Of a stretch of 64,000 nucleotides of DNA, positions 1 to 64,000 are shown in pieces. The notes under the pieces are model-generated. The model saw nothing but the letters and a program-made list of their open reading frames with translations, did no database searches and was not told the origin of the DNA. Both the position numbers and the translations under genes were made by a program. Source of the stretch: Octopus sinensis (Eukaryota). The DNA lies in the NCBI RefSeq assembly GCF_006345805.1, contig NC_043008.1:49724001-49788000 (forward strand), in the 5' to 3' direction. Numbering within the stretch: position 1 is the stretch's first letter; each line of letters begins with the position of its first letter.

Positions 1-1464
1 ATTTTTTATTTAATTATAGAAAATATACCAGCCTAAAATTATTTGTAACTGTTTTTACATATTAAAAACATTGTAACTTGGAGTAACTAAGCTATACCAA
101 TGCCTAACAGACAGAACACTCATCGTTGCACTTCTCACCTGCAAATTAGTTTGAAAAATTAATTCTAAATTTTAAAAAATGATCTCCCCTTTTCCTTGAG
201 AGTTGCCAACAATTGCAACTAGATTTTCATTTTCTTCCCCTACATAAAAAGGAAATTTCAATTAATTAAGAATTGTTTGTATGCATCAGGTAGTGTATCA
301 ACCCTTAGATTATACAATGTTTTAAACTCAGAACAATCTTTTTATATCCATTTTCATGTGTCAACATTGATTGGAAAAGTTGTCGAAAATTTCACTAATG
401 ACATGTGATTGACTGGAGATATTGATTTTACTGCTGTTTTTCTTTCTTCTGCTGACTACACAACTGTGGATTGAACCACTAAATGTAGAATAATGTGTCT
501 TTCCTAGGGATTGAATAGCAACAATAAAATTTGAACTGATAATATTGATCTTTGTTGTTGAGCATATTAATCTTACAATTATTATGCTTCTTTGGGTGTG
601 GGTGTGTGGGGTGTGGAGGGATGTGGTCTGTGTGTGTGTGTGTGTGTGTATGTGTGTGTGCTGTATACATGGATTTTAAAGATGAATGCAAGAAAAAGAA
701 AGAAAAAAGAAAAGAATAAAATCATTTTTAAAGGAAAATCTTACATCTTTCTAATTCAGAATCAACTGTTGAACAATCTGCCTGGCACTTAGCAACATAC
801 ATTTCATGAAGATGGTGATTTTGAACAAATGCCTAAAACAGAATGATTCAGCAAAGTTAACAACAGAGCAATATTTAAAATAATTTGATGATGATGATAA
901 CAATGGTGATCATGATGACTATCACGATGATGATGATCATCATTATCATCATCATGATCATGAGGTTATTCATGACAATGACAGTAAAACTTTTATAGTG
1001 TACAGCTTGTATTATGTTTCTCAATCCAAGATTGCTTTGAAGCTGTGTACACACACGTGCACACATTCATATATGAATATGTATACATATGTGTGTGTGT
1101 TTGTGTGTGTGTGTGCATGTGTGTGTATATGTGTGTACTCATGTATAAGTATTTATACACACACATATGCATGAATATACGTATATGTGTGTTAATGTTT
1201 CTCTATGTCTATGTTTATGTAAGGTCCTATATTTTTGTGTGCGTGTGTACATTGTTATGCAAGTATATGTATGTGCATATACATCTCTCTATATATATGT
1301 TTATGTATGTATATATATGTCCGGAGGTGGTTAGTGTTTGTATGTATGTGTGTATGTTTGTAATTAAACATTCCCTATTTAAACAGTGAATAACAAACTC
1401 TAAAATAACAGTTTGAAAACCACTTTTATCATTATCTGGTCACAGAAGCCTCCCTATAATTTTA

Positions 1465-1628
1465 GGCGCAGGTGTGGCTATGTGGTAAGAAGGTTGCTTC
1501 CCAACCACATGGTTCTGGGTTCAGTCCCACTGTGTGGCATCTTGGGCAAGTGTCTTCTACTATAGCCGAGGGCTGACCAAATGTTTGTTTGTGGATCTGG
1601 TGGACAAAAACTGGTATAAGTCTGTCAT
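1465..1628 (+). mobile_element. tRNA-derived SINE, 5' part (duplicated near 58601)
   Basis: A-box-like TGGCTATGTGGT, B-box-like GGTTCAGTCC, then the TTGGGCAAGTGTCTTC core seen in other SINE copies here; runs into (TA)n. Confidence 0.8.
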
Positions 1629-1629
1629 G

Positions 1630-1660
<31 letters not shown>

Positions 1661-1679
1661 TATATATATATAGATATAG

Positions 1680-1743
<64 letters not shown>

Positions 1744-1861
1744 ATATATATATATATTTGCGGATCTGGTAGACAAAAACTGGAATAAGTCCGTCATGTA
1801 TATATATATATATATACATGTATATATATATACATGTATATATATATATATATACATACAT

Positions 1862-1896
<35 letters not shown>

Positions 1897-1897
<1 letters not shown>

Positions 1898-3964
1898 CTT
1901 ATTATAAAAGGCAGATTTTATCTGCCTCCCTTTGTAACTTATAGAAATCTACAATATAGGATTTCTTCAATTACAATTTAGTTAGCATTTTTAAGAGTAG
2001 AATGCATCGGGTCATGCCAGGTCCAGTTTTTAAAATTTAAACTCCAATTAAGCAAAATTTACAGAAAACTCACATTCTGGTGTGTATGTCAAATGCTTTT
2101 CTTAATGTGGTTTACACCACACGCACACGCACACACACAGTGTGCAACGAATAAAATGAAAGTAAATAGCGACAGAGTGATTTGAGGAAGACTAAACAGA
2201 AAGTATTTAAACCACTACTCAAAAAATAAAAAAACACAGCAAACAGAAACAAATAAATACATAACGATTTACTCCTCACACAATTTCTTCAATTAGAGTT
2301 TACCTAAGATTTTTGAAAGTACTCCATTCGGTCATGCCATAATATATTTCTTTCAATTTCACAAAATTAAGACAAAATTCGAGAAAACTCAATATTTTAA
2401 CATTTCACTCTGAAAGCATTGGCACAGGAGTGGCTGTGTGGTATGTAGCTTGCTAACCAGCCACATGGTTCCGGGTTCAGTCCCTCTGCGTGGCATCTTG
2501 GGCAAGTGTCTTCTGCTATAGCCCCGGGCCGACCAATGCCTTGTGGGTGGATTTGGTAGACGGAAACTGAAAGAAGCCTGTCGTATATATGTATATATAT
2601 ATAAGTGTGTGTGTATATGTTTGTGTGTCTGTAGTTTGTCCCCCTAGCATTGCTTGACAACCGATGCTGGTGTGTTTACGTCCCCGTCACTTAGCGGTTC
2701 GGCAAAAGAGACTGATAGAATAAGTACTGGGCTTACAAAGAATAAGTCCCGGGGTCGATTTGCTCGACTAAAGGCGGTGCTCCAGCATGGCCGCAGTCAA
2801 ATGACTGAAACAAGTAAAAGAGTAAAAGAGTAAAGTACATGTGTGCATGCGTGAGTGTGTGTGTGTGTGTGTGTTTGATGGGTTGTGCGACACAGAAAGT
2901 GTGGTGTGTAAGTGAAGTGCTTTTGTTAGTGTGTGTAAAGAGACAGACAGAGTGAAAGACAGAAATAACTGAACTTTTTTTATTCACTTTTTGTAGTGAG
3001 TGACTGAGAGAGAAAAGAGAGAGAGAGGTTATGTATGCATATATGTATGTATGGCTTCAGTGACACACACACAAAAACACATACCTACGTACACCTAAAG
3101 CACGCACACACACACACACACAAGCGGAGCGCGAACTTCAAAATTTTGGTAGTATTAATTTGCGAGCGTACTTCTAAGCGTGCGTAATTGAAAGTTTTTA
3201 CTATGATATCATCACGTGCGAAAAAATTCGAAGGGTTTTGAACAATTGAGATACACATGTCACACCTGTATTGAAACCATTGCTAAGCTGCCGTAATTGC
3301 TTAATTAAGACTTTGTTTAAATTGAAAGGGGCAAATATGTGACGAGGTTGAAAAAAAATACCCCAGAAAAAAAAATGTACTGCTGGTATTTATATAATTC
3401 ACTACTATTTTGCTACAATGTCATGAAAAAGAAAAAATTTAGGTATGTAAATCGAATTCGCCACTCCCTTTTCCCCGTTCGCGTTTGTGTAAAAAAAATT
3501 ATTATTGAAGTTTTAAAAATTATTTACTTTGTTCAAAAAATATTAATATTAATTAATTTTCAAGAATTATTTAATTTTATTCTGTAAAATAGTAATTAAA
3601 TCATTTATCTATAAATCCGCGAGGTTGTTACTCAGGCACCTAGAATGGTAACCTTCAACTAACACTATCTCCTCCGAGACCCTGCGGCGCAAGTTGACCA
3701 AAATTGAGAGTATGGTAGAAGAAGGGTTGCTCTTCCTTCCGTAGAACATAAAATTCAAATCGGACCATGTTAACACCAAAAATTATTTACATCAAAAAGA
3801 TGCTTTTTTCTATGAAAATCCCTATTTTTTACGATTTTTTCACTGCTGTGTTGCCACTTTTCGGTGTATTTCGACCAGAAAAATGTTCACAAAATTTTTA
3901 ATTTTCAAAATTACAATTCCAGCGGGTTGAAACAAACCCGAGCAACGCCGGGCGATACTGCTAG
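1897..3964 (+). mobile_element. Non-autonomous Helitron-like element with a nested SINE
   Basis: Starts TC (TCTTATTATAAAAGGCAG) after an A. Ends with hairpin CCCG-AGCAACGC-CGGG (3937..3952) and CTAG (3961..3964) before a T. No TSD; sits in (TA)n. Confidence 0.8.
2421..2830 (+). mobile_element. Full-length tRNA-derived SINE (duplicate at 59583..59992)
   Basis: Pol III A/B boxes, core GGCAAGTGTCTTC, 3' body ending CCAGCATGGCCGCAGTCAAATGACTGAAACAAG, and (TAAAAGAG)n tail. Partial copies near 4370-4540, 27480-27600, 29360-29555. Confidence 0.85.
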
Positions 3965-3973
3965 TATATATAT

Positions 3974-4065
<92 letters not shown>

Positions 4066-4103
4066 CACACACACACACACACACACCACACACACACACA
4101 CAC

Positions 4104-4148
<45 letters not shown>

Positions 4149-5036
4149 TATATATATGTATATATGGACTGATAATATTGATCTTTGTTGTTGAGCATAT
4201 TAATCTTACAATTGTTATGCCTCTTTGTGTGTATGTGCGTGTTGGGGGTATGTACGTGTGCTGTATACAAGGATTTTAAAGATGAATGCAAGAAAAAGAA
4301 AGAAAAAAGAAAAGAATAAAATCATTTTTAAAGGAAAATATATGTATATATATATATGTATGTGTGTTTGTGTTTGTTTGTCCCCACCACCATTGCTTGA
4401 CAACTGTTGTTGTGCATTTACATCGCTATAAACTAGCAGGTTGGCAGAAGAGACCAACAGAATAAGAACCAAGCTTACAAAGAAAAATTCCAGGAGTCAA
4501 TTTCTTCAACTAAAAGCTGATTCTCCAGCATGGCCATAGTCAATTTAAACAAAGTCTTAATTAAGCAATTACGGCAGCTTAGCAATGGTTTCAATACAGG
4601 CGTGACATGTGTATCTCAATTGTTCAAAACCCTTCGAATTTTTTCGCACGTGATGATGCATATAGCTTTTATTGCATAGTTCAGAGATAAAACTTATACA
4701 AAGGGCATTAAGTTCAATTCCTTATAGATGAAAACTTTCAAGCTCTTTGCATCCAAGTTTATATTCAAATATACTGAATACCTGCAAAGAAAGCCAACTG
4801 TTACATAACTTTTGCTTTTCTGAAACAGCTGTCAAGTGAAGACATTACATAATTTCTTTATGTTTTTCTTTTTTTAGAATGTGTGCTATGCTATTGGTGT
4901 TATAAAATACCAGTTTAATCTTATTTCATTTAAAATAGAATAAATTTTGATAAAATAGGTATATTAGTGTGTGTGTGTGTGTATGTGTGCATGTGCATGC
5001 ATATGTGTGTATGTGTGTGTGTTTTAATTTACTTAC

Positions 5037-5233
5037 CTTATAAGCCTTAGGGTAAGGTAGCTTAATATAACTTGGTTTTACTTCATCATTCAATTTAAAT
5101 GTAATTTCAAAACATTTAGGATCTTTTGAAGCTGCCACTTCTCTTATGAATACCTTGTTAAGAATCATGCGAACTGAAGTGCGATACACCACAGTATGAC
5201 AAGCTTTTACATCCCATATTGTGGCATGAGTAT
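5037..5233 (-). CDS. Receptor gene, left copy: domain-1 exon (phase 1-0, 197 bp)
   Basis: Acceptor TTTTTTCTATTTGCCAG and donor AAG|GTAAGT. Open frame THATIWDVKACH...LPYPKAYK. Confidence 0.85.
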
Positions 5234-6383
5234 CTGGCAAATAGAAAAAAGGGAAACAAATTTATCTTTGTAACATCTAAAAACTTTTACAATACAATGT
5301 GAATAGTTAGTCAACTGTTCTATTCCAATATTCAGTTATTGGTTTCAATCAGATGCTGTGGCCGAGCTGGTGCACCAGTCTAGTTATTCAAAGAAAACTA
5401 GTAAAGAACATGGAAATTGTTTTTGAAAATAACATGAGAATATGAATAATCATGTAAATTTGGATTCTTTACTAATTTTTTCTAAAGAAAATTTTCTTTT
5501 CCCTTTTTGCATGTTTTTTTCATGAATCAAACTTAAATTTGAATCTAGGTAATTTTTTTAACAACATCCACTCTAATTTCATGACTGAGTGGTTGATGTT
5601 AAAGCAGCAGAAAGAGTTACTTAATCACTATGGTCAAAATTTGTCTACCATTGTCTTTTACATTTCAATGTCCTTTAGATCAATGCTAAAATGCAAAAAG
5701 AAAAATAAGAGAGAGAGAAGTCAAAAAGCTCTCAACAAAAGAATAATTTCTCAAATGAAACTTCACCACCTCTACATCATTATTATCCTTGCCATCATCA
5801 TCCTCGTAACCACCACCACTACCACCATAATCATCATCATCATCATCACCACCACCACCATAGCCATCATATGGATGGATGAATGGATGGATGGATGGAA
5901 AAGTGTTAAAGGTTTCTGTACAAATGTTATATAAATTTTTAAAATGGGTAAAAATGCACAGTTACATTAGGAGAAATATGGTAATATTTCATGACAAATT
6001 TAATTCATTTAAATCTATCCAATGTTATTAACTTACATAACTGGTTTTATCCATTGTAGTTGTGGATTTATAAAGTGAAAGTAGCTATAGTGTTTGCAAT
6101 ATAAAGGGTTAGAGTTTTGTAACTGGACACACAACTAGGGTAACAAGATAAAACACAAAATATGAAAGGATATGGCCTTTAGACTGTAAGGTTAGGAAGG
6201 GTACATTAGAAATTTGAGTGACAAGATAGGATTTTTAAATGAAGGACTGCCCTAGAGAGATTGATAGGCAGATACATGGAGAGAATCAGCAATATAGGTA
6301 GATAGATTAATAATTATTCTTTCATGTAAGACAAGGAGTGGTTAGTTGAACTTTGGTTTCAGGCTTGTCAAAAATATTTCAAA

Positions 6384-6570
6384 GTGCCTTCTTTAGTAAT
6401 CCATCATGATTACTAGCAACAATAACCAAATAGCCCTTATATTTTGGAGTGCCTACTTTGGTAATCCATCAAGATTACTAGCAACAACAACCAAATAGCC
6501 CTTATATTTTGGAGTGCCTACTTTGGTAATCCATCAAGATTACTAGCAACAACAACCAAATAGCCCTTAT
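6384..6570 (+). repeat. 65-bp minisatellite, about 2.9 copies (duplicate near 63552..63738)
   Basis: CTTT(A/G)GTAATCCATCA.GATTACTAGCAAC... starts at 6391, 6456 and 6521. Confidence 0.95.
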
Positions 6571-7084
6571 GATAAATACAAAGACACAAACATAGATACA
6601 CACGTTCATATTTACTCATACACACATACATATATTCTCATACACACACACATACATAATGACTTGCACCCATGCACACATGAGTTAATGGTAGATTGTA
6701 TATATCAAAAACTATGTGAATATATGTGTGTGTGCGCGTGTGCATGTGTGTCCATACAAGTGTATCCTAAGTTGCCTGAAATTGTTTGTCAATTATTCCA
6801 GCAAGGCTTTTATTTCATAATAAATTTTCTTCCTTTATTTGTTCATAGATGTTACATGGTAGAATCTGAGCATTTGTAAAATGGAAAAATCTTTAAATTG
6901 GGTGGTTCCATTTCAGTATAAGTTACTATGTGTTCCTGTTTCTTTCTTTCTTTTTTTCTCCCCTTATTTCTTGCTTGTGCATCATCAATTGTCCACAAAG
7001 TGATAATCCCATCAGTCTGATGCAGTTTCTACAGTTTGTTATGGCATAAATTGAGTATAAGAAGTTGCAAGAGAAATTTTATTT

Positions 7085-7350
7085 TACTTTGAAGACATGT
7101 CTGTGCTTAAATTTGAATTCCAAGCTATCATTTAAGTACAGACATGTACCACAGTTCAGGCTACCACATTTAGAAATCATGGGGTTGGGCAATTGTTTGA
7201 AAAGCTTTGCTGAAAGTTAGAATATTCTTGTAAGTCTTTGGTTACCTTTTGTTTTCAATAACAAATTGATTTTCTAGTAATTTTTCCATGTTTTGATTTT
7301 CAAGGTTCGTTGTTTTGTATGTAGTTAAATATTTCACAATTTCTTGGTTT
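7085..7350 (-). mobile_element. Degenerate Penelope-like retroelement fragment (linker before the GIY-YIG domain)
   Basis: Minus-strand frames read NMEKLLENQFVIENK and then PMISKCGSLNCGTCLYLNDSLEFKFKHRHVFKV. The KC-x4-C-x2-C motif resembles the PLE Zn-finger-like linker. Frameshifted. Confidence 0.55.
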
Positions 7351-8579
7351 AAATGTAGAGACATAAAGTAAAACATTTTGTGAGGGGCTTTACTTTTTAC
7401 TTTTCTAAGAAAATGGAGATATAAACATTTTTACTCTTTCTATTCCATTCACAATAAGATTGAATGGAAATGCTCTTTCAATTAGTATTTCTTTCAGCTC
7501 TTCCAGTCTGTGTAAATGGCTCATGCTGGTTTACCATATGCCACATGGTCATGGCAGATGAGAAGGTATCTCACGTAGATAGAAACTGACTGGGACTATG
7601 TTCAACTGGTCACCCAAGAGGACCCAGAAATATACTGATAAATGCTAAATAAAGCAGCATGCTGCAACAGCACTTTCCCTCACACTTGATCTGGCCTTTC
7701 AGACTTTGATTATGTTTTTTTAACATTTGACACAATCGTGCAAATCCTTTCTGCTAAGTTGGAGGGAATGTTTGTTTTTCTTTTTCTTATGTTTAGAATG
7801 AAGGATATAAGAAGATATTGTTTGGAATCCATGGTTTTTGTAAAATTTGACCATTTTACAAATGTTCAGACTCTACCACAGAACAATACAAAATGAATAA
7901 AAAAACCCTGCTTGAATGCATGACAAACAATTTCTTAGACATGGATGTGTGATTTCAGACACACTTCCATGGACTAACACACCCGTATTCATATAGTATT
8001 TAGATATAGCATTATACTATTAACCTCTGTGTGTGTGTGTGTGTGTGTGTGCATCTTAATATGTAAAAGAAAACACTTTTTTTTTAAAGGTACCTAAGGA
8101 CCATTTGGTGACATTAAAGTGAGAGGAGGTTGAAGTCTGTAATAGGAATGCTCTCTCTGATGGATTCCTACTTTCTATCTCTCTACCAATTATGATGTTT
8201 TAACTGAGATCACTTTCACATTTATGTTACTATATTTATGTTGCCTTTGTCTATTTATATTGAAAATAATGAAGAATTCAGTAAAATAATGTAGTTATTT
8301 TCAAGCTTATGTTTTAAACTCAAATTAACATGAAATTTAGATGCCAGGTTTTAATTTCAAGTACTTTAAAACAGGTAGTTACTATCATATAATCAGGTGC
8401 AATCTCAGGTGGTTTGCTTTTAAGAAAGTTTGAACCAAGTAATAGATGAAGTCCACCACCCAAGAATAGGAACAAAAATGAACTCTACAAGCAGCTTCTA
8501 CAAATCTCCACATATGAAGTTCCACTCCACAGTCTCTAGTCAGCCTGAGACTACTGTGTAAGACAGTAATCCAAGGTAC

Positions 8580-8597
8580 CATACAACAGAAAGTGTC
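8580..8597 (-). CDS. Possible optional 18-bp microexon (RHFLLY)
   Basis: Acceptor TTTGTTTTCAG, weak donor G|GTACCT, phase 1-1, 71-bp upstream intron. Not needed to keep the frame. Confidence 0.3.
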
Positions 8598-8668
8598 CTG
8601 AAAACAAACTTTTTGATCAAACACAGCCATGATTGCACAAATAAATATAAAAAACAAAGAGGACTTAC

Positions 8669-8723
8669 TTGTAAAATGGATTAATATGAAGACTAACATA
8701 CTTGAAAATGATAGCAGTAACAT
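8669..8723 (-). CDS. Receptor gene, left copy: first coding exon (signal peptide)
   Basis: Kozak-like ACCACCATG, MLLLSFSSMLVFILIHFT, phase-1 donor A|GTAAGT. Joins exon 5233 in frame (...HFT-N-THA/TIW), with a plausible -3/-1 cleavage site after THA. Confidence 0.75.
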
Positions 8724-9470
8724 GGTGGTAGATGGAATGAAGTGAGTATTCTTAACAAATAGTGGTTTTCCTTCTATTTCTTTGAAGATCTTTTGTAAAC
8801 AAAGTTGATTAGAATTTCTATATCAAATGTTCTTAATGATGGGTATTATTAATTTCTTTACTTTCATCTGTTGAACTGTATTTACAAACTGTAAAGGAGA
8901 AAACAGAATAAATTATAGCCTTTTGTCAGTTGATATTTCAATCCTATAATCCTTTCATATATAGACACATATCCTGAAATTTGGGGAGAAGGGACTACTT
9001 GATTACATTGATCCCAGTGCACTATTGGTAGTTCAATGGAGTAAGATAAACAAGACCGTTAAATGGGATAAGATAAATAAATAAATGAATGAAAAAATGG
9101 TATATGTGGCACAACATATGAAGTTCCACTCCACAGTCTTTAGTCAACCTGCTTTATTACCAAATATGATAAATATTTTTAGCCTATCAATGGCAATACC
9201 ATACAACATTGGAAACAGAAACAGCTGTTAGATGGGATGCAGTCTATCTATATGGTATTAATAAGTAATAATCTATGTAAGTCAAATTTTGATTCCTGAT
9301 AAACTCCTGTTTATCCTTGTCTTTACCTGTAGTTTATGAGAATAATATGCTTGCATATGTATGCCCATGGTTAAACATAGGTAATGTACCAGTTATATAA
9401 TGGATACTTTTATCCTTTAGATGGTTATTTTAACCTCTAACCCAGCAAATTTTATATATTCCCAATACAC

Positions 9471-9641
9471 TCACAGAGTGGTTGGCGTTAGGAAGGGCAT
9501 CCAGCTGTAGAAGCACTGCCAGATCAGACTGGAGCCTGGTGAAGCCTCCTGGCTTTCCAGACCCTGGTTGAACCGTCCAACCCATGCTAGCATGGAAAAC
9601 GGAAGTTAAACGATGATGATGATGATGATGATGATGATGAT
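9471..9641 (+). mobile_element. RTE-family 3' tail fragment ending in (GAT)n
   Basis: GAGTGGTTGGCGTTAGGAAGGGCATCCAGC...CCCATGCTAGCATGGAAA...(GAT)n matches the tail of the RTE copies at 33940, 13630 and 52070. Further tail fragments near 38400-38581 and 46440-46625. Confidence 0.85.
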
Positions 9642-10639
9642 AATATATATATACATATATATATTAAATTCTCTTCAACCCAAACACCACCTCTCTTTCT
9701 CACTCTCTCTCTCTCTCTCTCACTATATATATAGTGAGAGAGGTGGTATTTGGACTAAAGAGGATTTCTTTTATATCTTTCCCAGGAACAGCTTCATGTA
9801 TTGATGAACAGTCAATCAGTCAATGGCATTGGAGAGTATAAAGATTAAAGTTGTAGTTGAGAAAAAGTCAGCAGACATGGCAGACTAGAAGCCACCTGAA
9901 TATTGGCCAAAAGTTATCTGTATCGTGATGATTCATTCCTGGTATCAAAATGCTAATGTAGCAGTGATTTGAAACCCAACCACTAAATAACCAGTTAGTC
10001 ATCACGACTGAGTCACAATAGTTTCACATGATCAGTCTATTAAGCAATCAATCACCTTCAAGTTGTGACATGGTTTAGTCTTCTAGAATATTCATCTTGT
10101 CACCTATAAAAAATTGCTATGGTATGAAACTCTTTGCAGCTGAGTGACATATGCCTCCATTCTTGCCATCTGATGTTTCCAGACATTTGCACAGACAACT
10201 CCAGGTTCTTGGACAGACCAAACTGAACATTCACACAATGTTTTATAAGGAACTTCTTCAAATGCTTTATTCTTCTTTCCCAGTCTGTAATTATTAATGT
10301 TGTTAGTTGTAAATATCCCATGGTGATCACCTTTGTGTGCAATGGTGACTATTTCAGTTAAAATTTCATGGGTTTTGCTTCAATTATTCATGCAACCAAC
10401 GAAATAGATCTTCATTCACCAACTCATCTATATCGATCACCAACTACACATGGTGACACCAACATCATGACTGTTGCTCAATGTTCTGTAAACACTGTAA
10501 AGGCTGTAAGATGTGACATGGTCAGCTGCAATGGAGTGTACAAAAGTGTGGCCAACAGGAAGGGACACAGCAGGCATTCTGACTGCATCTGATTGCCCTC
10601 ATCTTTGAACAGGGCCTTAGGCTCAATTTGGATGCCTGT

Positions 10640-11007
10640 ATGAAGCTGTTGAAAACTGTGATCAAACTGATGAGGCTTGCTGCTGGAAGACCATGTGTAT
10701 AGCAGCAGGATTCGACACTTTGCCATATTTCTGAAAAGAGAAGTGGTTGCTGGAGAATTTCTACAACTTTACCAGCTCCAATTTCTGGCTTCCTAATTCA
10801 CTTGATTGTACTCCCATGGATTACTATGTGTGGGGTTTAGTTGAGAAAGACACCAACCACTCTGCCACCAGTACTAAGGCCAACTTGGTGGCCAAGATCA
10901 AAGAAATGTTTGAAGAGCTTCCCAGGGACACAGTGAAGAACACATGCACTAGGTTCCAGAGCTGTCTTCAGACCATTGTGGAAGCTGAGAGCTGCTACTT
11001 TGCATAA
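10640..11007 (+). mobile_element. Decayed IS630-Tc1-mariner transposase 3' part (maT/DD37D-like)
   Basis: ORF 10747..11007 contains WLPNSLDCTPMDYYVWG, resembling WPxxSPDLNPLDYxxW, followed by the typical C-terminal helices. Confidence 0.7.
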
Positions 11008-11259
11008 ATTATCATCTCTCAGCCATAACCTAGTTAATGTTTTTTTAAAATTTATTTAAATACTTTTATTTTGGGATGGGATATAATGTTTTCTTTTCTC
11101 TCAGTACTAACATCCTGTATCATCATCATCATCATTTAATGTCTGTGTTCCATGTTACCATGGGTGGAACATATATATTTATATACATACACACTCACAC
11201 ATACACGCACCTAGAGAGACAGACAGGCAGGCAGACAGATCGATCAATTGATAGATAGA

Positions 11260-11303
<44 letters not shown>

Positions 11304-11322
11304 ATATATTATATATATATAT

Positions 11323-11819
11323 ATTGATCAAAATAAAAACATGATGCGAAGGATTCAGCGGTACATATGTTTCGGGCCTTTATTAGACAGATTTATAACA
11401 ATGCATAATGTATGTCTGTGGCCTTCTTCAGCCGCGCACAACAGCTTCCACAAGGACATGTGTTACATCAAAAATTCTTGGTTGGGGATGCAAATCCTCC
11501 CATTCGCGTACGACATAATGCGGCAGCAGCATAGAATTGAAGCGTCCATCTCTTATCCATTTTTCCTCATCCTACATTGAGAGAAGAAAGAGATGGACGC
11601 TTCAATTCTATGCTGCTGCCTCATTATGTCGTACGCGAATGGGAGGATTTGCATCCCCAACCAAGAATTTTTGATGTAACACATGTCCTTGTGGAAGCTG
11701 TTGTGCGCGGCTGAAGAAGGCCACAGACATACATTATGCATTGTTATAAATCTGTCTAATAAAGGCCCAAAACATATGTACCGCTGAATCCTTCGCATCA
11801 TGTTTTTATTTTGATCAAT
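11323..11819. repeat. Near-perfect inverted repeat (arms 11323..11554 and 11588..11819, 33-bp spacer); foldback or MITE-like
   Basis: The arms are reverse complements with two mismatches found by eye; the ORF track shows the same peptide on both strands. Confidence 0.95.
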
Positions 11820-11886
11820 TTACTCCACCACCTACACCACCAAACGGTATACACAGGTGCTTATAATTATCAAGTACTCACCCCAA

Positions 11887-11925
<39 letters not shown>

Positions 11926-12591
11926 ATGTAGTAAGAAGAGAAAAATGTGGATTTAAAAATCCAGGCAAATACCAATAAAGCACTCAGTTTTAAATGAATT
12001 TGGATAACTATATCAAACAACAGACACCAGTAAATGCAAGTACAAAAAAAAATTAAAGGAAATTCTTCATGTATGACAAGTAGATCTAAATATCCTTTAG
12101 AAGAATTTCAAGAAATTCAGAGACAACAAAAATACGTATGGAGAAAATCAGATCTTTAATTGTAGAATTCACTTACAAAGCTAACAATTGTTTCTATTGT
12201 GTTAACATATTTAGACATAGAAGATAACATTCAAATTGATATTTCTGAAAATGCATGTTTTTTCACTCATAGAGTACATATGAGCTGTAAATCATTTTAT
12301 TAGGAAATTTTGGTTCTGCTTTATTAGTATGTTGGCAGCCACCAAGGAGTACATCATCCTGAAGATGGGGACATTACATATATGGAAGTTTTAATTTTTT
12401 AACCCTGACTGGTAATGCACCCCTGAAACGGCCATAGATGGAACACCCTCCTATTTTTCGGATCCTTTTTATTTACTGTTCTTAACCTTGGTATCTTGTG
12501 TCACTTTTATCTCATATTTTAGAATGTATTAGAAATTTTAGACAATTTAGAAGATCTGCCAGTTTGAAGACTGACATTTTTATTCCTATAT

Positions 12592-13790
12592 TTGGACACA
12601 TAAGAGGTGCAGCAATATCAAATGAAGGCTAACTGGGAAGATAGCTTTTGTATGTGGCAGATGCTCAGGAGCAATAAACACTGGAAATGCGCATAGAACA
12701 ACTTCCGCCACATTCCAGGGAAAAAAACTAGAAGTAGTTGATAGCTTCCGTTACCTAGGTGACCAAGTCAGTAGCAGGGGCGGGTGCAATGAAAGTGTAG
12801 CTGCTAGAATAAGAATAGCCTGGGCAAAGTTCAGAGAGTTCTTACCTCTGCTGGTGACAAAGGGCCTCTCGCTCCGATTAAAAGGTAGATTGTATGACGC
12901 ATGTGTACGAACAGCCATGCTACATGACAGTAAAACATCGCCGTGACTGCTGAGGACATGTGTATGCTCGCAAGGAATGAAGCCAGTATGCTCCGCTGGA
13001 TGTGTAATGTCAGTGTGCATACTCGACAAAGTGTAAGTACCTTGAGAGAAAAGTTAGACCTAAGAAGCATCAGATGTGGTGTGTAAGAGAGACAACTGCG
13101 CTGGTATGTTCATGTGGCGAGAATGGATGAAGATAGTTGTGTGAAAAAGTGCCACACCCTAGCGGTTGAGGGAACCTGTGGAAGAGGCAGACCCAGGAAA
13201 ACCTGGGACAAGGTGGTGAAGCACGACCTTCGAACTTTAGGTCTCACCGAGGAAATGACTAGAGACCAAGACCTTTAGAAGTATGTTGTGCGTGAGAAGA
13301 CCTGGCAGGACAAGTGAGACCATAACCCATGGCCTCTACATGGGATGTAGCCAGTCCACTTATGCATAACTTTCCTTCTTGGGACACAAAACTCTACTTG
13401 TGAAGACCTGTTGAGGCAAGTGAAAATTGAAATCGATCAACATCAATGGAAATTGCAGCTGTAATACCAGTGCTGGTGGTATGTAAGAGAACCATCCAAA
13501 CGTGGCCGTTGCCAGCACTGACCCGACAGGCCTCGTGCCGGTGGCACGTAAAAAGCACCATCTGATCATGGCCGTTTGCCAGCCTCGTCTGGCACCTGTG
13601 CCGGTGGCACGTAAAAAGCACCCACTACACTCACGGAGTGGTTGGCATTAGGAAGGGCATCCAGCCTTAGAAACATTGCCAGATCAACCTGGGCCTGGTG
13701 CAGCCTTCTGGCTTCCCAGACCCCAGTCGAACTGTCCAACTCATGCTAGCATGGAAAGCGGATGCTAAACGATGATGATGATGATGATGA
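12592..13790 (+). mobile_element. 5'-truncated RTE-clade LINE
   Basis: Similar to the 3' part of 31100..34090 (VVDSFRYLGD, RLYDACVRTAMLH), with the 3' UTR repeats and (GAT)n tail. Confidence 0.9.
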
Positions 13791-13852
13791 TATATATATT
13801 ATATATATATATACACATATATATATACATATATATATACATATATATATAC

Positions 13853-13919
<67 letters not shown>

Positions 13920-14019
13920 ATATATACATATACATATATATATACATATATATATACATATATATAATATATATATATACATATATATATATATACATAT
14001 ATATATTATATATATATAA

Positions 14020-14090
<71 letters not shown>

Positions 14091-14091
14091 T

Positions 14092-14124
<33 letters not shown>

Positions 14125-14141
14125 CATATATATATACATAC

Positions 14142-14173
<32 letters not shown>

Positions 14174-14211
14174 TATATATATAATATATATATATATATA
14201 TACACATATAT

Positions 14212-14284
<73 letters not shown>

Positions 14285-14317
14285 TATATTTACATAAGGT
14301 CTAGTGGCTAGCGATCT

Positions 14318-14363
<46 letters not shown>

Positions 14364-14370
14364 TAGAAAA
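13790..14370. repeat. Large compound (TA)n/(TATACA)n microsatellite
   Basis: About 580 bp of almost pure TA with CA interruptions; source of several spurious IY-rich ORFs. Confidence 0.98.
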
Positions 14371-14689
14371 TACATAGCAAAGGTACAAAAGTGTTTTAGT
14401 GTTAGAATTCTTGAGTAGCCACACCTGCATTTTCCTGGAGGCTTAATAAACCTTGGTCCCTTGCAAAAGATCATCACAAACAGATTTGGAAAGTGTGTAA
14501 AAAGGGAAGCAGGTACCTCATGAGCTGTACCCTGAGAATAAAGCAGTGCATTCAACAATTTCCTAATCAAGAATAAACAGACATCTTTTCTTAACTGATA
14601 TATATTGGGTAATGAGAAATAGATATGCCAATAAAATGTCTGAGAAGCACTGGCTATTGTCAAATGAATTCCAGTTCCAACATCCAAAG

Positions 14690-15310
14690 AAGATTTTGCA
14701 GTGCATTTAGTGGAATACAATAGACATTGTTCACTTTGAATTATTGGAAAAAGGGAAAAGTATCACCACAGAATTCTATTTTGCCAACAACTTGAATGTG
14801 TCTATCAACTTTTGCTCAAAACAACAATCAGATCCTGTCAAGGGAGAGGAACTCATACTGCAACATGATAAATAATTTCAAATTTTGGCACAAGGCCAGT
14901 TTTTGAGGGGAATGACTAGTCAATTACATCGACCCCACTACTTGACTGGTACTTGTTCTATCAACCCCTAAAAGATAAAAAGTAAAGTCAAGCTTGGCGG
15001 AATTTGAATTCTACAACATAATGCATAGTCGCATTCAGTGAAGATAAGCTAAAATTTTTTTTTAAATGGATAAACTCATTGGGCGAGGAAGCTCTGTCTC
15101 ACCCTCTCTAATCACCAGACCTAGTGCCATCTGATGTTTACTTATTTAGATCACTTGGACATATTACCAGTGGAAAACCATTCTAAAGCAGAGACAGTTT
15201 TGAAACACCGTAAACATTTTCTTTTCTGAAGAATCTAAATTTTTGCCTGAGAAATCAGAAAAACTGGTTTAGAAATCGTAAAAATGCTATTCCTTATGAT
15301 GGCAATTATA
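14690..15310 (+). mobile_element. Decayed mariner transposase fragment interrupted by a SINE piece
   Basis: Reads HPL*SPDLVPSDVYLFRSL near 15100-15160, resembling HPPYSPDLAPSDYHLF; SINE-like sequence at about 14890-15020. Confidence 0.6.
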
Positions 15311-15970
15311 TTTTGAAGGAATTAATATATTTATGATATGAATTATGATAATTTGAACTCATTACTCAAAAGGCAACCTTACTTTTTGGTAGCTCTGATA
15401 TAACGAAGGAAAAGATTCAAAATAATTAATGATTTAAGAATGGCTGATTAATAACTTACATTTTGTCTCCAAGAATTCATCTCTTGCTTCCTTTTTGCCT
15501 GTCTTTTTATGTCTTTCCCTCACTTTGTTTACACACACACAAATATATATTTACAAATGCATGTATGTGATATACCTTTCTTTCAGTGTTACAAATAAGC
15601 TATATATATATATATAGAGAGAGAGGGGGGTGAAGGAGAGAGAGGGGGAGAGAAAGAGAGAAACAGACAGATAGTTAAAATGATTTTGATACAAAGAGAG
15701 ACAACCAAGCAGTTGTTTGTAATTGTAAATGTTTCCAAATTTAGTCAGTTAAGGCTGGCCCAATGGTTAATCCCGCTATTTATGAACTTGTCCAGTTAAG
15801 TCGAATACAAAAGAAATAAAAGAAATGAAAGATATAAAAAGAAAAGACAATTAGGATGTTGTTTTTACTGGGTTTTAATAAAGAACAATTATATATATAC
15901 ACGCCCATATATAGATAAGCATACATGAATACACAGATAAATCCATTATAAATACAAACACAGTCCTAAA

Positions 15971-16008
<38 letters not shown>

Positions 16009-17689
16009 TAAACACGCACACATACATCAATAAGGAAGAGAAGCATTCTCTCAAGTGGCTACCTAAACCAATCCTTGACATAGCAAAGCTCAGCTGCACA
16101 TTCCAATCCTACAGCTTAGGCTTGGATTTTGGACCACAGTGACTCAGCAGGCTAAGACTGCTGTGGTGACCATCAAGCTGTGGATTTTATATAGTTATTT
16201 ATATCTATAATCAGTGCAAATAATGAGACAATATAATGAAGGAAGAGAACTTAGAATGTTTTCTGAATGAAACTTCAGAATCTGGTTGAGGGGAGATAAG
16301 CATTTGTGATGAGAGATATATAATGACATTTTTTTGGCAGAGTTGAAATGACGTATGTATGTATATATATACATACAGAAAGTTAGCAAGGTACGAGACA
16401 GGTAATCTCGTTTACTTCCTGTTAATGAACGAGATGAGTTAATCTCATTGACCTCCTGTCAAAAAGAGAAAAAGGAAAATCCAGAGGAGAGTTGAATATA
16501 CAGCAACGGCATTGCATGGATAGTAAAAAATATGAGAGAGAGCTCATACGGATCGGATCGTTTACAATATAACTTTGAACAATCAAATACTGGACATGAA
16601 ATTCTTTGGAGATTAACTTATTTGCAAATGGATCCCTAAAATATCAAATATATCTTTTAATTGACTTATATAAAATACATTTTTGTTACATAATTTCATC
16701 CTTGTTGTTGCATTCAGAAGTTCATTCCTTTTATAGCTAAGAATTTGCTTGATCGTAACAATATATAATAATAATGTGAGAGGATTTGGTATCCAGAAGA
16801 CCTAAAAGGCAAGTATGGCTATGTAAGAGCTGTGGAAAGACCACTGTTAAGCTCCCAGTTCAATAACAGCATGAATGAGGAGTCTAAGGCAGGTCATATG
16901 TAAGCATGTATATGTTAAATAAAGGAAGATAACAAGGCCAAGACAATGTGATATTCCTAGGCCATTTATAAATAGAAAAGTGGTCTTACAGCTGTTTCAG
17001 GAAAATAATGATATCCCATCATCAGAGATGAGTTAACCTGTCTACCGATGTTAGTTGCTTTTCCCTACTGCTTATATTATTTGATTCTGCTGATTTCTCG
17101 TGACTCTTTTTTTTCTTGTTATTCTAAGCAGAATAAAAGCAGTATCAAATATTATTTTCCTAGATATTTATCAGATATAGAAAAGATAAAATTGTGTTCA
17201 ATTAATTTGCTAAATTTTAGATAAAATAGGAAAAATTATGAAAATATTCCTGTAAATTTGTGTGGTATTGCATCATCTTCAATCTGCTAAATAGAAAAAT
17301 TGTATACACAATGGAATATTTGATATTTGACTCCCAGAGATATAGTCCACAAGATTTGTGATTTGTATCTTATAGCATGAATATCCTTAAACAAAACACT
17401 TCATTATCCTTGTTTCTCTTTCCTTCCCTCGCTTTTATTTGTTCTCATTTCATTTGTTTCTACTTGACTTATGTATTGAAATTACCTCGCTTTCAATTAT
17501 GCTAAATTAGGAAATTAACTGACATCAAAGATCCTGTATGGCTTATGCTTCATTTCATTGACATCATAATGCATTATACTTGTATTAACCCACTTCACCT
17601 TGACACACCACAAGACAATCTCTTATTGTTTCATTGTTGAAAATTAACATTTTCCTCTTTATTTGTTTCTTTCAGGATGCTTAACCTAA

Positions 17690-18470
17690 CATTAAGAGGG
17701 CTTAATGGTAAACCTAACAAAGTCGAAAATTTTAGTAAGTAGGAAAGAAGGCATGACCCTGGTACCATCTGGGAAATGGCCTTGCTCAATATACAGAAAT
17801 AGAATAAACATAAGCTTCATACATAATAGATACACTGAAGCAATATGTAGGAGTTTACAGGAAATCGTTTCTCTTAAGTGTCCAGATGGCTTAGGACAAG
17901 TAGGTGATAGCTTTTATTCCTTTGAGGATGTTATTAGCAAAGAAGGCAGCTGCTTTGAAAGTATAGTAGCAAAAATAAGAACAGGTCGGAGAAAGTTCAG
18001 GGAGTTACCACCATTGCTGACAACAAAGGTCTTTTTCCTAAGAGTGAAGGGTAGATTGTATGATGCTTGTATTAGAAGTGCAATACTGCATGATATTGAG
18101 ACATGGGCTTTGAATTCAGAGGATTAGAAAAGATGAGGGGAGCATGCTCTGCTAGATGTGCAATGTGAGTGTGCATGAAAGACACAGGAAAAAAGTGAGA
18201 CAAAATTGGGCATTAGACGTATCAGATGGTGTGTGCAAGAAAGATGATTGTGCTAGTATGGACATGTGATGCGCCTGGACAAGGAGAGCTATACAAAGAA
18301 GTGCAGATTGCTAAATATGGGTGGAACTTGCAGAAGAGGGAGATACAGAAAGACATGGGATAAAGTAGTGAAGGCTGTCCTCAGGACCCTAAGTCTCACA
18401 GAGAAGCTGACAAAAGGCTGGAATGTCTGACAATATGAGGTTCTCAAAAAGACACACCCTCCTCAGTGAA
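17690..18470 (+). mobile_element. Older, decayed RTE LINE 3' fragment
   Basis: ORF 17705..18127 (VNLTKSKILVSRK...RVKGRLYDACIRSAILH) aligns to the RTE RT C-terminus at 32600-33100. Confidence 0.85.
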
Positions 18471-20084
18471 ACTAAGTCTAGAAAGTGCTATGTTTAATAT
18501 GCTCTCCACCCATAAGTTACAGTGATTCACCCCCACCTTTGAAACAATGTCTCTCTCTCTCTCTCTCTCTTTCCATCTTTGGCCAAATGTATCATCATTA
18601 TTACCCTGCTGCCTCTTTCTTCCTCAATTCATGGCTCATCAATCATCCATTCTTCAAACTGACCCAATTTTTACAGTTTCAATCTGCCTCTCCATACTCT
18701 CATCTCCTGCTCCCATATGCAATCTCGTAAATCACCCACCCACCCACCAACTTCTGTTCTACTTTTGCCTTGTGGGGAACACCTGGGCCTCTATTCACCA
18801 TTATCTCTTTGAAGGTCCAACTGTTCAATTCATTTTCTCTTTTTCCCTGTCTCCTGCTAAATGTGAGAAACCATACAGATCCCCCACAAGAACCCTACTC
18901 TACTCTCCCTCTCACTCTCTCATGCTTTAACCCCTCATCTAGCATAAAGCTGACCACCACCTCCCACCAGGTTTCATTGTCCTGTAAGCTATATAGGAAC
19001 TTCACTAGAGTTGGTGTCATAATATGATCAGTGCCATACTTAAACTATGATGGTGGAAGTTAATTTTGGTGTCATATCCATTATAAACTTACCCTCTAGT
19101 ATTAAATATAATAAAATCATGGGATATTATGTCATATGGTGAATTGAAATGCATTGCATGTTATGGTACATGGTGTGCTATATGTAATACTTTTCCATGA
19201 TAACTCCTGCCTATTTAGTCTGACTTCATCATATTTTTGGTGATTACACTATTTTCCTTTCTAAGATGTTCTACCCTACTGATCATATTAAGTTTTTCAT
19301 CAGAACTAGAGGATAAAAAAATTACATGCCTATTGCTATTATTGTAGCAGAATGAACTTAGGGAGAAAATACCTCAAATATAAATTACTCCAAATTTCGA
19401 CCAGCCCACTCCAGACCAGTCTATTGATACAACCTACACCAACCATTCGCCAGTGACAGCAATAATCACCAGCATCTCCTAAGCCACAACAACAATCTCT
19501 AATTGTAGGCAATTGACTACATCATCATCTCCCACTGCTGGAGGTAATTTTTCACTAACTGCCAGGTCTACAGAGATCAACTCAGCAATACCAACCATTA
19601 ACTGCCGACTGTGACACTCAAGTTGAAGTGGGCCCCACCACAAAGTACCAGGTCCGCCTTAACTCATCCTGTTTCTGTGATCCCAACATCACTTCTACTC
19701 TTACACATTATATTGCCAATCACTTCAACACTCTGGTCAAGGATGAGACCAATAACTGGGATCTCTTTAAATCAAGTATCAACTAGTCTGCACTTGATGT
19801 CTTGGTAAACTCAAGACCTCTTTCTAAGTGACCCTGAATTTCATAGCAGATGCAGGAGAGAATCAACTGCCACTACAAGGCTCACCAGCACAGTAAAATG
19901 AATAAGTACCACCACCTCAAATGGATATGCAACAAGGCCATCACAGATAAGTGGGAGACATTCTGGACAGAAAAAGCCAAGTGCCTAGAGGCAGCAGCAA
20001 AGAACAGCATCAGCCACATGTTCAACATGCTCCGCAGAGCTCGTGCTGGTCCCCAGTACAAGATGAAAAATCTTGGATTAATAT

Positions 20085-20160
20085 GAGGACAGAATATGCT
20101 CAGAAAACTACTTTATTGGGGACAGCAAGGATTTTGAGACAGTTTAATGTTAGGTCTCAT
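20085..20160 (+). mobile_element. Short remnant resembling the C-terminus of R4/Dong-type (RLE) retroelements
   Basis: AQKTTLLGTARILRQ resembles the QKxxLLGTARILR terminal motif (recalled, not searched). Confidence 0.45.
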
Positions 20161-21499
20161 GTAAGAAGATACTGTTTGACCCTTGATCATAGGTCGTTTC
20201 CCACTCTTACAGAATCAGCCAGAGCAAGTGAAATCAGAAGCTCTAAGGAGTGTATTTACAACAATACTAATAAATATATAAATGCATAAATAAATAAATA
20301 ATAAATTTAAACAGGAGAAATAATTTAATTTTTTTTTTATTCTTAATTTAAGAATAATGAGAAATTGTTCAATGTATTAGTTATAAAATTATTCATGACA
20401 TAATATATTATTCAAATTTTATTGGTGAAAGCATCATTGATTGAAAGAGTAAAAAAATAATTTCCAAAACTTCTTTAAACAGCCAAATTGTTAAACATGG
20501 ACATTTTATTGTCATGAAGAAAGAAGGCTACGAATAACCCGCTTTTTTGCCTGTCCTTGTAATTGTTGTTTCTCTTGTCCACTTTTGTATCGTCGATCTG
20601 TCTGAATGTTTTTAGTGTCCTCTATTGCATTTTTGTTCAATTTTTATATTTATATATACATATAGCAGCGTACATACACACTTGTGCTCACCTTATAGTA
20701 GGTGTGTATCTAAATTTTGTATGACTCTTACTCTATCTTGTAGTCCCCTCTCTCTGTCTTCCTTTTTTCTCTCTCCTCTCTCACATTTCTTGGCCCTCTA
20801 TTTCTTTAACGCCCACTATTTCCCACTTGTTTATTTCCCCTGTACCTTTTTCTTTGTCTGATTATTTTTCTAATCCTTCAATCCTGCTGCCCCCTACCCA
20901 TCTCTCCTCCTTCCATAAGACCAGTGTCCTGGCCAGCCATGATCTTTCTTTCTTGGCCTGACCATCAACTGCCAACACCTCTTATGTCCATCTTCTATGT
21001 TCCTGCCTTTAGGCTCTCCATACACACCAGCTCAGTTTGATTCGTTCTCAGTCGAAAGACACCTGTTGTTATTTCTTTTGTTTGTATTCGTAATTGTGTA
21101 CCATGTTCTCCGTTTTTTGTCTTTGTTGTCGTACACATTCGCTAGCTTTCTTACAACGGGGTCTAATGCTCTTAGCTTAGACTTTTTTGGAGGCAACCAG
21201 ATCGAACCACCTCAAGTGTAACTGCCTGAAATGGTCATGATGCCTGGTACTTGACTGAAGAAAGAAGCCATGAATGACCTGTCTTTTTTTGCCTGTCTTT
21301 CTAACTGTTGTTTCTCTTGTCTGCCTTTGTATTGTTTATCTGTCCGAATGTTTTTAGTCTATTTCTTTTTTTTCCATTTTCATATTTGTTTTATATATAT
21401 ATATATATATGCATATATGTATGTATCAGTGGCATATAGTAGTTGTCGTATTGGGTGTGCTGCCACACCCAATGCAACAATTATTGAAACCAAAAATCA

Positions 21500-22470
21500 A
21501 TATTTTGTTGCAAATTAGGGTTTAAAGAAACTTTGCAGTTAAATATTTTTTCAGGCTCCGCAAAGCAATTGAAAATTTTTTAAATCACTATTTTTGGTTG
21601 AATTTTAAATTTCATGGATTATAAGTTGTAACAAATACATATTTCTACATAGAATGCAAAACAGTAAGTATAGTATCCTTAAGAGGTTGCATGCCAAATT
21701 TCAATACAACTGGCTAATATCTTGAGGTTCCACATTGACTAAAAGAGAATGGGTGTGTGAGCTTCTCTCCAGTGCCACTGCAACAGTCATTGTGTGTAGA
21801 TGTATGTCGTACGTGTGTGAAGTTTTCTGCTTTGTACTTTGACTTTAGGCCATTGCATTAAAATTAATGATCGTGTTAAATTTAGTGTTGTTTACATGTA
21901 GTGATGACCTCATAAGCCAATAATACATCTTGGTATTGAATGCCCAATATTTGGTACTCCATGTGATCTTAGCGAGCAAGTTTTGTCAACTTACAAGTAC
22001 ATACTAATGTATTTTTGATTTGAATGAGAAAAAGAAAAGAATGTAGTTGAGAGAGATCCTTCAATTAAACAAATTGTCAAGATTGTTGCAGAAAAGATAA
22101 TTCTTCTTTGGCAAAAGACATCAATCCCTTGAGCTATGATTGAGTCAGTTAAACCAAAAATCTTAAACTTTTATCCAAAGTACCAAGCATTACTAAAATC
22201 TGTGAAAAGTAGAAAAAAATGTACCATTGTTTCAAACAGAATGTAATGTGTTTAAAAATTTTATTTGACAGTTCCTGCAGAGGCAAAAAAGTACCACAGA
22301 GAGAACACGATTTTCTATATGATCAACAGACAAATCAAAAAATAATCATTGGCAGAATAGATCAAGCAGTATCTAAACAGAATGTTCAGAGGTTGATTAT
22401 AAAGAATCGGCCAGATCACAGTCACACTTCTACATCAGCAAAGGAAAGTTTAAGATTTTCAGTTTAACTG
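21500..22470 (+). mobile_element. Probable DNA-transposon relic, family uncertain
   Basis: ORF 22219..22467 has KKVPQREHDFLYDQQTNQKIIIGRID, a motif I associate with transposon-borne invertebrate proteins; no intact ORF. Confidence 0.35.
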
Positions 22471-22839
22471 ACTCAGTCATAACACAAGGGATAGATACCT
22501 TTTGCTAAAGAAGAATTATCTTTTTTGCTATAATCTTGACAATTTGTTTAATTTATTTTAATATGTGTGTTATTTAGACTGCATGTAACATATTTGGTGA
22601 GGTAGTATTAAAAATAATATGTTAGTACATAGAAATGATAGATAATACTTATAGTACATATAGAGTTATTTTCCTCTTTTATTTCCCAAAATCATTTCTG
22701 TTTTTTCCCCTCAAAAGTCTATTTTATCTCTCATTATTATAATTAAATAACTTATTTATGTCCCTTAATCCCTTATATGTATATTTTTCAAATACGTTAT
22801 AGTATTTTAGCAAAATTTCAATGTATAATATCTCTGAGG

Positions 22840-22950
22840 TCGGCTTTACCTTTCATCCTTTCGGGGTTGATAAATTAAGTACCAGTTGCATACCAGGGTC
22901 GATCTAATTGACTGGCCTCCTCCCCCAAAATGTCAGGCCTTGTGCCTAGA
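22840..22950 (+). mobile_element. SINE 3' fragment, second family
   Basis: GTCGGCTTTACCTTTCATCCTTTCGGGGTTGATAAATTAAGTACCAG...; related sequence in reverse near 49880-50050. Confidence 0.6.
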
Positions 22951-23444
22951 GTAGAAAGGAATGTATAATATCTCCTCACATGAACTTGACATCCTTATAA
23001 ATTATTGTTTATGTTTGAATATTTGAAAACACAGTCGTCACCTTGATTTATTTCATTGTTCAACACCTGAAAGTACACATCTACTTTTGAAGATATCTGA
23101 CTAAATATGGGCTTTTTTTTACATCTAAAATAGTTTGAATGCTGATAATTCAAACTTAAAACCAGACTGAAACATATGTAAAGTTAATTCTTTGCTTATT
23201 TCTTTCATTGATCCGATCCCTTCATATCCTGAATCTTATATGTAATACTTTCTGAATGTGATTTCAAATAAATTTGACCAAGTATCCACAATATTCTTTT
23301 TTCCTCATTTTCTTTTATTAAATTTACATTTATACATATATATATATATATATATATATTTAAGTTACAATACATGGATTCAAGTAATCTTGTAGTACTC
23401 ATAAAAAAGCACTATTTTGTAGGATTTTTTACATTTTGCATTAA

Positions 23445-23664
23445 CCCTTTAGTGTTTAAACCGGCTATATTCGGCCTGAATATTCTACTCATTTTATGCT
23501 CAAACTGGCCAGAACCAGTATCTCACACCTACCCTGCAATGTCATTCTAAAAACAAACAATTACATCTTTCAAATTTTGAAACTACAAGATAATATCAAA
23601 TAAATTTTTTCAATTGTAAATGAATAAGGATTACTTATGACATATTAATTTGAACGCTAAAGGG
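23445..23664. mobile_element. piggyBac-type MITE (220 bp)
   Basis: TTAA on both sides (23441-44, 23665-68). TIRs CCCTTTAGTGTTTAAA and TTTGAACGCTAAAGGG. Lies just 3' of the receptor stop codon. Confidence 0.85.
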
Positions 23665-23857
23665 TTAATGAAGGCATGCAAGATCTTAGAAATTTTCTTA
23701 TTGCTAAGTAAAATTTCATCAAATTGTTTCTCTGTAATTTATGACTCTGTGTGTGTGTGCGTGTGTGATTAGTTGTGTGTAGAATTGTTCAATATCAGGA
23801 TTATCAACGAGATGAGGAGGGGTTTCTATCTATAGCACTACTTTTTCATCAATGTCA

Positions 23858-24164
23858 TCAAATTGCCGTGATGTAATACGCTGATCCTGGATTTTGGTTT
23901 TCATATGGACCCCCAGGGTTTTGCTGTAGAGAGGATAATTGAAATCCAATTTCTTGGTCATAAACTGAGTCTGGATTTTGCGCGGCACACCGGATATTCT
24001 CTTCAGGAAAGGTTTCATAGACTTCATAATCTTGGCCAATTTCATCAACTTGATCAGCTTGGTCGATTTCATCAACTTTATCAGCTTGATTGACTTGGTT
24101 GACTTGACAGACTTGATGAGTTGGCATGTAATCTTTGCTTCTTTTGTTTTTGAGTATATTATAT
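23858..24164 (-). CDS. Receptor gene, right copy: terminal exon (cytoplasmic tail)
   Basis: Acceptor TATTGTCTATTGCAG. A phase-2 start completes the Arg codon from the TM exon. Reads YNILKNKRSKDYMPT...YENQNPGSAYYITAI-stop. Confidence 0.85.
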
Positions 24165-25299
24165 CTGCAATAGACAATATATGTGTGGTGAAAGGTATGT
24201 GTGTGGGTGTGTGCACATGCACACCTGTGTGCGTATATGTCTGTCTGTCTGTATGTATGTACAACTAGATGAAAACATCTCTCTCTTTCTCTCTCCCCAT
24301 TTCTCACTGATTTTTTTGCCCTGTGCATACAAACACCCACTTATATGTATGCATGCATATTTGTGTAAGTGTGCTTGTGTATGGGAATGCACGCTTGTTT
24401 GTGAGTATATATATATATATACAAAGCCCAATATGCCCATCATGAATACCCATCTGATAAGGGTACACCAGATCTATGCATCACAACCATATGTGTACAG
24501 CATGTTGATCTCATCAACATAAACAATACATGACCTTGCAGGTAAGGTCCAGTTAGAATTTTCTTCAGGTTGAGTAGCCTATCCTGCTCAAAAGATCCCC
24601 AAATAAGGTTTTTTTAAGGATGAACAAAACACCCATAGTTCCGGCGTGAATTATTCAAGCACCAAAGAATTCCCCTCAACACATGGCTATGATGCTCCCC
24701 CATTACTTCTGCTCATGATTAGAGATGCACATATTGTCAGCCACAAAAGCAAATAATGCTCAAGTAGTTAAGATCAAGCAACTGACGAGCAAATCTGTGG
24801 TATTGAGCAGAATATTTGCTGTAGTCCATCCTTTATAGCAAGGCAAAACAACATACATTTTATGATGCACAAAGGAAACGTTAGATCCTATTTTTTGATT
24901 ATCTGGTTCCTACTCAGCACTAGAGTAATGTGAAGTGAAGTGCTTTGCTCAAAAACACCACACACCACCCAATCTGGGAATTGAACCCATCATCTGACAA
25001 TCATGAATGCAACACACTAACCACTAGGCCATGCCTGATTGAAATCTTGAAAACTATTTCTGAGACATGCTCTGCAACAGCATCCTTTCTGTACATGGTG
25101 CATATCTTCCTGTAGGTTTCTGCTACTTTTCTTGTCTTGATTTTTAAAAATAAAACAGCGTGAGGTGTTGATAATTTTTGTTTTCAGTCTCCATTTTCAG
25201 AGTAGTCCTGAGCATGCAAAATACATCCTGTTTTCTCACAAGTTCACAGACTGAAGTTAGATAATCTATAATGATGTAAAGCACAAAATATCGCAAGGG

Positions 25300-25886
25300 A
25301 AGTGCTGCAAACCACCACAAACAACCTCCAAAGCAGGACTTTGCCTAAAGAAGATTATGTTTTCAGTTAGGTGGAACTGGAAAGATGTCATCTTTTATAC
25401 GCTACTTTGGACAGATAGGGCTATCAATTCTGATGTGTACCATAACCAGCTGGACAAATTAAATGCAGTGATCCACCAGAAGCATCCAGCACTTGCTAAT
25501 CATTAGGGTAATGTCTTTCATTAGGACAATGCCAGACTGCACACTTCTATGTAGACATGACAGAATTTACTAGGGATTGGCTGGGTTAATTTGCCACACC
25601 CTCAATATTCAAATATTGAACTGGTGCCTTCAGATTTCCACCTGTTTAAGTTTCTTCAAAATTCATTAAATGAACAGACCTTCAACTCTGAGGAGAATGT
25701 AAAAATTCATCATGAAAAGTTTTTATGCTAGTAAAGTCAAGAAATTCATCGAACAAGGTATAATGGATATTGGAAGATACTGGAACAAAAATATGATTAT
25801 ATCATTGATTGAATAAATCATTTTGTTTAAAACTTGTGCCTAATTTTTGATTAAAACTAGGCACAAGTTTTTTGGCCAATCCAATA
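25300..25886 (+). mobile_element. Decayed mariner element 3' half with right TIR
   Basis: PKKIMFSVRWNWK, FH*DNARLHTS and HPQYSN.ELVPSDFHLF motifs. TIR AAGTTTTTTGGCCAATCCAATA at about 25865-25886. Confidence 0.8.
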
Positions 25887-26524
25887 TCTATATCTATATA
25901 TATAATATAACATGATATGATATGATATAATATAATATAATATAATAATAATGTAATATAATATAATATAATATAATATATATTCATATATTGCTGTCTG
26001 GTTTATGCATTGTCATCCTTTTTCTGCTGACTGCCTTTGAGGTCAGTCACATCTGTTCTGTCTCACCACCTGGCTGGTTAAAATTTTCCCTTTCCTTTTC
26101 CCTTGAGCTAGCTTACTTACACTGTCTAATAGGAGAAAGACTCTGCTTTGTTTTATTTTTGTTGTAATTGAATAATTATTTTCCTTTGGTCCATTGTATA
26201 TGTATAATTCTATTTCTTGTTACATTCGTTTGATAGTTGAAAGACCCTGTCTGTTTGTCATTTCCTTGTGTTTGTATATGTACATTCATTTGCCTTGCTC
26301 AGGGGCTTAATGACTTCAGCTTAAGCCCTTGACCCAACTGGTTTCAAGTAGTATTAAAGAGAATCAGACCAAACTATATGGACATTCTAGACTCCAATTG
26401 AAGAAGCAATTGGCTGCGAATGATCTGTGTATCTTGTTTTGTACTGTTTGCTGTTGTTGTACTATCATCCTTTTCCTGCAAATTTAACTTTGATGATTTC
26501 CGTTTGTTGTGTTTATTACCTTTG

Positions 26525-26560
<36 letters not shown>

Positions 26561-26921
26561 CGGGAAGCTTTATGAAAATAAACAAAAGACGAAGGCAGGT
26601 GGAAAACAAACGAACAATTGTATTAGTATGGCGCTCAGGAAATATAAATAAAACAAGTCTTTAACGTTTCGAGCCTACGCTCTTCACAGAAAGATACATA
26701 GAGAGAGAAAAACACAGAAAGAAGGAGAGAAAAAAAATGCGTGCAGTAGCTAACGAATCAACATGATGCATCCTACACACATGCACATACTTTGGTAATG
26801 TCCCATTTCCTGTTCTTTAAACAAACACACACACAAATTCAAACACATATATGCACATAAACATAAGCCCACACACATATAAACACAAAAAGGAAATAGA
26901 TTAATAATATACAAGCTTTAC

Positions 26922-26985
26922 CTGATACAGAGTATGATGATGATGATGATCAAAAATGACGTGAGGACTGCAAAGAGGCCAATAA
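26922..26985 (-). CDS. Receptor gene: transmembrane exon (64 bp, phase 1-2)
   Basis: Acceptor TTTTCTTCTTTAG and donor AG|GTAAAG. Encodes V-IGLFAVLTSFLIIIIIILCI-R. Phases match both neighbouring exons. Confidence 0.9.
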
Positions 26986-27597
26986 CTAAAGAAGAAAACA
27001 ATAAGATACTCAATTAACCAACAGTTTATGTAAACTTAAACGGAACCTAATATATGTAACTTAATAATCAAAAGCAAAATTATCTTCATTAAAAATTACT
27101 AATATAATTAAAAGGAAATCTATAACTTTTTGTGATAATTGCTGTCAAAATAAAAATTGATAAAGAATTGAATGGAGACATGCTTTAGGAAGAGAGTCAG
27201 GTTATTGGTAAGTATGGAGCTTAACCCTCGGTATGTTTTGTCTTATTAGACCACTGCAGTAAAGTATAGTGATATCTGTTCTAACTAGATCTCAGATTCT
27301 TTCTGTTACATTGTACCATTAGAATTTTTAAACAGTTTGTTGAAGTAGTCTTTATTCCTTTTGAAGATTATTATTAATACAAATGATTTTTCTTTCAATA
27401 ATGAGTGTAAAATTTTTAACACTTAAATTCCTATACTATGACACTATACTACAAGTAAATAAACAAATTTTCACATTGTTCCAGGTTCCACGTTCAGTCC
27501 CACTACATTCCACCTTGGGCAAGTGTCTCTTACTATCGTGTCGGGCCAACCAAAACCTTACGAGTGGATTTGATAGATGGAAACTGAAAGAAGCCTG

Positions 27598-27651
<54 letters not shown>

Positions 27652-27663
27652 ATGATGATGATA

Positions 27664-29291
27664 CAGTTGCGGCCAAAATGTTCAGAACAGCATTGTTTTC
27701 AACAGAAAAGTAGGTATAAGTTTTTATCAAAGTTGTTTTATATTCTGTAATTTTCACACACAATAAATACAATATTAATTGTTATTGTCTGAGATTTTGG
27801 TGTAATTTGAGCGGATAATACAAAAGTTATGGATGATTTAGTGATTTACTGCAAAACCCATGGCGGCCAAAATGATCAGAACGGTTGCTTTTACTCCGTG
27901 TTTTAGTATATTTAACTGGCGAACTCTAATGTTTTGAATTTGTTTACGTGCTGGTTCGTTTATTAAACATTAGTAAGAATATCTGCAGTGTACTTTGTTA
28001 ATATAATGCCACTTACTCCATTACCAATTCGTCAGCAGATTATTAAGCTTCGCAAGAAGGATAATTTAAGTATTGGGTCTATTGCAAAGATTGTTAACAA
28101 GTCAAAAAGTGTTTTTCATGGTATTCTTAAGGTCTTCGATGATTGTGGTTCATGTAAAGCAAGAAAGTCTACAGGTAGGCCAAGAAAAACGACCAAGAGA
28201 GAAGATTGTGCTATGGTAAAGTTGGTTAAAAAGGACAGATTTAAAACTGCTGCTGCTGTTTCTCGGGAAATGAGCATTGTACTGAAGAAAACGTTATGTC
28301 GAAAAACTGTGTTTCATCATTTAGTTGAACATAACCTACAAGCAAGATCACCTGCAGTGAAGCCACTGATCAGCTCCAAAAATAAAAAGTGTCGTCTTAC
28401 CTTTGCAACCGAACATGTGTTGTGGTCTCAAGAAAAATGGCAAACGGTGCATTTCAGTGATGAATCTAAGTTTATGTTATTTGGCTCAGATGGGAAAAGG
28501 TACGTTCATTGAAAAGTAGGTGAAAAATTGTCGCCTAAATGCCTTAAGACTGTGTTAAATTCAGTGGAGGAAGTGTCTTGATTTGGGGAATGATATCTGG
28601 AGATGGTGTGGGCTCTTTGGTGCGATTACATGGAAAGGTAAATGCAGGAGTTTATAGACAACTTGTAAAAGATCATGTCTTGCCTGTGCTGAGAAATTCA
28701 ACTAAGCGACCACCCATATTCATGCAGGACAATGCCCCATGTCACAAGGCTAAGGTGGTCATGAACTTCCTCAAGGCTGAAAAGGTTATTATTATGGATT
28801 GGCCTGCTCAAAGCCCAGATCTCAATCCTATTGAAAATGTGTGGAATATTCTAGGAGAAAGTTTGAAAGCCAGAAATCCTAAAACAACCGAGCAATTATG
28901 GAATGCCCTTCAGGAAGAATGGAATAAGATCACCTAGCAAGAAATTGAAAATTTTATTTCCTCATGCAGTCGAAGATGTCAAAGTGTGATTGAAGCTAAA
29001 GGGCTTCACACTAAATATTAAATAATTCCAGTATTCTCTGTCATTTTTGATTATTTTGTTATGTTTTCAACCGTTCTGATAATTTTGCCCGCCATAGGTT
29101 TTGCAGTAAATCACTAAATCATCCATACCTTTTGTATTATCCTCTCAAATTACATCAAAATCTCAGACAATAACAATTAATATTGTATTTATTGTCTGTG
29201 AAAATTGTAGAACATAAAACAATTTTGTTAAAAACTAATACCTACTTTTCTGGCAAAAACAATGCCGTTCTGAACATTTTCGCTGCAAAAG
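27664..29291 (+). mobile_element. Full-length Tc1-family transposon (DD34E), inactivated
   Basis: TA flanks and TIRs of about 225 bp with inner/outer direct repeats. Transposase 28006..29021 has HFSDESKF, FMQDNAPCH and SPDLNPIENVW, with stops at 28510 and 28935 and a frameshift. Confidence 0.95.
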
Positions 29292-29300
29292 TATATATAT

Positions 29301-29333
<33 letters not shown>

Positions 29334-29608
29334 GGTGCATGTGTGTCTTTGTACATTTCCAGCCACTGCTTGACAACTGGTATTGGTGTATTTACATGCC
29401 CATAACTTAATTCAGCAAAACACACCGATAGAATAAGTATCAGGCTTAAAGGATATTAAGTACTGAGGTCGTTTAGTTTGACTAGAATTCTTCAAGGTGG
29501 TGCCCCCAGCATGGCTACAATCTAATGACTGAAACAAGTAAAAGGTAAAAGGTAAAAGAATTCAATAATAAATCTCTGAGCGAGATATAAACAGTAGCAG
29601 CATGACAT

Positions 29609-29958
29609 CGTGAAGTATATTTGCCACCTAAATGTGGCTAACCCTTAAGGGTTGATGCTACTGACTCGAGATCAGTGACTTTTCGTCACAGGAAAAAGTA
29701 TATATTTGCATTGAGAATCATTTCCCATTGCCAACCGGTGGTTGTCATAAGCTGATGACAGGTCAATACCCAGAAACTCGGGTTCATATGTATCACGTCA
29801 GGCTGGAGATGGGAATGATGACTTCCCTTTGCAAATACTGATAGAGCACAGATAGTGTGTCAATAGCCAGCTGGAGGAGATGATTTTCTGGGGCTACAAA
29901 CTACAGTAGCATCGACCCTTAAGGGTTAACCACATTTGGGTGGCAAATATACTTCATG
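29609..29958. mobile_element. MITE with ~55-bp TIRs
   Basis: 29609..29663 (CGTGAAGTATATTTGCCACCTAAATGTGGCTAACCCTTAAGGGTTGATGCTACTG) is the reverse complement of 29904..29958 with about 4 mismatches. Confidence 0.85.
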
Positions 29959-30660
29959 TAAAAGAATTCATTCTGAAGAAAATGAGAAACTGTCTAATGT
30001 AAAGGAGAAAACTCTAATCCTTTCTCAATCAATTTGTTCTTTCACAGAATCATTACAAAGCTGGACTTTGACTTGGACAGTTTTCAGTATGATATTAAGA
30101 GTTAATTAGATATTTTGGTGTGGGTGTGTTACTACATTAAGTTTGTTAACCTCACTTAACTCTCTGTCCTTCATTCAGATATTCTTAGTGCAGTTATTAA
30201 ACTGCAAAACATCAGCTTAAGAAGGACAAATTTATTCAACTGAATTCTTCATTATTTCCAACATTAATTAAAACAAAGACTATTTGAATAGTAATGTGGT
30301 AACAAAAGGTTAAACTCATTCAGATATTCTTGATGCAGTTATTAAATTGTCATTAAATTTAGAGTTGAGTTTTGAGAAAAGCCAGTTTCTATTGCTATCA
30401 AACAATGATATGATGTGAAACAGATTTTCAACACTTGACATTAAGTGGATACCATTCCAATGATAGTCAGAGAATAATTAAAGAGTCTCTAACTTCCTAA
30501 TATCCTCTCAAGGCTTCAGTTAGTTGGCGCAGTGCTATAATGAATGACATCTGCTCTTGGTGTTGTGCAATGGGACTGAAATCAGAGCGATGAGGTTGCC
30601 AAATGAAAACTTGATAAACAAAAATTATGAGATGATACATGAAAAAATGAAAATAATTAC

Positions 30661-30702
30661 CTATTATTATGGAGACATTTGTTTCATTCCTGTGTAGTTT
30701 CT
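30661..30702 (-). CDS. Receptor gene: stalk exon (42 bp, phase 1-1)
   Basis: Acceptor TCTACTTTTCAG and donor G|GTAATT. Encodes E-KLHRNETNVSIII with N-x-T/S sequons, leading into the TM segment. Confidence 0.85.
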
Positions 30703-31099
30703 CTGAAAAGTAGACAAAATATTTATTAGAAATTGGCAAAAATATCTCTGAAACACTCTAACACAATTATTGATCTGAGAAGTTCAATCCTGTTTCATGT
30801 AAAGATTGTCCATTTCAATCATTGATGCCACCAATTTGGGAGAACCATTCAGTTTATGATAAATTCTTGGAAACAAGAAATAGTTGATGACAACATCAAA
30901 TGATGAACAGATAGCTAACATCATCATCGGCATCATTTTGATATCAACTTTTCAATTCTTGCATGGAACAGATGGAATTTATTGAGGCAGGTTTTCTATG
31001 ACTAGATGCTCTTCCAGTTACCAACATACGTGTGTGTTTGTGTGTGTGTATCCAAATATATTTACACACAGATGTGTATGTATGTGTGTTTGTATAAGA

Positions 31100-34090
31100 T
31101 GGCTGCTTATAAATGCCAAAACCTTCCCAGGCGAAGAATGTACCACAGGCTGGTAGTTAGTGACTTCTGGGTAAGGGCTAAATGGTTGCCCAGAAAACGA
31201 CCAGCAAGGAGAAGAAGGGTCTGGAGACTTATAGATCTCGCAAATGGACAGAGATTTAGAGACATATTACTCGAAGCCTTTGACGAAATAGAAGGGGATA
31301 TAGCTTCACATGGTATAGAAGACAACTGGAGGTTCCTACGGGACAACCTGCTAAGGGCCACCGACCAGATCTGTGGATGGTGCAAAGTCCCCTCTCGACC
31401 CAAAATAACGTGGTGGTGGAACAATGTTATTGACAGGGCTATTAGACAAAAGAAACAGGCTTGGAAGAACGGTGGTAGCAGGGAAGTGTATCAGACTGCC
31501 AGATGGGAAGCTAGGAGGTAGGTTTATTTAGCCAGAGGGGAAGCAGATAAGAAAAAATTGGCCAATGTTCTGTGCTGCAAGGACGAAAGACTTGAGGTAT
31601 TTCGTGTTGTAAGACAGTGTGTGAGAGAGAATTGTGATGTGGTAGGAGAGAAATGTGTTTGCATGGATGATGATTCACTTGCGCTAAATGAGGATGCAAA
31701 GAGAGAGGTTTGGAGATGCCACTATGAAAGGTTCCTGAATAAAGAAAATGAATGGGAGAAAGAGAGTCTGCCGAATGTCGACCCAACAGAGGGATCAGCT
31801 ATCCGAGTTTACAGTAACTTGTAGATAAAGCAATTAGAAGTATGAAGACAGGGAAAGCCCCAGGCCCATCGGGAATTACTGCAGAGATGCTCAAAATATC
31901 TTGCAATGTCGGCTATTGCCTAGTCACCCATATAGTTAACCAGGTGATACACGAAGGACTCATACCCAATGACTGGTGTAGCAGAATAATAGTTAACTGC
32001 GACAAAGGTAAAGGTGACTCTTTAGATACAAATAATTACAGAGGTATCAGTTGGATCAGGTAATGAAGGTCACGGAGAGGGTCATAGCCCAACTAATTAG
32101 GGAGAGAGTCAGTCTAAATGAGATGCAGTTTGGGTTCGTGCCAGGGAAAAGCACCACTGATGCCATATTTCTGGTAAGACAGCTGCAGGAGAAGTACCTA
32201 GCTAAAGATAAGCCCCTGTACCTGGCTTTCGTTGACATGGAGAAAGCCTTTGACAGGGTGCCCCGATCCCTTATCTGGTGGTCAATGAAGAAACTAGGGA
32301 TAGATGAATGGTTAGTGAGAGCGGTGCAAGCCATGTACAGGGACGCTGTAAGTAAGGTAAGGGTTGGTAATGAGTACACTGAAGAATTCAGGGTAGATGT
32401 AGGGGTCCACCAAGGGTCAGCCCTCAGCCCCCTCCTATTTATCATAGTACTCCAGGCAATAACGGAGGAATTCAAGACAGGATGCCCCTGGGAGCTCCTC
32501 TATGCTGATGACCTTGCTCTAATTGCTGAGTCACTATTAGAACTAGAGGAGAAGTTTCAGGCGTGGAAACAAGGATTAAAATTGAAGGGCCTTAGAGTCA
32601 ACCTAGCTAAAACCAAAGTCCTAATAAGTAGGAAGGCAGGTAAACCACAAAACCCTTCAGGTGAATGGCCCTGCTTGATCCGTAGAAAAGGCGTAGGTAG
32701 AAACTCCATAAGATGTACCCAGTGTAAGCTATGGACACATAGGAGGTGCAGCAATATCAAAGGGAGGCTAACTGGGAAGATAGATTTTGTGTGTGGCAAA
32801 TGCTCAGATGCTATGAACCCTGAAACTGTGCAGAGAACAGCTTCTGTCACATTCCTGGGAGAAAAACTAGAAGTAGTTGATAGCTTCCGTTACCTGGGTG
32901 ATCAAGTCAGTAGTGGAGGAGGGTGCACTGAAAGTGTAGCTGCTAGAATAAGAATATCTTGGTCAAAGTTCAATGAGCTCTTACCTCTGCTGGTGACAAA
33001 GGGCCTCTCGCTCATAGTAAAATGTAGACTGTATGACGCATGCGTACGAACAGCCATGCTACATGGCAGTGAAACATGGGCTGTGACTGCTGAGGACATG
33101 TGTAAGCTCGCAAGGAATGAAGCCAGTATGATCTGATGGACGTGTACTGTCAGTGTGCATACTTGACAGAGTGTAAGTACCTTGAGAGAAATGTTGGACC
33201 TAAGAAGCATCAGATGAGGTGTGCAAGAGAGGCATCTACGCTGGTATGTTCATGTGGCGAGAATGAATGTGGACAGCTGTGTGATAAAATCCCACACCCT
33301 AGCGGTTGAGGGAACCTGCGGAAGAGGTAGACCCAGGAAGACCTGGGATGAAGTGGTGAAGCACCGCCTTCAAACTTTAGGCCTCACCGAGGAAATGACT
33401 AGTGACCAAGACTTTTGGAAATATGCTGTGCTTGAGAAGACCCAGCAAGCCAAATGAGACCATAATCTCGTGGCCTATGCCAGGGGCGTTACCAGCCCTC
33501 TTATGCGTACCTTTTCCTTCTTTGGACAGTAAAACTCTGCTTGCAAAGACCTGTTGAGGCAAGTGAAATCAAAGATTTAAAATCAGAAATCAAAATCAAA
33601 TTTGATGACTGGCATCCCTGCTAGCGGGGTGCAAAAAATGTCATCATTGACAGAGCGGCTAACTGGCTTCCATGCCAGTGGCACTTAAAAGGCACCATTC
33701 GAGCGTGATCATTACCAGTGTCGCCTTAAAGAACATCATCCGAGTGTGATCTTTGCCAGAGCGACTATCTGGCCTCCATGCCGGTGGCATGTAAAAGACA
33801 CCATTCGCGCGTGATCGTTACCAGCATCGCCTTACTGGCACCTGTGCTGGTGGCATGTGTAAAAGATTCGAGTGAGGTCGTTGCCAGTACCACCTGACTG
33901 GCCCCATGCCGGTGGCACGTAAAAGCACCCACTACACTCTCGGAGTGGTTGGTGTTAGGAAGGGCATCCAGCTGTAGAAACTCTGGCAGATCAAGATTGA
34001 AACCTGGTGCAGCCATCTGGTTCGCCAGCCCTCAGTCATTCGTCCAACCCATGCTAGCATGGAAAGCAGATGCTAAACGATGATGATGAT
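31100..34090 (+). mobile_element. RTE-clade LINE, 5'-truncated, RT with stops and frameshifts
   Basis: ORF 32051..33136 has QFGFVPGKSTTDAIF, FVDMEKAFDRVP, QGSALSPLLF and YADD. The 3' UTR carries GCCGGTGGCACGTAAAAGCACC-type repeats and a (GAT)n tail. Confidence 0.97.
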
Positions 34091-34177
34091 GAATTGAATG
34101 TATGTGTGTGTCCATATATACTGATGCTGATAACTGGCATTTAAAATGAACAATATTTAAGTATGACAATTTCAGAC

Positions 34178-34289
34178 CTTTTGTTATTCCTTTTGTTATT
34201 CGAGAAAATTTTGTCACAGAGAAATTCTGATATTTTCTTTCTACATTTGTTTTGAATTGATACTCCGAGTAATTGCTGATCACACTTAT
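34178..34289 (-). CDS. Receptor gene: domain-4 second exon (112 bp, phase 0-1)
   Basis: Acceptor CTATAATTTCAG and weak donor G|GTCTGA. Reads ISVISNYSEYQFKTNVERKYQNFSVTKFSRITKGITK. Phases fit both neighbours. Confidence 0.6.
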
Positions 34290-34393
34290 CTGAAATTATA
34301 GATTTGAAACATCAAATTCACTTTCATAAAACATGCAATGTGCTTGCCTATAATATTTAAATATTTTAAAATATGTATAGAAAATATTTGTAC

Positions 34394-34623
34394 TTCATTG
34401 ATTCTCAGAAGTTTATCCAAAAAGTGGAATTTTAATTTCATGATTTCATTTTTCTCATATGTCTTCAGATTAAAATATTTGATATAAGTATTTCCATAAG
34501 GATAAACATATTTCCATTGTAAATTTCTAGTGAAAGAAGAAGATAGAGTGTCTTGAATTATTTCCACATCGAAATTTCTTTCATGTTCTTCAGGAGAAAT
34601 AACTTTCAACAACCAATTTTTGC
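34394..34623 (-). CDS. Receptor gene: domain-4 first exon (230 bp, phase 1-0)
   Basis: Acceptor TTTATATTTCAG. Reads S-KNWLLKVISPEE...DKLLRINE. The 3' boundary (GAA|GTACAA) is a weak donor; a GC donor at 34348 is an alternative. Confidence 0.75.
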
Positions 34624-34859
34624 CTGAAATATAAATTTAGAAAATAAGTCTTTTAGTGTGCGTGCTTATGTATGTATACACACGCACACACATGCACACA
34701 CACAAACACACACACATTTTGTGTATATATACAGCGACTTCCTAAAAGTCTATACTCAATTTTCATTTCTTTTTAGATTTAACCCATTAAAAATAATCTG
34801 TAAACAAAATAAAATTTGTTCTAAGTGCTACTGGAAGTTTAGGAGAGAGTTTTAAAACA

Positions 34860-35780
34860 GATACACTATACAATTTACCATCATTGTGAACCAATTGGAA
34901 CTGTTCAGAATATCCACAAGAAATGTTCCAGAAGACTGGACATTGTCGAGTCCCACAAAGCAAGAAAGGGCACTAGAAACATATTGCTGGAGTTCCAGAA
35001 AATCTCTGGCAAGCAAGTCATGAGGCGTTTGTTTCAAAATCAAGTGTTCACATTTTCAAGCACTGTCAGTGGAAAAGTTACATTCCAAGAATAGTCCATG
35101 TTCTCGAGTGGAGTTTTATGAGTGGCACTTGGTAAGATGTGTAGAAGAGGTATTCTTTCCAACAAAGATTGGAGTGACGAGGCTACATTTAAATTAAATG
35201 GCCTAATTAACAACCACAACTGCACCTATTAGGGACCTGAGAATTTAAATATTATAGAAGAATCTCATGTTAATTTACTAGGAGTAGCATTATGGTGTAG
35301 CTTATCAACAAAAGGATTCATTGGACCATTCTTTTTTTGACAGTATTGCAATTGGTCCCATTTACTTGAACTTGGTGCAACAATCTGTCATACCAAGCAT
35401 TCAAGGAGACTTTGAAGATGTGGAGTTTTATTTTCTGCTAGCTGGGGCACCCCAACACTTCCATAGTTATATAAGAGCCTACTGGGATGACATTCTGTCA
35501 AACAGGTGGATTGGAAGAGGAGGTTCTGTAGAATATCTTCTACATTCACCAGACCTCACTCCCTGTGACATTTTTTATGGGGATACTTAAAAGATAATGT
35601 CTACAATACAAAATTAGCAGCTATTGATAATCTGAGACTAGACATTGAACAAAATTGTACACAAATACCAAATGAAATATATTTTTGATATGTTGCAACT
35701 TCATAGCTCCAAGTTATCAGCAGTGCCTGGGGCAGAATGGTCATCATTTTGAGAACAGGCATTCATAAAAAAATTAAATA
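34860..35780 (+). mobile_element. Decayed IS630-Tc1-mariner transposase (SPDLTPxD type)
   Basis: [11 protein letters not shown] near 35170, IGPFFF, and [11 protein letters not shown] in ORF 35321..35590; multiple stops. Confidence 0.75.
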
Positions 35781-35886
35781 TTTGAAATCTAAGCATCTTT
35801 TTCCTTAAATTTCCTTAATTTCACATTTCTAATGCTGCCTTGAATCATTACAAAAGGGTTAACTCCCTTCTAATAGCTGTACCACA

Positions 35887-37720
35887 TACACTGGCCAAAA
35901 TAAGTTTCAGAGCAATGATGATAGTTCTATTCCTTCATTAATTCATTTTTAACAAAGCTGTATAAAATTATTTTACTTTTTACAGTCTATGTAGAATTTT
36001 TTCTCTTTTGAATGATATAAGTGTTATATATCTTTCTACAATTTGAATAATTTTAATGCACAAAATAAGTTTAAGACCATACCAACATTATTTTGTTTAA
36101 ATTGAAAATTTACAGCAGAAATGATCAATGAACAAAAATTTATTATTAGTATCGAGTTCTATGTGGGATGACGTTAGCAGCTGGGGAGCTGACCGGAAGG
36201 GGCAGGAGGGACGCGCACGCAGGCAGGGCAGGATTCGGCCTTTTTCAATTGACGTCACCGAGCGAGTAAGACACGTGAGCAATTTGTTAAGGTAGGGGAG
36301 AAGCAGCTGCTATTTCTAGTGTTTGGGTTGGGCTGCGTTGAAGGATCTATTATCGCTGAAAGGTCTTCGTTTGAGCAAAGAGAAGGTAGGTGCCTTTATT
36401 TCGAATCTCTCGCATACACCACATTCTATAGCCATTATTTTCAATTACAGCCTTACAACGGTGGGACATGGTGTTCAACAGTTGAGCACAAAATTCACTT
36501 GGAATGTTCTGCCATATTCCTTCAATAAAATTATATAATAGGGACAAATTTGTTGGTTTTTTTAGCATGAATTCCTTTAGAAACATAATTCCATATGTTT
36601 TCTATCAGATTCAAATCTGGGCTCTGTGGAGGCCACTCAATAACCACCATATTAATGCACTCAAAATATTGCAAAACTTCCCTAGCCTTATGAACAGGGC
36701 AATTGTCCTGCTGGAAAATAGATCTCCTTGGCATCTGATTATTTAAATATGGCAGCACATTTTCATTTACTAATTGCAGCTAACCTATACTGTTCAGTCT
36801 GCCATCAACCTAAGTTATTGATTGTAGCATACACCATTACCCCACCACCTGCTGCTCGCATGGTTTTCTTGACACATTTAGGATGGAATTCTTCAGTTGA
36901 ACGGTATCTAAAATAAGTCTATCCATCTGATCCAAAGATACAGAAGTGGGATTCATTGCTCCAAAATCTTTTGGCTAGTCTTCGGCTGTCCATTCAATAT
37001 GGCTTTTAGCAAACTTCATCTGCTTCTGCCAGTTAGTCGCAGAAATTATCAGCTTTTTTCAAGAGATCCAGCCAAACAGTCCAAATTTTTAGACTGTTTC
37101 TGACAGTTTGTGGTGTAAAGTTCATGTCAGTTTCATCAGATAATTGCTTGCAAACGTCCACTGTTGTTAGCATTTGGTTACCTTGAGAGAGCCTATGAAT
37201 TCAGCAATCCATCTATACTGTTGCTTTTCTTGGCGTACCCATTTTTTGCCAATCTTTGTATCGGCTAGTGGCTTGATAAAGCCTCCATGCTTGAACACAA
37301 GCCATTTTACTGTGTCCTAATTGCTTGCTAGTGTTCACAAAGGACACATTTTGCTGATGAAGCAGCATGATCTTCGATCTAGTGATTGGGCTGATACTAC
37401 AACGCTTTCCCATAGTGAATTAATGTGTAACAATGTTCAATTATTAAACAAAGCAGTGCAGTACGACCAGCCATATGACCACACATTTATTTAGCTTATT
37501 AATTTGCATAGTTTTGGTTTGGTCTTAAACTTATTTTGCCAACAATTTCTAACAATTTCATTTAATTGCATATTAACATTATTTGAATTGTAGAAAGATA
37601 TATAATACCTATATCATTCGAAAGAGAAACAAATTCTACATAAACTATAAAAAGTAAAATAATTTTATACAGCTTTGTTAAAAATACATCAATGGAGGAA
37701 TAGAACTGTCATCATGATTT
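35887..37720 (-). mobile_element. Tc1-family transposon, decayed, with ~200-bp TIRs and a nested solo LTR
   Basis: 35887..36085 is inverted at about 37515..37720. Fragments MGKRCSISP..., IFQQDNCPVH and SPDLNLIENIW on the minus strand. Confidence 0.85.
36162..36423 (+). mobile_element. Solo LTR (262 bp), same family as 47164..48369
   Basis: TG...CA termini with a 5-bp TSD TTCTA at 36157-61 and 36424-28. Confidence 0.92.
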
Positions 37721-37741
37721 AGTTGTTCAATGAAATCTTAC

Positions 37742-37835
37742 TTTTCTGTAGTTTACATGAATATTTAGCTGGGATTGTCTTATGTATGTTAACACAACCG
37801 TATTCTTCTTTAGTATGTATTCTTGTCAAGACAAT
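37742..37835 (-). CDS. Receptor gene: domain-3 second exon (94 bp, phase 0-1)
   Basis: Acceptor ATGATTTTTCAG and donor A|GTAAGA. IVLTRIHTKEEYGCVNIHKTIPAKYSCKLQK has the same length and Y-x-C...C spacing as exon 49163..49256. Confidence 0.85.
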
Positions 37836-38282
37836 CTGAAAAATCATAATAATAATGAAATTATTGTATACAGTGCTCAGGTATACCACCATCATAAAAG
37901 AAAATTTCAAGCTGATTAGTTTTAATACATATTTAAATTAACACAAATGTCTACATTGATAGAAGAGCAGTTTTTGACTTTATGAGTCTGGTCCATTCAT
38001 TTTATCTGCGTGAGAGAGAGGACTTTTGTCATTATACACACTCACACACACATGTGCATACACACACATATACACATGCATACACATTCAGGAACACACA
38101 CACACATGTAGACACACACACATATACATATATGAAAAGTGAGAACATTAATTGTGAATAATAACCTACTCAGACTGTGGTGTACCAATCCAACCCATGC
38201 CAGCATCAAAAGAGGTCATAAAAGGATGATAACAATGATAGTGGTGGTGATAATGATGATGATGATGAGGATTATGTATCTT

Positions 38283-38316
<34 letters not shown>

Positions 38317-38761
38317 AACATACTCAAATACATACACACTGACACCTACACAATATAATTACTCCAGTTAATGAGGGAAGCCTCTATGTGATGAGTTGAC
38401 TGTCTATAAATAAATGTCAAATCTCCTTTAAATCACATTAGCTGGTTGGTGTTACGAAGGTTATCCAGCTGCAGAAACCATGCCAAATCAGACTAGAGTT
38501 TGGTGCAGTCCCACAGCTTACTAGCCCTGGTCAAACCATCCAACCCAAACCATGGATAATGGACGTTAAATGATGATGATGTTGTACTGTCTTAGAAAAG
38601 AAGGACACACTGAATAAAGGTCACGAGTACATACATCTGGGAAATGAACATGGTGGTCATAGTTGAATGTATTTGAATCTAGGTTCACTGAATCAAGACT
38701 GATCAGGGCTTTAACAATAACAATGACAGTAAATAAATAAATAAATAAATAAATCTTTAAT

Positions 38762-41700
38762 AGCAAACAGAATTCAAGGTAAAAATTCTTACTTTGAATA
38801 TGTCAAAATATTTGCTACTGCCTTCTTAAAATATAAAAGCAAACACAGAATTCAAAAAGGTGAAAATTCTTACTTTGAATATGTCAAAATATTTGCAACT
38901 GTCTTCTTAAAATATAAAAGCAAACAGAATTCAAAAAGGTGAAAATTCTTACTTTGAATATGTCAAAATATTTGCTACTGCCTTCTTAAAGTATAAAAGC
39001 AAACAGAATTCAAAAAGGTGAAAATTCTTACTTTGAATATGTCAAAATATTTGCAACTGCCTTCTTAAAATATAAAAGCAAAAACAGAATTCAAAAAGGT
39101 GAAAATTCTTACTTTGAATATGTCAAAATATTTGCTACTGTCTTCTTAAAATAAAAAAGCAAACACAGAATTCAAAAAGGTGAAAATTCTTACTTTGGAT
39201 ATGTCAAAAGATTTGCTACTGTCTTTAAAGTATATTTCAGCCTCACCAATGCCTATTTTTCCTATATTAGTAAAAGCAGAGAATGTCGGGAGATAAGCTA
39301 ACTTTTTGAATGTTAGACTTTGTGAAGAATTTGTTCCACTGCCAGTCACTCCAACAGATATCTTTATTTCTTCTATATATTTAATTAGTTTGGATAGAGA
39401 GCTTAGTTCTATTTTCCACTCAAGACAGAATTCAAAAAGATGAAAATTCTTACTTTGAATATGTCAAAATATTTGCTACTGCCTTCTTAAAATATAAAAG
39501 CAAACACAGAATTCAAAAAGGTGAAAATTCTTACTTTGAATATGTCAAAATATTTGCTACTGTCTTCTTAAAATATAAAAGCAAACACAGAATTTAAAAA
39601 GGTGAAAATTCTTACTTTGAATATGTCAAAATATTTGCAACTGTCTTCTTAAAATATAAAAGCAAACACAGAATTCAAAAAGATGAAAATTCTTACTTTG
39701 AATAGGTCAAAATATTTGCAACTGTCTTCTTAAAATATAAAAGCAAACACAGAATTCAAAAAGGTGAAAATTCTTACTTTGAATATGTCAAAATATTTGC
39801 TACTGCCTTCTTAAAATATAAAAGCAAACAGAATTCAAAAAGGTGAAAATTCTTACTTTGAATATGTCAAAATATTTGCTACTGTCTTCTTAAAATATAA
39901 AAGCAAACACAGAATTCAAAAGGTGAAAATTCTTACTTTGAATATGTCAAAATATTTGCTACTGTCTTCTTAAAATATAAAAGCAAACAGAATTCAAAAA
40001 GGTGAAAATTCTTACTTTGAATATGTCAAAATATTTGCAACTGTCTTCTTAAAATAAAAAAGTAAACACAGAATTCAAAAAGGTGAAAATTCTTACTTTG
40101 GATATGTCAAAAGATTTGCTACTGTCTTTAAAGTATATTTCAGCCTCACCAATGCCTATTTTTCCTATATTAGTAAAAGCAGAGAATGTCGGGAGATAAG
40201 CTAACTTTTTGAATGTTAGACTTTGTGAAGAATTTGTTCCACTGCCAGACACTCCAACAGATATCTTTATTTCTTCTATATTTTTAATTAGTTTGGATAG
40301 AGAGCTTAGTTCTATTTTCCACTCAAGACAGAATTCAAAACACAGAATTCAAAAAGATGAAAATTCTTACTTTGAATATGTCAAAATATTTGCTACTGCC
40401 TTCTTAAAATATAAAAGCAAACACAGAATTCAAAAAGATGAAAATTCTTACTTGGAATATGTCAAATTTTTTTTTTTTTTTTTTTTTGAATATGTCAAAA
40501 TATTTGCTACTGCCTTCTTAAAATATAAAAGCAAACACAGAATTCAAAAAGGTGAAAATTCTTATTTGAATATGTCAAAATATTTGCTACTGCCTTCTTA
40601 AAATAAAAAAGCAAACACAGAATTCAAAAAGGTGAAAATTCTTACTTTGAATATGTCAAAATATTTGCAACTGCCTCTTAAAATATAAAAGCAAACACAG
40701 AATTCAAAAAGGTGAAAATTCTTACTTTGTATATGTCAAAATATTTGCTACTGTCCTCTTAAAATATAAAAGCAAACACAGAATTCAAAAAGGTGAAAAT
40801 TCTTACTTTGAATATGTCAAAATATTTGCAACTGCCTCTTAAAATAAAAAAGCAAACACAGAATTCAAAAAGGGGAAAATTCTTACTTTGGATATGTCAA
40901 AATTTGCTACTGTCTTTAAAGTATATTTCAGCCTCACCAATGCCTATTTTTCCTATATTAGTAAAAGCAGAGAATGTTGGGAGATAAGCTAACTTTTTGA
41001 ATGTTAGACTTTGTGAAGAATTTGTTCCACTGCCAGACACTCCAACAGATATCTTTATTTCTTCTATATTTTTAATTAGTTTGGATAGAGAGCTTAGTTC
41101 TATTTTCCACTCAAGACAGAATTCAAAACACAGAATTCAAAAAGATGAAAATTCTTACTTTGAATATGTCAAAATATTTGCTACTGCCTTCTTAAAATAT
41201 AAAAGCAAACAAGAATTCAAAAAGATGAAAATTCTTACTTTGAATATGTCAAAATATTTGCTACTGCCTTCTTAAAAATAAAAAGCAAACACAGAATTCA
41301 AAAAGGTGAAAATTCTTACTTTGAATATGTCAAAATATTTGCTACTGCCTTCTTAAAATATAAAAGCAAACAGAATTCAAAAAGGGGAAAATTCTTACTT
41401 TGAATATGTCAAAATATTGCTACTGCCTTCTTAAAATAAAAAAGCAAACACAGAATTCAAAAAGGTGAAAATTCTTACTTTGTATATGTCAAAATATTTG
41501 CTACTGTCCTCTTAAAATATAAAAGCAAACACAGAATTCAAAAAGGTGAAAATTCTTACTTTGAATATGTCAAAATATTTGCAACTGCCTTCTTAAAATA
41601 AAAAAGCAAACACAGAATTCAAAAGGAAAATTCTTACTTTGGATATGTCAAAAGATTTGCTACTCCTTTAAAGTATATTTCAGCCTCACCAATGCCTATT

Positions 41701-44700
41701 TTTCCTATATTAGTAAAAGCAGAGAATGTTGGGAGATAAGCTAACTTTTTGAATGTGACTTTGTGAAGAATTTGTTCCACTGCCAGACACTCCAACAGAT
41801 ATCTTTATTCTTCTATATTTTTAATTAGTTTGGATAGAGAGCTTAGTTCTATTTTCCACTCAAGACAGAATTCAAAACACAGAATTCAAAAAGATGAAAA
41901 TTCTTACTTTGAATATGTCAAAATATTTGCTACTGCCTTCTTAAAATATAAAAGCAAACACAGAATTCAAAAAGATGAAAATTCTTACTTTGAATATGTC
42001 AAAATATTTGCTACTGCCTTCTTAAAAATAAAAAGCAAACACAGAATTCAAAAAGGTGAAAATTTTACTTTGAATATGTCAAAATATTTGCTACTGCCTT
42101 CTAAAATATAAAAGCAAACACAGAATTCAAAAAGGTGAAAATTCTTACTTTGAATATGTCAAAATATTTGCAACTGCCTTCTTAAAATATAAAAGCAACA
42201 CAGAATTCAAAAAGGTGAAAATTCTTACTTGTATATGTCAAAATATTTGCTACTGTCCTCTTAAAATATAAAAGCAAACACAGAATTCAAAAAGGTGAAA
42301 ATTCTTACTTTGAATATGTCAAAATATTTGCAACTGCCTTCTTAAAATAAAAAAGCAAACACAGAATTCAAAAGGGGAAAATTCTTACTTGGATATGTCA
42401 AAAGATTTGCTACTGTCTTTAAAGTATATTTCAGCCTCACCAATGCCTATTTTTCCTATATTAGTAAAAGCAGAGAATGTTGGGAGATAAGCTAACTTTT
42501 TGAATGTTAGACTTTGTGAAGAATTTGTTCCACTGCCAGTCACTCCAAAGATATCTTTATTTCTTCTATATTTTTAATTAGTTTGGATAGAGAGCTTAGT
42601 TCTATTTTCCACTCAAGACAGAATTCAAAACACAGAATTCAAAAAGATGAAAATCTTACTTTGATATGTCAAAATATTTGCTACTGCCTTCTTAAATATA
42701 AAAGCAAACACAGAATTCAAAAAGATGAAAATTCTTACTTTGAATATGTCAAAATATTTGCTACTGCCTTCTTAAAATATAAAAGCAAACACAGAATTCA
42801 AAAAGTGAAAATTCTTACTTTGAATATGTCAAAATATTTGCTACTGCCTTCTTAAAATATAAAGCAAACACAGAATTCAAAAAGGTGAAAATTCTTACTT
42901 TGAATATGTCAAAATATTTGCAACTGCCTTCTAAAATATAAAAGCAAACACAGAATTCAAAAAGGTGAAAATTCTTACTTTGTATATGTCAAAATATTTG
43001 CTACTGTCCTCTTAAAATAAAAAGCAAACACAGAATTCAAAAAGGTGAAAATTCAAAATTAAAATTCTTACTTTGAATATGTCAAAATATTTGCAACTGC
43101 CTTCTTAAAATAAAAAAGCAAACACAGAATTCAAAAAGGTGAAAATTCTTACTTTAGATATGTCAAAAGATTTGCTACTGTCTTTAAAGTATATTTCAGC
43201 CTCACCAATGCCTATTTTTCCTATATTAGTAAAAGCAGAGAATGTCGGGAGATAAGCTAACTTTTTGAATGTTAGACTTTGTGAAGAATTTGTTCCACTG
43301 CCAGACACTCCAACAGATATCTTTATTTCTTCTATATTTTTAATTAGTTTGGATAGAGAGCTTAGTTCTATTTTCCACTCAAGACAGAATTCAAAACACA
43401 GAATTCAAAAAGATGAAAATTCTTACTTGAATATGTCAAAATATTTGCTACTACTGCCTTCTTAAAATATAAAAGCAAACACAGAATTCAAAAAGATGAA
43501 AATCTTACTTTGAATATGTCAAAATATTTGCAACTGCCTTCTTAAAATATAAAAGCAAACACAGAATTCAAAAAGGTGAAAATTCTTACTTTGAATATGT
43601 CAAAATATTTGCTACTGCCTTCTTAAAATATAAAAGCAAACACAGAATTCAAAAAGGTGAAAATTCTTACTTTGAATATTTCAAAATATTTGCAACTGCC
43701 TTCTTAAAATATAAAAGCAAACACAGAATTCAAAAAGGTGAAAATTCTTACTTTGTATATGTCAAAATATTTGCTACTGTCCTCTTAAAATATAAAAGCA
43801 AACACAGAATTCAAAAAGGTGAAAATTCTTACTTTGAATATGTCAAAATATTTGCAACTGCCTTATAAAAAAGCAAACACAGAATTCAAAAAGGTGAAAA
43901 TTCTTACTTTGGATATGTCAAAATATTTGCTACTGTCTTTAAAGTATATTTCAGCCTCACCAATGCCTATTTTTCCTATATTAGTAAAAGCAGAGAATGT
44001 TGGGAGATAAGCTAACTTTTTGAATGTTAGACTTTGTGAAGAATTTGTTCCACTGCCAGTCACTCCAACAGATATCTTTATTTCTTCTATATTTTTAATT
44101 AGTTTGGATAGAGAGCTTAGTTCTATTTTCCACTCAAGACAGAATTCAAAACACAGAATTCAAAAAGATGAATATTCTTACTTTGAATATGTCAAAATAT
44201 TTGCTACTGCCTTCTTAAAATAAAAAGCAAACACAGAATTCAAAAAGATGAAAATTCTTACTTTGAATATGTCAAAATATTTGCTACTGCCTTCTTAAAA
44301 TATAAAAGCAAACACAGAATTCAAAAAGGTGAAAATTCTTACTTTGAATATGTCAAAATATTTGCTACTGCCTTCTTAAAATATAAAAGCAAACACAGAA
44401 TTCAAAAAGGTGAAAATTCTTACTTTGAATATGTCAAAATATTTGCAACTGCCTTCTTAAAATATAAAAGCAAACACAGAATTCAAAAAGGTGAAAATTC
44501 TTACTTTGAATATGTCAAAATATTTGCAACTGCCTTCTTAAAATATAAAAGCAAACACAGAATTCAAAAAGGTGAAAATTCTTACTTTGTATATGTCAAA
44601 ATATTTGCTACTGTCCTCTTAAAATATAAAAGCAAACACAGAATTCAAAAAGGTGAAAATTCTTACTTTGAATATGTCAAAATATTTGCAACTGCCTTCT

Positions 44701-45740
44701 TAAAATAAAAAAGCAAACACAGAATTCAAAAAGGTGAAAATTCTTACTTTGGATATGTCAAAATATTTGCTACTGTCTTTAAAGTATATTTCAGCCTCAC
44801 CAATGCCTATTTTTCCTATATTAGTAAAAGCAGAGAATGTCGGGAGATAAGCTAACTTTTTGAATGTTAGACTTTGTGAAGAATTTGTTCCACTGCCAGA
44901 CACTCCAACAGATATCTTTATTTCTTCTATATTTTTAATTAGTTTGGATAGAGAGCTTAGTTCTATTTTCCACTCAAGACAGAATTCAAAACACAGAATT
45001 CAAAAAGATGAAAATTCTTACTTTGAATATGTCAAAATATTTGCTACTGCCTTCTTAAAATATAAAAGCAAACACAGAATTCAAAAAGATGAAAATTCTT
45101 ACTTTGAATATGTCAAAATATTTGCTACTGCCTTCTTAAAATATAAAAGCAAACACAGAATTCAAAAAGGTGAAAATTCTTACTTTGAATATGTCAAAAT
45201 ATTTGCTACTGCCTTCTTAAAATATAAAAGCAAACACAGAATTCAAAAAGGTGAAAATTCTTACTTTGAATATGTCAAAATATTTGCAACTGCCTTCTTA
45301 AAATATAAAAGCAAACACAGAATTCAAAAAGGTGAAAATTCTTACTTTGTATATGTCAAAATATTTGCTACTGTCCTCTTAAAATATAAAAGCAAACACA
45401 GAATTCAAAAAGGTGAAAATTCTTACTTTGAATATGTCAAAATATTTGCAACTGCCTTCTTAAAATAAAAAAGCAAACACAGAATTCAAAAAGGTGAAAA
45501 TTCTTACTTTGGATATGTCAAAAGATTTGCTACTGTCTTTAAAGTATATTTCAGCCTCACCAATGCCTATTTTTCCTATATTAGTAAAAGCAGAGAATGT
45601 TGGGAGATAAGCTAACTTTTTGAATGTTAGACTTTGTGAAGAATTTGTTCCACTGCCAGTCACTCCAACAGATATCTTTATTTCTTCTATATTTTTAATT
45701 AGTTTGGATAGAGAGCTTAGTTCTATTTTCCACTCAAGAT
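38762..45740 (-). repeat. Exon-derived higher-order tandem array: about 60 81-bp monomers plus 9 copies of the domain-3 exon body
   Basis: Monomer period 81 bp (e.g. 45061 to 45142). The ~200-bp unit recurs every ~750-900 bp. On the minus strand the unit plus the adjacent monomer is the coding exon 45508..45740. Confidence 0.95.
45508..45740 (-). CDS. Receptor gene: domain-3 first exon (233 bp, phase 1-0)
   Basis: Strong acceptor CTCCTTTCTTCTTTAG and donor AAA|GTAAGA. Reads D-LEWKIELSSLSKLIKNIEEIKISVG...KSFDISK, with W-x-hydrophobic-x-hydrophobic as in the other domains. Phases join 49163 and 37835. Confidence 0.85.
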
Positions 45741-46049
45741 CTAAAGAAGAAAGGAGAAAATGAAAAGAGCAATGAAAAAATTAAATAGTAGCTGTGATAC
45801 ATTAACAAAAGAAATGTGCTGCAAGAAAAATGATGACTTATTTGACATTTAGAGATTTGAGTTATTCGTCAGCAGAAAACGACTGATTTTCTTAACATTA
45901 ACCTTTGTGTCTTCATGTTTCTGTTGAAATATGTTTAATTTCATTTAATTTTGACAATAATGAAGAATTTATTAAGTAACTTTGCCATTATTAAGCTGAT
46001 GTTTGGAATATGAATTAACATGGAATTTTAATGAAAAGTTGTCATTAAG

Positions 46050-46884
46050 GTCACTTTAAAACAAGGAATTTGTATCATAGAACTAGGGTTTGTTTCAGGT
46101 TGTTTGGTATAGAATGGGTTAAGAAATAAAGGAATGGTAGTTGTAATATTTGTACTTATATTTAATGAGTTGAATAAGTAATAAAAGAAAGAATTATCAT
46201 CAATCTTTTCTAATGAGACTAAACATTTATAATAGAAAATGACAGGCCTCATGGAGACAAAGTGGCCTAGTTCTTTTTGAGTATTGTGCTTCATGGAGGC
46301 AAAGTGACTGAGTTCCTTTTGAGTATTGGGTCTCTCAGTGGCAATGACCAAGACCTTTGGCATTATGTCGTACATGAGATGAAGACCCATCAAACTGAGT
46401 AAAATTGCAGTCATGGCAGGTACCGGTTTTATGCAAATGACACTAATACCAGTGGCACATAAAAGCACCCGTTGCACTCTTGGGGTGTTTGGCATTCAAA
46501 TGGACATCAATCTGTAGGAAACCATGTCAAATTAGACTGGAGTCTGGTGCAGCCTCCCAGCTTACTAGCCCTGGTTAAACCGTCCAACTCATGCCAGCAT
46601 GGACAATGGATGTTAAATGATGATGGTGAGGAGGAATTTGTTGTATGTATGTAGCGTATGTGAATCAAGAAATAAAGAAATGGTAGTTGTCGTTAAAATC
46701 ACTTTAAAACAAGGAATTTGTATCATAGAACTAGGGTTTGTTTCAGGCCGGTTGGTATCAAAAAGGTTAAGAAATAAAGGAATGGTAGCTGTAACATTTA
46801 AAGTTGAGTTATGTTTAATGAGTTGAATAATTTATATAAGACAGAATTATCATCAACAATGTTTACTAATGAGACTAAACATTT
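46050..46884 (+). repeat. Diverged ~180-bp direct repeat flanking an RTE tail insertion
   Basis: TCACTTTAAAACAAGGAATTTGTATCATAGAACTAGGG...AATGAGACTAAACATTT occurs near 46050-46227 and 46699-46884. Confidence 0.8.
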
Positions 46885-47163
46885 TAAATATAGAATTTGT
46901 TGTATGTACATTATGTATGTGAATCAAGAAATAGTGAAACTGTCAAAAGATAACAGCAGGAATACCTCATAAGTCAAATCATAATCGCCTGTTACAATAA
47001 GAATAATCACTTGGAGAGACAAAGCTGAGGGATGAAAATGGGCATTAAAAAGATAATTTTCATTGAGTATCTAAAGACACAAGGTTTCTATAAAGAGCTA
47101 AATTCCAAGATTTTTATAAGCCTGCCAAAACATTTTAGAATGTTCCATGTTGCCCTTAGGAGC

Positions 47164-48369
47164 TGTGGGATGACGTCAGCAGCTGGGGAGCTGACCAGAA
47201 CTTGGGGCTGACCGGAAGGGGCAGCAGTGACGCGTGTGCAGGTAGGGCAGGATTCTGCCTTTCGATCGAGGTCGCTGAGTGAGTAAGACAGGCCAGCATG
47301 TTGTTAAGGTTGGGAAAAGCAGCTGCTATTTCTAGCGTTCGGGTCGAGCTGTGTTGAAGGATCCACTACCGCTGAAGGGTCTCTATCTGAGCGAAGAGAA
47401 GGAAGGTGCCTTTATTTCGAATCTCTCGCATACACCACAAGCTATTTCGGCTCTCCATATAAGACGTCACCACAATGGCGGCGAAAATCAGGATCGCCAG
47501 CAACATTATCAGACCCTTTAATGGTGAAGGTGATGTAGTGACCTGGATGCGTAAAATCAGGCTGGTGGCAAGATTGCAAGGTATAAGCAATGTGGCAAGT
47601 CTTATGGTGCTGTATTTGGAAGGGAGCGCGTTGACGCTATATCTTGAGATGGACGAGAAAGAACGTCTGAGTGAGGAAAAGATAGAGCAACGTCTGAGGG
47701 ATGCCTACAGAGAGTGTGAGTACACAGCTTTTGCTAAGCTGGGTACGATTAGATGGATGGGAGGACAGGTGGACGAATACGCGGCAGAAGTTCGAATGTT
47801 AGCGACGCTGGCTGGGTTTACAGGAGAAGGGCTAGAGAGAGCAGCATGACTGGCGTTCATAAATGGGTTCCCTGACGATGTAGGGATTCACCTACAACAA
47901 TTGACCGGGTGTAAAAAGATGGTGCTGAGCAAACTTGTGACTCAAACCCGCGTGTTGACGCGACACTGGGCGGATGGCGGTGACGGTGGAGTGCTTCGAT
48001 AGACGACGATTGTGGAGAGGGGGAGAATGATGTGCCTGGCTTGAGAAGATCTCGACACGCAAGGCGCCCTCCTGGATGGATGGTGGACTACAATATGGAG
48101 TAGAGAGATTGTGATCTTTAAGATCAGGGTGGTGTGTGGGACGACGTCAGCAGCTGGGAGCTGACCAGAAGGGGCAGAAGTGATGCGCGCGTAGTTAGGG
48201 CAGGATTCTGCCTTTCAATCGAGGTCGCCGTTGTTAAGGTTGGGAAAAGCAGCTGCTATTTCTAGCGTTTGGATCGGGCTGTGTTGAAGGATCCATTACC
48301 GCTGAAGGGTCTCCATCTGAGCGAAGAGAAGGTAGGTGCCTTTATTTCGAATCTCTCACATACACCACA
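47164..48369 (+). mobile_element. Internally deleted (gag-only) LTR retrotransposon, probably Gypsy-type
   Basis: LTRs 47164..47439 and 48135..48369 (TG...CA) with a 5-bp TSD GGAGC. Gag-like ORF 47475..47849 (RPFNGEGDVVTWMRKIRLVARLQ...LYLEGSALTLY). No pol. Confidence 0.92.
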
Positions 48370-49162
48370 GGAGCAAAAGAGCTTTTCTTTTTGTCTGACA
48401 TTGCCTCTCAAAAATAGATTTCAAAAATAATTGGCTGGAAAAATGTTTGTATGTGTTATAATGGAGTTCAGAGATGAAACAGAAATAGTTCAGGTCAATA
48501 CTCTCAGTTATAGTATTATTATCTAAAATATTTCAGATTTGAGGAAGGCTATCTGCATAGCATCACAGGCAAGTGTCTTCCACTATTGCCCCTGGATTTA
48601 AAAGACAGAAACTGAAATCACTCACACACACACACAAAGGTTGTTTTGTCCCCTTAACATCATACAGTAGTTGTAAAATGAGCATCACCATCATGCAAGC
48701 TGTGTCCTTTGTATCAAACCTTCCACAAATTATATACTGACCATAATGAAATATTACAATATTTGGAAACATGTAAGGGTTGGTGACAGGAAGAGCATCC
48801 ATCCATAAAAAATCTAATTAATGAATTCTCTTCTGATTCAAGCAGGCATGGCAAAGTAAACATCAAAATGCCATTGCCACTACCATCACCACCGACAACT
48901 ATAACTGGATATATGACAGAATCTCAATGTAGAGCTATGAAATATTGTTTAGTTTTACATCTTTCAGTTGGAATCTGGTTTTGGAGTTTGGAAGATTAAC
49001 TGTTGATGGTAAATCAACACAGCAGCATGAATCATTTAGAATTCACCTTGCTCACTCTCTTTTTTTATCATTAACAACTTGTAAAAGCCACACAGGCAGC
49101 AAGGTAGAACTACTTCATAGTTTCTAATGAAGTGACATAAGAAATGCCTTCTCTCAACTTAC

Positions 49163-49256
49163 CACTTCTCAATGAACACTCATGGTAAGGATTACTTTGT
49201 TTAAGAAGATAAATACAGGAATATATTTTGGAAGTTTCCATGTTTTTCAGTTTGAT
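49163..49256 (-). CDS. Receptor gene: domain-2 second exon (94 bp, phase 0-1)
   Basis: Acceptor TTTTTTCTTTTACTTTAG and donor G|GTAAGT. Reads IKLKNMETSKIYSCIYLLKQSNPYHECSLRS. Confidence 0.88.
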
Positions 49257-50181
49257 CTAAAGTAAAAGAAAAAAGCAACAAAATTATGTCTCAGGAATTA
49301 TATAGGTTTAGACAGGTGTCATTTTGTTCTGGATCCAGTAATTAAACGGATGAGAAATAATTAACTTATCCATCCACTCAGCAGTTCTATCTCTACAAAT
49401 ATTGATAGCTTTATAGATAGTCATCAAGGCCATGTTTTCAGCAGCTGAACAACAGATGATGGTAGCAGAGAAGGAACCTGGTCTTGTCATCTTAGTATAT
49501 TCATCTTGAAAATATTATTCTATTCTAAATCATAAATTCATGTAGAACTGAATGTAGAAATAGAGAAAACACTAAGTGACAGTTAGGTAAAGAGAAGAAA
49601 GAAAAAATGTTGACTGTTAGGAAGGATGGGGTCATTGTAGGTAGGATAGAGAACAGATAGTTCCAGTAGCATCTTTCATAACACAGAATAAACAGCAAAA
49701 AGGATAAATGGTAAACTTAGGCCTGGCATGAAGTGAACACAGAACAGTGATGTTAAGTCATTCATCCAAACTATCTGCTTTCTAGAAGAGGAAAGAATAA
49801 TCATCAATGCACAGCAGTGCGTTTTACTGAATTATGTGTGGGCATACATGTATGTAACTTATTTTATTTACTCAAATCCAGAAACCCTAAAAACAAGTAA
49901 TAAATTGGTTTCAAATTTTGGAACAAGTTGAGTAAGTTTGTGGGAGGGGATAAGTTGAGACATTGAACCCCAGTGTTTAAATGGTATTTCTGACACTGAA
50001 AGAATGAAAGACAGAATTTGTATTCTGAATGTAAAGATGGATGAAATGCCACTAAACAGCTAATGATTCTACCAGTCTGTCACGTTGAAAACAAGTAGTA
50101 TATTGGAGTTGAGTCAAGCAGTTATACTCTTTTCTAATTGAATAACTAACTAATTCAATAATTAATATAGGGTTTACTCAC

Positions 50182-50387
50182 AGTCTTGTCCAGCCAAAAT
50201 TTTCCTGTTGTCGATAACTCTAGTCTTGACTTTGTATTCATTTTCGTTGGAAGAAAGAACGGTGCATTTGTTGTTTTAGAATTTGCTCTAAACTTTAAGT
50301 AGTTTTTATCATAAGGCTTTATTTCAAAAGAATATTCGTAATTGTCATACGTCTTACTATGTATAACTGACATGTTCCAGTGTACCC
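50182..50387 (-). CDS. Receptor gene: domain-2 first exon (206 bp, phase 1-0)
   Basis: Acceptor CTGTTACTTTCTAG and donor ACT|GTGAGT. Reads G-VHWNMSVIHSK...GKFWLDKT. Confidence 0.88.
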
Positions 50388-50574
50388 CTAGAAAGTAACA
50401 GAACAAATTTGCCCATCAGTGAAAACATTTCAAAATAAATGATCATAACACAATAATTGTTTTATAAGAAGAGCGGATTTAAAATGAAATTATTAGAATA
50501 TGATTGAAAGCCATTTACTTTCTCTGCTCTTCCAATACAGATTAGGACACTTCTTTTCATGTGGAAAATGCTCA

Positions 50575-52228
50575 AAGGATGGGTCCACCAAGGTTCAGTC
50601 CTCAGCCCCCTCCTATTTATCATAGTCCTCTAGGCAATAACAGATGAACTCAAGACAGAATGCACATGGGGGCTCCTCTGTACTGATGACCTTGCTCTAA
50701 TTGCCGAGTTTCTATCAGAACTAGAGGAGCAGTTTCAGGTGTGAAAGCAAGAATTAGAATCGAAGGGCTTTAGAGTCAACCTAGCTAAAACCAAAGTCCT
50801 AATAAATAGGAAGGCAGACAAACCACAAATCCCTTCAGGTAGAAGGCCCTGCTTGATATGTAGAAAAGGCATAGGTAGAAGCTCTATAAGATGTACCCAG
50901 TGTAAGCTATGGATACATAAGAAGTGCAGCAATATCAAAGGAAGGCTAACTGGGAAGATAGTTTTTGTATGTAGCAGATGCTCAGGAGCAATAAACCCTG
51001 AAAATGTGCAGAGAGCAACTTCTGCCACATTCCAGGGAGAAAAACAAGTAGTTGATAGCTTCCGTTACCTAGGTGACCAAGTCAGTAGTGGTGGTGGGTG
51101 CTCTGAAAGTGTAGCTGCTAGAATAAGAATAGCCTGAGCAAAGTTCAGAGAGGTCCTACCTCTGCTGGTGACAAACGGCCTCTTGCTCAGAGTAAAAGGT
51201 AGACTGTATGACGCATGTGTACAAACAGTCATGCTTCACGGCAGTGAAACATGGGACGTGACTGCTGAGGACATGCGTAAGCTTGTAAGGAATGAAGCCA
51301 GTATGGTCCGATGGATGTGTAATGTCAATGTACATATTAGACAGAGTGTAAGTGCCTTGAGAGAAAAGTTGGACCTAAGAAGCATCAGATGTAGCATGCA
51401 AGAGAGATGACTGCACTGGTATGGTCATGTGGTGAGAATGGATGAGGATAGCTGTGTGAAAAATGCCACACCCTAGCAGTTGAGGGAAACTGTGGAACCT
51501 GAGGAAGACCTAGGATGAGGTGGTGAAGCATGACATTTGAACATTAGGTTTCACCGAGGCAATGACTACTGACTGAGACCTTTGGAAATATACTGTGCTT
51601 GAGAAGAACCAGCAAGCCAAGTGAGACCATAACCTGTGGCCTATGACAGGAGTGTAACCAGCCCACTTATGCATACCTTTCCTTCATTGGACACTAAACT
51701 CTGCTTGTGAAGACCTGTTGAGGCAAGTAAAATCAAAATCAAATTCGATGACAGCACCGCATGACTGGCATCCATGCTAGTGGAGCGCTAAGAGCACCAT
51801 CCGAGCATGATCGTTGTCAGGGCTGCTGACTGGCTCCCATGCCGGTGGCACGTAAAAAGCAGCATTTGAGCGTGATCGTTACCAGCATCGCCTTACTGGT
51901 ACTTGTGCCGGTGGCAAATGCAAAACAATATTCAAGCGAGGTCGTAACCAGTGCTGCTGGACTGGCTCCTGTGCAGGTGGCACATAATAAACACCATTTG
52001 AGCATGGCCATTGCCAGAACCACCTGACTCACTCTCATGCTGGTAGCACATAAAAGCACCCACTACACTCCTAGAGTGGCTGGCATTAGGAACGGCATCC
52101 AGCTGTTGAAATTCTGTCAGATCAGATTGCAGCCGGGTGTAGCCATCTGGCTCACAAGCCCTCAGTCAAATCGTCTAACCCATGCCAGCATAGAAAGTGG
52201 TCGTTAAACAATGATGATGATGATGATG
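50575..52228 (+). mobile_element. 5'-truncated RTE-clade LINE
   Basis: Colinear with 32400..34090 (RT C-half, GRSSIRCTQCKLW, VVDSFRYLGD), with the 3' UTR repeats and (GAT)n tail. Confidence 0.93.
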
Positions 52229-52489
52229 AACGGCGAACTATATATGTAAAGAAGGTTAATGTCTTATAACAGGCCTTCCCAAATTTTATTAAACTGTAAC
52301 CCCTTTTCTTTCATTAACACTTCATCATACCCCTTTCTATGATTCAATGCTCTCTTGCTAAGATTTAACCACCCCATCTTTAATGTACATATACTTAATA
52401 TTAAGCTAGACTAATAAAGCTCCAAATAGATTTATGGTCAAAGGTGATTACTTGAACTTTTAGTACATCACTTCAGTCACACTTGTATA

Positions 52490-55400
52490 ATAATAATAAT
52501 AATAATAATAATAATTGTGTACAGTGCTCAGGTGCACTACAACTCATCTAAAGTGTATATATAATCAGGTGTAGTTTCGGCGGATTTCGGAAAGCATGAG
52601 GGCCTTAAAAGATGCAGTGTCATGGCAGTCAACAACTGACGCAGGCAGTTTATTCCATGCTTCAGCAACTCTGAGCGTGAAAAAATGTTTCCGAAAGTCA
52701 TGGGAGCTGTATTGTTTTCTGACTTTGTAGGCATGTCCACGTGTGTTAGACACATGAAGATCAAAAAGGTGTTCAGTGTTGTTGTTGGTGAGGTGGTTGA
52801 TAACTTTGTGGGTGTTTACCAAGTCCGTCGCCAAACGCCGGAGCTTCAGTGAATCCATGCCCAGGGAAACAAGGCGCTCAGAATATGGTAGGTGTCTGAT
52901 GGAGGGTATGCGTTTGGTTGCACGTCTCTGGACAGATTCCAGGAGGTCAATGTTCTGTGCAAGATAGGGGTTCCAAACTGATGATGCGAATTCCAAGTGT
53001 GGTCGTACCATAGCTGTATACAGTTTTAAATAGATGGCTGGAGAGCGGCTAACAAAAGACCTGCTGAGTGATGCCAAGACACCCTCGGCCTTCCTGACAA
53101 TCTTAGAGATATGCTTTGACCAACGCAAATCACTGCTGACAGTGATGCCTAGGTCACGCTCGCAAGAGGATTTCTTGATATCAGTGTTGTGGAGGGAGTA
53201 AGTGAACGCAGGGTTTTTTCTCCCAAAATGCATGGTGGTACACTTGTCCACAGCCAGTTTCAGTTGCCAGTCTGTGATCCATTGCTGCATTGTGTCTAGG
53301 TCTGATTGCAGGAAAGAGTTGTAGACATCAGGATCTGTCCTCTTGATTTCAAGGTACAGCTTGATGTCGTCTGCATATTTCAATACTATGGCATTCTTTA
53401 AATTGGCATCTATGTCGTTAATGTATGCCACAAACAAGAGGGGACCAAGGACAGATCCCTGTGGTACACCCGATGACATCTCATATGGTGTAGAGTGCTG
53501 TCCTAGAACTGTGACTACCTCCTTTCGGCTGAGGATGAAGGATTTCAACCAGTTAAAAAGGTCATCCCCAACACCCATTGCAGAGAGTTTCACCATAAGC
53601 CTTTTGTGTGGCACAGAGTTGAAAGCCTTAGCAAAGTCAAGGTAGACAACATCCACCCATGAGCCACTGTCAGTAATCTGAGTAATGTCCTCAAGGAACT
53701 CGACAAGCTGGTCACTGCAGCTGGAGTTAGGGACAAATCCATATTGTGAGGGTTGGATGAGACTGTGAGAGCTCCAGAAGTTCCAGAGTGTTTCTCTGAC
53801 ACACGATTCCATCAGTTTTGCAATACAGCTAGTGAGACTGACTGGGCGATAGTTGACAGGTGATGTGCGGTCGCCCTTTTTGAACAGAGGAATGACACTG
53901 GCAGTTTTCCACTGCTCCGGAGTAGCACCATTGTTGAGACAGTACTGGAAGAAAATAGAAAGCTGGTGTAAAAGGAAGTGCCTGCCACGTTTGAGAAGCA
54001 GGTATGTAACTCCATCGAGACCAGGGGAGGCATAGTTGCGCTTATTTTGAAGGTGACGTCGCAGCATTGCAGGTGTAAATTCCATAGTTGTTATGGAGTT
54101 TGCTGTTAGTGATGGTGAAGATGGTACATTTTGACTTTCAACAGTGAATATGTTTGCATAGTACTCGGCAATGAGTTCTGCGCATTCCTTGGGGTCGTCA
54201 GTGATCTGGTTTGTGTGAGGGTTGCGAAGAGGGCCCACTGGAGAGTGAGGTCTCTGCTTTGAGTGCATATTTCCAGAAAACCTTGCTGTCAGGATTGGCT
54301 GCTATGCACTGTTCAAATTCAAGCACTGCTTTTTTTGTCACTTGCTTGCTTGAGATGGTTGGAGGATTTATTCCGCTTCTTCCTGTTGGTGTCTGATTTA
54401 TGCAACCTGTATTCCCGTTCAGCAGTCCGACGTTCCCTCCTGGCAAGTCGGACCGCTGAAGTTTCCCAAATTGCCCTTTTGGGGCGGTTCTTCTTTTTTG
54501 TTTACGTGGCACAGATGCTGCACATGCTGCCCATATTGAGTCCAGGATACTGGAGTATAGTATTCACATCTCCAGAGTTGTAGAATTCACGCCAGTTTGG
54601 GTGCTGTAGTTCAGTGTGGTACAGGTTCCAATCTGCTCTCTTCCAATCGAAGGAAGCAGATTGTAGATGGTTCAGGTTTTCGTTGCCCGCAAGAGCCAGA
54701 TTGGCGATGATCATAGCATGATCAGAGTCACCTAGAGGTTCCTCCGTAGTGCAATTGATAACCGCTTCAGGAGTTGTGGTGAAGAGCAGGTCCAAGGTGT
54801 TGTCGCCTCTTGTTGGAGAGGTGACTACTTGTGACCAGTTTGAGTCCAGCACAAGCTCAACAAAATCGTTTGCACTCTGTGGCCAATGGAAGGTCTCCCA
54901 ATCGATCTCAGGATGATTGAAATCGCCTGCAATAAACACATAAGTGGCTGTTTTCCTGGCAGCAGCTCGGAGGACATTGCAAAGCTGTGTGTCCCGATGG
55001 TAACTTGGGGGACGATAAACAACGCCAAGCAGGAGTGTTGACATGGTCATACACACGTCACAAAAAAAAACTTCTTGTGATTCGTTCAAATCGGCACAAG
55101 GAATTACCAAAAAATTTGAACGAACGTAGACCATCACACCACCACCACGGCGGTTAGTGCGGTCCTTACGGAAGAGGTTGTACCCCGTAATGTTGAAAAC
55201 CCCATCACAGAGTAAGGAATGCGCCCATGTTTCCGTGACAGTGATGAAGTCAGGGTCAACACTTCTGACGTAGGCGTTGAACAAATGTATTTTGTTGCAT
55301 AAACTGCGAGCATTTAAGGACAACAATTTGTACCCTGCTCGCAGTTTATGATGGTGTGTAGAGGATGGCAGGTTGTTCTGGCTTAGTTTCCCTGAGTTGC

Positions 55401-55545
55401 TGTAGTCTTTTTAGTTATTGTGGGTAGAGAGCACTCAGACCAGCTGGTATCTCTCTTCCACGTTTCAGCAGTCTTGACAAATCTCCAGATTTGTCCATCT
55501 TCCCGAAGACTGAAGCTTTCCTGTAGAGCTGAGTTCCTATTCAGG
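52490..55545 (-). mobile_element. CR1/L2-like LINE: APE endonuclease and RT, 5'-truncated
   Basis: APE ORF 54502..55326 (TVTETW, GDFNHP, DLLF, GDSDH). RT ORF 52565..54268 (QYGFVPNSSC, YLDFAKAFNSV, QGSVLGPLLF, YADD). (ATT)n 3' tail at 52490-52513. Confidence 0.95.
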
Positions 55546-55560
55546 GAAGCCACTAAAATA

Positions 55561-55925
55561 ATGAAATTATTGTATACAGTGCTCAGGTGCACCGCAACTT
55601 GTCAGAAAGTGCATATAAAGTACATGCAGTAATGTAAAAATGTCTGGAAAGTGAACAATGTATGAGTCAGATACATGCTTGTGTGTGTATGGAGGGCAGA
55701 AAATCAGGTGTAGTGTTGGCAAATATCAGATAGCATGGAAATTTTGAAGGATGCAGTGCTCTGACAACTAACAACTGATGCTGGCAGTTTGTTCCATGCT
55801 TCAGCAACTCTCAGCGTGAAAAAATGTTTCCTGAAGTCATGGGAGCTGTGCTGTTTTCTGACTTTGTAAATATGTCCACAGGTATTAGACAGGTGGAGTT
55901 TGAAAAGGTGCTCAGAGTTATTGTT
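55561..55925 (-). mobile_element. Older 3'-end fragment of the same CR1-like family
   Basis: TACAGTGCTCAGGTGCAC... and TTCCATGCTTCAGCAACTCTCAGCGTGAAAAAATG match 52519..52750; another tip near 37860-37890. Confidence 0.85.
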
Positions 55926-56679
55926 TGTTCTTATTCATTATGTCACATATATACTGATGTAGCTACCAGTTTCTAGTAATAGTTTCTATATATTCACAAG
56001 CACATATGCTGTTTTCCCAGCAACATGCAAGTTTACATATGTCTAGTTATAGATGTGAATAAATCATGTGATTAACAAACAGCCAGGGCATTACATATTG
56101 CTACAAGTGCAGTAGCTGTCTTTATTTCATGTATGGAAATACTCAAAATTTTGAGAATATCTTTTAAATTGAATTTAAGTTTACTGTTTATAAATTTCAT
56201 GCCATAGATAGTATATAATCAGTTTTGTTTAATTATTCATTTAATTTCATAGTCTTTTAATATTGTTGATTTGTTCTTGTTATTGTCATCATTATGATTG
56301 TGAACAACAAGTAGTTTCTAATAATTACATATCTAAAATTATTTTAAGATTTAATATTTAAATATGAAACAAAGATTAAAAAAACTGTAAAGATGTATCT
56401 ATTGCTCCTTCCTATTGTCCCCTTGCCCCAGTGGCCATATAAATTTTCACACACTTCAAGGTCAGTATCACCTACTTTGTGAAACACTGCCTCATTGTAT
56501 TGAAACATGGGTGGTGAATGCAGAAGATTTTTATAGAGTAGAATGCTAACATTTACTCAAAAAGGTTTCCATTAAACAGGAATTTCTTGTGCAACATTAA
56601 ATAATAAAAAAAGACTGGAAATAAAAATAAAGCATATGAGAAGGATAAGTTGTGCAGAAATATGGAAGCATTAAATTAC

Positions 56680-56734
56680 CTGGACAGTCAAAATGATAAT
56701 GTCTACAGACTAATCTGTTCTTTAGGACATTCTT
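56680..56734 (-). CDS. Receptor gene: domain-1 second exon (55 bp, phase 0-1)
   Basis: Acceptor ATTTTCTCTATATTAG and donor G|GTAATT. Reads KNVLKNRLVCRHYHFDCP. Joins 62206 (phase 0) to 50387 (phase 1), giving DCP-G-VHW, which parallels ECSLRS-D-LEW. Confidence 0.72.
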
Positions 56735-58765
56735 CTAATATAGAGAAAATAGTTTTAAATAATTTCAACCATTGTAATTTATGAATTAAAAAATTAACTT
56801 CTGTCAACTGGTTAATCAGGCTAGAGTAAACTATTCTATGCTGATGAGGTCTAATAGACTGAAATATGCCCATAGTTATCCTTTGTTTCAATTTTGGATG
56901 AGGTGCTCCTATATTATGTACATTAACTTTGAGTATTCATCTAATTTTTTGAAATTATTTCACCTTTTCTTTGAATGTTATTAACAATTACTATAGAATT
57001 TTATTTTCTCTTCAGTTTAGTGTGAAATTTTCACTTAATTTAGAATATTCTACATGAAATTCAGTATATCATCTTTATAATTTATTTTATATAAATCCAT
57101 GCCATGGGTCCATTTGTGTTATCAACCTTAGCTCATATTTTTTATTTAATTATAGAAAATATACCAGCCTAAAATTATTTGTAACTGTTTTTACATATTA
57201 AAAACATTGTAACTTGGAGTAACTAAGCTATACCAATGCCTAACAGACAGAACACTCATCGTTGCACTTCTCACCTGCAAATTAGTTTGAAAAATTAATT
57301 CTAAATTTTAAAAAATGATCTCCCCTTTTCCTTGAGAGTTGCCAACAATTGCAACTAGATTTTCATTTTCTTCCCCTACATAAAAAGGAAATTTCAATTA
57401 ATTAAGAATTGTTTGTATGCATCAGGTAGTGTATCAACCCTTAGATTATACAATGTTTTAAACTCAGAACAATCTTTTTATATCCATTTTCATGTGTCAA
57501 CATTGATTGGAAAAGTTGTCGAAAATTTCACTAATGACATGTGATTGACTGGAGATATTGATTTTACTGCTGTTTTTCTTTCTTCTGCTGACTACACAAC
57601 TGTGGATTGAACCACTAAATGTAGAATAATGTGTCTTTCCTAGGGATTGAATAGCAACAATAAAATTTGAACTGATAATATTGATCTTTGTTGTTGAGCA
57701 TATTAATCTTACAATTATTATGCTTCTTTGGGTGTGGGTGTGTGGGGTGTGGAGGGATGTGGTCTGTGTGTGTGTGTGTGTGTGTATGTGTGTGTGCTGT
57801 ATACATGGATTTTAAAGATGAATGCAAGAAAAAGAAAGAAAAAAGAAAAGAATAAAATCATTTTTAAAGGAAAATCTTACATCTTTCTAATTCAGAATCA
57901 ACTGTTGAACAATCTGCCTGGCACTTAGCAACATACATTTCATGAAGATGGTGATTTTGAACAAATGCCTAAAACAGAATGATTCAGCAAAGTTAACAAC
58001 AGAGCAATATTTAAAATAATTTGATGATGATGATAACAATGGTGATCATGATGACTATCACGATGATGATGATCATCATTATCATCATCATGATCATGAG
58101 GTTATTCATGACAATGACAGTAAAACTTTTATAGTGTACAGCTTGTATTATGTTTCTCAATCCAAGATTGCTTTGAAGCTGTGTACACACACGTGCACAC
58201 ATTCATATATGAATATGTATACATATGTGTGTGTGTTTGTGTGTGTGTGTGCATGTGTGTGTATATGTGTGTACTCATGTATAAGTATTTATACACACAC
58301 ACATGCATGAATATACGTATATGTGTGTTAATGTTTCTCTATGTCTATGTTTATGTAAGGTCCTATATTTTTGTGTGCGTGTGTACATTGTTATGCATGT
58401 ATATGTATGTGCATATACATCTCTCTATATATATGTTTATGTATGTATATATATGTCCGGAGGTGGTTAGTGTTTGTATGTATGTGTGTATGTTTGTAAT
58501 TAAACATTCCCTATTTAAACAGTGAATAACAAACTCTAAAATAACAGTTTGAAAACCACTTTTATCATTATCTGGTCACAGAAGCCTCCCTATAATTTTA
58601 GGCGCAGGTGTGGCTATGTGGTAAGAAGGTTGCTTCCCAACCACATGGTTCTGGGTTCAGTCCCACTGTGTGGCATCTTGGGCAAGTGTCTTCTACTATA
58701 GCCGAGGGCTGACCAAATGTTTGTTTGTGGATCTGGTGGACAAAAACTGGTATAAGTCTGTCATG

Positions 58766-58796
<31 letters not shown>

Positions 58797-58813
58797 TATA
58801 TATATATAGATAT

Positions 58814-58877
<64 letters not shown>

Positions 58878-59023
58878 ATATATATATATTTGCGGATCTG
58901 GTAGACAAAAACTGGAATAAGTCCGTCATGTATATATATATATATATACATGTATATATATACATGTATATATATATACATGTATATATATATACATGTA
59001 TATATATATATATATACATACAT

Positions 59024-59058
<35 letters not shown>

Positions 59059-59059
<1 letters not shown>

Positions 59060-61126
59060 CTTATTATAAAAGGCAGATTTTATCTGCCTCCCTTTGTAAC
59101 TTATAGAAATCTACAATATAGGATTTCTTCAATTACAATTTAGTTAGCATTTTTAAGAGTAGAATGCATCGGGTCATGCCAGGTCCAGTTTTTAAAATTT
59201 AAACTCCAATTAAGCAAAATTTACAGAAAACTCACATTCTGGTGTGTATGTCAAATGCTTTTCTTAATGTGGTTTACACCACACGCACACGCACACACAC
59301 AGTGTGCAACGAATAAAATGAAAGTAAATAGCGACAGAGTGATTTGAGGAAGACTAAACAGAAAGTATTTAAACCACTACTCAAAAAATAAAAAAACACA
59401 GCAAACAGAAACAAATAAATACATAACGATTTACTCCTCACACAATTTCTTCAATTAGAGTTTACCTAAGATTTTTGAAAGTACTCCATTCGGTCATGCC
59501 ATAATATATTTCTTTCAATTTCACAAAATTAAGACAAAATTCGAGAAAACTCAATATTTTAACATTTCACTCTGAAAGCATTGGCACAGGAGTGGCTGTG
59601 TGGTATGTAGCTTGCTAACCAGCCACATGGTTCCGGGTTCAGTCCCTCTGCGTGGCATCTTGGGCAAGTGTCTTCTGCTATAGCCCCGGGCCGACCAATG
59701 CCTTGTGGGTGGATTTGGTAGACGGAAACTGAAAGAAGCCTGTCGTATATATGTATATATATATAAGTGTGTGTGTATATGTTTGTGTGTCTGTAGTTTG
59801 TCCCCCTAGCATTGCTTGACAACCGATGCTGGTGTGTTTACGTCCCCGTCACTTAGCGGTTCGGCAAAAGAGACTGATAGAATAAGTACTGGGCTTACAA
59901 AGAATAAGTCCCGGGGTCGATTTGCTCGACTAAAGGCGGTGCTCCAGCATGGCCGCAGTCAAATGACTGAAACAAGTAAAAGAGTAAAAGAGTAAAGTAC
60001 ATGTGTGCATGCGTGAGTGTGTGTGTGTGTGTGTGTTTGATGGGTTGTGCGACACAGAAAGTGTGGTGTGTAAGTGAAGTGCTTTTGTTAGTGTGTGTAA
60101 AGAGACAGACAGAGTGAAAGACAGAAATAACTGAACTTTTTTTATTCACTTTTTGTAGTGAGTGACTGAGAGAGAAAAGAGAGAGAGAGGTTATGTATGC
60201 ATATATGTATGTATGGCTTCAGTGACACACACACAAAAACACATACCTACGTACACCTAAAGCACGCACACACACACACACACAAGCGGAGCGCGAACTT
60301 CAAAATTTTGGTAGTATTAATTTGCGAGCGTACTTCTAAGCGTGCGTAATTGAAAGTTTTTACTATGATATCATCACGTGCGAAAAAATTCGAAGGGTTT
60401 TGAACAATTGAGATACACATGTCACACCTGTATTGAAACCATTGCTAAGCTGCCGTAATTGCTTAATTAAGACTTTGTTTAAATTGAAAGGGGCAAATAT
60501 GTGACGAGGTTGAAAAAAAATACCCCAGAAAAAAAAATGTACTGCTGGTATTTATATAATTCACTACTATTTTGCTACAATGTCATGAAAAAGAAAAAAT
60601 TTAGGTATGTAAATCGAATTCGCCACTCCCTTTTCCCCGTTCGCGTTTGTGTAAAAAAAATTATTATTGAAGTTTTAAAAATTATTTACTTTGTTCAAAA
60701 AATATTAATATTAATTAATTTTCAAGAATTATTTAATTTTATTCTGTAAAATAGTAATTAAATCATTTATCTATAAATCCGCGAGGTTGTTACTCAGGCA
60801 CCTAGAATGGTAACCTTCAACTAACACTATCTCCTCCGAGACCCTGCGGCGCAAGTTGACCAAAATTGAGAGTATGGTAGAAGAAGGGTTGCTCTTCCTT
60901 CCGTAGAACATAAAATTCAAATCGGACCATGTTAACACCAAAAATTATTTACATCAAAAAGATGCTTTTTTCTATGAAAATCCCTATTTTTTACGATTTT
61001 TTCACTGCTGTGTTGCCACTTTTCGGTGTATTTCGACCAGAAAAATGTTCACAAAATTTTTACTTTTCAAAATTACAATTCCAGCGGGTTGAAACAAACC
61101 CGAGCAACGCCGGGCGATACTGCTAG
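59059..61126 (+). mobile_element. Helitron-like element, duplicate copy
   Basis: Same 2068-bp TC...hairpin...CTAG element as 1897..3964. Confidence 0.8.
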
Positions 61127-61324
<198 letters not shown>

Positions 61325-62205
61325 GTATATATGGACTGATAATATTGATCTTTGTTGTTGAGCATATTAATCTTACAATTGTTATGCCTCTTTGTGTGTA
61401 TGTGCGTGTTGGGGGTATGTACGTGTGCTGTATACAAGGATTTTAAAGATGAATGCAAGAAAAAGAAAGAAAAAAGAAAAGAATAAAATCATTTTTAAAG
61501 GAAAATATATGTATATATATATATATGTATGTGTGTTTGTGTTTGTTTGTCCCCACCACCATTGCTTGACAACTGTTGTTGTGCATTTACATCGCTATAA
61601 ACTAGCAGGTTGGCAGAAGAGACCAACAGAATAAGAACCAAGCTTACAAAGAAAAATTCCAGGAGTCAATTTCTTCAACTAAAAGCTGATTCTCCAGCAT
61701 GGCCATAGTCAATTTAAACAAAGTCTTAATTAAGCAATTACGGCAGCTTAGCAATGGTTTCAATACAGGCGTGACATGTGTATCTCAATTGTTCAAAACC
61801 CTTCGAATTTTTTCGCACGTGATGATGCATATAGCTTTTATTGCATAGTTCAGAGATAAAACTTATACAAAGGGCATTAAGTTCAATTCCTTATAGATGA
61901 AAACTTTCAAGCTCTTTGCATCCAAGTTTATATTCAAATATATGAATACCTGCAAAGAAAGCCAACTGTTACATAACTTTTGCTTTTCTGAAACAGCTGT
62001 CAAGTGAAGACATTACATAATTTCTTTATGTTTTTCTTTTTTTTAGAATGTGTGCTATGCTATTGGTGTTATAAAATACCAGTTTAATCTTATTTCATTT
62101 AAAATAGAATAAATTTTGATAAAATAGGTATATTAGTGTGTGTGTGTGTGTATGTGTGCATGTGCATACATATGTGTGTATGCGTGTGTGTTTTAATTTA
62201 CTTAC

Positions 62206-62402
62206 CTTATAAGCCTTAGGGTAAGGTAGCTTAATATAACTTGGTTTTTCTTCATCATTCAATTTAAATGTAATTTCAAAACATTTAGGATCTTTTGAAG
62301 CTGCCACTTCTCTTACGAATTTCTTGTTAAGAATCATGCGAACTGAAGAGCGATACACCACAGTATGACAAACTTTTACATCCCATATTGTGGCATGAGT
62401 AT
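62206..62402 (-). CDS. Receptor gene, right copy: domain-1 exon (197 bp, phase 1-0)
   Basis: Same splice sites as 5037..5233. Reads THATIWDVKVCHTVVYRSSVRMILNKKFVREV...EEKPSYIKLPYPKAYK. Confidence 0.85.
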
Positions 62403-64000
62403 CTGGCAAATAGAAAAAAGGGAAACAAATTTATCTTTGTAACATCTAAAAACTTTTACAATACAATGTGAATAGTTAGTCAACTGTTCTATTCCAATAT
62501 TCAGTTATTGGTTTCAATCAGATGCTGTGGCCGAGCTGGTGCACCAGTCTAGTTATTCAAAGAAAACTAGTAAAGAACATGGAAATTGTTTTTGAAAATA
62601 ACATGAGAATATGAATAATCATGTAAATTTGGATTCTTTACTAATTTTTTCTAAAGAAAATTTTCTTTTCCCTTTTTGCATGTTTTTTTCATGAATCAAA
62701 CTTAAATTTGAATCTAGGTAATTTTTTTAACAACATCCACTCTAATTTCATGACTGAGTGGTTGATGTTAAAGCAGCAGAAAGAGTTACTTAATCACTAT
62801 GGTCAAAATTTGTCTACCATTGTCTTTTACATTTCAATGTCCTTTAGATCAATGCTAAAATGCAAAAAGAAAAATAAGAGAGAGAGAAGTCAAAAAGCTC
62901 TCAACAAAAGAATAATTTCTCAAATGAAACTTCACCACCTCTACATCATTATTATCCTTGCCATCATCATCCTCGTAACCACCACCACTACCACCATAAT
63001 CATCATCATCATCATCACCACCACCACCATAGCCATCATATGGATGGATGAATGGATGGATGGATGGAAAAGTGTTAAAGGTTTCTGTACAAATGTTATA
63101 TAATTTTTAAAATGGGTAAAAATGCACAGTTACATTAGGAGAAATATGGTAATATTTCATGACAAATTTAATTCATTTAAATCTATCCAATGTTATTAAC
63201 TTACATAACTGGTTTTATCCATTGTAGTTGTGGATTTATAAAGTGAAAGTAGCTATAGTGTTTGCAATATAAAGGGTTAGAGTTTTGTAACTGGACACAC
63301 AACTAGGGTAACAAGATAAAACACAAAATATGAAAGGATATGGCCTTTAGACTGTAAGGTTAGGAAGGGTACATTAGAAATTTGAGTGACAAGATAGGAT
63401 TTTTAAATGAAGGACTGCCCTAGAGAGATTGATAGGCAGATACATGGAGAGAATCAGCAATATAGGTAGATAGATTAATAATTATTCTTTCATGTAAGAC
63501 AAGGAGTGGTTAGTTGAACTTTGGTTTCAGGCTTGTCAAAAATATTTCAAAGTGCCTTCTTTAGTAATCCATCATGATTACTAGCAACAATAACCAAATA
63601 GCCCTTATATTTTGGAGTGCCTACTTTGGTAATCCATCAAGATTACTAGCAACAACAACCAAATAGCCCTTATATTTTGGAGTGCCTACTTTGGTAATCC
63701 ATCAAGATTACTAGCAACAACAACCAAATAGCCCTTATGATAAATACAAAGACACAAACATAGATACACACGTTCATATTTACTCATACACACATACATA
63801 TATTCTCATACACACACACATACATAATGACTTGCACCCATGCACACATGAGTTAATGGTAGATTGTATATATCAAAAACTATGTGAATATATGTGTGTG
63901 TGCGCGTGTGCATGTGTGTCCATACAAGTGTATCCTAAGTTGCCTGAAATTGTTTGTCAATTATTCCAGCAAGGCTTTTATTTCATAATAAATTTTCTTC

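What the first reader, a model, noticed from the sequence alone, without database searches (positions are those of the whole stretch)
5037..5233. The domain-1 exon is hypervariable between two otherwise near-identical gene copies, with only non-synonymous changes
Seen in sequence: compared with 62206..62402 there are six substitutions (5080, 5147, 5152, 5153, 5180, 5203) changing five codons (V/E, I/V, V/K, T/S, A/V) and none silent, about 3% divergence. In the other ~6.6 kb I found by eye only about five non-microsatellite substitutions, two of them within 50 bp of this exon. The unplaced candidate exon at 6037 is identical in both copies. Inference: diversifying or balancing selection on the membrane-distal, probably ligand-binding domain, as in immune or allorecognition receptors, or a gene-conversion patch from a third paralogue. 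Six changes alone are too few to prove dN/dS > 1; the clustering is the stronger signal.
Basis: partly seen in the sequence, partly recalled or inferred. Interest (0 to 1): 0.75.

Follow-up and report, generated by a model that had tools for sequence, protein, structure and literature searches.

The report
Divergent exon patch in converted octopus paralogues
Two neighbouring octopus genes of unknown function are almost identical over 17 kb apart from a few short patches of differences, one of which covers the exon for the outermost part of the protein; this looks like patchy DNA copying between gene copies, not proven selection for diversity.

Summary
The six substitutions fall in five codons, all change the amino acid, and they are strongly clustered within the 6.8 kb visible in the window.

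The exon is real. It is exon 2 of two annotated, uncharacterised tandem paralogues of Octopus sinensis: LOC115217968 (copy A) and LOC115218112 (copy B). It encodes the N-terminal, membrane-distal beta-sandwich module of an octopus-restricted type I membrane protein.

Fetching the neighbouring DNA changes the picture. A and B are old paralogues, only 76-96% identical in their 3' halves. Their 5' 17.1 kb has been homogenised. Within that block there are kilobases with no differences and a few short patches of 1-4% divergence. Two purely intronic patches are as dense as the exon-2 patch (6 substitutions in 124 bp each).

The six-to-zero excess of amino-acid changes is not significant (P about 0.24). 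In another family member, exon 2 gives dN/dS of about 0.5.

The best reading is a mosaic produced by gene conversion between the two loci, with a short heterologous patch in copy B. No donor for that patch was found. Selection that protects exon 2 from homogenisation, or an assembly artefact, remain possible. Interest is modest.

The parts
5037..5233 (-). Exon 2 of copy A (LOC115217968). It is 197 nt: 2 nt that complete codon N19, then 65 codons. It encodes THATIWDVKACHTVVYRTSVRMILNKVFIREVAASKDPKCFEITFKLNDEVKPSYIKLPYPKAYK, which forms most of the N-terminal beta-sandwich module.
   Evidence: Splice sites were read. The sequence is identical to residues 20-84 of P0001/P0022.
62206..62402 (-). 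Exon 2 of copy B (LOC115218112). It differs from copy A at six bases and five residues (A29V, T37S, V46K, I48V, V70E).
   Evidence: The sequence is identical to residues 20-84 of P0020.
8669..8723 (-). Exon 1 of copy A. It encodes the signal peptide MLLLSFSSMLVFILIHFT plus one base, and its donor is gtaagt. Copy B's exon 1 lies beyond the right end of the window (L002 10001-10055).
745..832 (-). Exon 3 of copy A (AFVQNHHLHEMYVAKCQADCSTVDSELER + 1 nt). It is identical to exon 3 of copy B at 57881-57968.
57881..57968 (-). Exon 3 of copy B.
4967..5022 (.). An imperfect (GT)n microsatellite in intron 2, starting 15 bp from the exon-2 donor site. It carries the two further A/B differences at 4999 and 5014, so the divergent patch spans 4999-5203 (205 bp).
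1..6832 (-). The part of the homogenised block that is visible for copy A. The whole block is L001 9716-26794, which runs from window position 9008 leftwards past the window start.
49056..64000 (-). The part of the homogenised block that is visible for copy B. It is 99.2-99.3% identical to copy A, with 47 simple-repeat-masked substitutions in 15,959 columns over the whole 17.1-kb block. They are concentrated at the block's left edge (beyond the window's right end) and in three patches.
50659..52274 (-). Divergent patch 2, inside a LINE fragment in intron 3 of copy B. It has 16 substitutions in 1.6 kb, including 6 in 86 bp at 50659-50744. Copy B carries the unique state at 11 of 14 sites that could be polarised.
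49384..49650 (-). Divergent patch 3 in intron 4 of copy B, with 8 substitutions in 270 bp (6 in 94 bp). Here copy A is nearly identical to the O. vulgaris orthologue of copy B, and copy B shares 3 states with O. bimaculoides.
50179..50385 (-). Exon 4 of copy B, identical to exon 4 of copy A.
49161..49256 (-). Exon 5 of copy B. It marks the right boundary of the homogenised block. Its three differences from copy A (2N:1S) match the O. vulgaris orthologue, so this is copy B's own sequence.
38758..45741 (-). A tandem array in copy B. Its unit is about 750-840 bp, containing exon 6 (237 nt) and 5-9 copies of an 81-bp minisatellite. Exon 6 is present about 9-10 times here, against once in copy A.
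23873..37832 (-). The diverged 3' half of gene B: exon 7 at about 37740-37832, exon 8 at about 34379-34624, exon 9 at 34191-34292, the transmembrane exon at 26924-26989 and the tail exon at 23873-24165. These are 61-96% identical in protein to copy A.

Best explanation
The finding is exon 2 of two tandem paralogous genes of Octopus sinensis, at CM016870.1:49.72-49.79 Mb on the minus strand. Copy A is LOC115217968 and copy B is LOC115218112. Both encode octopus-restricted type I membrane glycoproteins: a signal peptide, about four beta-sandwich modules, a transmembrane helix and a short tail. Exon 2 encodes most of the outermost module.

A and B are old duplicates, and the B-type gene already exists in O. 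vulgaris. Their 5' 17 kb, from about 230-290 bp upstream of exon 1 (the substitution-free stretch starts 233 bp upstream) to exon 5, has been homogenised by non-allelic recombination (interlocus gene conversion), with transfers in both directions. The result is a mosaic. Stretches of 3.75, 9.85 and 1.0 kb have 0-3 differences. Between them lie short patches of 1-4% divergence.

The exon-2 cluster (window 4999-5203) is one of these patches. Five of its six exonic changes are unique derived states of copy B. It is most likely either a short heterologous tract, copied from an unsampled close copy or allele (for example by template switching during repair), or a segment left out of the last round of homogenisation.

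Shown: the gene models, the mosaic, the polarity and the intronic patches. Inferred: the recombinational origin of the exon-2 patch.

That all six changes alter amino acids is compatible with the weak constraint on this exon. It evolves at about the intron rate between O. vulgaris and O. bimaculoides.
For: Gene identity and organism:
- Exhaustive HMMER with the exon peptide found P0001 (98% identity at residues 19-84).
- P0001/P0022 carry the copy A allele and P0020 the copy B allele.
- L001 positions 1-18723 equal the window at 100% identity.

Old paralogy:
- A and B are only 76-96% identical downstream of exon 5, and 97-99% upstream.
- The O. vulgaris locus L003 is orthologous to B by its flanks (98-99.5%) and shares the exon-6/81-bp array.

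Mosaic pattern:
- The simple-repeat-masked substitutions in the 17.1-kb block fall at L001 9737-9767 (8), 13521-13725 (8, the finding), 23573-25191 (16) and 26200-26773 (12).
- Only 3 substitutions lie in the remaining ~14.6 kb of the block (L001 9768-13520, 13726-23572 and 25192-26199).
- Windows of 124 bp holding 6 substitutions occur in exon 2, in an intronic LINE and in intron 4.

Relationships change along the block:
- At the left edge and in exon 5, B matches O. vulgaris.
- Between about L001 12.7 and 25.3 kb, both A and B are far from O. vulgaris.
- In intron 4, A is 0.3-0.7% from O. vulgaris, while B differs and shares states with O. bimaculoides.

Polarity: both outgroups agree with A at 4 exon-2 sites and with B at 1.

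Weak constraint on exon 2: O. vulgaris versus O. bimaculoides differ by 5.1% in the exon against 3.6-5.0% in its flanks.
Against: No donor for the 57-bp copy B haplotype was found. No annotated family member has the intervening residues CHTVVYR or VRMILNK, and there is no third copy in the window or within 10 kb of either gene.

Inside the homogenised part, 6 of 35 substitutions fall in the 3.5% that is coding, all of them in exon 2 (P 0.0012). This is also what selection against homogenisation would produce.

In the exon-2 and LINE patches combined, copy B carries more unique changes than copy A (16 versus 4, P 0.006). A simple 'escaped island' evolving at equal rates does not predict this.

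Both alleles come from a single assembly. No reads were available.
Confidence: 0.5

Rival explanations
1. Selection protects exon 2 from homogenisation. Under this reading, the outermost module of A and B has functionally different residues, and conversion tracts that erase them are removed by selection. The result is an exon 'island' in homogenised introns, as in primate L/M opsin genes. A stronger form would be diversifying selection on a recognition surface.
For: - All six exonic changes alter amino acids.
- Exons are enriched for differences inside the homogenised block, 6 of 35 in 3.5% of the sequence, P 0.0012.
- Exon 2 is the least conserved, or nearly the least conserved, region in most orthologue-like pairs of the family.
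- O. vulgaris versus O. bimaculoides exon 2 gives 9N:1S.
- The opsin precedent is PMC3213168.
Against: - 6N:0S has P about 0.24 under neutrality. Pooled with the 9N:1S pair, P is 0.12-0.20.
- Two equally dense patches lie entirely in introns, one of them in a LINE fragment.
- The patch extends 38 bp into intron 2.
- Exon-2 omega is about 0.5 in P0011/P0010 and 0.51-0.64 in deep comparisons.
- The five residues are not among the most variable positions of the module (ranks 8-46 of 66 for four of them; the fifth, residue 70, was mis-indexed and not ranked).
- An old protected difference should also have synonymous differences, and there are none.
Confidence: 0.2
2. The cluster is an assembly or polishing artefact, or a mix of haplotypes. 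In a PacBio and Illumina assembly of a heterozygous animal, reads from another allele or paralogue could have been used to polish copy B. That would write short foreign patches into one of two near-identical 17-kb repeats.
For: - The patches are short, and mostly unique to copy B (5:1 in exon 2, 11:3 in the LINE patch).
- One patch lies in a multi-copy LINE, where mis-mapping is expected.
- Both alleles are known only from this one assembly and the RefSeq models derived from it.
Against: - The copy B changes have a natural-looking spectrum, about 15 transitions to 8 transversions (my hand count from the site lists, not a scripted result), and keep the reading frame open.
- Copy B's LINE-patch states do not match the three other copies of that element available here.
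- In intron 4, three copy B states match O. bimaculoides, so they are real ancestral bases.
- Few non-repeat indels separate the copies.
- A and B are certainly separate loci with different 3' structures.
Confidence: 0.13
3. The cluster is new mutation in copy B. Error-prone synthesis during the repair event that copied A-type sequence into B, or instability next to the (GT)n repeat, could have produced several substitutions at once.
For: - Five derived changes lie within 57 bp of the recipient copy, including the adjacent pair at 5152/5153.
- The patch starts in the (GT)n tract 15 bp from the exon.
- From general knowledge, not tested here: mitotic gene conversion and break-induced replication are mutagenic.
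Against: - The density needed (up to 9% over 57 bp, and about 0.15% over the whole tract) is far above reported repair-associated mutation rates (general knowledge).
- Many other microsatellites in the block have no neighbouring cluster.
- The intron-4 patch contains ancestral states, so it is not made of new mutations.
Confidence: 0.1

Closest known systems
Concerted evolution of tandem paralogues by interlocus gene conversion, for example the primate X-linked L/M opsin arrays (PMC3213168) and globin or growth-hormone clusters (general knowledge)
   Same: These are tandem duplicates in which long tracts, mostly intronic, are nearly identical while short segments stay different. Relationships also change along the gene. 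Islands of difference can coincide with an exon.
   Different: Here two islands of equal density are purely intronic, the exon island has no synonymous differences, and no functional meaning of the five residues is known. In opsins the protected sites are known spectral-tuning residues.
Patchwork gene conversion that generates diversity in immune and recognition receptor families (MHC class I/II, KIR; allorecognition genes such as Hydractinia Alr and Botryllus fuhc). This comparison rests on general knowledge.
   Same: A tandem family of single-pass membrane proteins whose membrane-distal module evolves fastest, with exon-level duplication and exchange among paralogues.
   Different: There are no Ig or other recognised domains. 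There are no population data showing polymorphism. dN/dS is not above 1 with the sampling available. The function is unknown.
PLAT/LH2 beta-sandwich domains (C-terminal domain of pancreatic lipases, N-terminal domain of lipoxygenases)
   Same: The best structural resemblance of module 1 is to the PLAT domain of pancreatic lipase-related protein 2: Foldseek probability 0.99, TM-score 0.51, about 110 residues in a sandwich of seven to eight strands. The full-length model also gives local hits to lipase and lipoxygenase PLAT domains.
   Different: The E-values are only 0.02-0.1, there is no Pfam PLAT match, and sequence identity is 10-15%. The octopus module is extracellular with four conserved cysteines. 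This is a fold resemblance only.

Membership tests
Interlocus gene-conversion mosaic between tandem paralogues | Two paralogous loci in the same orientation that are clearly diverged outside the tract | tested here: met
   A and B lie 57.1 kb apart on the minus strand. Their 3' halves are 76-96% identical and their upstream regions 97-99%.
Interlocus gene-conversion mosaic between tandem paralogues | Tracts of near-identity with sharp boundaries, and substitutions distributed non-randomly | tested here: met
   Stretches of 3.75, 9.85 and 1.0 kb have 0, 3 and 0 substitutions, lying between patches of 1-4% divergence. Permutation P is about 5e-6 within the window.
Interlocus gene-conversion mosaic between tandem paralogues | Relationships to an orthologue or outgroup change along the sequence | tested here: met
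   B matches O. vulgaris at the left edge and in exon 5. A and B cluster together against O. vulgaris in exons 2-4. A matches O. vulgaris against B in intron 4.
Interlocus gene-conversion mosaic between tandem paralogues | An identified donor sequence for the divergent patch in exon 2 | tested here: not met
   None of the 18 database family clusters (plus the further cluster members and isoforms read) has the copy B haplotype or its intervening residues. There is no third copy in the window or in the flanks. Whole-genome DNA could not be searched.
Positively or diversifyingly selected recognition domain | dN/dS significantly above 1 in the domain | tested here: inconclusive
   A versus B gives 6N:0S (P 0.24). 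O. vulgaris versus O. bimaculoides gives 9N:1S (omega 2.5). Pooled P is 0.12-0.20. Other comparisons give omega of 0.5-0.64.
Positively or diversifyingly selected recognition domain | Excess divergence confined to the coding sequence, relative to neutral flanks | tested here: not met
   Equal clusters occur in intron 3 (LINE) and intron 4. The patch runs into intron 2. In deep comparisons the exon-2 flanks are as diverged (16-20%) as the exon (23%).
Positively or diversifyingly selected recognition domain | High allelic polymorphism in populations | not testable with these tools
   No reads or resequencing data were available. Exact look-ups of the exon ORFs found nothing in the protein collection.
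Immunoglobulin-superfamily receptor | Ig or Ig-like domain detectable by sequence or fold | tested here: not met
   There is no Pfam hit in the ectodomain and no PDB sequence hit. Ig-receptor fold hits have probability of 0.23 or less.
PLAT/LH2 domain | Match to the Pfam PLAT profile, or a significant fold match | tested here: inconclusive
   There is no Pfam match. Foldseek gives probability 0.99-1.0 and TM-score 0.51, but E-values of 0.04-0.1.
Type I single-pass membrane protein | N-terminal signal peptide, a single transmembrane helix near the C-terminus, and a cytoplasmic tail | tested here: met
   The protein has MLLLSFSSMLVFILIHFT at its N-terminus and VIGLSAVLMSFLIIIIIILCI at residues 447-467 of P0022. 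The model shows helix 2-18 followed by an all-beta ectodomain. Copy B keeps its transmembrane and tail exons. The assignment rests on sequence inspection, not on a dedicated predictor.

The most novel reading that the evidence does not exclude
The outermost module of this octopus-only receptor family may be a recognition surface, and its differences between tandem copies may be actively kept, or generated, against a background of gene conversion. That would make the locus a cephalopod counterpart of conversion-driven polymorphic receptor clusters. One candidate role is the unexplained self-recognition or contact chemosensing of octopus skin and suckers.
Probability: 0.1. Interest if true: 0.7.

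Novelty: new member of a known kind. Interest (0 to 1): 0.3.

Why it matters
Taken at face value, the finding suggested a hypervariable ligand-binding exon in duplicated receptors, which is a hallmark of immune or allorecognition systems. With the neighbouring DNA and two other octopus species included, it becomes an ordinary though clear case of mosaic concerted evolution between tandem paralogues. This shows how a 6.8-kb view can mislead.

Some points remain useful:
- It documents an uncharacterised gene family known only from Octopus species. The family forms tandem clusters, evolves quickly overall (ectodomain dN/dS about 0.3-0.6), and has exon-level duplications and a roughly 9-fold exon amplification in one copy.
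- Its N-terminal module is the least conserved part.
- The locus is a good test bed for asking whether gene conversion builds or erases diversity in cephalopod lineage-specific genes.
- If the five residue differences turn out to be maintained in populations, the family would deserve functional study.

Tried and rejected
1. Pfam search on the exon peptide found nothing.

2. The word-indexed homologue search with the 66-residue peptide found nothing. This was a false negative. The exhaustive HMMER search then found P0001 and P0002.

3. A search for a third exon copy in the window by blastn and tblastn found none.

4. Exact look-ups of the read-through ORFs (104 and 80 aa, both alleles) and of six transposon ORFs found none in the collection. 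No read-level or independent support could therefore be obtained.

5. Rfam on the whole window found nothing.

6. 'The patch is a relic of copy B's own old exon 2' was rejected. The O. vulgaris orthologue of B differs from both A and B at 45 of 197 bases and shares only one of the copy B states.

7. 'The patch was copied from an annotated paralogue' was rejected. Some paralogues have V29, S37 and E70, and K46/V48 under one alignment. But the residues in between differ completely, and the K46/V48 match disappears in the MAFFT alignment.

8. 'Copy B is a pseudogene under relaxed constraint' was rejected as an explanation. Its transmembrane and tail exons are intact, and relaxed constraint cannot make an exon diverge faster than its introns.

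9. RNA-editing-like or deaminase-like signatures were considered. The six changes are a mix of A/T, T/C, AC/TT, T/A and G/A, with no strand-coordinated pattern.

10. GC-biased conversion was considered. There is no weak-to-strong bias among the copy B changes (by inspection of the changes).

11. Look-ups for P0001 and P0004 failed because only the longest isoform is on record. P0022, P0024 and P0025 were used instead.

12. The O. vulgaris orthologue of copy A could not be reached. It is not annotated, and lies about 40 kb beyond locus L003.

13. Literature searches found nothing on this family.

Full report
**1. The observation**

The window is AT-rich animal DNA, 28-47% G+C, full of TA/CA microsatellites and retroelement ORFs. 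A self-comparison shows that 1-6832 repeats at 57137-64000 with 98.7% identity.

A global alignment gives 36 substitution columns and 9 indel events. All but eight of the substitutions lie inside TA/CA/GT repeats. The eight are 1262, 3901 and the six reported at 5080, 5147, 5152, 5153, 5180 and 5203. Two more, 4999 and 5014, lie in an imperfect (GT)n tract 15-70 bp from the exon.

On the minus strand, 5233->5037 is bounded by ttgccag|AT and AAG|gtaagt. In frame, the six changes alter five codons (A/V, T/S, V/K, I/V, V/E) and none is silent.

After masking simple repeats, 6 of 11 substitutions fall in 124 bp of 5,917 columns. The permutation P is about 5e-6 and the binomial P is 5e-7.

**2. What the exon is**

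Pfam and the word-indexed protein search found nothing for the 66-residue peptide. An exhaustive HMMER search of 1.84 billion representatives found two proteins:
- P0001: 508 aa, 98% identical at residues 19-84.
- P0002: 188 aa, with two tandem copies of the same module at 36% identity.

P0001 is isoform X2 of LOC115217968 of Octopus sinensis. Its 90% cluster also holds LOC115218112 (P0020). P0001 and P0022 carry the copy A allele. P0020 carries the copy B allele exactly.

The locus fetched for P0022 overlaps the window at 100% identity. The window is therefore CM016870.1:49,724,001-49,788,000 of assembly GCA_006345805.1.

Mapping the proteins gives these gene models, all on the minus strand:
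- Copy A: exon 1 (signal peptide) at 8723-8669, exon 2 at 5233-5037, exon 3 at 832-745. The rest lies left of the window.
- Copy B: exon 2 at 62402-62206, exon 3 at 57968-57881, exon 4 at 50385-50179, exon 5 at 49256-49161.
- Copy B, continued: exon 6 at 45741-45505, repeated about nine more times in the array 38758-45739.
- Copy B, continued: exons 7-9 near 37.8 and 34.6-34.2 kb, a transmembrane exon at 26989-26924, and a tail exon at 24165-23873.

The 'candidate exon at 6037' is in no annotated isoform.

**3. The protein family**

The family has 18 clusters in the database. All are from O. sinensis, O. vulgaris or O. bimaculoides. Several lie on the same chromosome, and none has a Pfam domain. 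A profile of the family finds no solved structure by sequence.

AlphaFold2 on the family alignment gives an all-beta ectodomain of about four sandwich modules, with mean pLDDT 70. Module 1 alone reaches pLDDT 84.

Foldseek finds nothing at E <= 0.001. The best resemblance is to the PLAT/LH2 domain of pancreatic lipase-related proteins, with probability 0.99 and TM-score 0.51.

Isoform X1 has a transmembrane helix and a tail, so the protein is type I. Exon 2 is therefore indeed the membrane-distal end.

**4. The two copies are not simply near-identical**

With both loci in hand (L001 for A, L002 for B), the near-identical block is 17.1 kb. It runs L001 9716-26794 against L002 9716-26835, from about 230-290 bp upstream of exon 1 (the substitution-free stretch starts 233 bp upstream) to exon 5.

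Identity outside the block:

| Region | Simple-repeat-masked divergence or identity |
|---|---|
| Upstream of the block | 1.1% and 2.7% divergence |
| Exon-6 region | 2.4% divergence |
| Further downstream | 92-93%, 84% and 76% identity |

The proteins differ by 4-39% in exons 7 to the last. Copy B has the exon-6 amplification and copy A does not.

The O. vulgaris locus for P0006 (L003) is the orthologue of copy B. Its flanks are 98-99.5% identical to L002, and it has the same array. A and B are therefore old paralogues whose 5' part was homogenised later.

**5. The block is a mosaic**

The simple-repeat-masked substitutions in the block are distributed as follows, in L001 coordinates:

| L001 interval | Substitutions | Content |
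|---|---|---|
| 9737-9767 | 8 | Left edge of the block |
| 9768-13520 | 0 | 3.75 kb, includes exon 1 |
| 13521-13725 | 8 | The finding |
| 13726-23572 | 3 | 9.85 kb, includes exon 3 |
| 23573-25191 | 16 | LINE fragment in intron 3 |
| 25192-26199 | 0 | Includes exon 4 |
| 26200-26773 | 12 | Intron 4 and exon 5 |

Windows of 124 bp holding six substitutions occur three times inside the block. One is in exon 2, one in the LINE (window 50659-50744) and one in intron 4 (window 49384-49477). Clustering is thus a property of the block, not of the exon.

Relationships also switch along the block:
- At the left edge and in exon 5, copy B matches O. vulgaris.
- Between about 12.7 and 25.3 kb, both A and B are far from O. 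vulgaris. Exon 2 differs at 45 of 197 bases, and its flanks are 16-20% diverged.
- In intron 4, copy A is 0.3-0.7% from O. vulgaris. Copy B differs there, and shares three states with O. bimaculoides.

Sequence has moved between the loci in both directions and more than once. This is the signature of interlocus gene conversion.

**6. Origin of the exon-2 patch**

Both outgroups agree with copy A at four of the six sites, with copy B at one (5080), and with neither at one. Copy B therefore carries four or five derived changes within 57 bp.

The patch is not a remnant of copy B's own old exon, because the O. vulgaris and O. bimaculoides type is 23% different.

No annotated paralogue can be the donor. 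Several share V29, S37 and E70, but the residues in between are completely different.

In the LINE patch, copy B's states are also unique: 11 against 3 for copy A, and they do not match three other copies of that element.

The exon-2 patch is therefore most simply a short heterologous tract from a close copy or allele that I could not sample, or a segment missed by the last homogenisation. I could not tell these two apart.

**7. Selection**

Nei-Gojobori counts for exon 2:

| Comparison | Result |
|---|---|
| A versus B | 6N:0S over 153.8 N and 41.2 S sites |
| A versus O. vulgaris | pN 0.195, pS 0.337, omega 0.51 |
| O. vulgaris versus O. bimaculoides | 9N:1S, omega 2.5 |

All six changes being non-synonymous has P 0.24 under neutrality. 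Pooled with the 9N:1S pair, P is 0.12-0.20. Compared with exons 5-9 of A versus B (16.5N:9.5S), Fisher's P is 0.15.

Wider sampling:
- P0011 versus P0010 gives exon-2 omega of about 0.52, and about 0.56 for the whole ectodomain.
- P0005 versus P0025 gives 1N:1S for exon 2.

Between O. vulgaris and O. bimaculoides, exon 2 diverges at 5.1%, the same rate as its introns (3.6-5.0%). Exon 6, by contrast, diverges at 2% against flanks above 9%. Exon 2 is the least conserved, or nearly the least conserved, region in most orthologue-like pairs.

The exon is therefore weakly constrained. Positive selection is neither shown nor excluded.

One point favours some role for selection. Inside the homogenised part, 6 of 35 substitutions lie in the 3.5% that is coding (P 0.0012). 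This is the pattern seen where selection keeps exon differences against conversion, as in gibbon L/M opsins (PMC3213168).

**8. Verdict**

The exon does encode the membrane-distal module, and the clustering is real. However, it is one of several patches in a gene-conversion mosaic between two old tandem paralogues, and the excess of amino-acid changes is not significant.

An assembly or haplotype artefact cannot be excluded without reads. Against it, the ancestral states in the intron-4 patch and the natural-looking substitution spectrum (about 15 transitions to 8 transversions, my hand count from the site lists) suggest real sequence.

The genes are already annotated, as uncharacterised, and the mechanism is a known one. 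Novelty and interest are modest.

Noticed in passing
window 38758-45741: Gene B contains a higher-order tandem array. Its unit is about 750-840 bp, holding exon 6 (237 nt) and 5-9 copies of an 81-bp minisatellite. Exon 6 therefore occurs about 9-10 times here, against once in gene A. The RefSeq model of B (P0020, 306 aa) simply stops by reading into the array. The O. vulgaris orthologue (L003 30.5-40.6 kb) has about 10 kb of the 81-bp repeat but only two exon-6 copies.
   Followed up: partly
window 23873-24165 (-) and L001 42160-42534: The last exon is used in two reading frames. Isoforms with the transmembrane exon read it as the cytoplasmic tail (RYNILKNK...). Isoforms that skip the transmembrane exon (P0001, and P0003 in O. 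bimaculoides) read it in another frame as a K/I-rich tail (DIIYSKTK..IKLIKLM..). Both frames are open in copy A, copy B and O. bimaculoides. This suggests conserved membrane-bound and secreted forms.
   Followed up: partly
window 44860-45468 (+); L003 36946-41542 (-): Long ORFs run through the 81-bp minisatellite (...KSKHRIQKGENSYFEYVKIFATAFLKY... repeated). In O. vulgaris a 1,023-residue 'gene' is called on the strand opposite to the family gene across this repeat. It is probably a spurious annotation.
   Followed up: no
window 52565-55326 (-): A nearly intact LINE lies inside intron 3 of gene B. It has an endonuclease ORF of 274 aa (Exo_endo_phos) and a reverse-transcriptase ORF of 567 aa (RVT_1). 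It falls within the 17-kb homogenised block, so gene A carries the same insertion.
   Followed up: partly
window 12593-13609, 32403-33728, 50581-51895; 27988-28512: Three copies of one retroelement fragment, 84-87% identical, are present. The longest ORF (32051-33136) matches RVT_1 and has a weak, below-cutoff match to a PHD finger. One copy lies in intron 3 of gene B and hosts divergent patch 2. There is also a Tc1/mariner transposase remnant (HTH_Tnp_Tc3_2).
   Followed up: partly
proteins P0002/P0026, P0004/P0005, P0013/P0015 (other loci of the family): Family members differ by whole-module duplications. LOC115218105 has two tandem exon-2/3 modules. LOC115217897 and its O. bimaculoides relative have the exon-3/4 module twice. 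Others have insertions after module 1. Exon-level duplication is common in this family.
   Followed up: no
Its phase does not fit exon 2. The real first coding exon is at 8723-8669.
   Followed up: yes
O. bimaculoides P0003 (UniRef A0A0L8ID31): UniRef names this orthologue 'Vitellogenin domain-containing protein'. Scans here of its longer isoform (P0024) and of three other family proteins found no Pfam domain in the ectodomain, so the name appears unsupported.
   Followed up: partly
window 4200-4560, 2392-2690, 1465-1640 and the matching positions in copy B: SINE-like elements recur in the introns. They share a core (...ggccatgctgg...) and end in CA/TA microsatellites. They account for much of the microsatellite length variation between the two copies.
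   Followed up: no

What the first reader, a model, noticed from the sequence alone, without database searches (positions are those of the whole stretch)
38762..45740. The 7-kb intronic 'satellite' is an amplified coding exon; five extra in-frame copies could act as cassette exons
Seen in sequence: on the minus strand, the rightmost unit (45508..45740) is a true exon with a strong acceptor and a GTAAGA donor, and its phases fit the flanking exons. Eight more copies follow, separated by runs of 81-bp monomers. They lack the original acceptor but have a pyrimidine-rich junction ending in an AG inside the exon (TTTTGAATTCTGTCTTGAG|TGG AAA ATA). That defines 225-bp, phase 0-0, stop-free units at 44748..44972, 43908..44132, 43153..43377, 40097..40321 and 39194..39418. 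The three middle copies (about 40887, 41638, 42389) have 1-2 bp deletions in an indel-rich stretch, possibly read errors. Intact copies differ at a few residues (T/S, S/Y, N/Y). Inference: the receptor could vary its ectodomain length or sequence by including zero to several extra domain-3 cores, and array length may differ between individuals. This would be an exon array at an early stage of formation.
Basis: partly seen in the sequence, partly recalled or inferred. Interest (0 to 1): 0.85.

Follow-up and report, generated by a model that had tools for sequence, protein, structure and literature searches.

The report
Exon-derived tandem array inside an octopus intron
A 7-kb repeat inside an intron of an octopus-only membrane-protein gene grew from the end of one exon and carries eight extra copies of that exon, but these copies look like young, unused by-products of repeat expansion rather than working alternative exons.

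Summary
On the minus strand, exon 6 (45508-45740) of Octopus sinensis LOC115218112 is followed by eight more exon bodies separated by runs of 81-bp monomers. Five give the stated 225-nt open units and three carry 1-2-bp deletions. The monomer is the last 32 nt of exon 6, its GTAAGA donor and 49 nt of intron.

A distant paralog has one copy of this boundary. The O. bimaculoides ortholog and the neighbouring paralog have about 2.4 monomers. O. vulgaris, from an independent Nanopore assembly, has about 113 monomers, then one extra exon body with the same junction. So the array is genuine, predates the sinensis/vulgaris split and turns over fast.

The cassette-exon reading is not supported:
- The only in-frame acceptor is GAG|, whereas all 11 authentic acceptors of the gene are YAG.
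- Exon 6 is only the core of a domain built from exons 5-7.
- None of the retrieved annotated proteins of this family, from three octopus species, repeats the exon.
- Both annotation pipelines end the protein inside the array.
- Substitutions among copies look neutral.

Most likely this is an intronic minisatellite with a higher-order repeat and acceptor-less pseudo-exons. It may act as a splicing or polyadenylation trap. No transcript data were available.

The parts
45508..45740 (-). Authentic exon 6 of LOC115218112. It is 233 nt, phase 1 to 0, with a TAG acceptor and the donor AAA|GTAAGA.
   Evidence: tblastn to P0001, P0002 and P0003; sequence and translation
44979..45507 (-). Monomer run 1, about 6.5 units of 81 bp. 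Each unit is the exon tail (32 nt), the GTAAGA donor and 49 nt of intron. The run ends in the junction GAATTCTGTGTTTTGAATTCTGT|CTTGAG.
44748..44978 (-). Exon-body copy 2. It has no acceptor and starts at exon nt 3. The 225-nt open unit is 44748-44972. It carries T>S and S>Y.
44139..44747 (-). Monomer run 2, about 7.5 units.
43908..44138 (-). Exon-body copy 3. It is open and carries S>Y.
43384..43907 (-). Monomer run 3.
43153..43383 (-). Exon-body copy 4. It is open and carries T>S and a synonymous TCC>TCT.
42618..43152 (-). Monomer run 4. It is rich in 1-bp deletions.
42389..42617 (-). Exon-body copy 5, with two 1-bp deletions. It is frameshifted as assembled.
41865..42388 (-). Monomer run 5.
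41638..41864 (-). Exon-body copy 6, with deletions of 1, 2 and 1 bp and one substitution. It is frameshifted as assembled.
41116..41637 (-). Monomer run 6.
40887..41115 (-). Exon-body copy 7, with a 2-bp deletion near its 3' end. It is frameshifted as assembled.
40328..40886 (-). Monomer run 7. It contains a run of about 20 A.
40097..40327 (-). Exon-body copy 8. It is open and carries T>S.
39425..40096 (-). Monomer run 8, about 8.3 units. It ends in the simple junction GAATTCTGT|CTTGAG, without the 14-bp duplication.
39194..39424 (-). Exon-body copy 9. It is open, carries N>Y, and keeps the ancestral ACT and CCG states.
38762..39193 (-). Terminal monomer run, about 5.3 units. Its last, degenerate monomer is orthologous to the one that ends the short array in O. 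bimaculoides and the long array in O. vulgaris.
37836..38761 (-). Unique 3' part of intron 6. It is collinear with O. bimaculoides (89%) and with O. vulgaris.
37742..37835 (-). Exon 7 (IVLTRIHTKEEYGCVNIHKTIPAKYSCKLQK). It starts in phase 0 and is intact.
49160..49256 (-). Exon 5. It ends in phase 1. It supplies the first strands and a conserved Cys pair of the same domain.

Best explanation
The block is a lineage-specific tandem array in intron 6 of a gene for an octopus-only type-I membrane protein. The gene is O. sinensis LOC115218112, and the window corresponds to CM016870.1 at about 49.724-49.788 Mb.

The array grew stepwise.
1. An 81-bp tandem duplication spanning the exon-6/intron-6 boundary created a second copy of the exon tail and its 5' splice site. 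The duplicated piece is 32 nt of exon, the donor and 49 nt of intron.
2. Out-of-register recombination between these units expanded them into a minisatellite in the common ancestor of O. sinensis and O. vulgaris.
3. One non-homologous join brought a whole exon body, minus its acceptor, into the array. The join links monomer ...GAATTCTGT to exon nucleotide 3 (CTTGAG...).
4. In O. sinensis, a higher-order unit of about 760 bp (an exon body plus 5-8 monomers) was amplified to nine exon bodies. In O. vulgaris the monomer run instead grew to about 113 units, with a single extra exon body.

The extra exon bodies are acceptor-less pseudo-exons. They are still open because they are young and are homogenised by the same recombination, not because they are translated.

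The array also acts on the real exon. Monomer-type variants (TCT>TAT, TCC>TTC) have been copied into the true exon 6 of O. vulgaris and into two O. sinensis copies.

For expression, the array places 62 exact decoys of the exon-6 donor in the intron. It also adds monomer-borne AAG/CAG acceptors and an AATAAA in each exon body. The most likely consequences are mis-splicing or premature termination, which would yield a product lacking the transmembrane segment, or simply a long intron that is removed normally.

Shown: the anatomy, the cross-species series and the state of the splice sites. Inferred: the recombination mechanism and the effect on transcripts.
For: - Anatomy of the monomers, higher-order units and junctions.
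- Stage 0: the distant paralog LOC115217897 has a single exon-6/intron boundary with no duplication.
- Stage 1: the O. bimaculoides ortholog (L002) and the neighbouring O. sinensis paralog (L001) have only about 2.3-2.4 monomers and no extra exon.
- Stage 2: O. vulgaris (L004) has exon 6, about 113 monomers and one exon body. The junction is identical, including the 14-bp duplication. The 3' flank and exon 7 are the same. That assembly was made independently from ONT and 10x data (PMC10700109).
- The TCT>TAT variant is shared by both O. vulgaris copies and by two O. sinensis internal copies. The true exon tail in O. vulgaris equals the monomer consensus.
- Two biallelic sites in the exon copies show all four allele combinations, which indicates exchange between copies.
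- Acceptors: 11 of 11 authentic ones are YAG, and the cryptic one is GAG.
- Exon 5 spliced to the cryptic acceptor is out of frame.
- Substitutions among the O. sinensis copies are 3 nonsynonymous to 2 synonymous.
- Exons 5-7 fold as one compact unit (pTM 0.76, pLDDT 80). The model matches PLAT/LH2 domains over 107-135 of its 146 residues, whereas exon 6 covers 78 of them.
- The O. sinensis RefSeq model XP_029643761.1 reads through the exon-6 donor and stops in the first monomer.
- The O. vulgaris model CAI-type P0038 splices exon 6 to a monomer acceptor (TTTTAAG|AAGGCAGTT) and stops at the next GTAA.
- GTAAGA density is 9.0 per kb in the array and 0.28 per kb in the rest of the gene.
- No retrieved protein in the 5.8-billion-cluster collection carries a repeated exon 6 apart from a fusion of neighbouring genes.
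Against: - No RNA data could be examined, so non-use of the internal copies is inferred from splice-site quality, domain structure and annotations. It was not observed.
- The pyrimidine content of the cryptic acceptor (0.71) lies within the range of the real acceptors (0.59-1.0), and a TTCAT branch-point-like motif lies upstream. Weak use is therefore conceivable.
- The exons downstream of the array (7 to 12, including the TM exon) are all intact. This suggests the full-length gene may still be expressed across the array, so the 'trap' effect may be small.
- The truncated gene models may only reflect the difficulty of aligning reads in repeats.
- The substitution count is too small to separate neutrality from weak constraint.
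- The family shows that duplicated ectodomain modules can be incorporated. Exons 3-4 are duplicated and included in LOC115217897 and LOC106873081.
Confidence: 0.75

Rival explanations
1. The internal copies are nascent cassette exons. Splicing from the donor of one copy to the GAG| junction acceptor of the next adds zero to several 75-aa units. This varies the length and sequence of the ectodomain.
For: - Five units are exactly 225 nt, phase 0-0 and stop-free, and each carries the authentic donor.
- The junction is moderately pyrimidine-rich.
- The copies differ at a few residues.
- The family has a precedent for duplicating an ectodomain module (exons 3-4) and including it.
Against: - The acceptor has G at -3. 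From general knowledge of the YAG consensus this is the most disfavoured base. It is absent from all 11 real acceptors of the gene.
- The unit is part of one domain, not a whole domain. The precedent in the family duplicated a two-exon module with its own splice sites.
- Dozens of closer, identical decoy donors and monomer acceptors compete with the proposed sites.
- No retrieved annotated isoform in three species contains the junction.
- O. vulgaris keeps only one extra copy, so the number of copies is not conserved.
- Openness is explained by about 99% identity to the real exon. Substitutions are 3 nonsynonymous to 2 synonymous.
Confidence: 0.07
2. The array is a functional switch. By trapping splicing or polyadenylation, it converts the gene's output from a membrane receptor to a secreted ectodomain fragment of 294-306 aa lacking the TM segment. 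Array size tunes the ratio of the two products.
For: - Two independent annotation pipelines, one of them using Iso-Seq and PASA, end the coding sequence in the array: O. sinensis by read-through, O. vulgaris by splicing to a monomer (PMC10700109).
- The second donor, 81 nt downstream, already exists in the ancestral 2.4-monomer state. Its use gives the same ...VRIFTFLNSVFAFLF* ending.
- Each intronic exon body carries an AATAAA.
- The paralogs have annotated isoforms that skip the TM exon, so soluble forms occur in the family.
Against: - Truncated models are a common artefact where reads cannot be placed in repeats.
- The fragment would end in the middle of the exon 5-7 domain, which argues against a well-folded product.
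- Array organisation differs greatly between sister species, as expected for a neutral array.
- The downstream exons remain intact.
Confidence: 0.15
3. The array, or its nine-copy higher-order structure, is an assembly artefact of the PacBio-based O. sinensis assembly.
For: - The middle units have an abnormal excess of 1-2-bp deletions.
- There is an odd run of about 20 A in one unit.
- Only one assembly of this species was available.
Against: - An array of the same monomer sits in the same intron, with the same junction and flanks, in an independent ONT assembly of the sister species.
- The units differ in monomer number (5.3-8.3) and carry unit-specific substitutions shared in nested patterns. 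A stutter artefact would give identical copies.
- At 7 kb, the array is within the span of single long reads.
Confidence: 0.03

Closest known systems
Intronic minisatellites/VNTRs and satellites with higher-order repeat (HOR) structure
   Same: - Head-to-tail monomers of fixed period (81 bp) at 93-100% identity.
- A larger unit of about 760 bp that is itself repeated.
- Rapid gain and loss between sister species.
- Signs of exchange between copies.
- The array lies wholly inside an intron.
   Different: - The monomer was born from an exon/intron boundary, so every unit carries the gene's own 5' splice site and 32 nt of coding sequence.
- The higher-order unit contains a nearly complete coding exon.
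- The repeat is locus-specific. Among the loci examined it occurs only at this boundary. The whole genome was not searched.
Coding VNTRs made of whole exons, such as the kringle IV-2 repeat of human LPA (recalled from general knowledge)
   Same: - An intragenic, multi-copy, kilobase-scale unit containing exon sequence that stays in frame.
- Copy number is labile.
- The exon encodes extracellular protein sequence.
   Different: - In LPA each unit carries complete exons with both splice sites, and all units appear in the mRNA.
- Here the copies lack the acceptor and the first 2 nt of the exon.
- Here each copy encodes only part of a domain.
- None appears in any retrieved annotated protein.
Tandem exon duplication giving mutually exclusive exon clusters, such as arthropod Dscam1 exons 4, 6 and 9 (recalled from general knowledge)
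   Same: An array of near-identical copies of one exon that encodes part of an ectodomain beta-sandwich in a cell-surface protein.
   Different: Exon 5 (phase 1) joined to the only candidate acceptor (phase 0) shifts the frame and stops after 12 codons.
- The copies have no proper acceptors.
- No selector or docking architecture was looked for or seen.
The whole-module duplication within the same gene family (exons 3-4 in LOC115217897 and LOC106873081)
   Same: The same family, the same ectodomain, and tandem genomic duplication of coding exons.
   Different: - That duplication copied two complete exons with their own splice sites, about 99 aa, and it is included in the annotated proteins.
- The intron-6 array copied a partial exon without its acceptor.

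Membership tests
Intronic minisatellite / higher-order tandem repeat | Head-to-tail copies of a fixed-length monomer with high identity | tested here: met
   TRF finds a period of 81 in runs of 5.4-8.8 copies at 93-97% match. There are 61 GTAAGAAT-phased units.
Intronic minisatellite / higher-order tandem repeat | A larger repeat unit built from several monomers plus another element | tested here: met
   There are nine units of 749-903 bp, plus a terminal unit of 660 bp. They are about 98-99% alike, and each is an exon body plus 5.3-8.3 monomers.
Intronic minisatellite / higher-order tandem repeat | Lies within an intron, with collinear unique flanks in relatives that lack the expansion | tested here: met
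   The flanks 45400-46240 and 38293-38916 are adjacent in O. bimaculoides (L002 29711-30562 and 30417-31034).
Intronic minisatellite / higher-order tandem repeat | Copy-number turnover between close relatives | tested here: met
   The series runs from one boundary copy (L005), to 2.3-2.4 monomers (L001, L002), to about 60 monomers plus 9 exon bodies (window), to about 118 monomers plus 2 exon bodies (L004).
Cassette or tandemly duplicated alternative exons | Each copy has its own functional 3' and 5' splice sites | tested here: not met
   The donor is present in all copies. The original acceptor is absent from all eight. The only in-frame AG is GAG|, with G at -3, whereas 11 of 11 authentic acceptors are YAG.
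Cassette or tandemly duplicated alternative exons | Reading-frame compatibility with the neighbouring exons | tested here: inconclusive
   Additive use after another copy is in frame for 5 of the 8 copies. Substitution for exon 6, with exon 5 spliced to the copy, shifts the frame and gives a stop after 12 codons.
Cassette or tandemly duplicated alternative exons | Transcripts or proteins that contain the alternative copies | not testable with these tools
   No RNA data were available. As an indirect test, no retrieved annotated or collected protein carries a second exon-6 unit except a fusion of neighbouring genes.
Cassette or tandemly duplicated alternative exons | Coding constraint on the copies | tested here: inconclusive
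   There are 3 nonsynonymous and 2 synonymous substitutions among the O. sinensis copies. Three of eight copies are frameshifted, but the deletions may be assembly errors.
Whole-exon coding VNTR (LPA KIV-2 type) | The repeat unit contains complete exon(s) with both splice sites, and all units are in the mRNA | tested here: not met
   The units start at exon nt 3 and lack the acceptor. No multi-unit protein is known.
PLAT/LH2 beta-sandwich domain (for the exon 5-7 module) | Structural match to solved PLAT/LH2 domains over the whole domain | tested here: inconclusive
   The AF2 model of exons 5-7 has pLDDT 80 and pTM 0.76. Foldseek gives probability 1.00 but TM-scores of only 0.40-0.51 and E-values from 8.5e-4 to 4e-2, over 107-135 columns, to lipase and lipoxygenase PLAT domains.
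PLAT/LH2 beta-sandwich domain (for the exon 5-7 module) | Sequence match to the Pfam PLAT model | tested here: not met
   There is no Pfam hit for the exon 6-7 peptide or for the full-length relatives P0010 and P0012.

The most novel reading that the evidence does not exclude
The array could be a copy-number-tunable splicing or polyadenylation trap built from the gene's own 5' splice site. It has about 60 decoys in O. sinensis and about 118 in O. vulgaris. It would set the ratio of membrane-bound receptor to truncated product. Occasional use of the weak GAG acceptor would feed extra exon-6 units into the mRNA. That would be a living example of how an exon array, or a gene-truncating satellite, is born from an exon/intron boundary.
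Probability: 0.15. Interest if true: 0.6.

Novelty: new member of a known kind. Interest (0 to 1): 0.33.

Why it matters
The locus gives an unusually clean stepwise series across paralogs and three octopus species. It runs from a single exon/intron boundary, to an 81-bp duplication, to a minisatellite, to capture of the exon body, to a higher-order repeat. The series shows how a tandem array can be seeded by a small duplication that includes a splice donor, and how the array then feeds variants back into the real exon.

There is a practical lesson too. The array breaks gene models in both published annotations. The head is annotated as a truncated protein of 294-306 aa. In O. vulgaris the tail is fused to the next genes, and the antisense frame of the repeat is annotated as a 1023-aa protein. 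Curators of cephalopod annotations should treat these models with caution.

The locus is also a natural test case for how spliceosomes cope with dozens of exact decoy donors in one intron.

It is not evidence for regulated variation of the ectodomain.

Tried and rejected
- Translating a stretch of the window as a long 'protein' to get round the length filter failed because of stop codons. Padding the exon with X worked.
- A search for short protein fragments (77-245 aa) that might come from transcript assemblies and reveal junctions found nothing. Transcript-level evidence could not be obtained that way.
- Exact look-ups of isoform X2 proteins failed because only the longest isoform is indexed. 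The X1 isoforms worked.
- The O. vulgaris fused model P0001 and the paralog P0006 have gene ranges above 100 kb, so no DNA was returned. The O. vulgaris array was reached through the truncated head protein P0038 instead.
- I suspected that the edge of the 99.2%-identical tract shared by the two tandem paralogs would coincide with the array, which would have suggested a chimeric crossover at the repeat. It does not. The tract ends near window position 49056, about 3.3 kb upstream of exon 6.
- The whole-ectodomain fold search gave no significant global match. Only the domain-level search was informative.
- Pfam finds nothing in the family.
- A literature search by locus name found no paper. A recent O. 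vulgaris repeat-annotation paper does not mention this repeat.
- An earlier reading of an S>F change in copy 4 was wrong. It is a synonymous TCC>TCT.


Full report
**What is there.** The window is AT-rich, transposon-laden animal DNA. Protein searches identify it as Octopus sinensis. Coordinates of fetched loci place it at CM016870.1, about 49,724,001-49,788,000 in GCA_006345805.1.

On the minus strand lies a 12-exon gene for a type-I membrane protein. It has a signal peptide (that exon lies outside the window), an all-beta ectodomain, a TM exon near 26980 and a tyrosine-rich tail. The exons map at:
- 62430-62167
- 57968-57882
- 50387-50179
- 49256-49160
- 45740-45508 (exon 6)
- 37835-37742 (exon 7)
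- 34624-34379
- 34292-34191
- about 30702
- about 26980
- 24164-23870

A further block at 16455-16378 matches only a segment of the fused O. vulgaris model.

The family is restricted to octopods. Only 23 cluster representatives among 1.84 billion proteins match it, and it has no Pfam domain.

**Check of the observation.**
- TRF reports 81-bp arrays from 38758 to 45539.
- Nine exon bodies are found.
- The rightmost has the real acceptor and matches the annotated proteins.
- The other eight begin at exon nucleotide 3, behind the junction ...GAATTCTGT|CTTGAG.
- Five give 225-nt open units at exactly the stated coordinates.
- Three carry small deletions.

One refinement: the 81-bp monomer itself is the last 32 nt of exon 6, the GTAAGA donor and the first 49 nt of the intron. 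Every monomer is therefore a copy of the exon/intron boundary. Intron 6 is 7,672 nt long and holds 62 decoy donors, 9.0 per kb against 0.28 per kb elsewhere in the gene. It also holds eight AATAAA hexamers inside the exon copies.

**Comparative series.**
- The distant paralog LOC115217897 (L005) has a single boundary with no duplication.
- The O. bimaculoides ortholog LOC106873066 (L002) and the neighbouring O. sinensis paralog LOC115217968 (L001) have exon 6 followed by only about 1.3-1.4 extra monomers. The unique intron that follows is the same one that flanks the array in the window.
- The O. vulgaris ortholog (L004) comes from an independent ONT/10x assembly (PMC10700109). It has exon 6, about 113 almost perfect monomers, one extra exon body with the identical junction including a 14-bp duplication, 4.4 monomers, the same 3' flank and exon 7.

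So the array is real. The capture of an exon body predates the sinensis/vulgaris split. The nine-copy higher-order repeat is specific to O. sinensis.

The TCT>TAT (S>Y) variant is the monomer-type base. It is found in both O. vulgaris copies and in two O. sinensis copies. The true O. vulgaris exon tail equals the monomer consensus. Two biallelic sites show all four combinations among the O. sinensis copies. These patterns point to repeated out-of-register exchange between exon tails and monomers. That mechanism is inferred.

**Are the deletions real?** In the four middle units, deletion events (21) are about as frequent as substitutions (18). Only 62% of O. sinensis monomers are exactly 81 nt, against 92% in O. 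vulgaris. This ratio is atypical of real mutation and fits consensus errors in the unpolishable interior of a repeat in a PacBio assembly.

**Test of the cassette-exon idea.**
1. The only in-frame AG at the junction is GAG|. All 11 authentic acceptors of this gene are CAG or TAG. G at -3 is the least favoured base in the general YAG consensus (established knowledge).
2. Exon 5 ends in phase 1. Splicing it to that acceptor gives VENRTKLSIQTN*. Dscam-like mutually exclusive use is therefore excluded, and only additive inclusion is in frame.
3. An AlphaFold model of exons 5-7 alone is a single compact unit (pLDDT 80, pTM 0.76). It matches PLAT/LH2 beta-sandwiches over 107-135 of its 146 residues. 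Exon 6 supplies only about five of its roughly twelve strands. The conserved Cys pairs lie in exons 5 and 7. Extra exon-6 units would insert partial domains. By contrast, the family's successful duplication copied exons 3-4 with their own splice sites.
4. No protein retrieved from the collection repeats exon 6, except P0001. P0001 is a gene model that runs together the tail of the O. vulgaris ortholog and the two following paralogs.
5. Among the O. sinensis copies, substitutions are 3 nonsynonymous to 2 synonymous. This is uninformative but consistent with neutrality.

**What the annotations show.** RefSeq XP_029643761.1 (306 aa) reads through the exon-6 donor and stops in the first monomer as ...FDISKVRIFTFLNSVFAFLF*. 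The O. vulgaris model (294 aa) splices exon 6 to a monomer acceptor 1.5 kb downstream and stops at the next GTAA as ...FDIFKKAVANILTYSK*. Its downstream exons are merged into the next gene model. Either the array truly traps transcripts, or it merely defeats read alignment. I cannot tell which. The downstream exons in the window are all intact.

**Verdict.** The structural half of the interpretation, an amplified coding exon with a labile array, is supported. The functional half, cassette exons that vary the ectodomain, is not. The best explanation is a young intronic minisatellite and higher-order repeat seeded by an 81-bp duplication of the exon/intron boundary. It carries acceptor-less pseudo-exons. 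It may have side effects on splicing, and it has a demonstrable conversion effect on the real exon's last codons.

Noticed in passing
window 1-6860 vs 57137-64000; more fully, window 49056-64000 vs L001 11892-26794: The gene and its downstream tandem paralog LOC115217968 share a tract of at least 15 kb at 99.2% identity, with a spacing of about 57.17 kb. The paralog starts at window 8723. The tract covers exons 1-5 and ends abruptly near 49056. Downstream of that point the two genes are only 68-93% alike. There the window gene is orthologous to O. bimaculoides LOC106873066 and to O. vulgaris 'A'. This suggests recent gene conversion or partial re-duplication of the 5' halves.
   Followed up: partly
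L004 36946-41542 (minus strand), O. vulgaris: The O. vulgaris annotation contains a 1023-aa 'protein' on the strand opposite the array. The antisense frame of the 81-bp repeat (27 codons) is open for more than 1058 codons (...SKHRIQKGENSYFEYVKIFATVFLKYK... repeated). This model is almost certainly spurious. The window has shorter versions on its plus strand, for example at 40200-40598.
   Followed up: yes
P0001 (O. vulgaris CAI9731411.1, 1009 aa): This gene model fuses the tail (exons 8-12) of the array-bearing gene with two further tandem paralogs. In the middle one, exon 6 is joined directly to exon 9, skipping exons 7-8. O. vulgaris therefore seems to have one more paralog ('B') here than is annotated in O. 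sinensis. Its intron 6 could not be fetched.
   Followed up: partly
L005 5600-9783 (O. sinensis LOC115217897); P0004 and P0007: Two paralogs carry a tandem genomic duplication of exons 3-4, about 99 aa of ectodomain. It is included in the annotated proteins. This is a completed module duplication in the same family.
   Followed up: partly
P0007 (O. bimaculoides LOC106873081 isoform X2); equivalent to window about 45570-45508: One annotated isoform of a paralog lacks the last 21 residues of exon 6. This implies an alternative donor inside the exon. The region that seeded the monomer is therefore alternatively spliced in at least one relative.
   Followed up: no
window 34191-34230 (minus strand, end of exon 9): A 12-nt tandem duplication (AATAACAAAAGG x2) adds GITK before the donor. 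The same insertion is present in the orthologous O. vulgaris tail (P0001 residues around 47-53).
   Followed up: no
window 31006-33454 (+), 52568-55410 (-), 27967-28934 (+), 36534-37419 (-): The introns are packed with transposon remains. These include non-LTR retrotransposon ORFs (RVT_1 at E 5e-28 and 2e-37; an endonuclease at 2e-14) and Tc1/mariner-type transposase pieces (HTH_Tnp_Tc3_2 and DDE_3). Two RT-bearing copies (32403-33170 and 50581-51345) are 88% identical.
   Followed up: partly
window 23870-24164 (minus strand, cytoplasmic exon): The cytoplasmic tail holds several tyrosine motifs (YEVYETF, SVYDQEI, GPYENQ, AYYI), including YxxL/I-like and YxN-like patterns. This fits a signalling or endocytic receptor. 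It was not analysed further.
   Followed up: no
window 40451-40645 (minus strand, in monomer run 7): A run of about 20 A interrupts one monomer in the middle of the array. It is either a small insertion or an assembly artefact.
   Followed up: no
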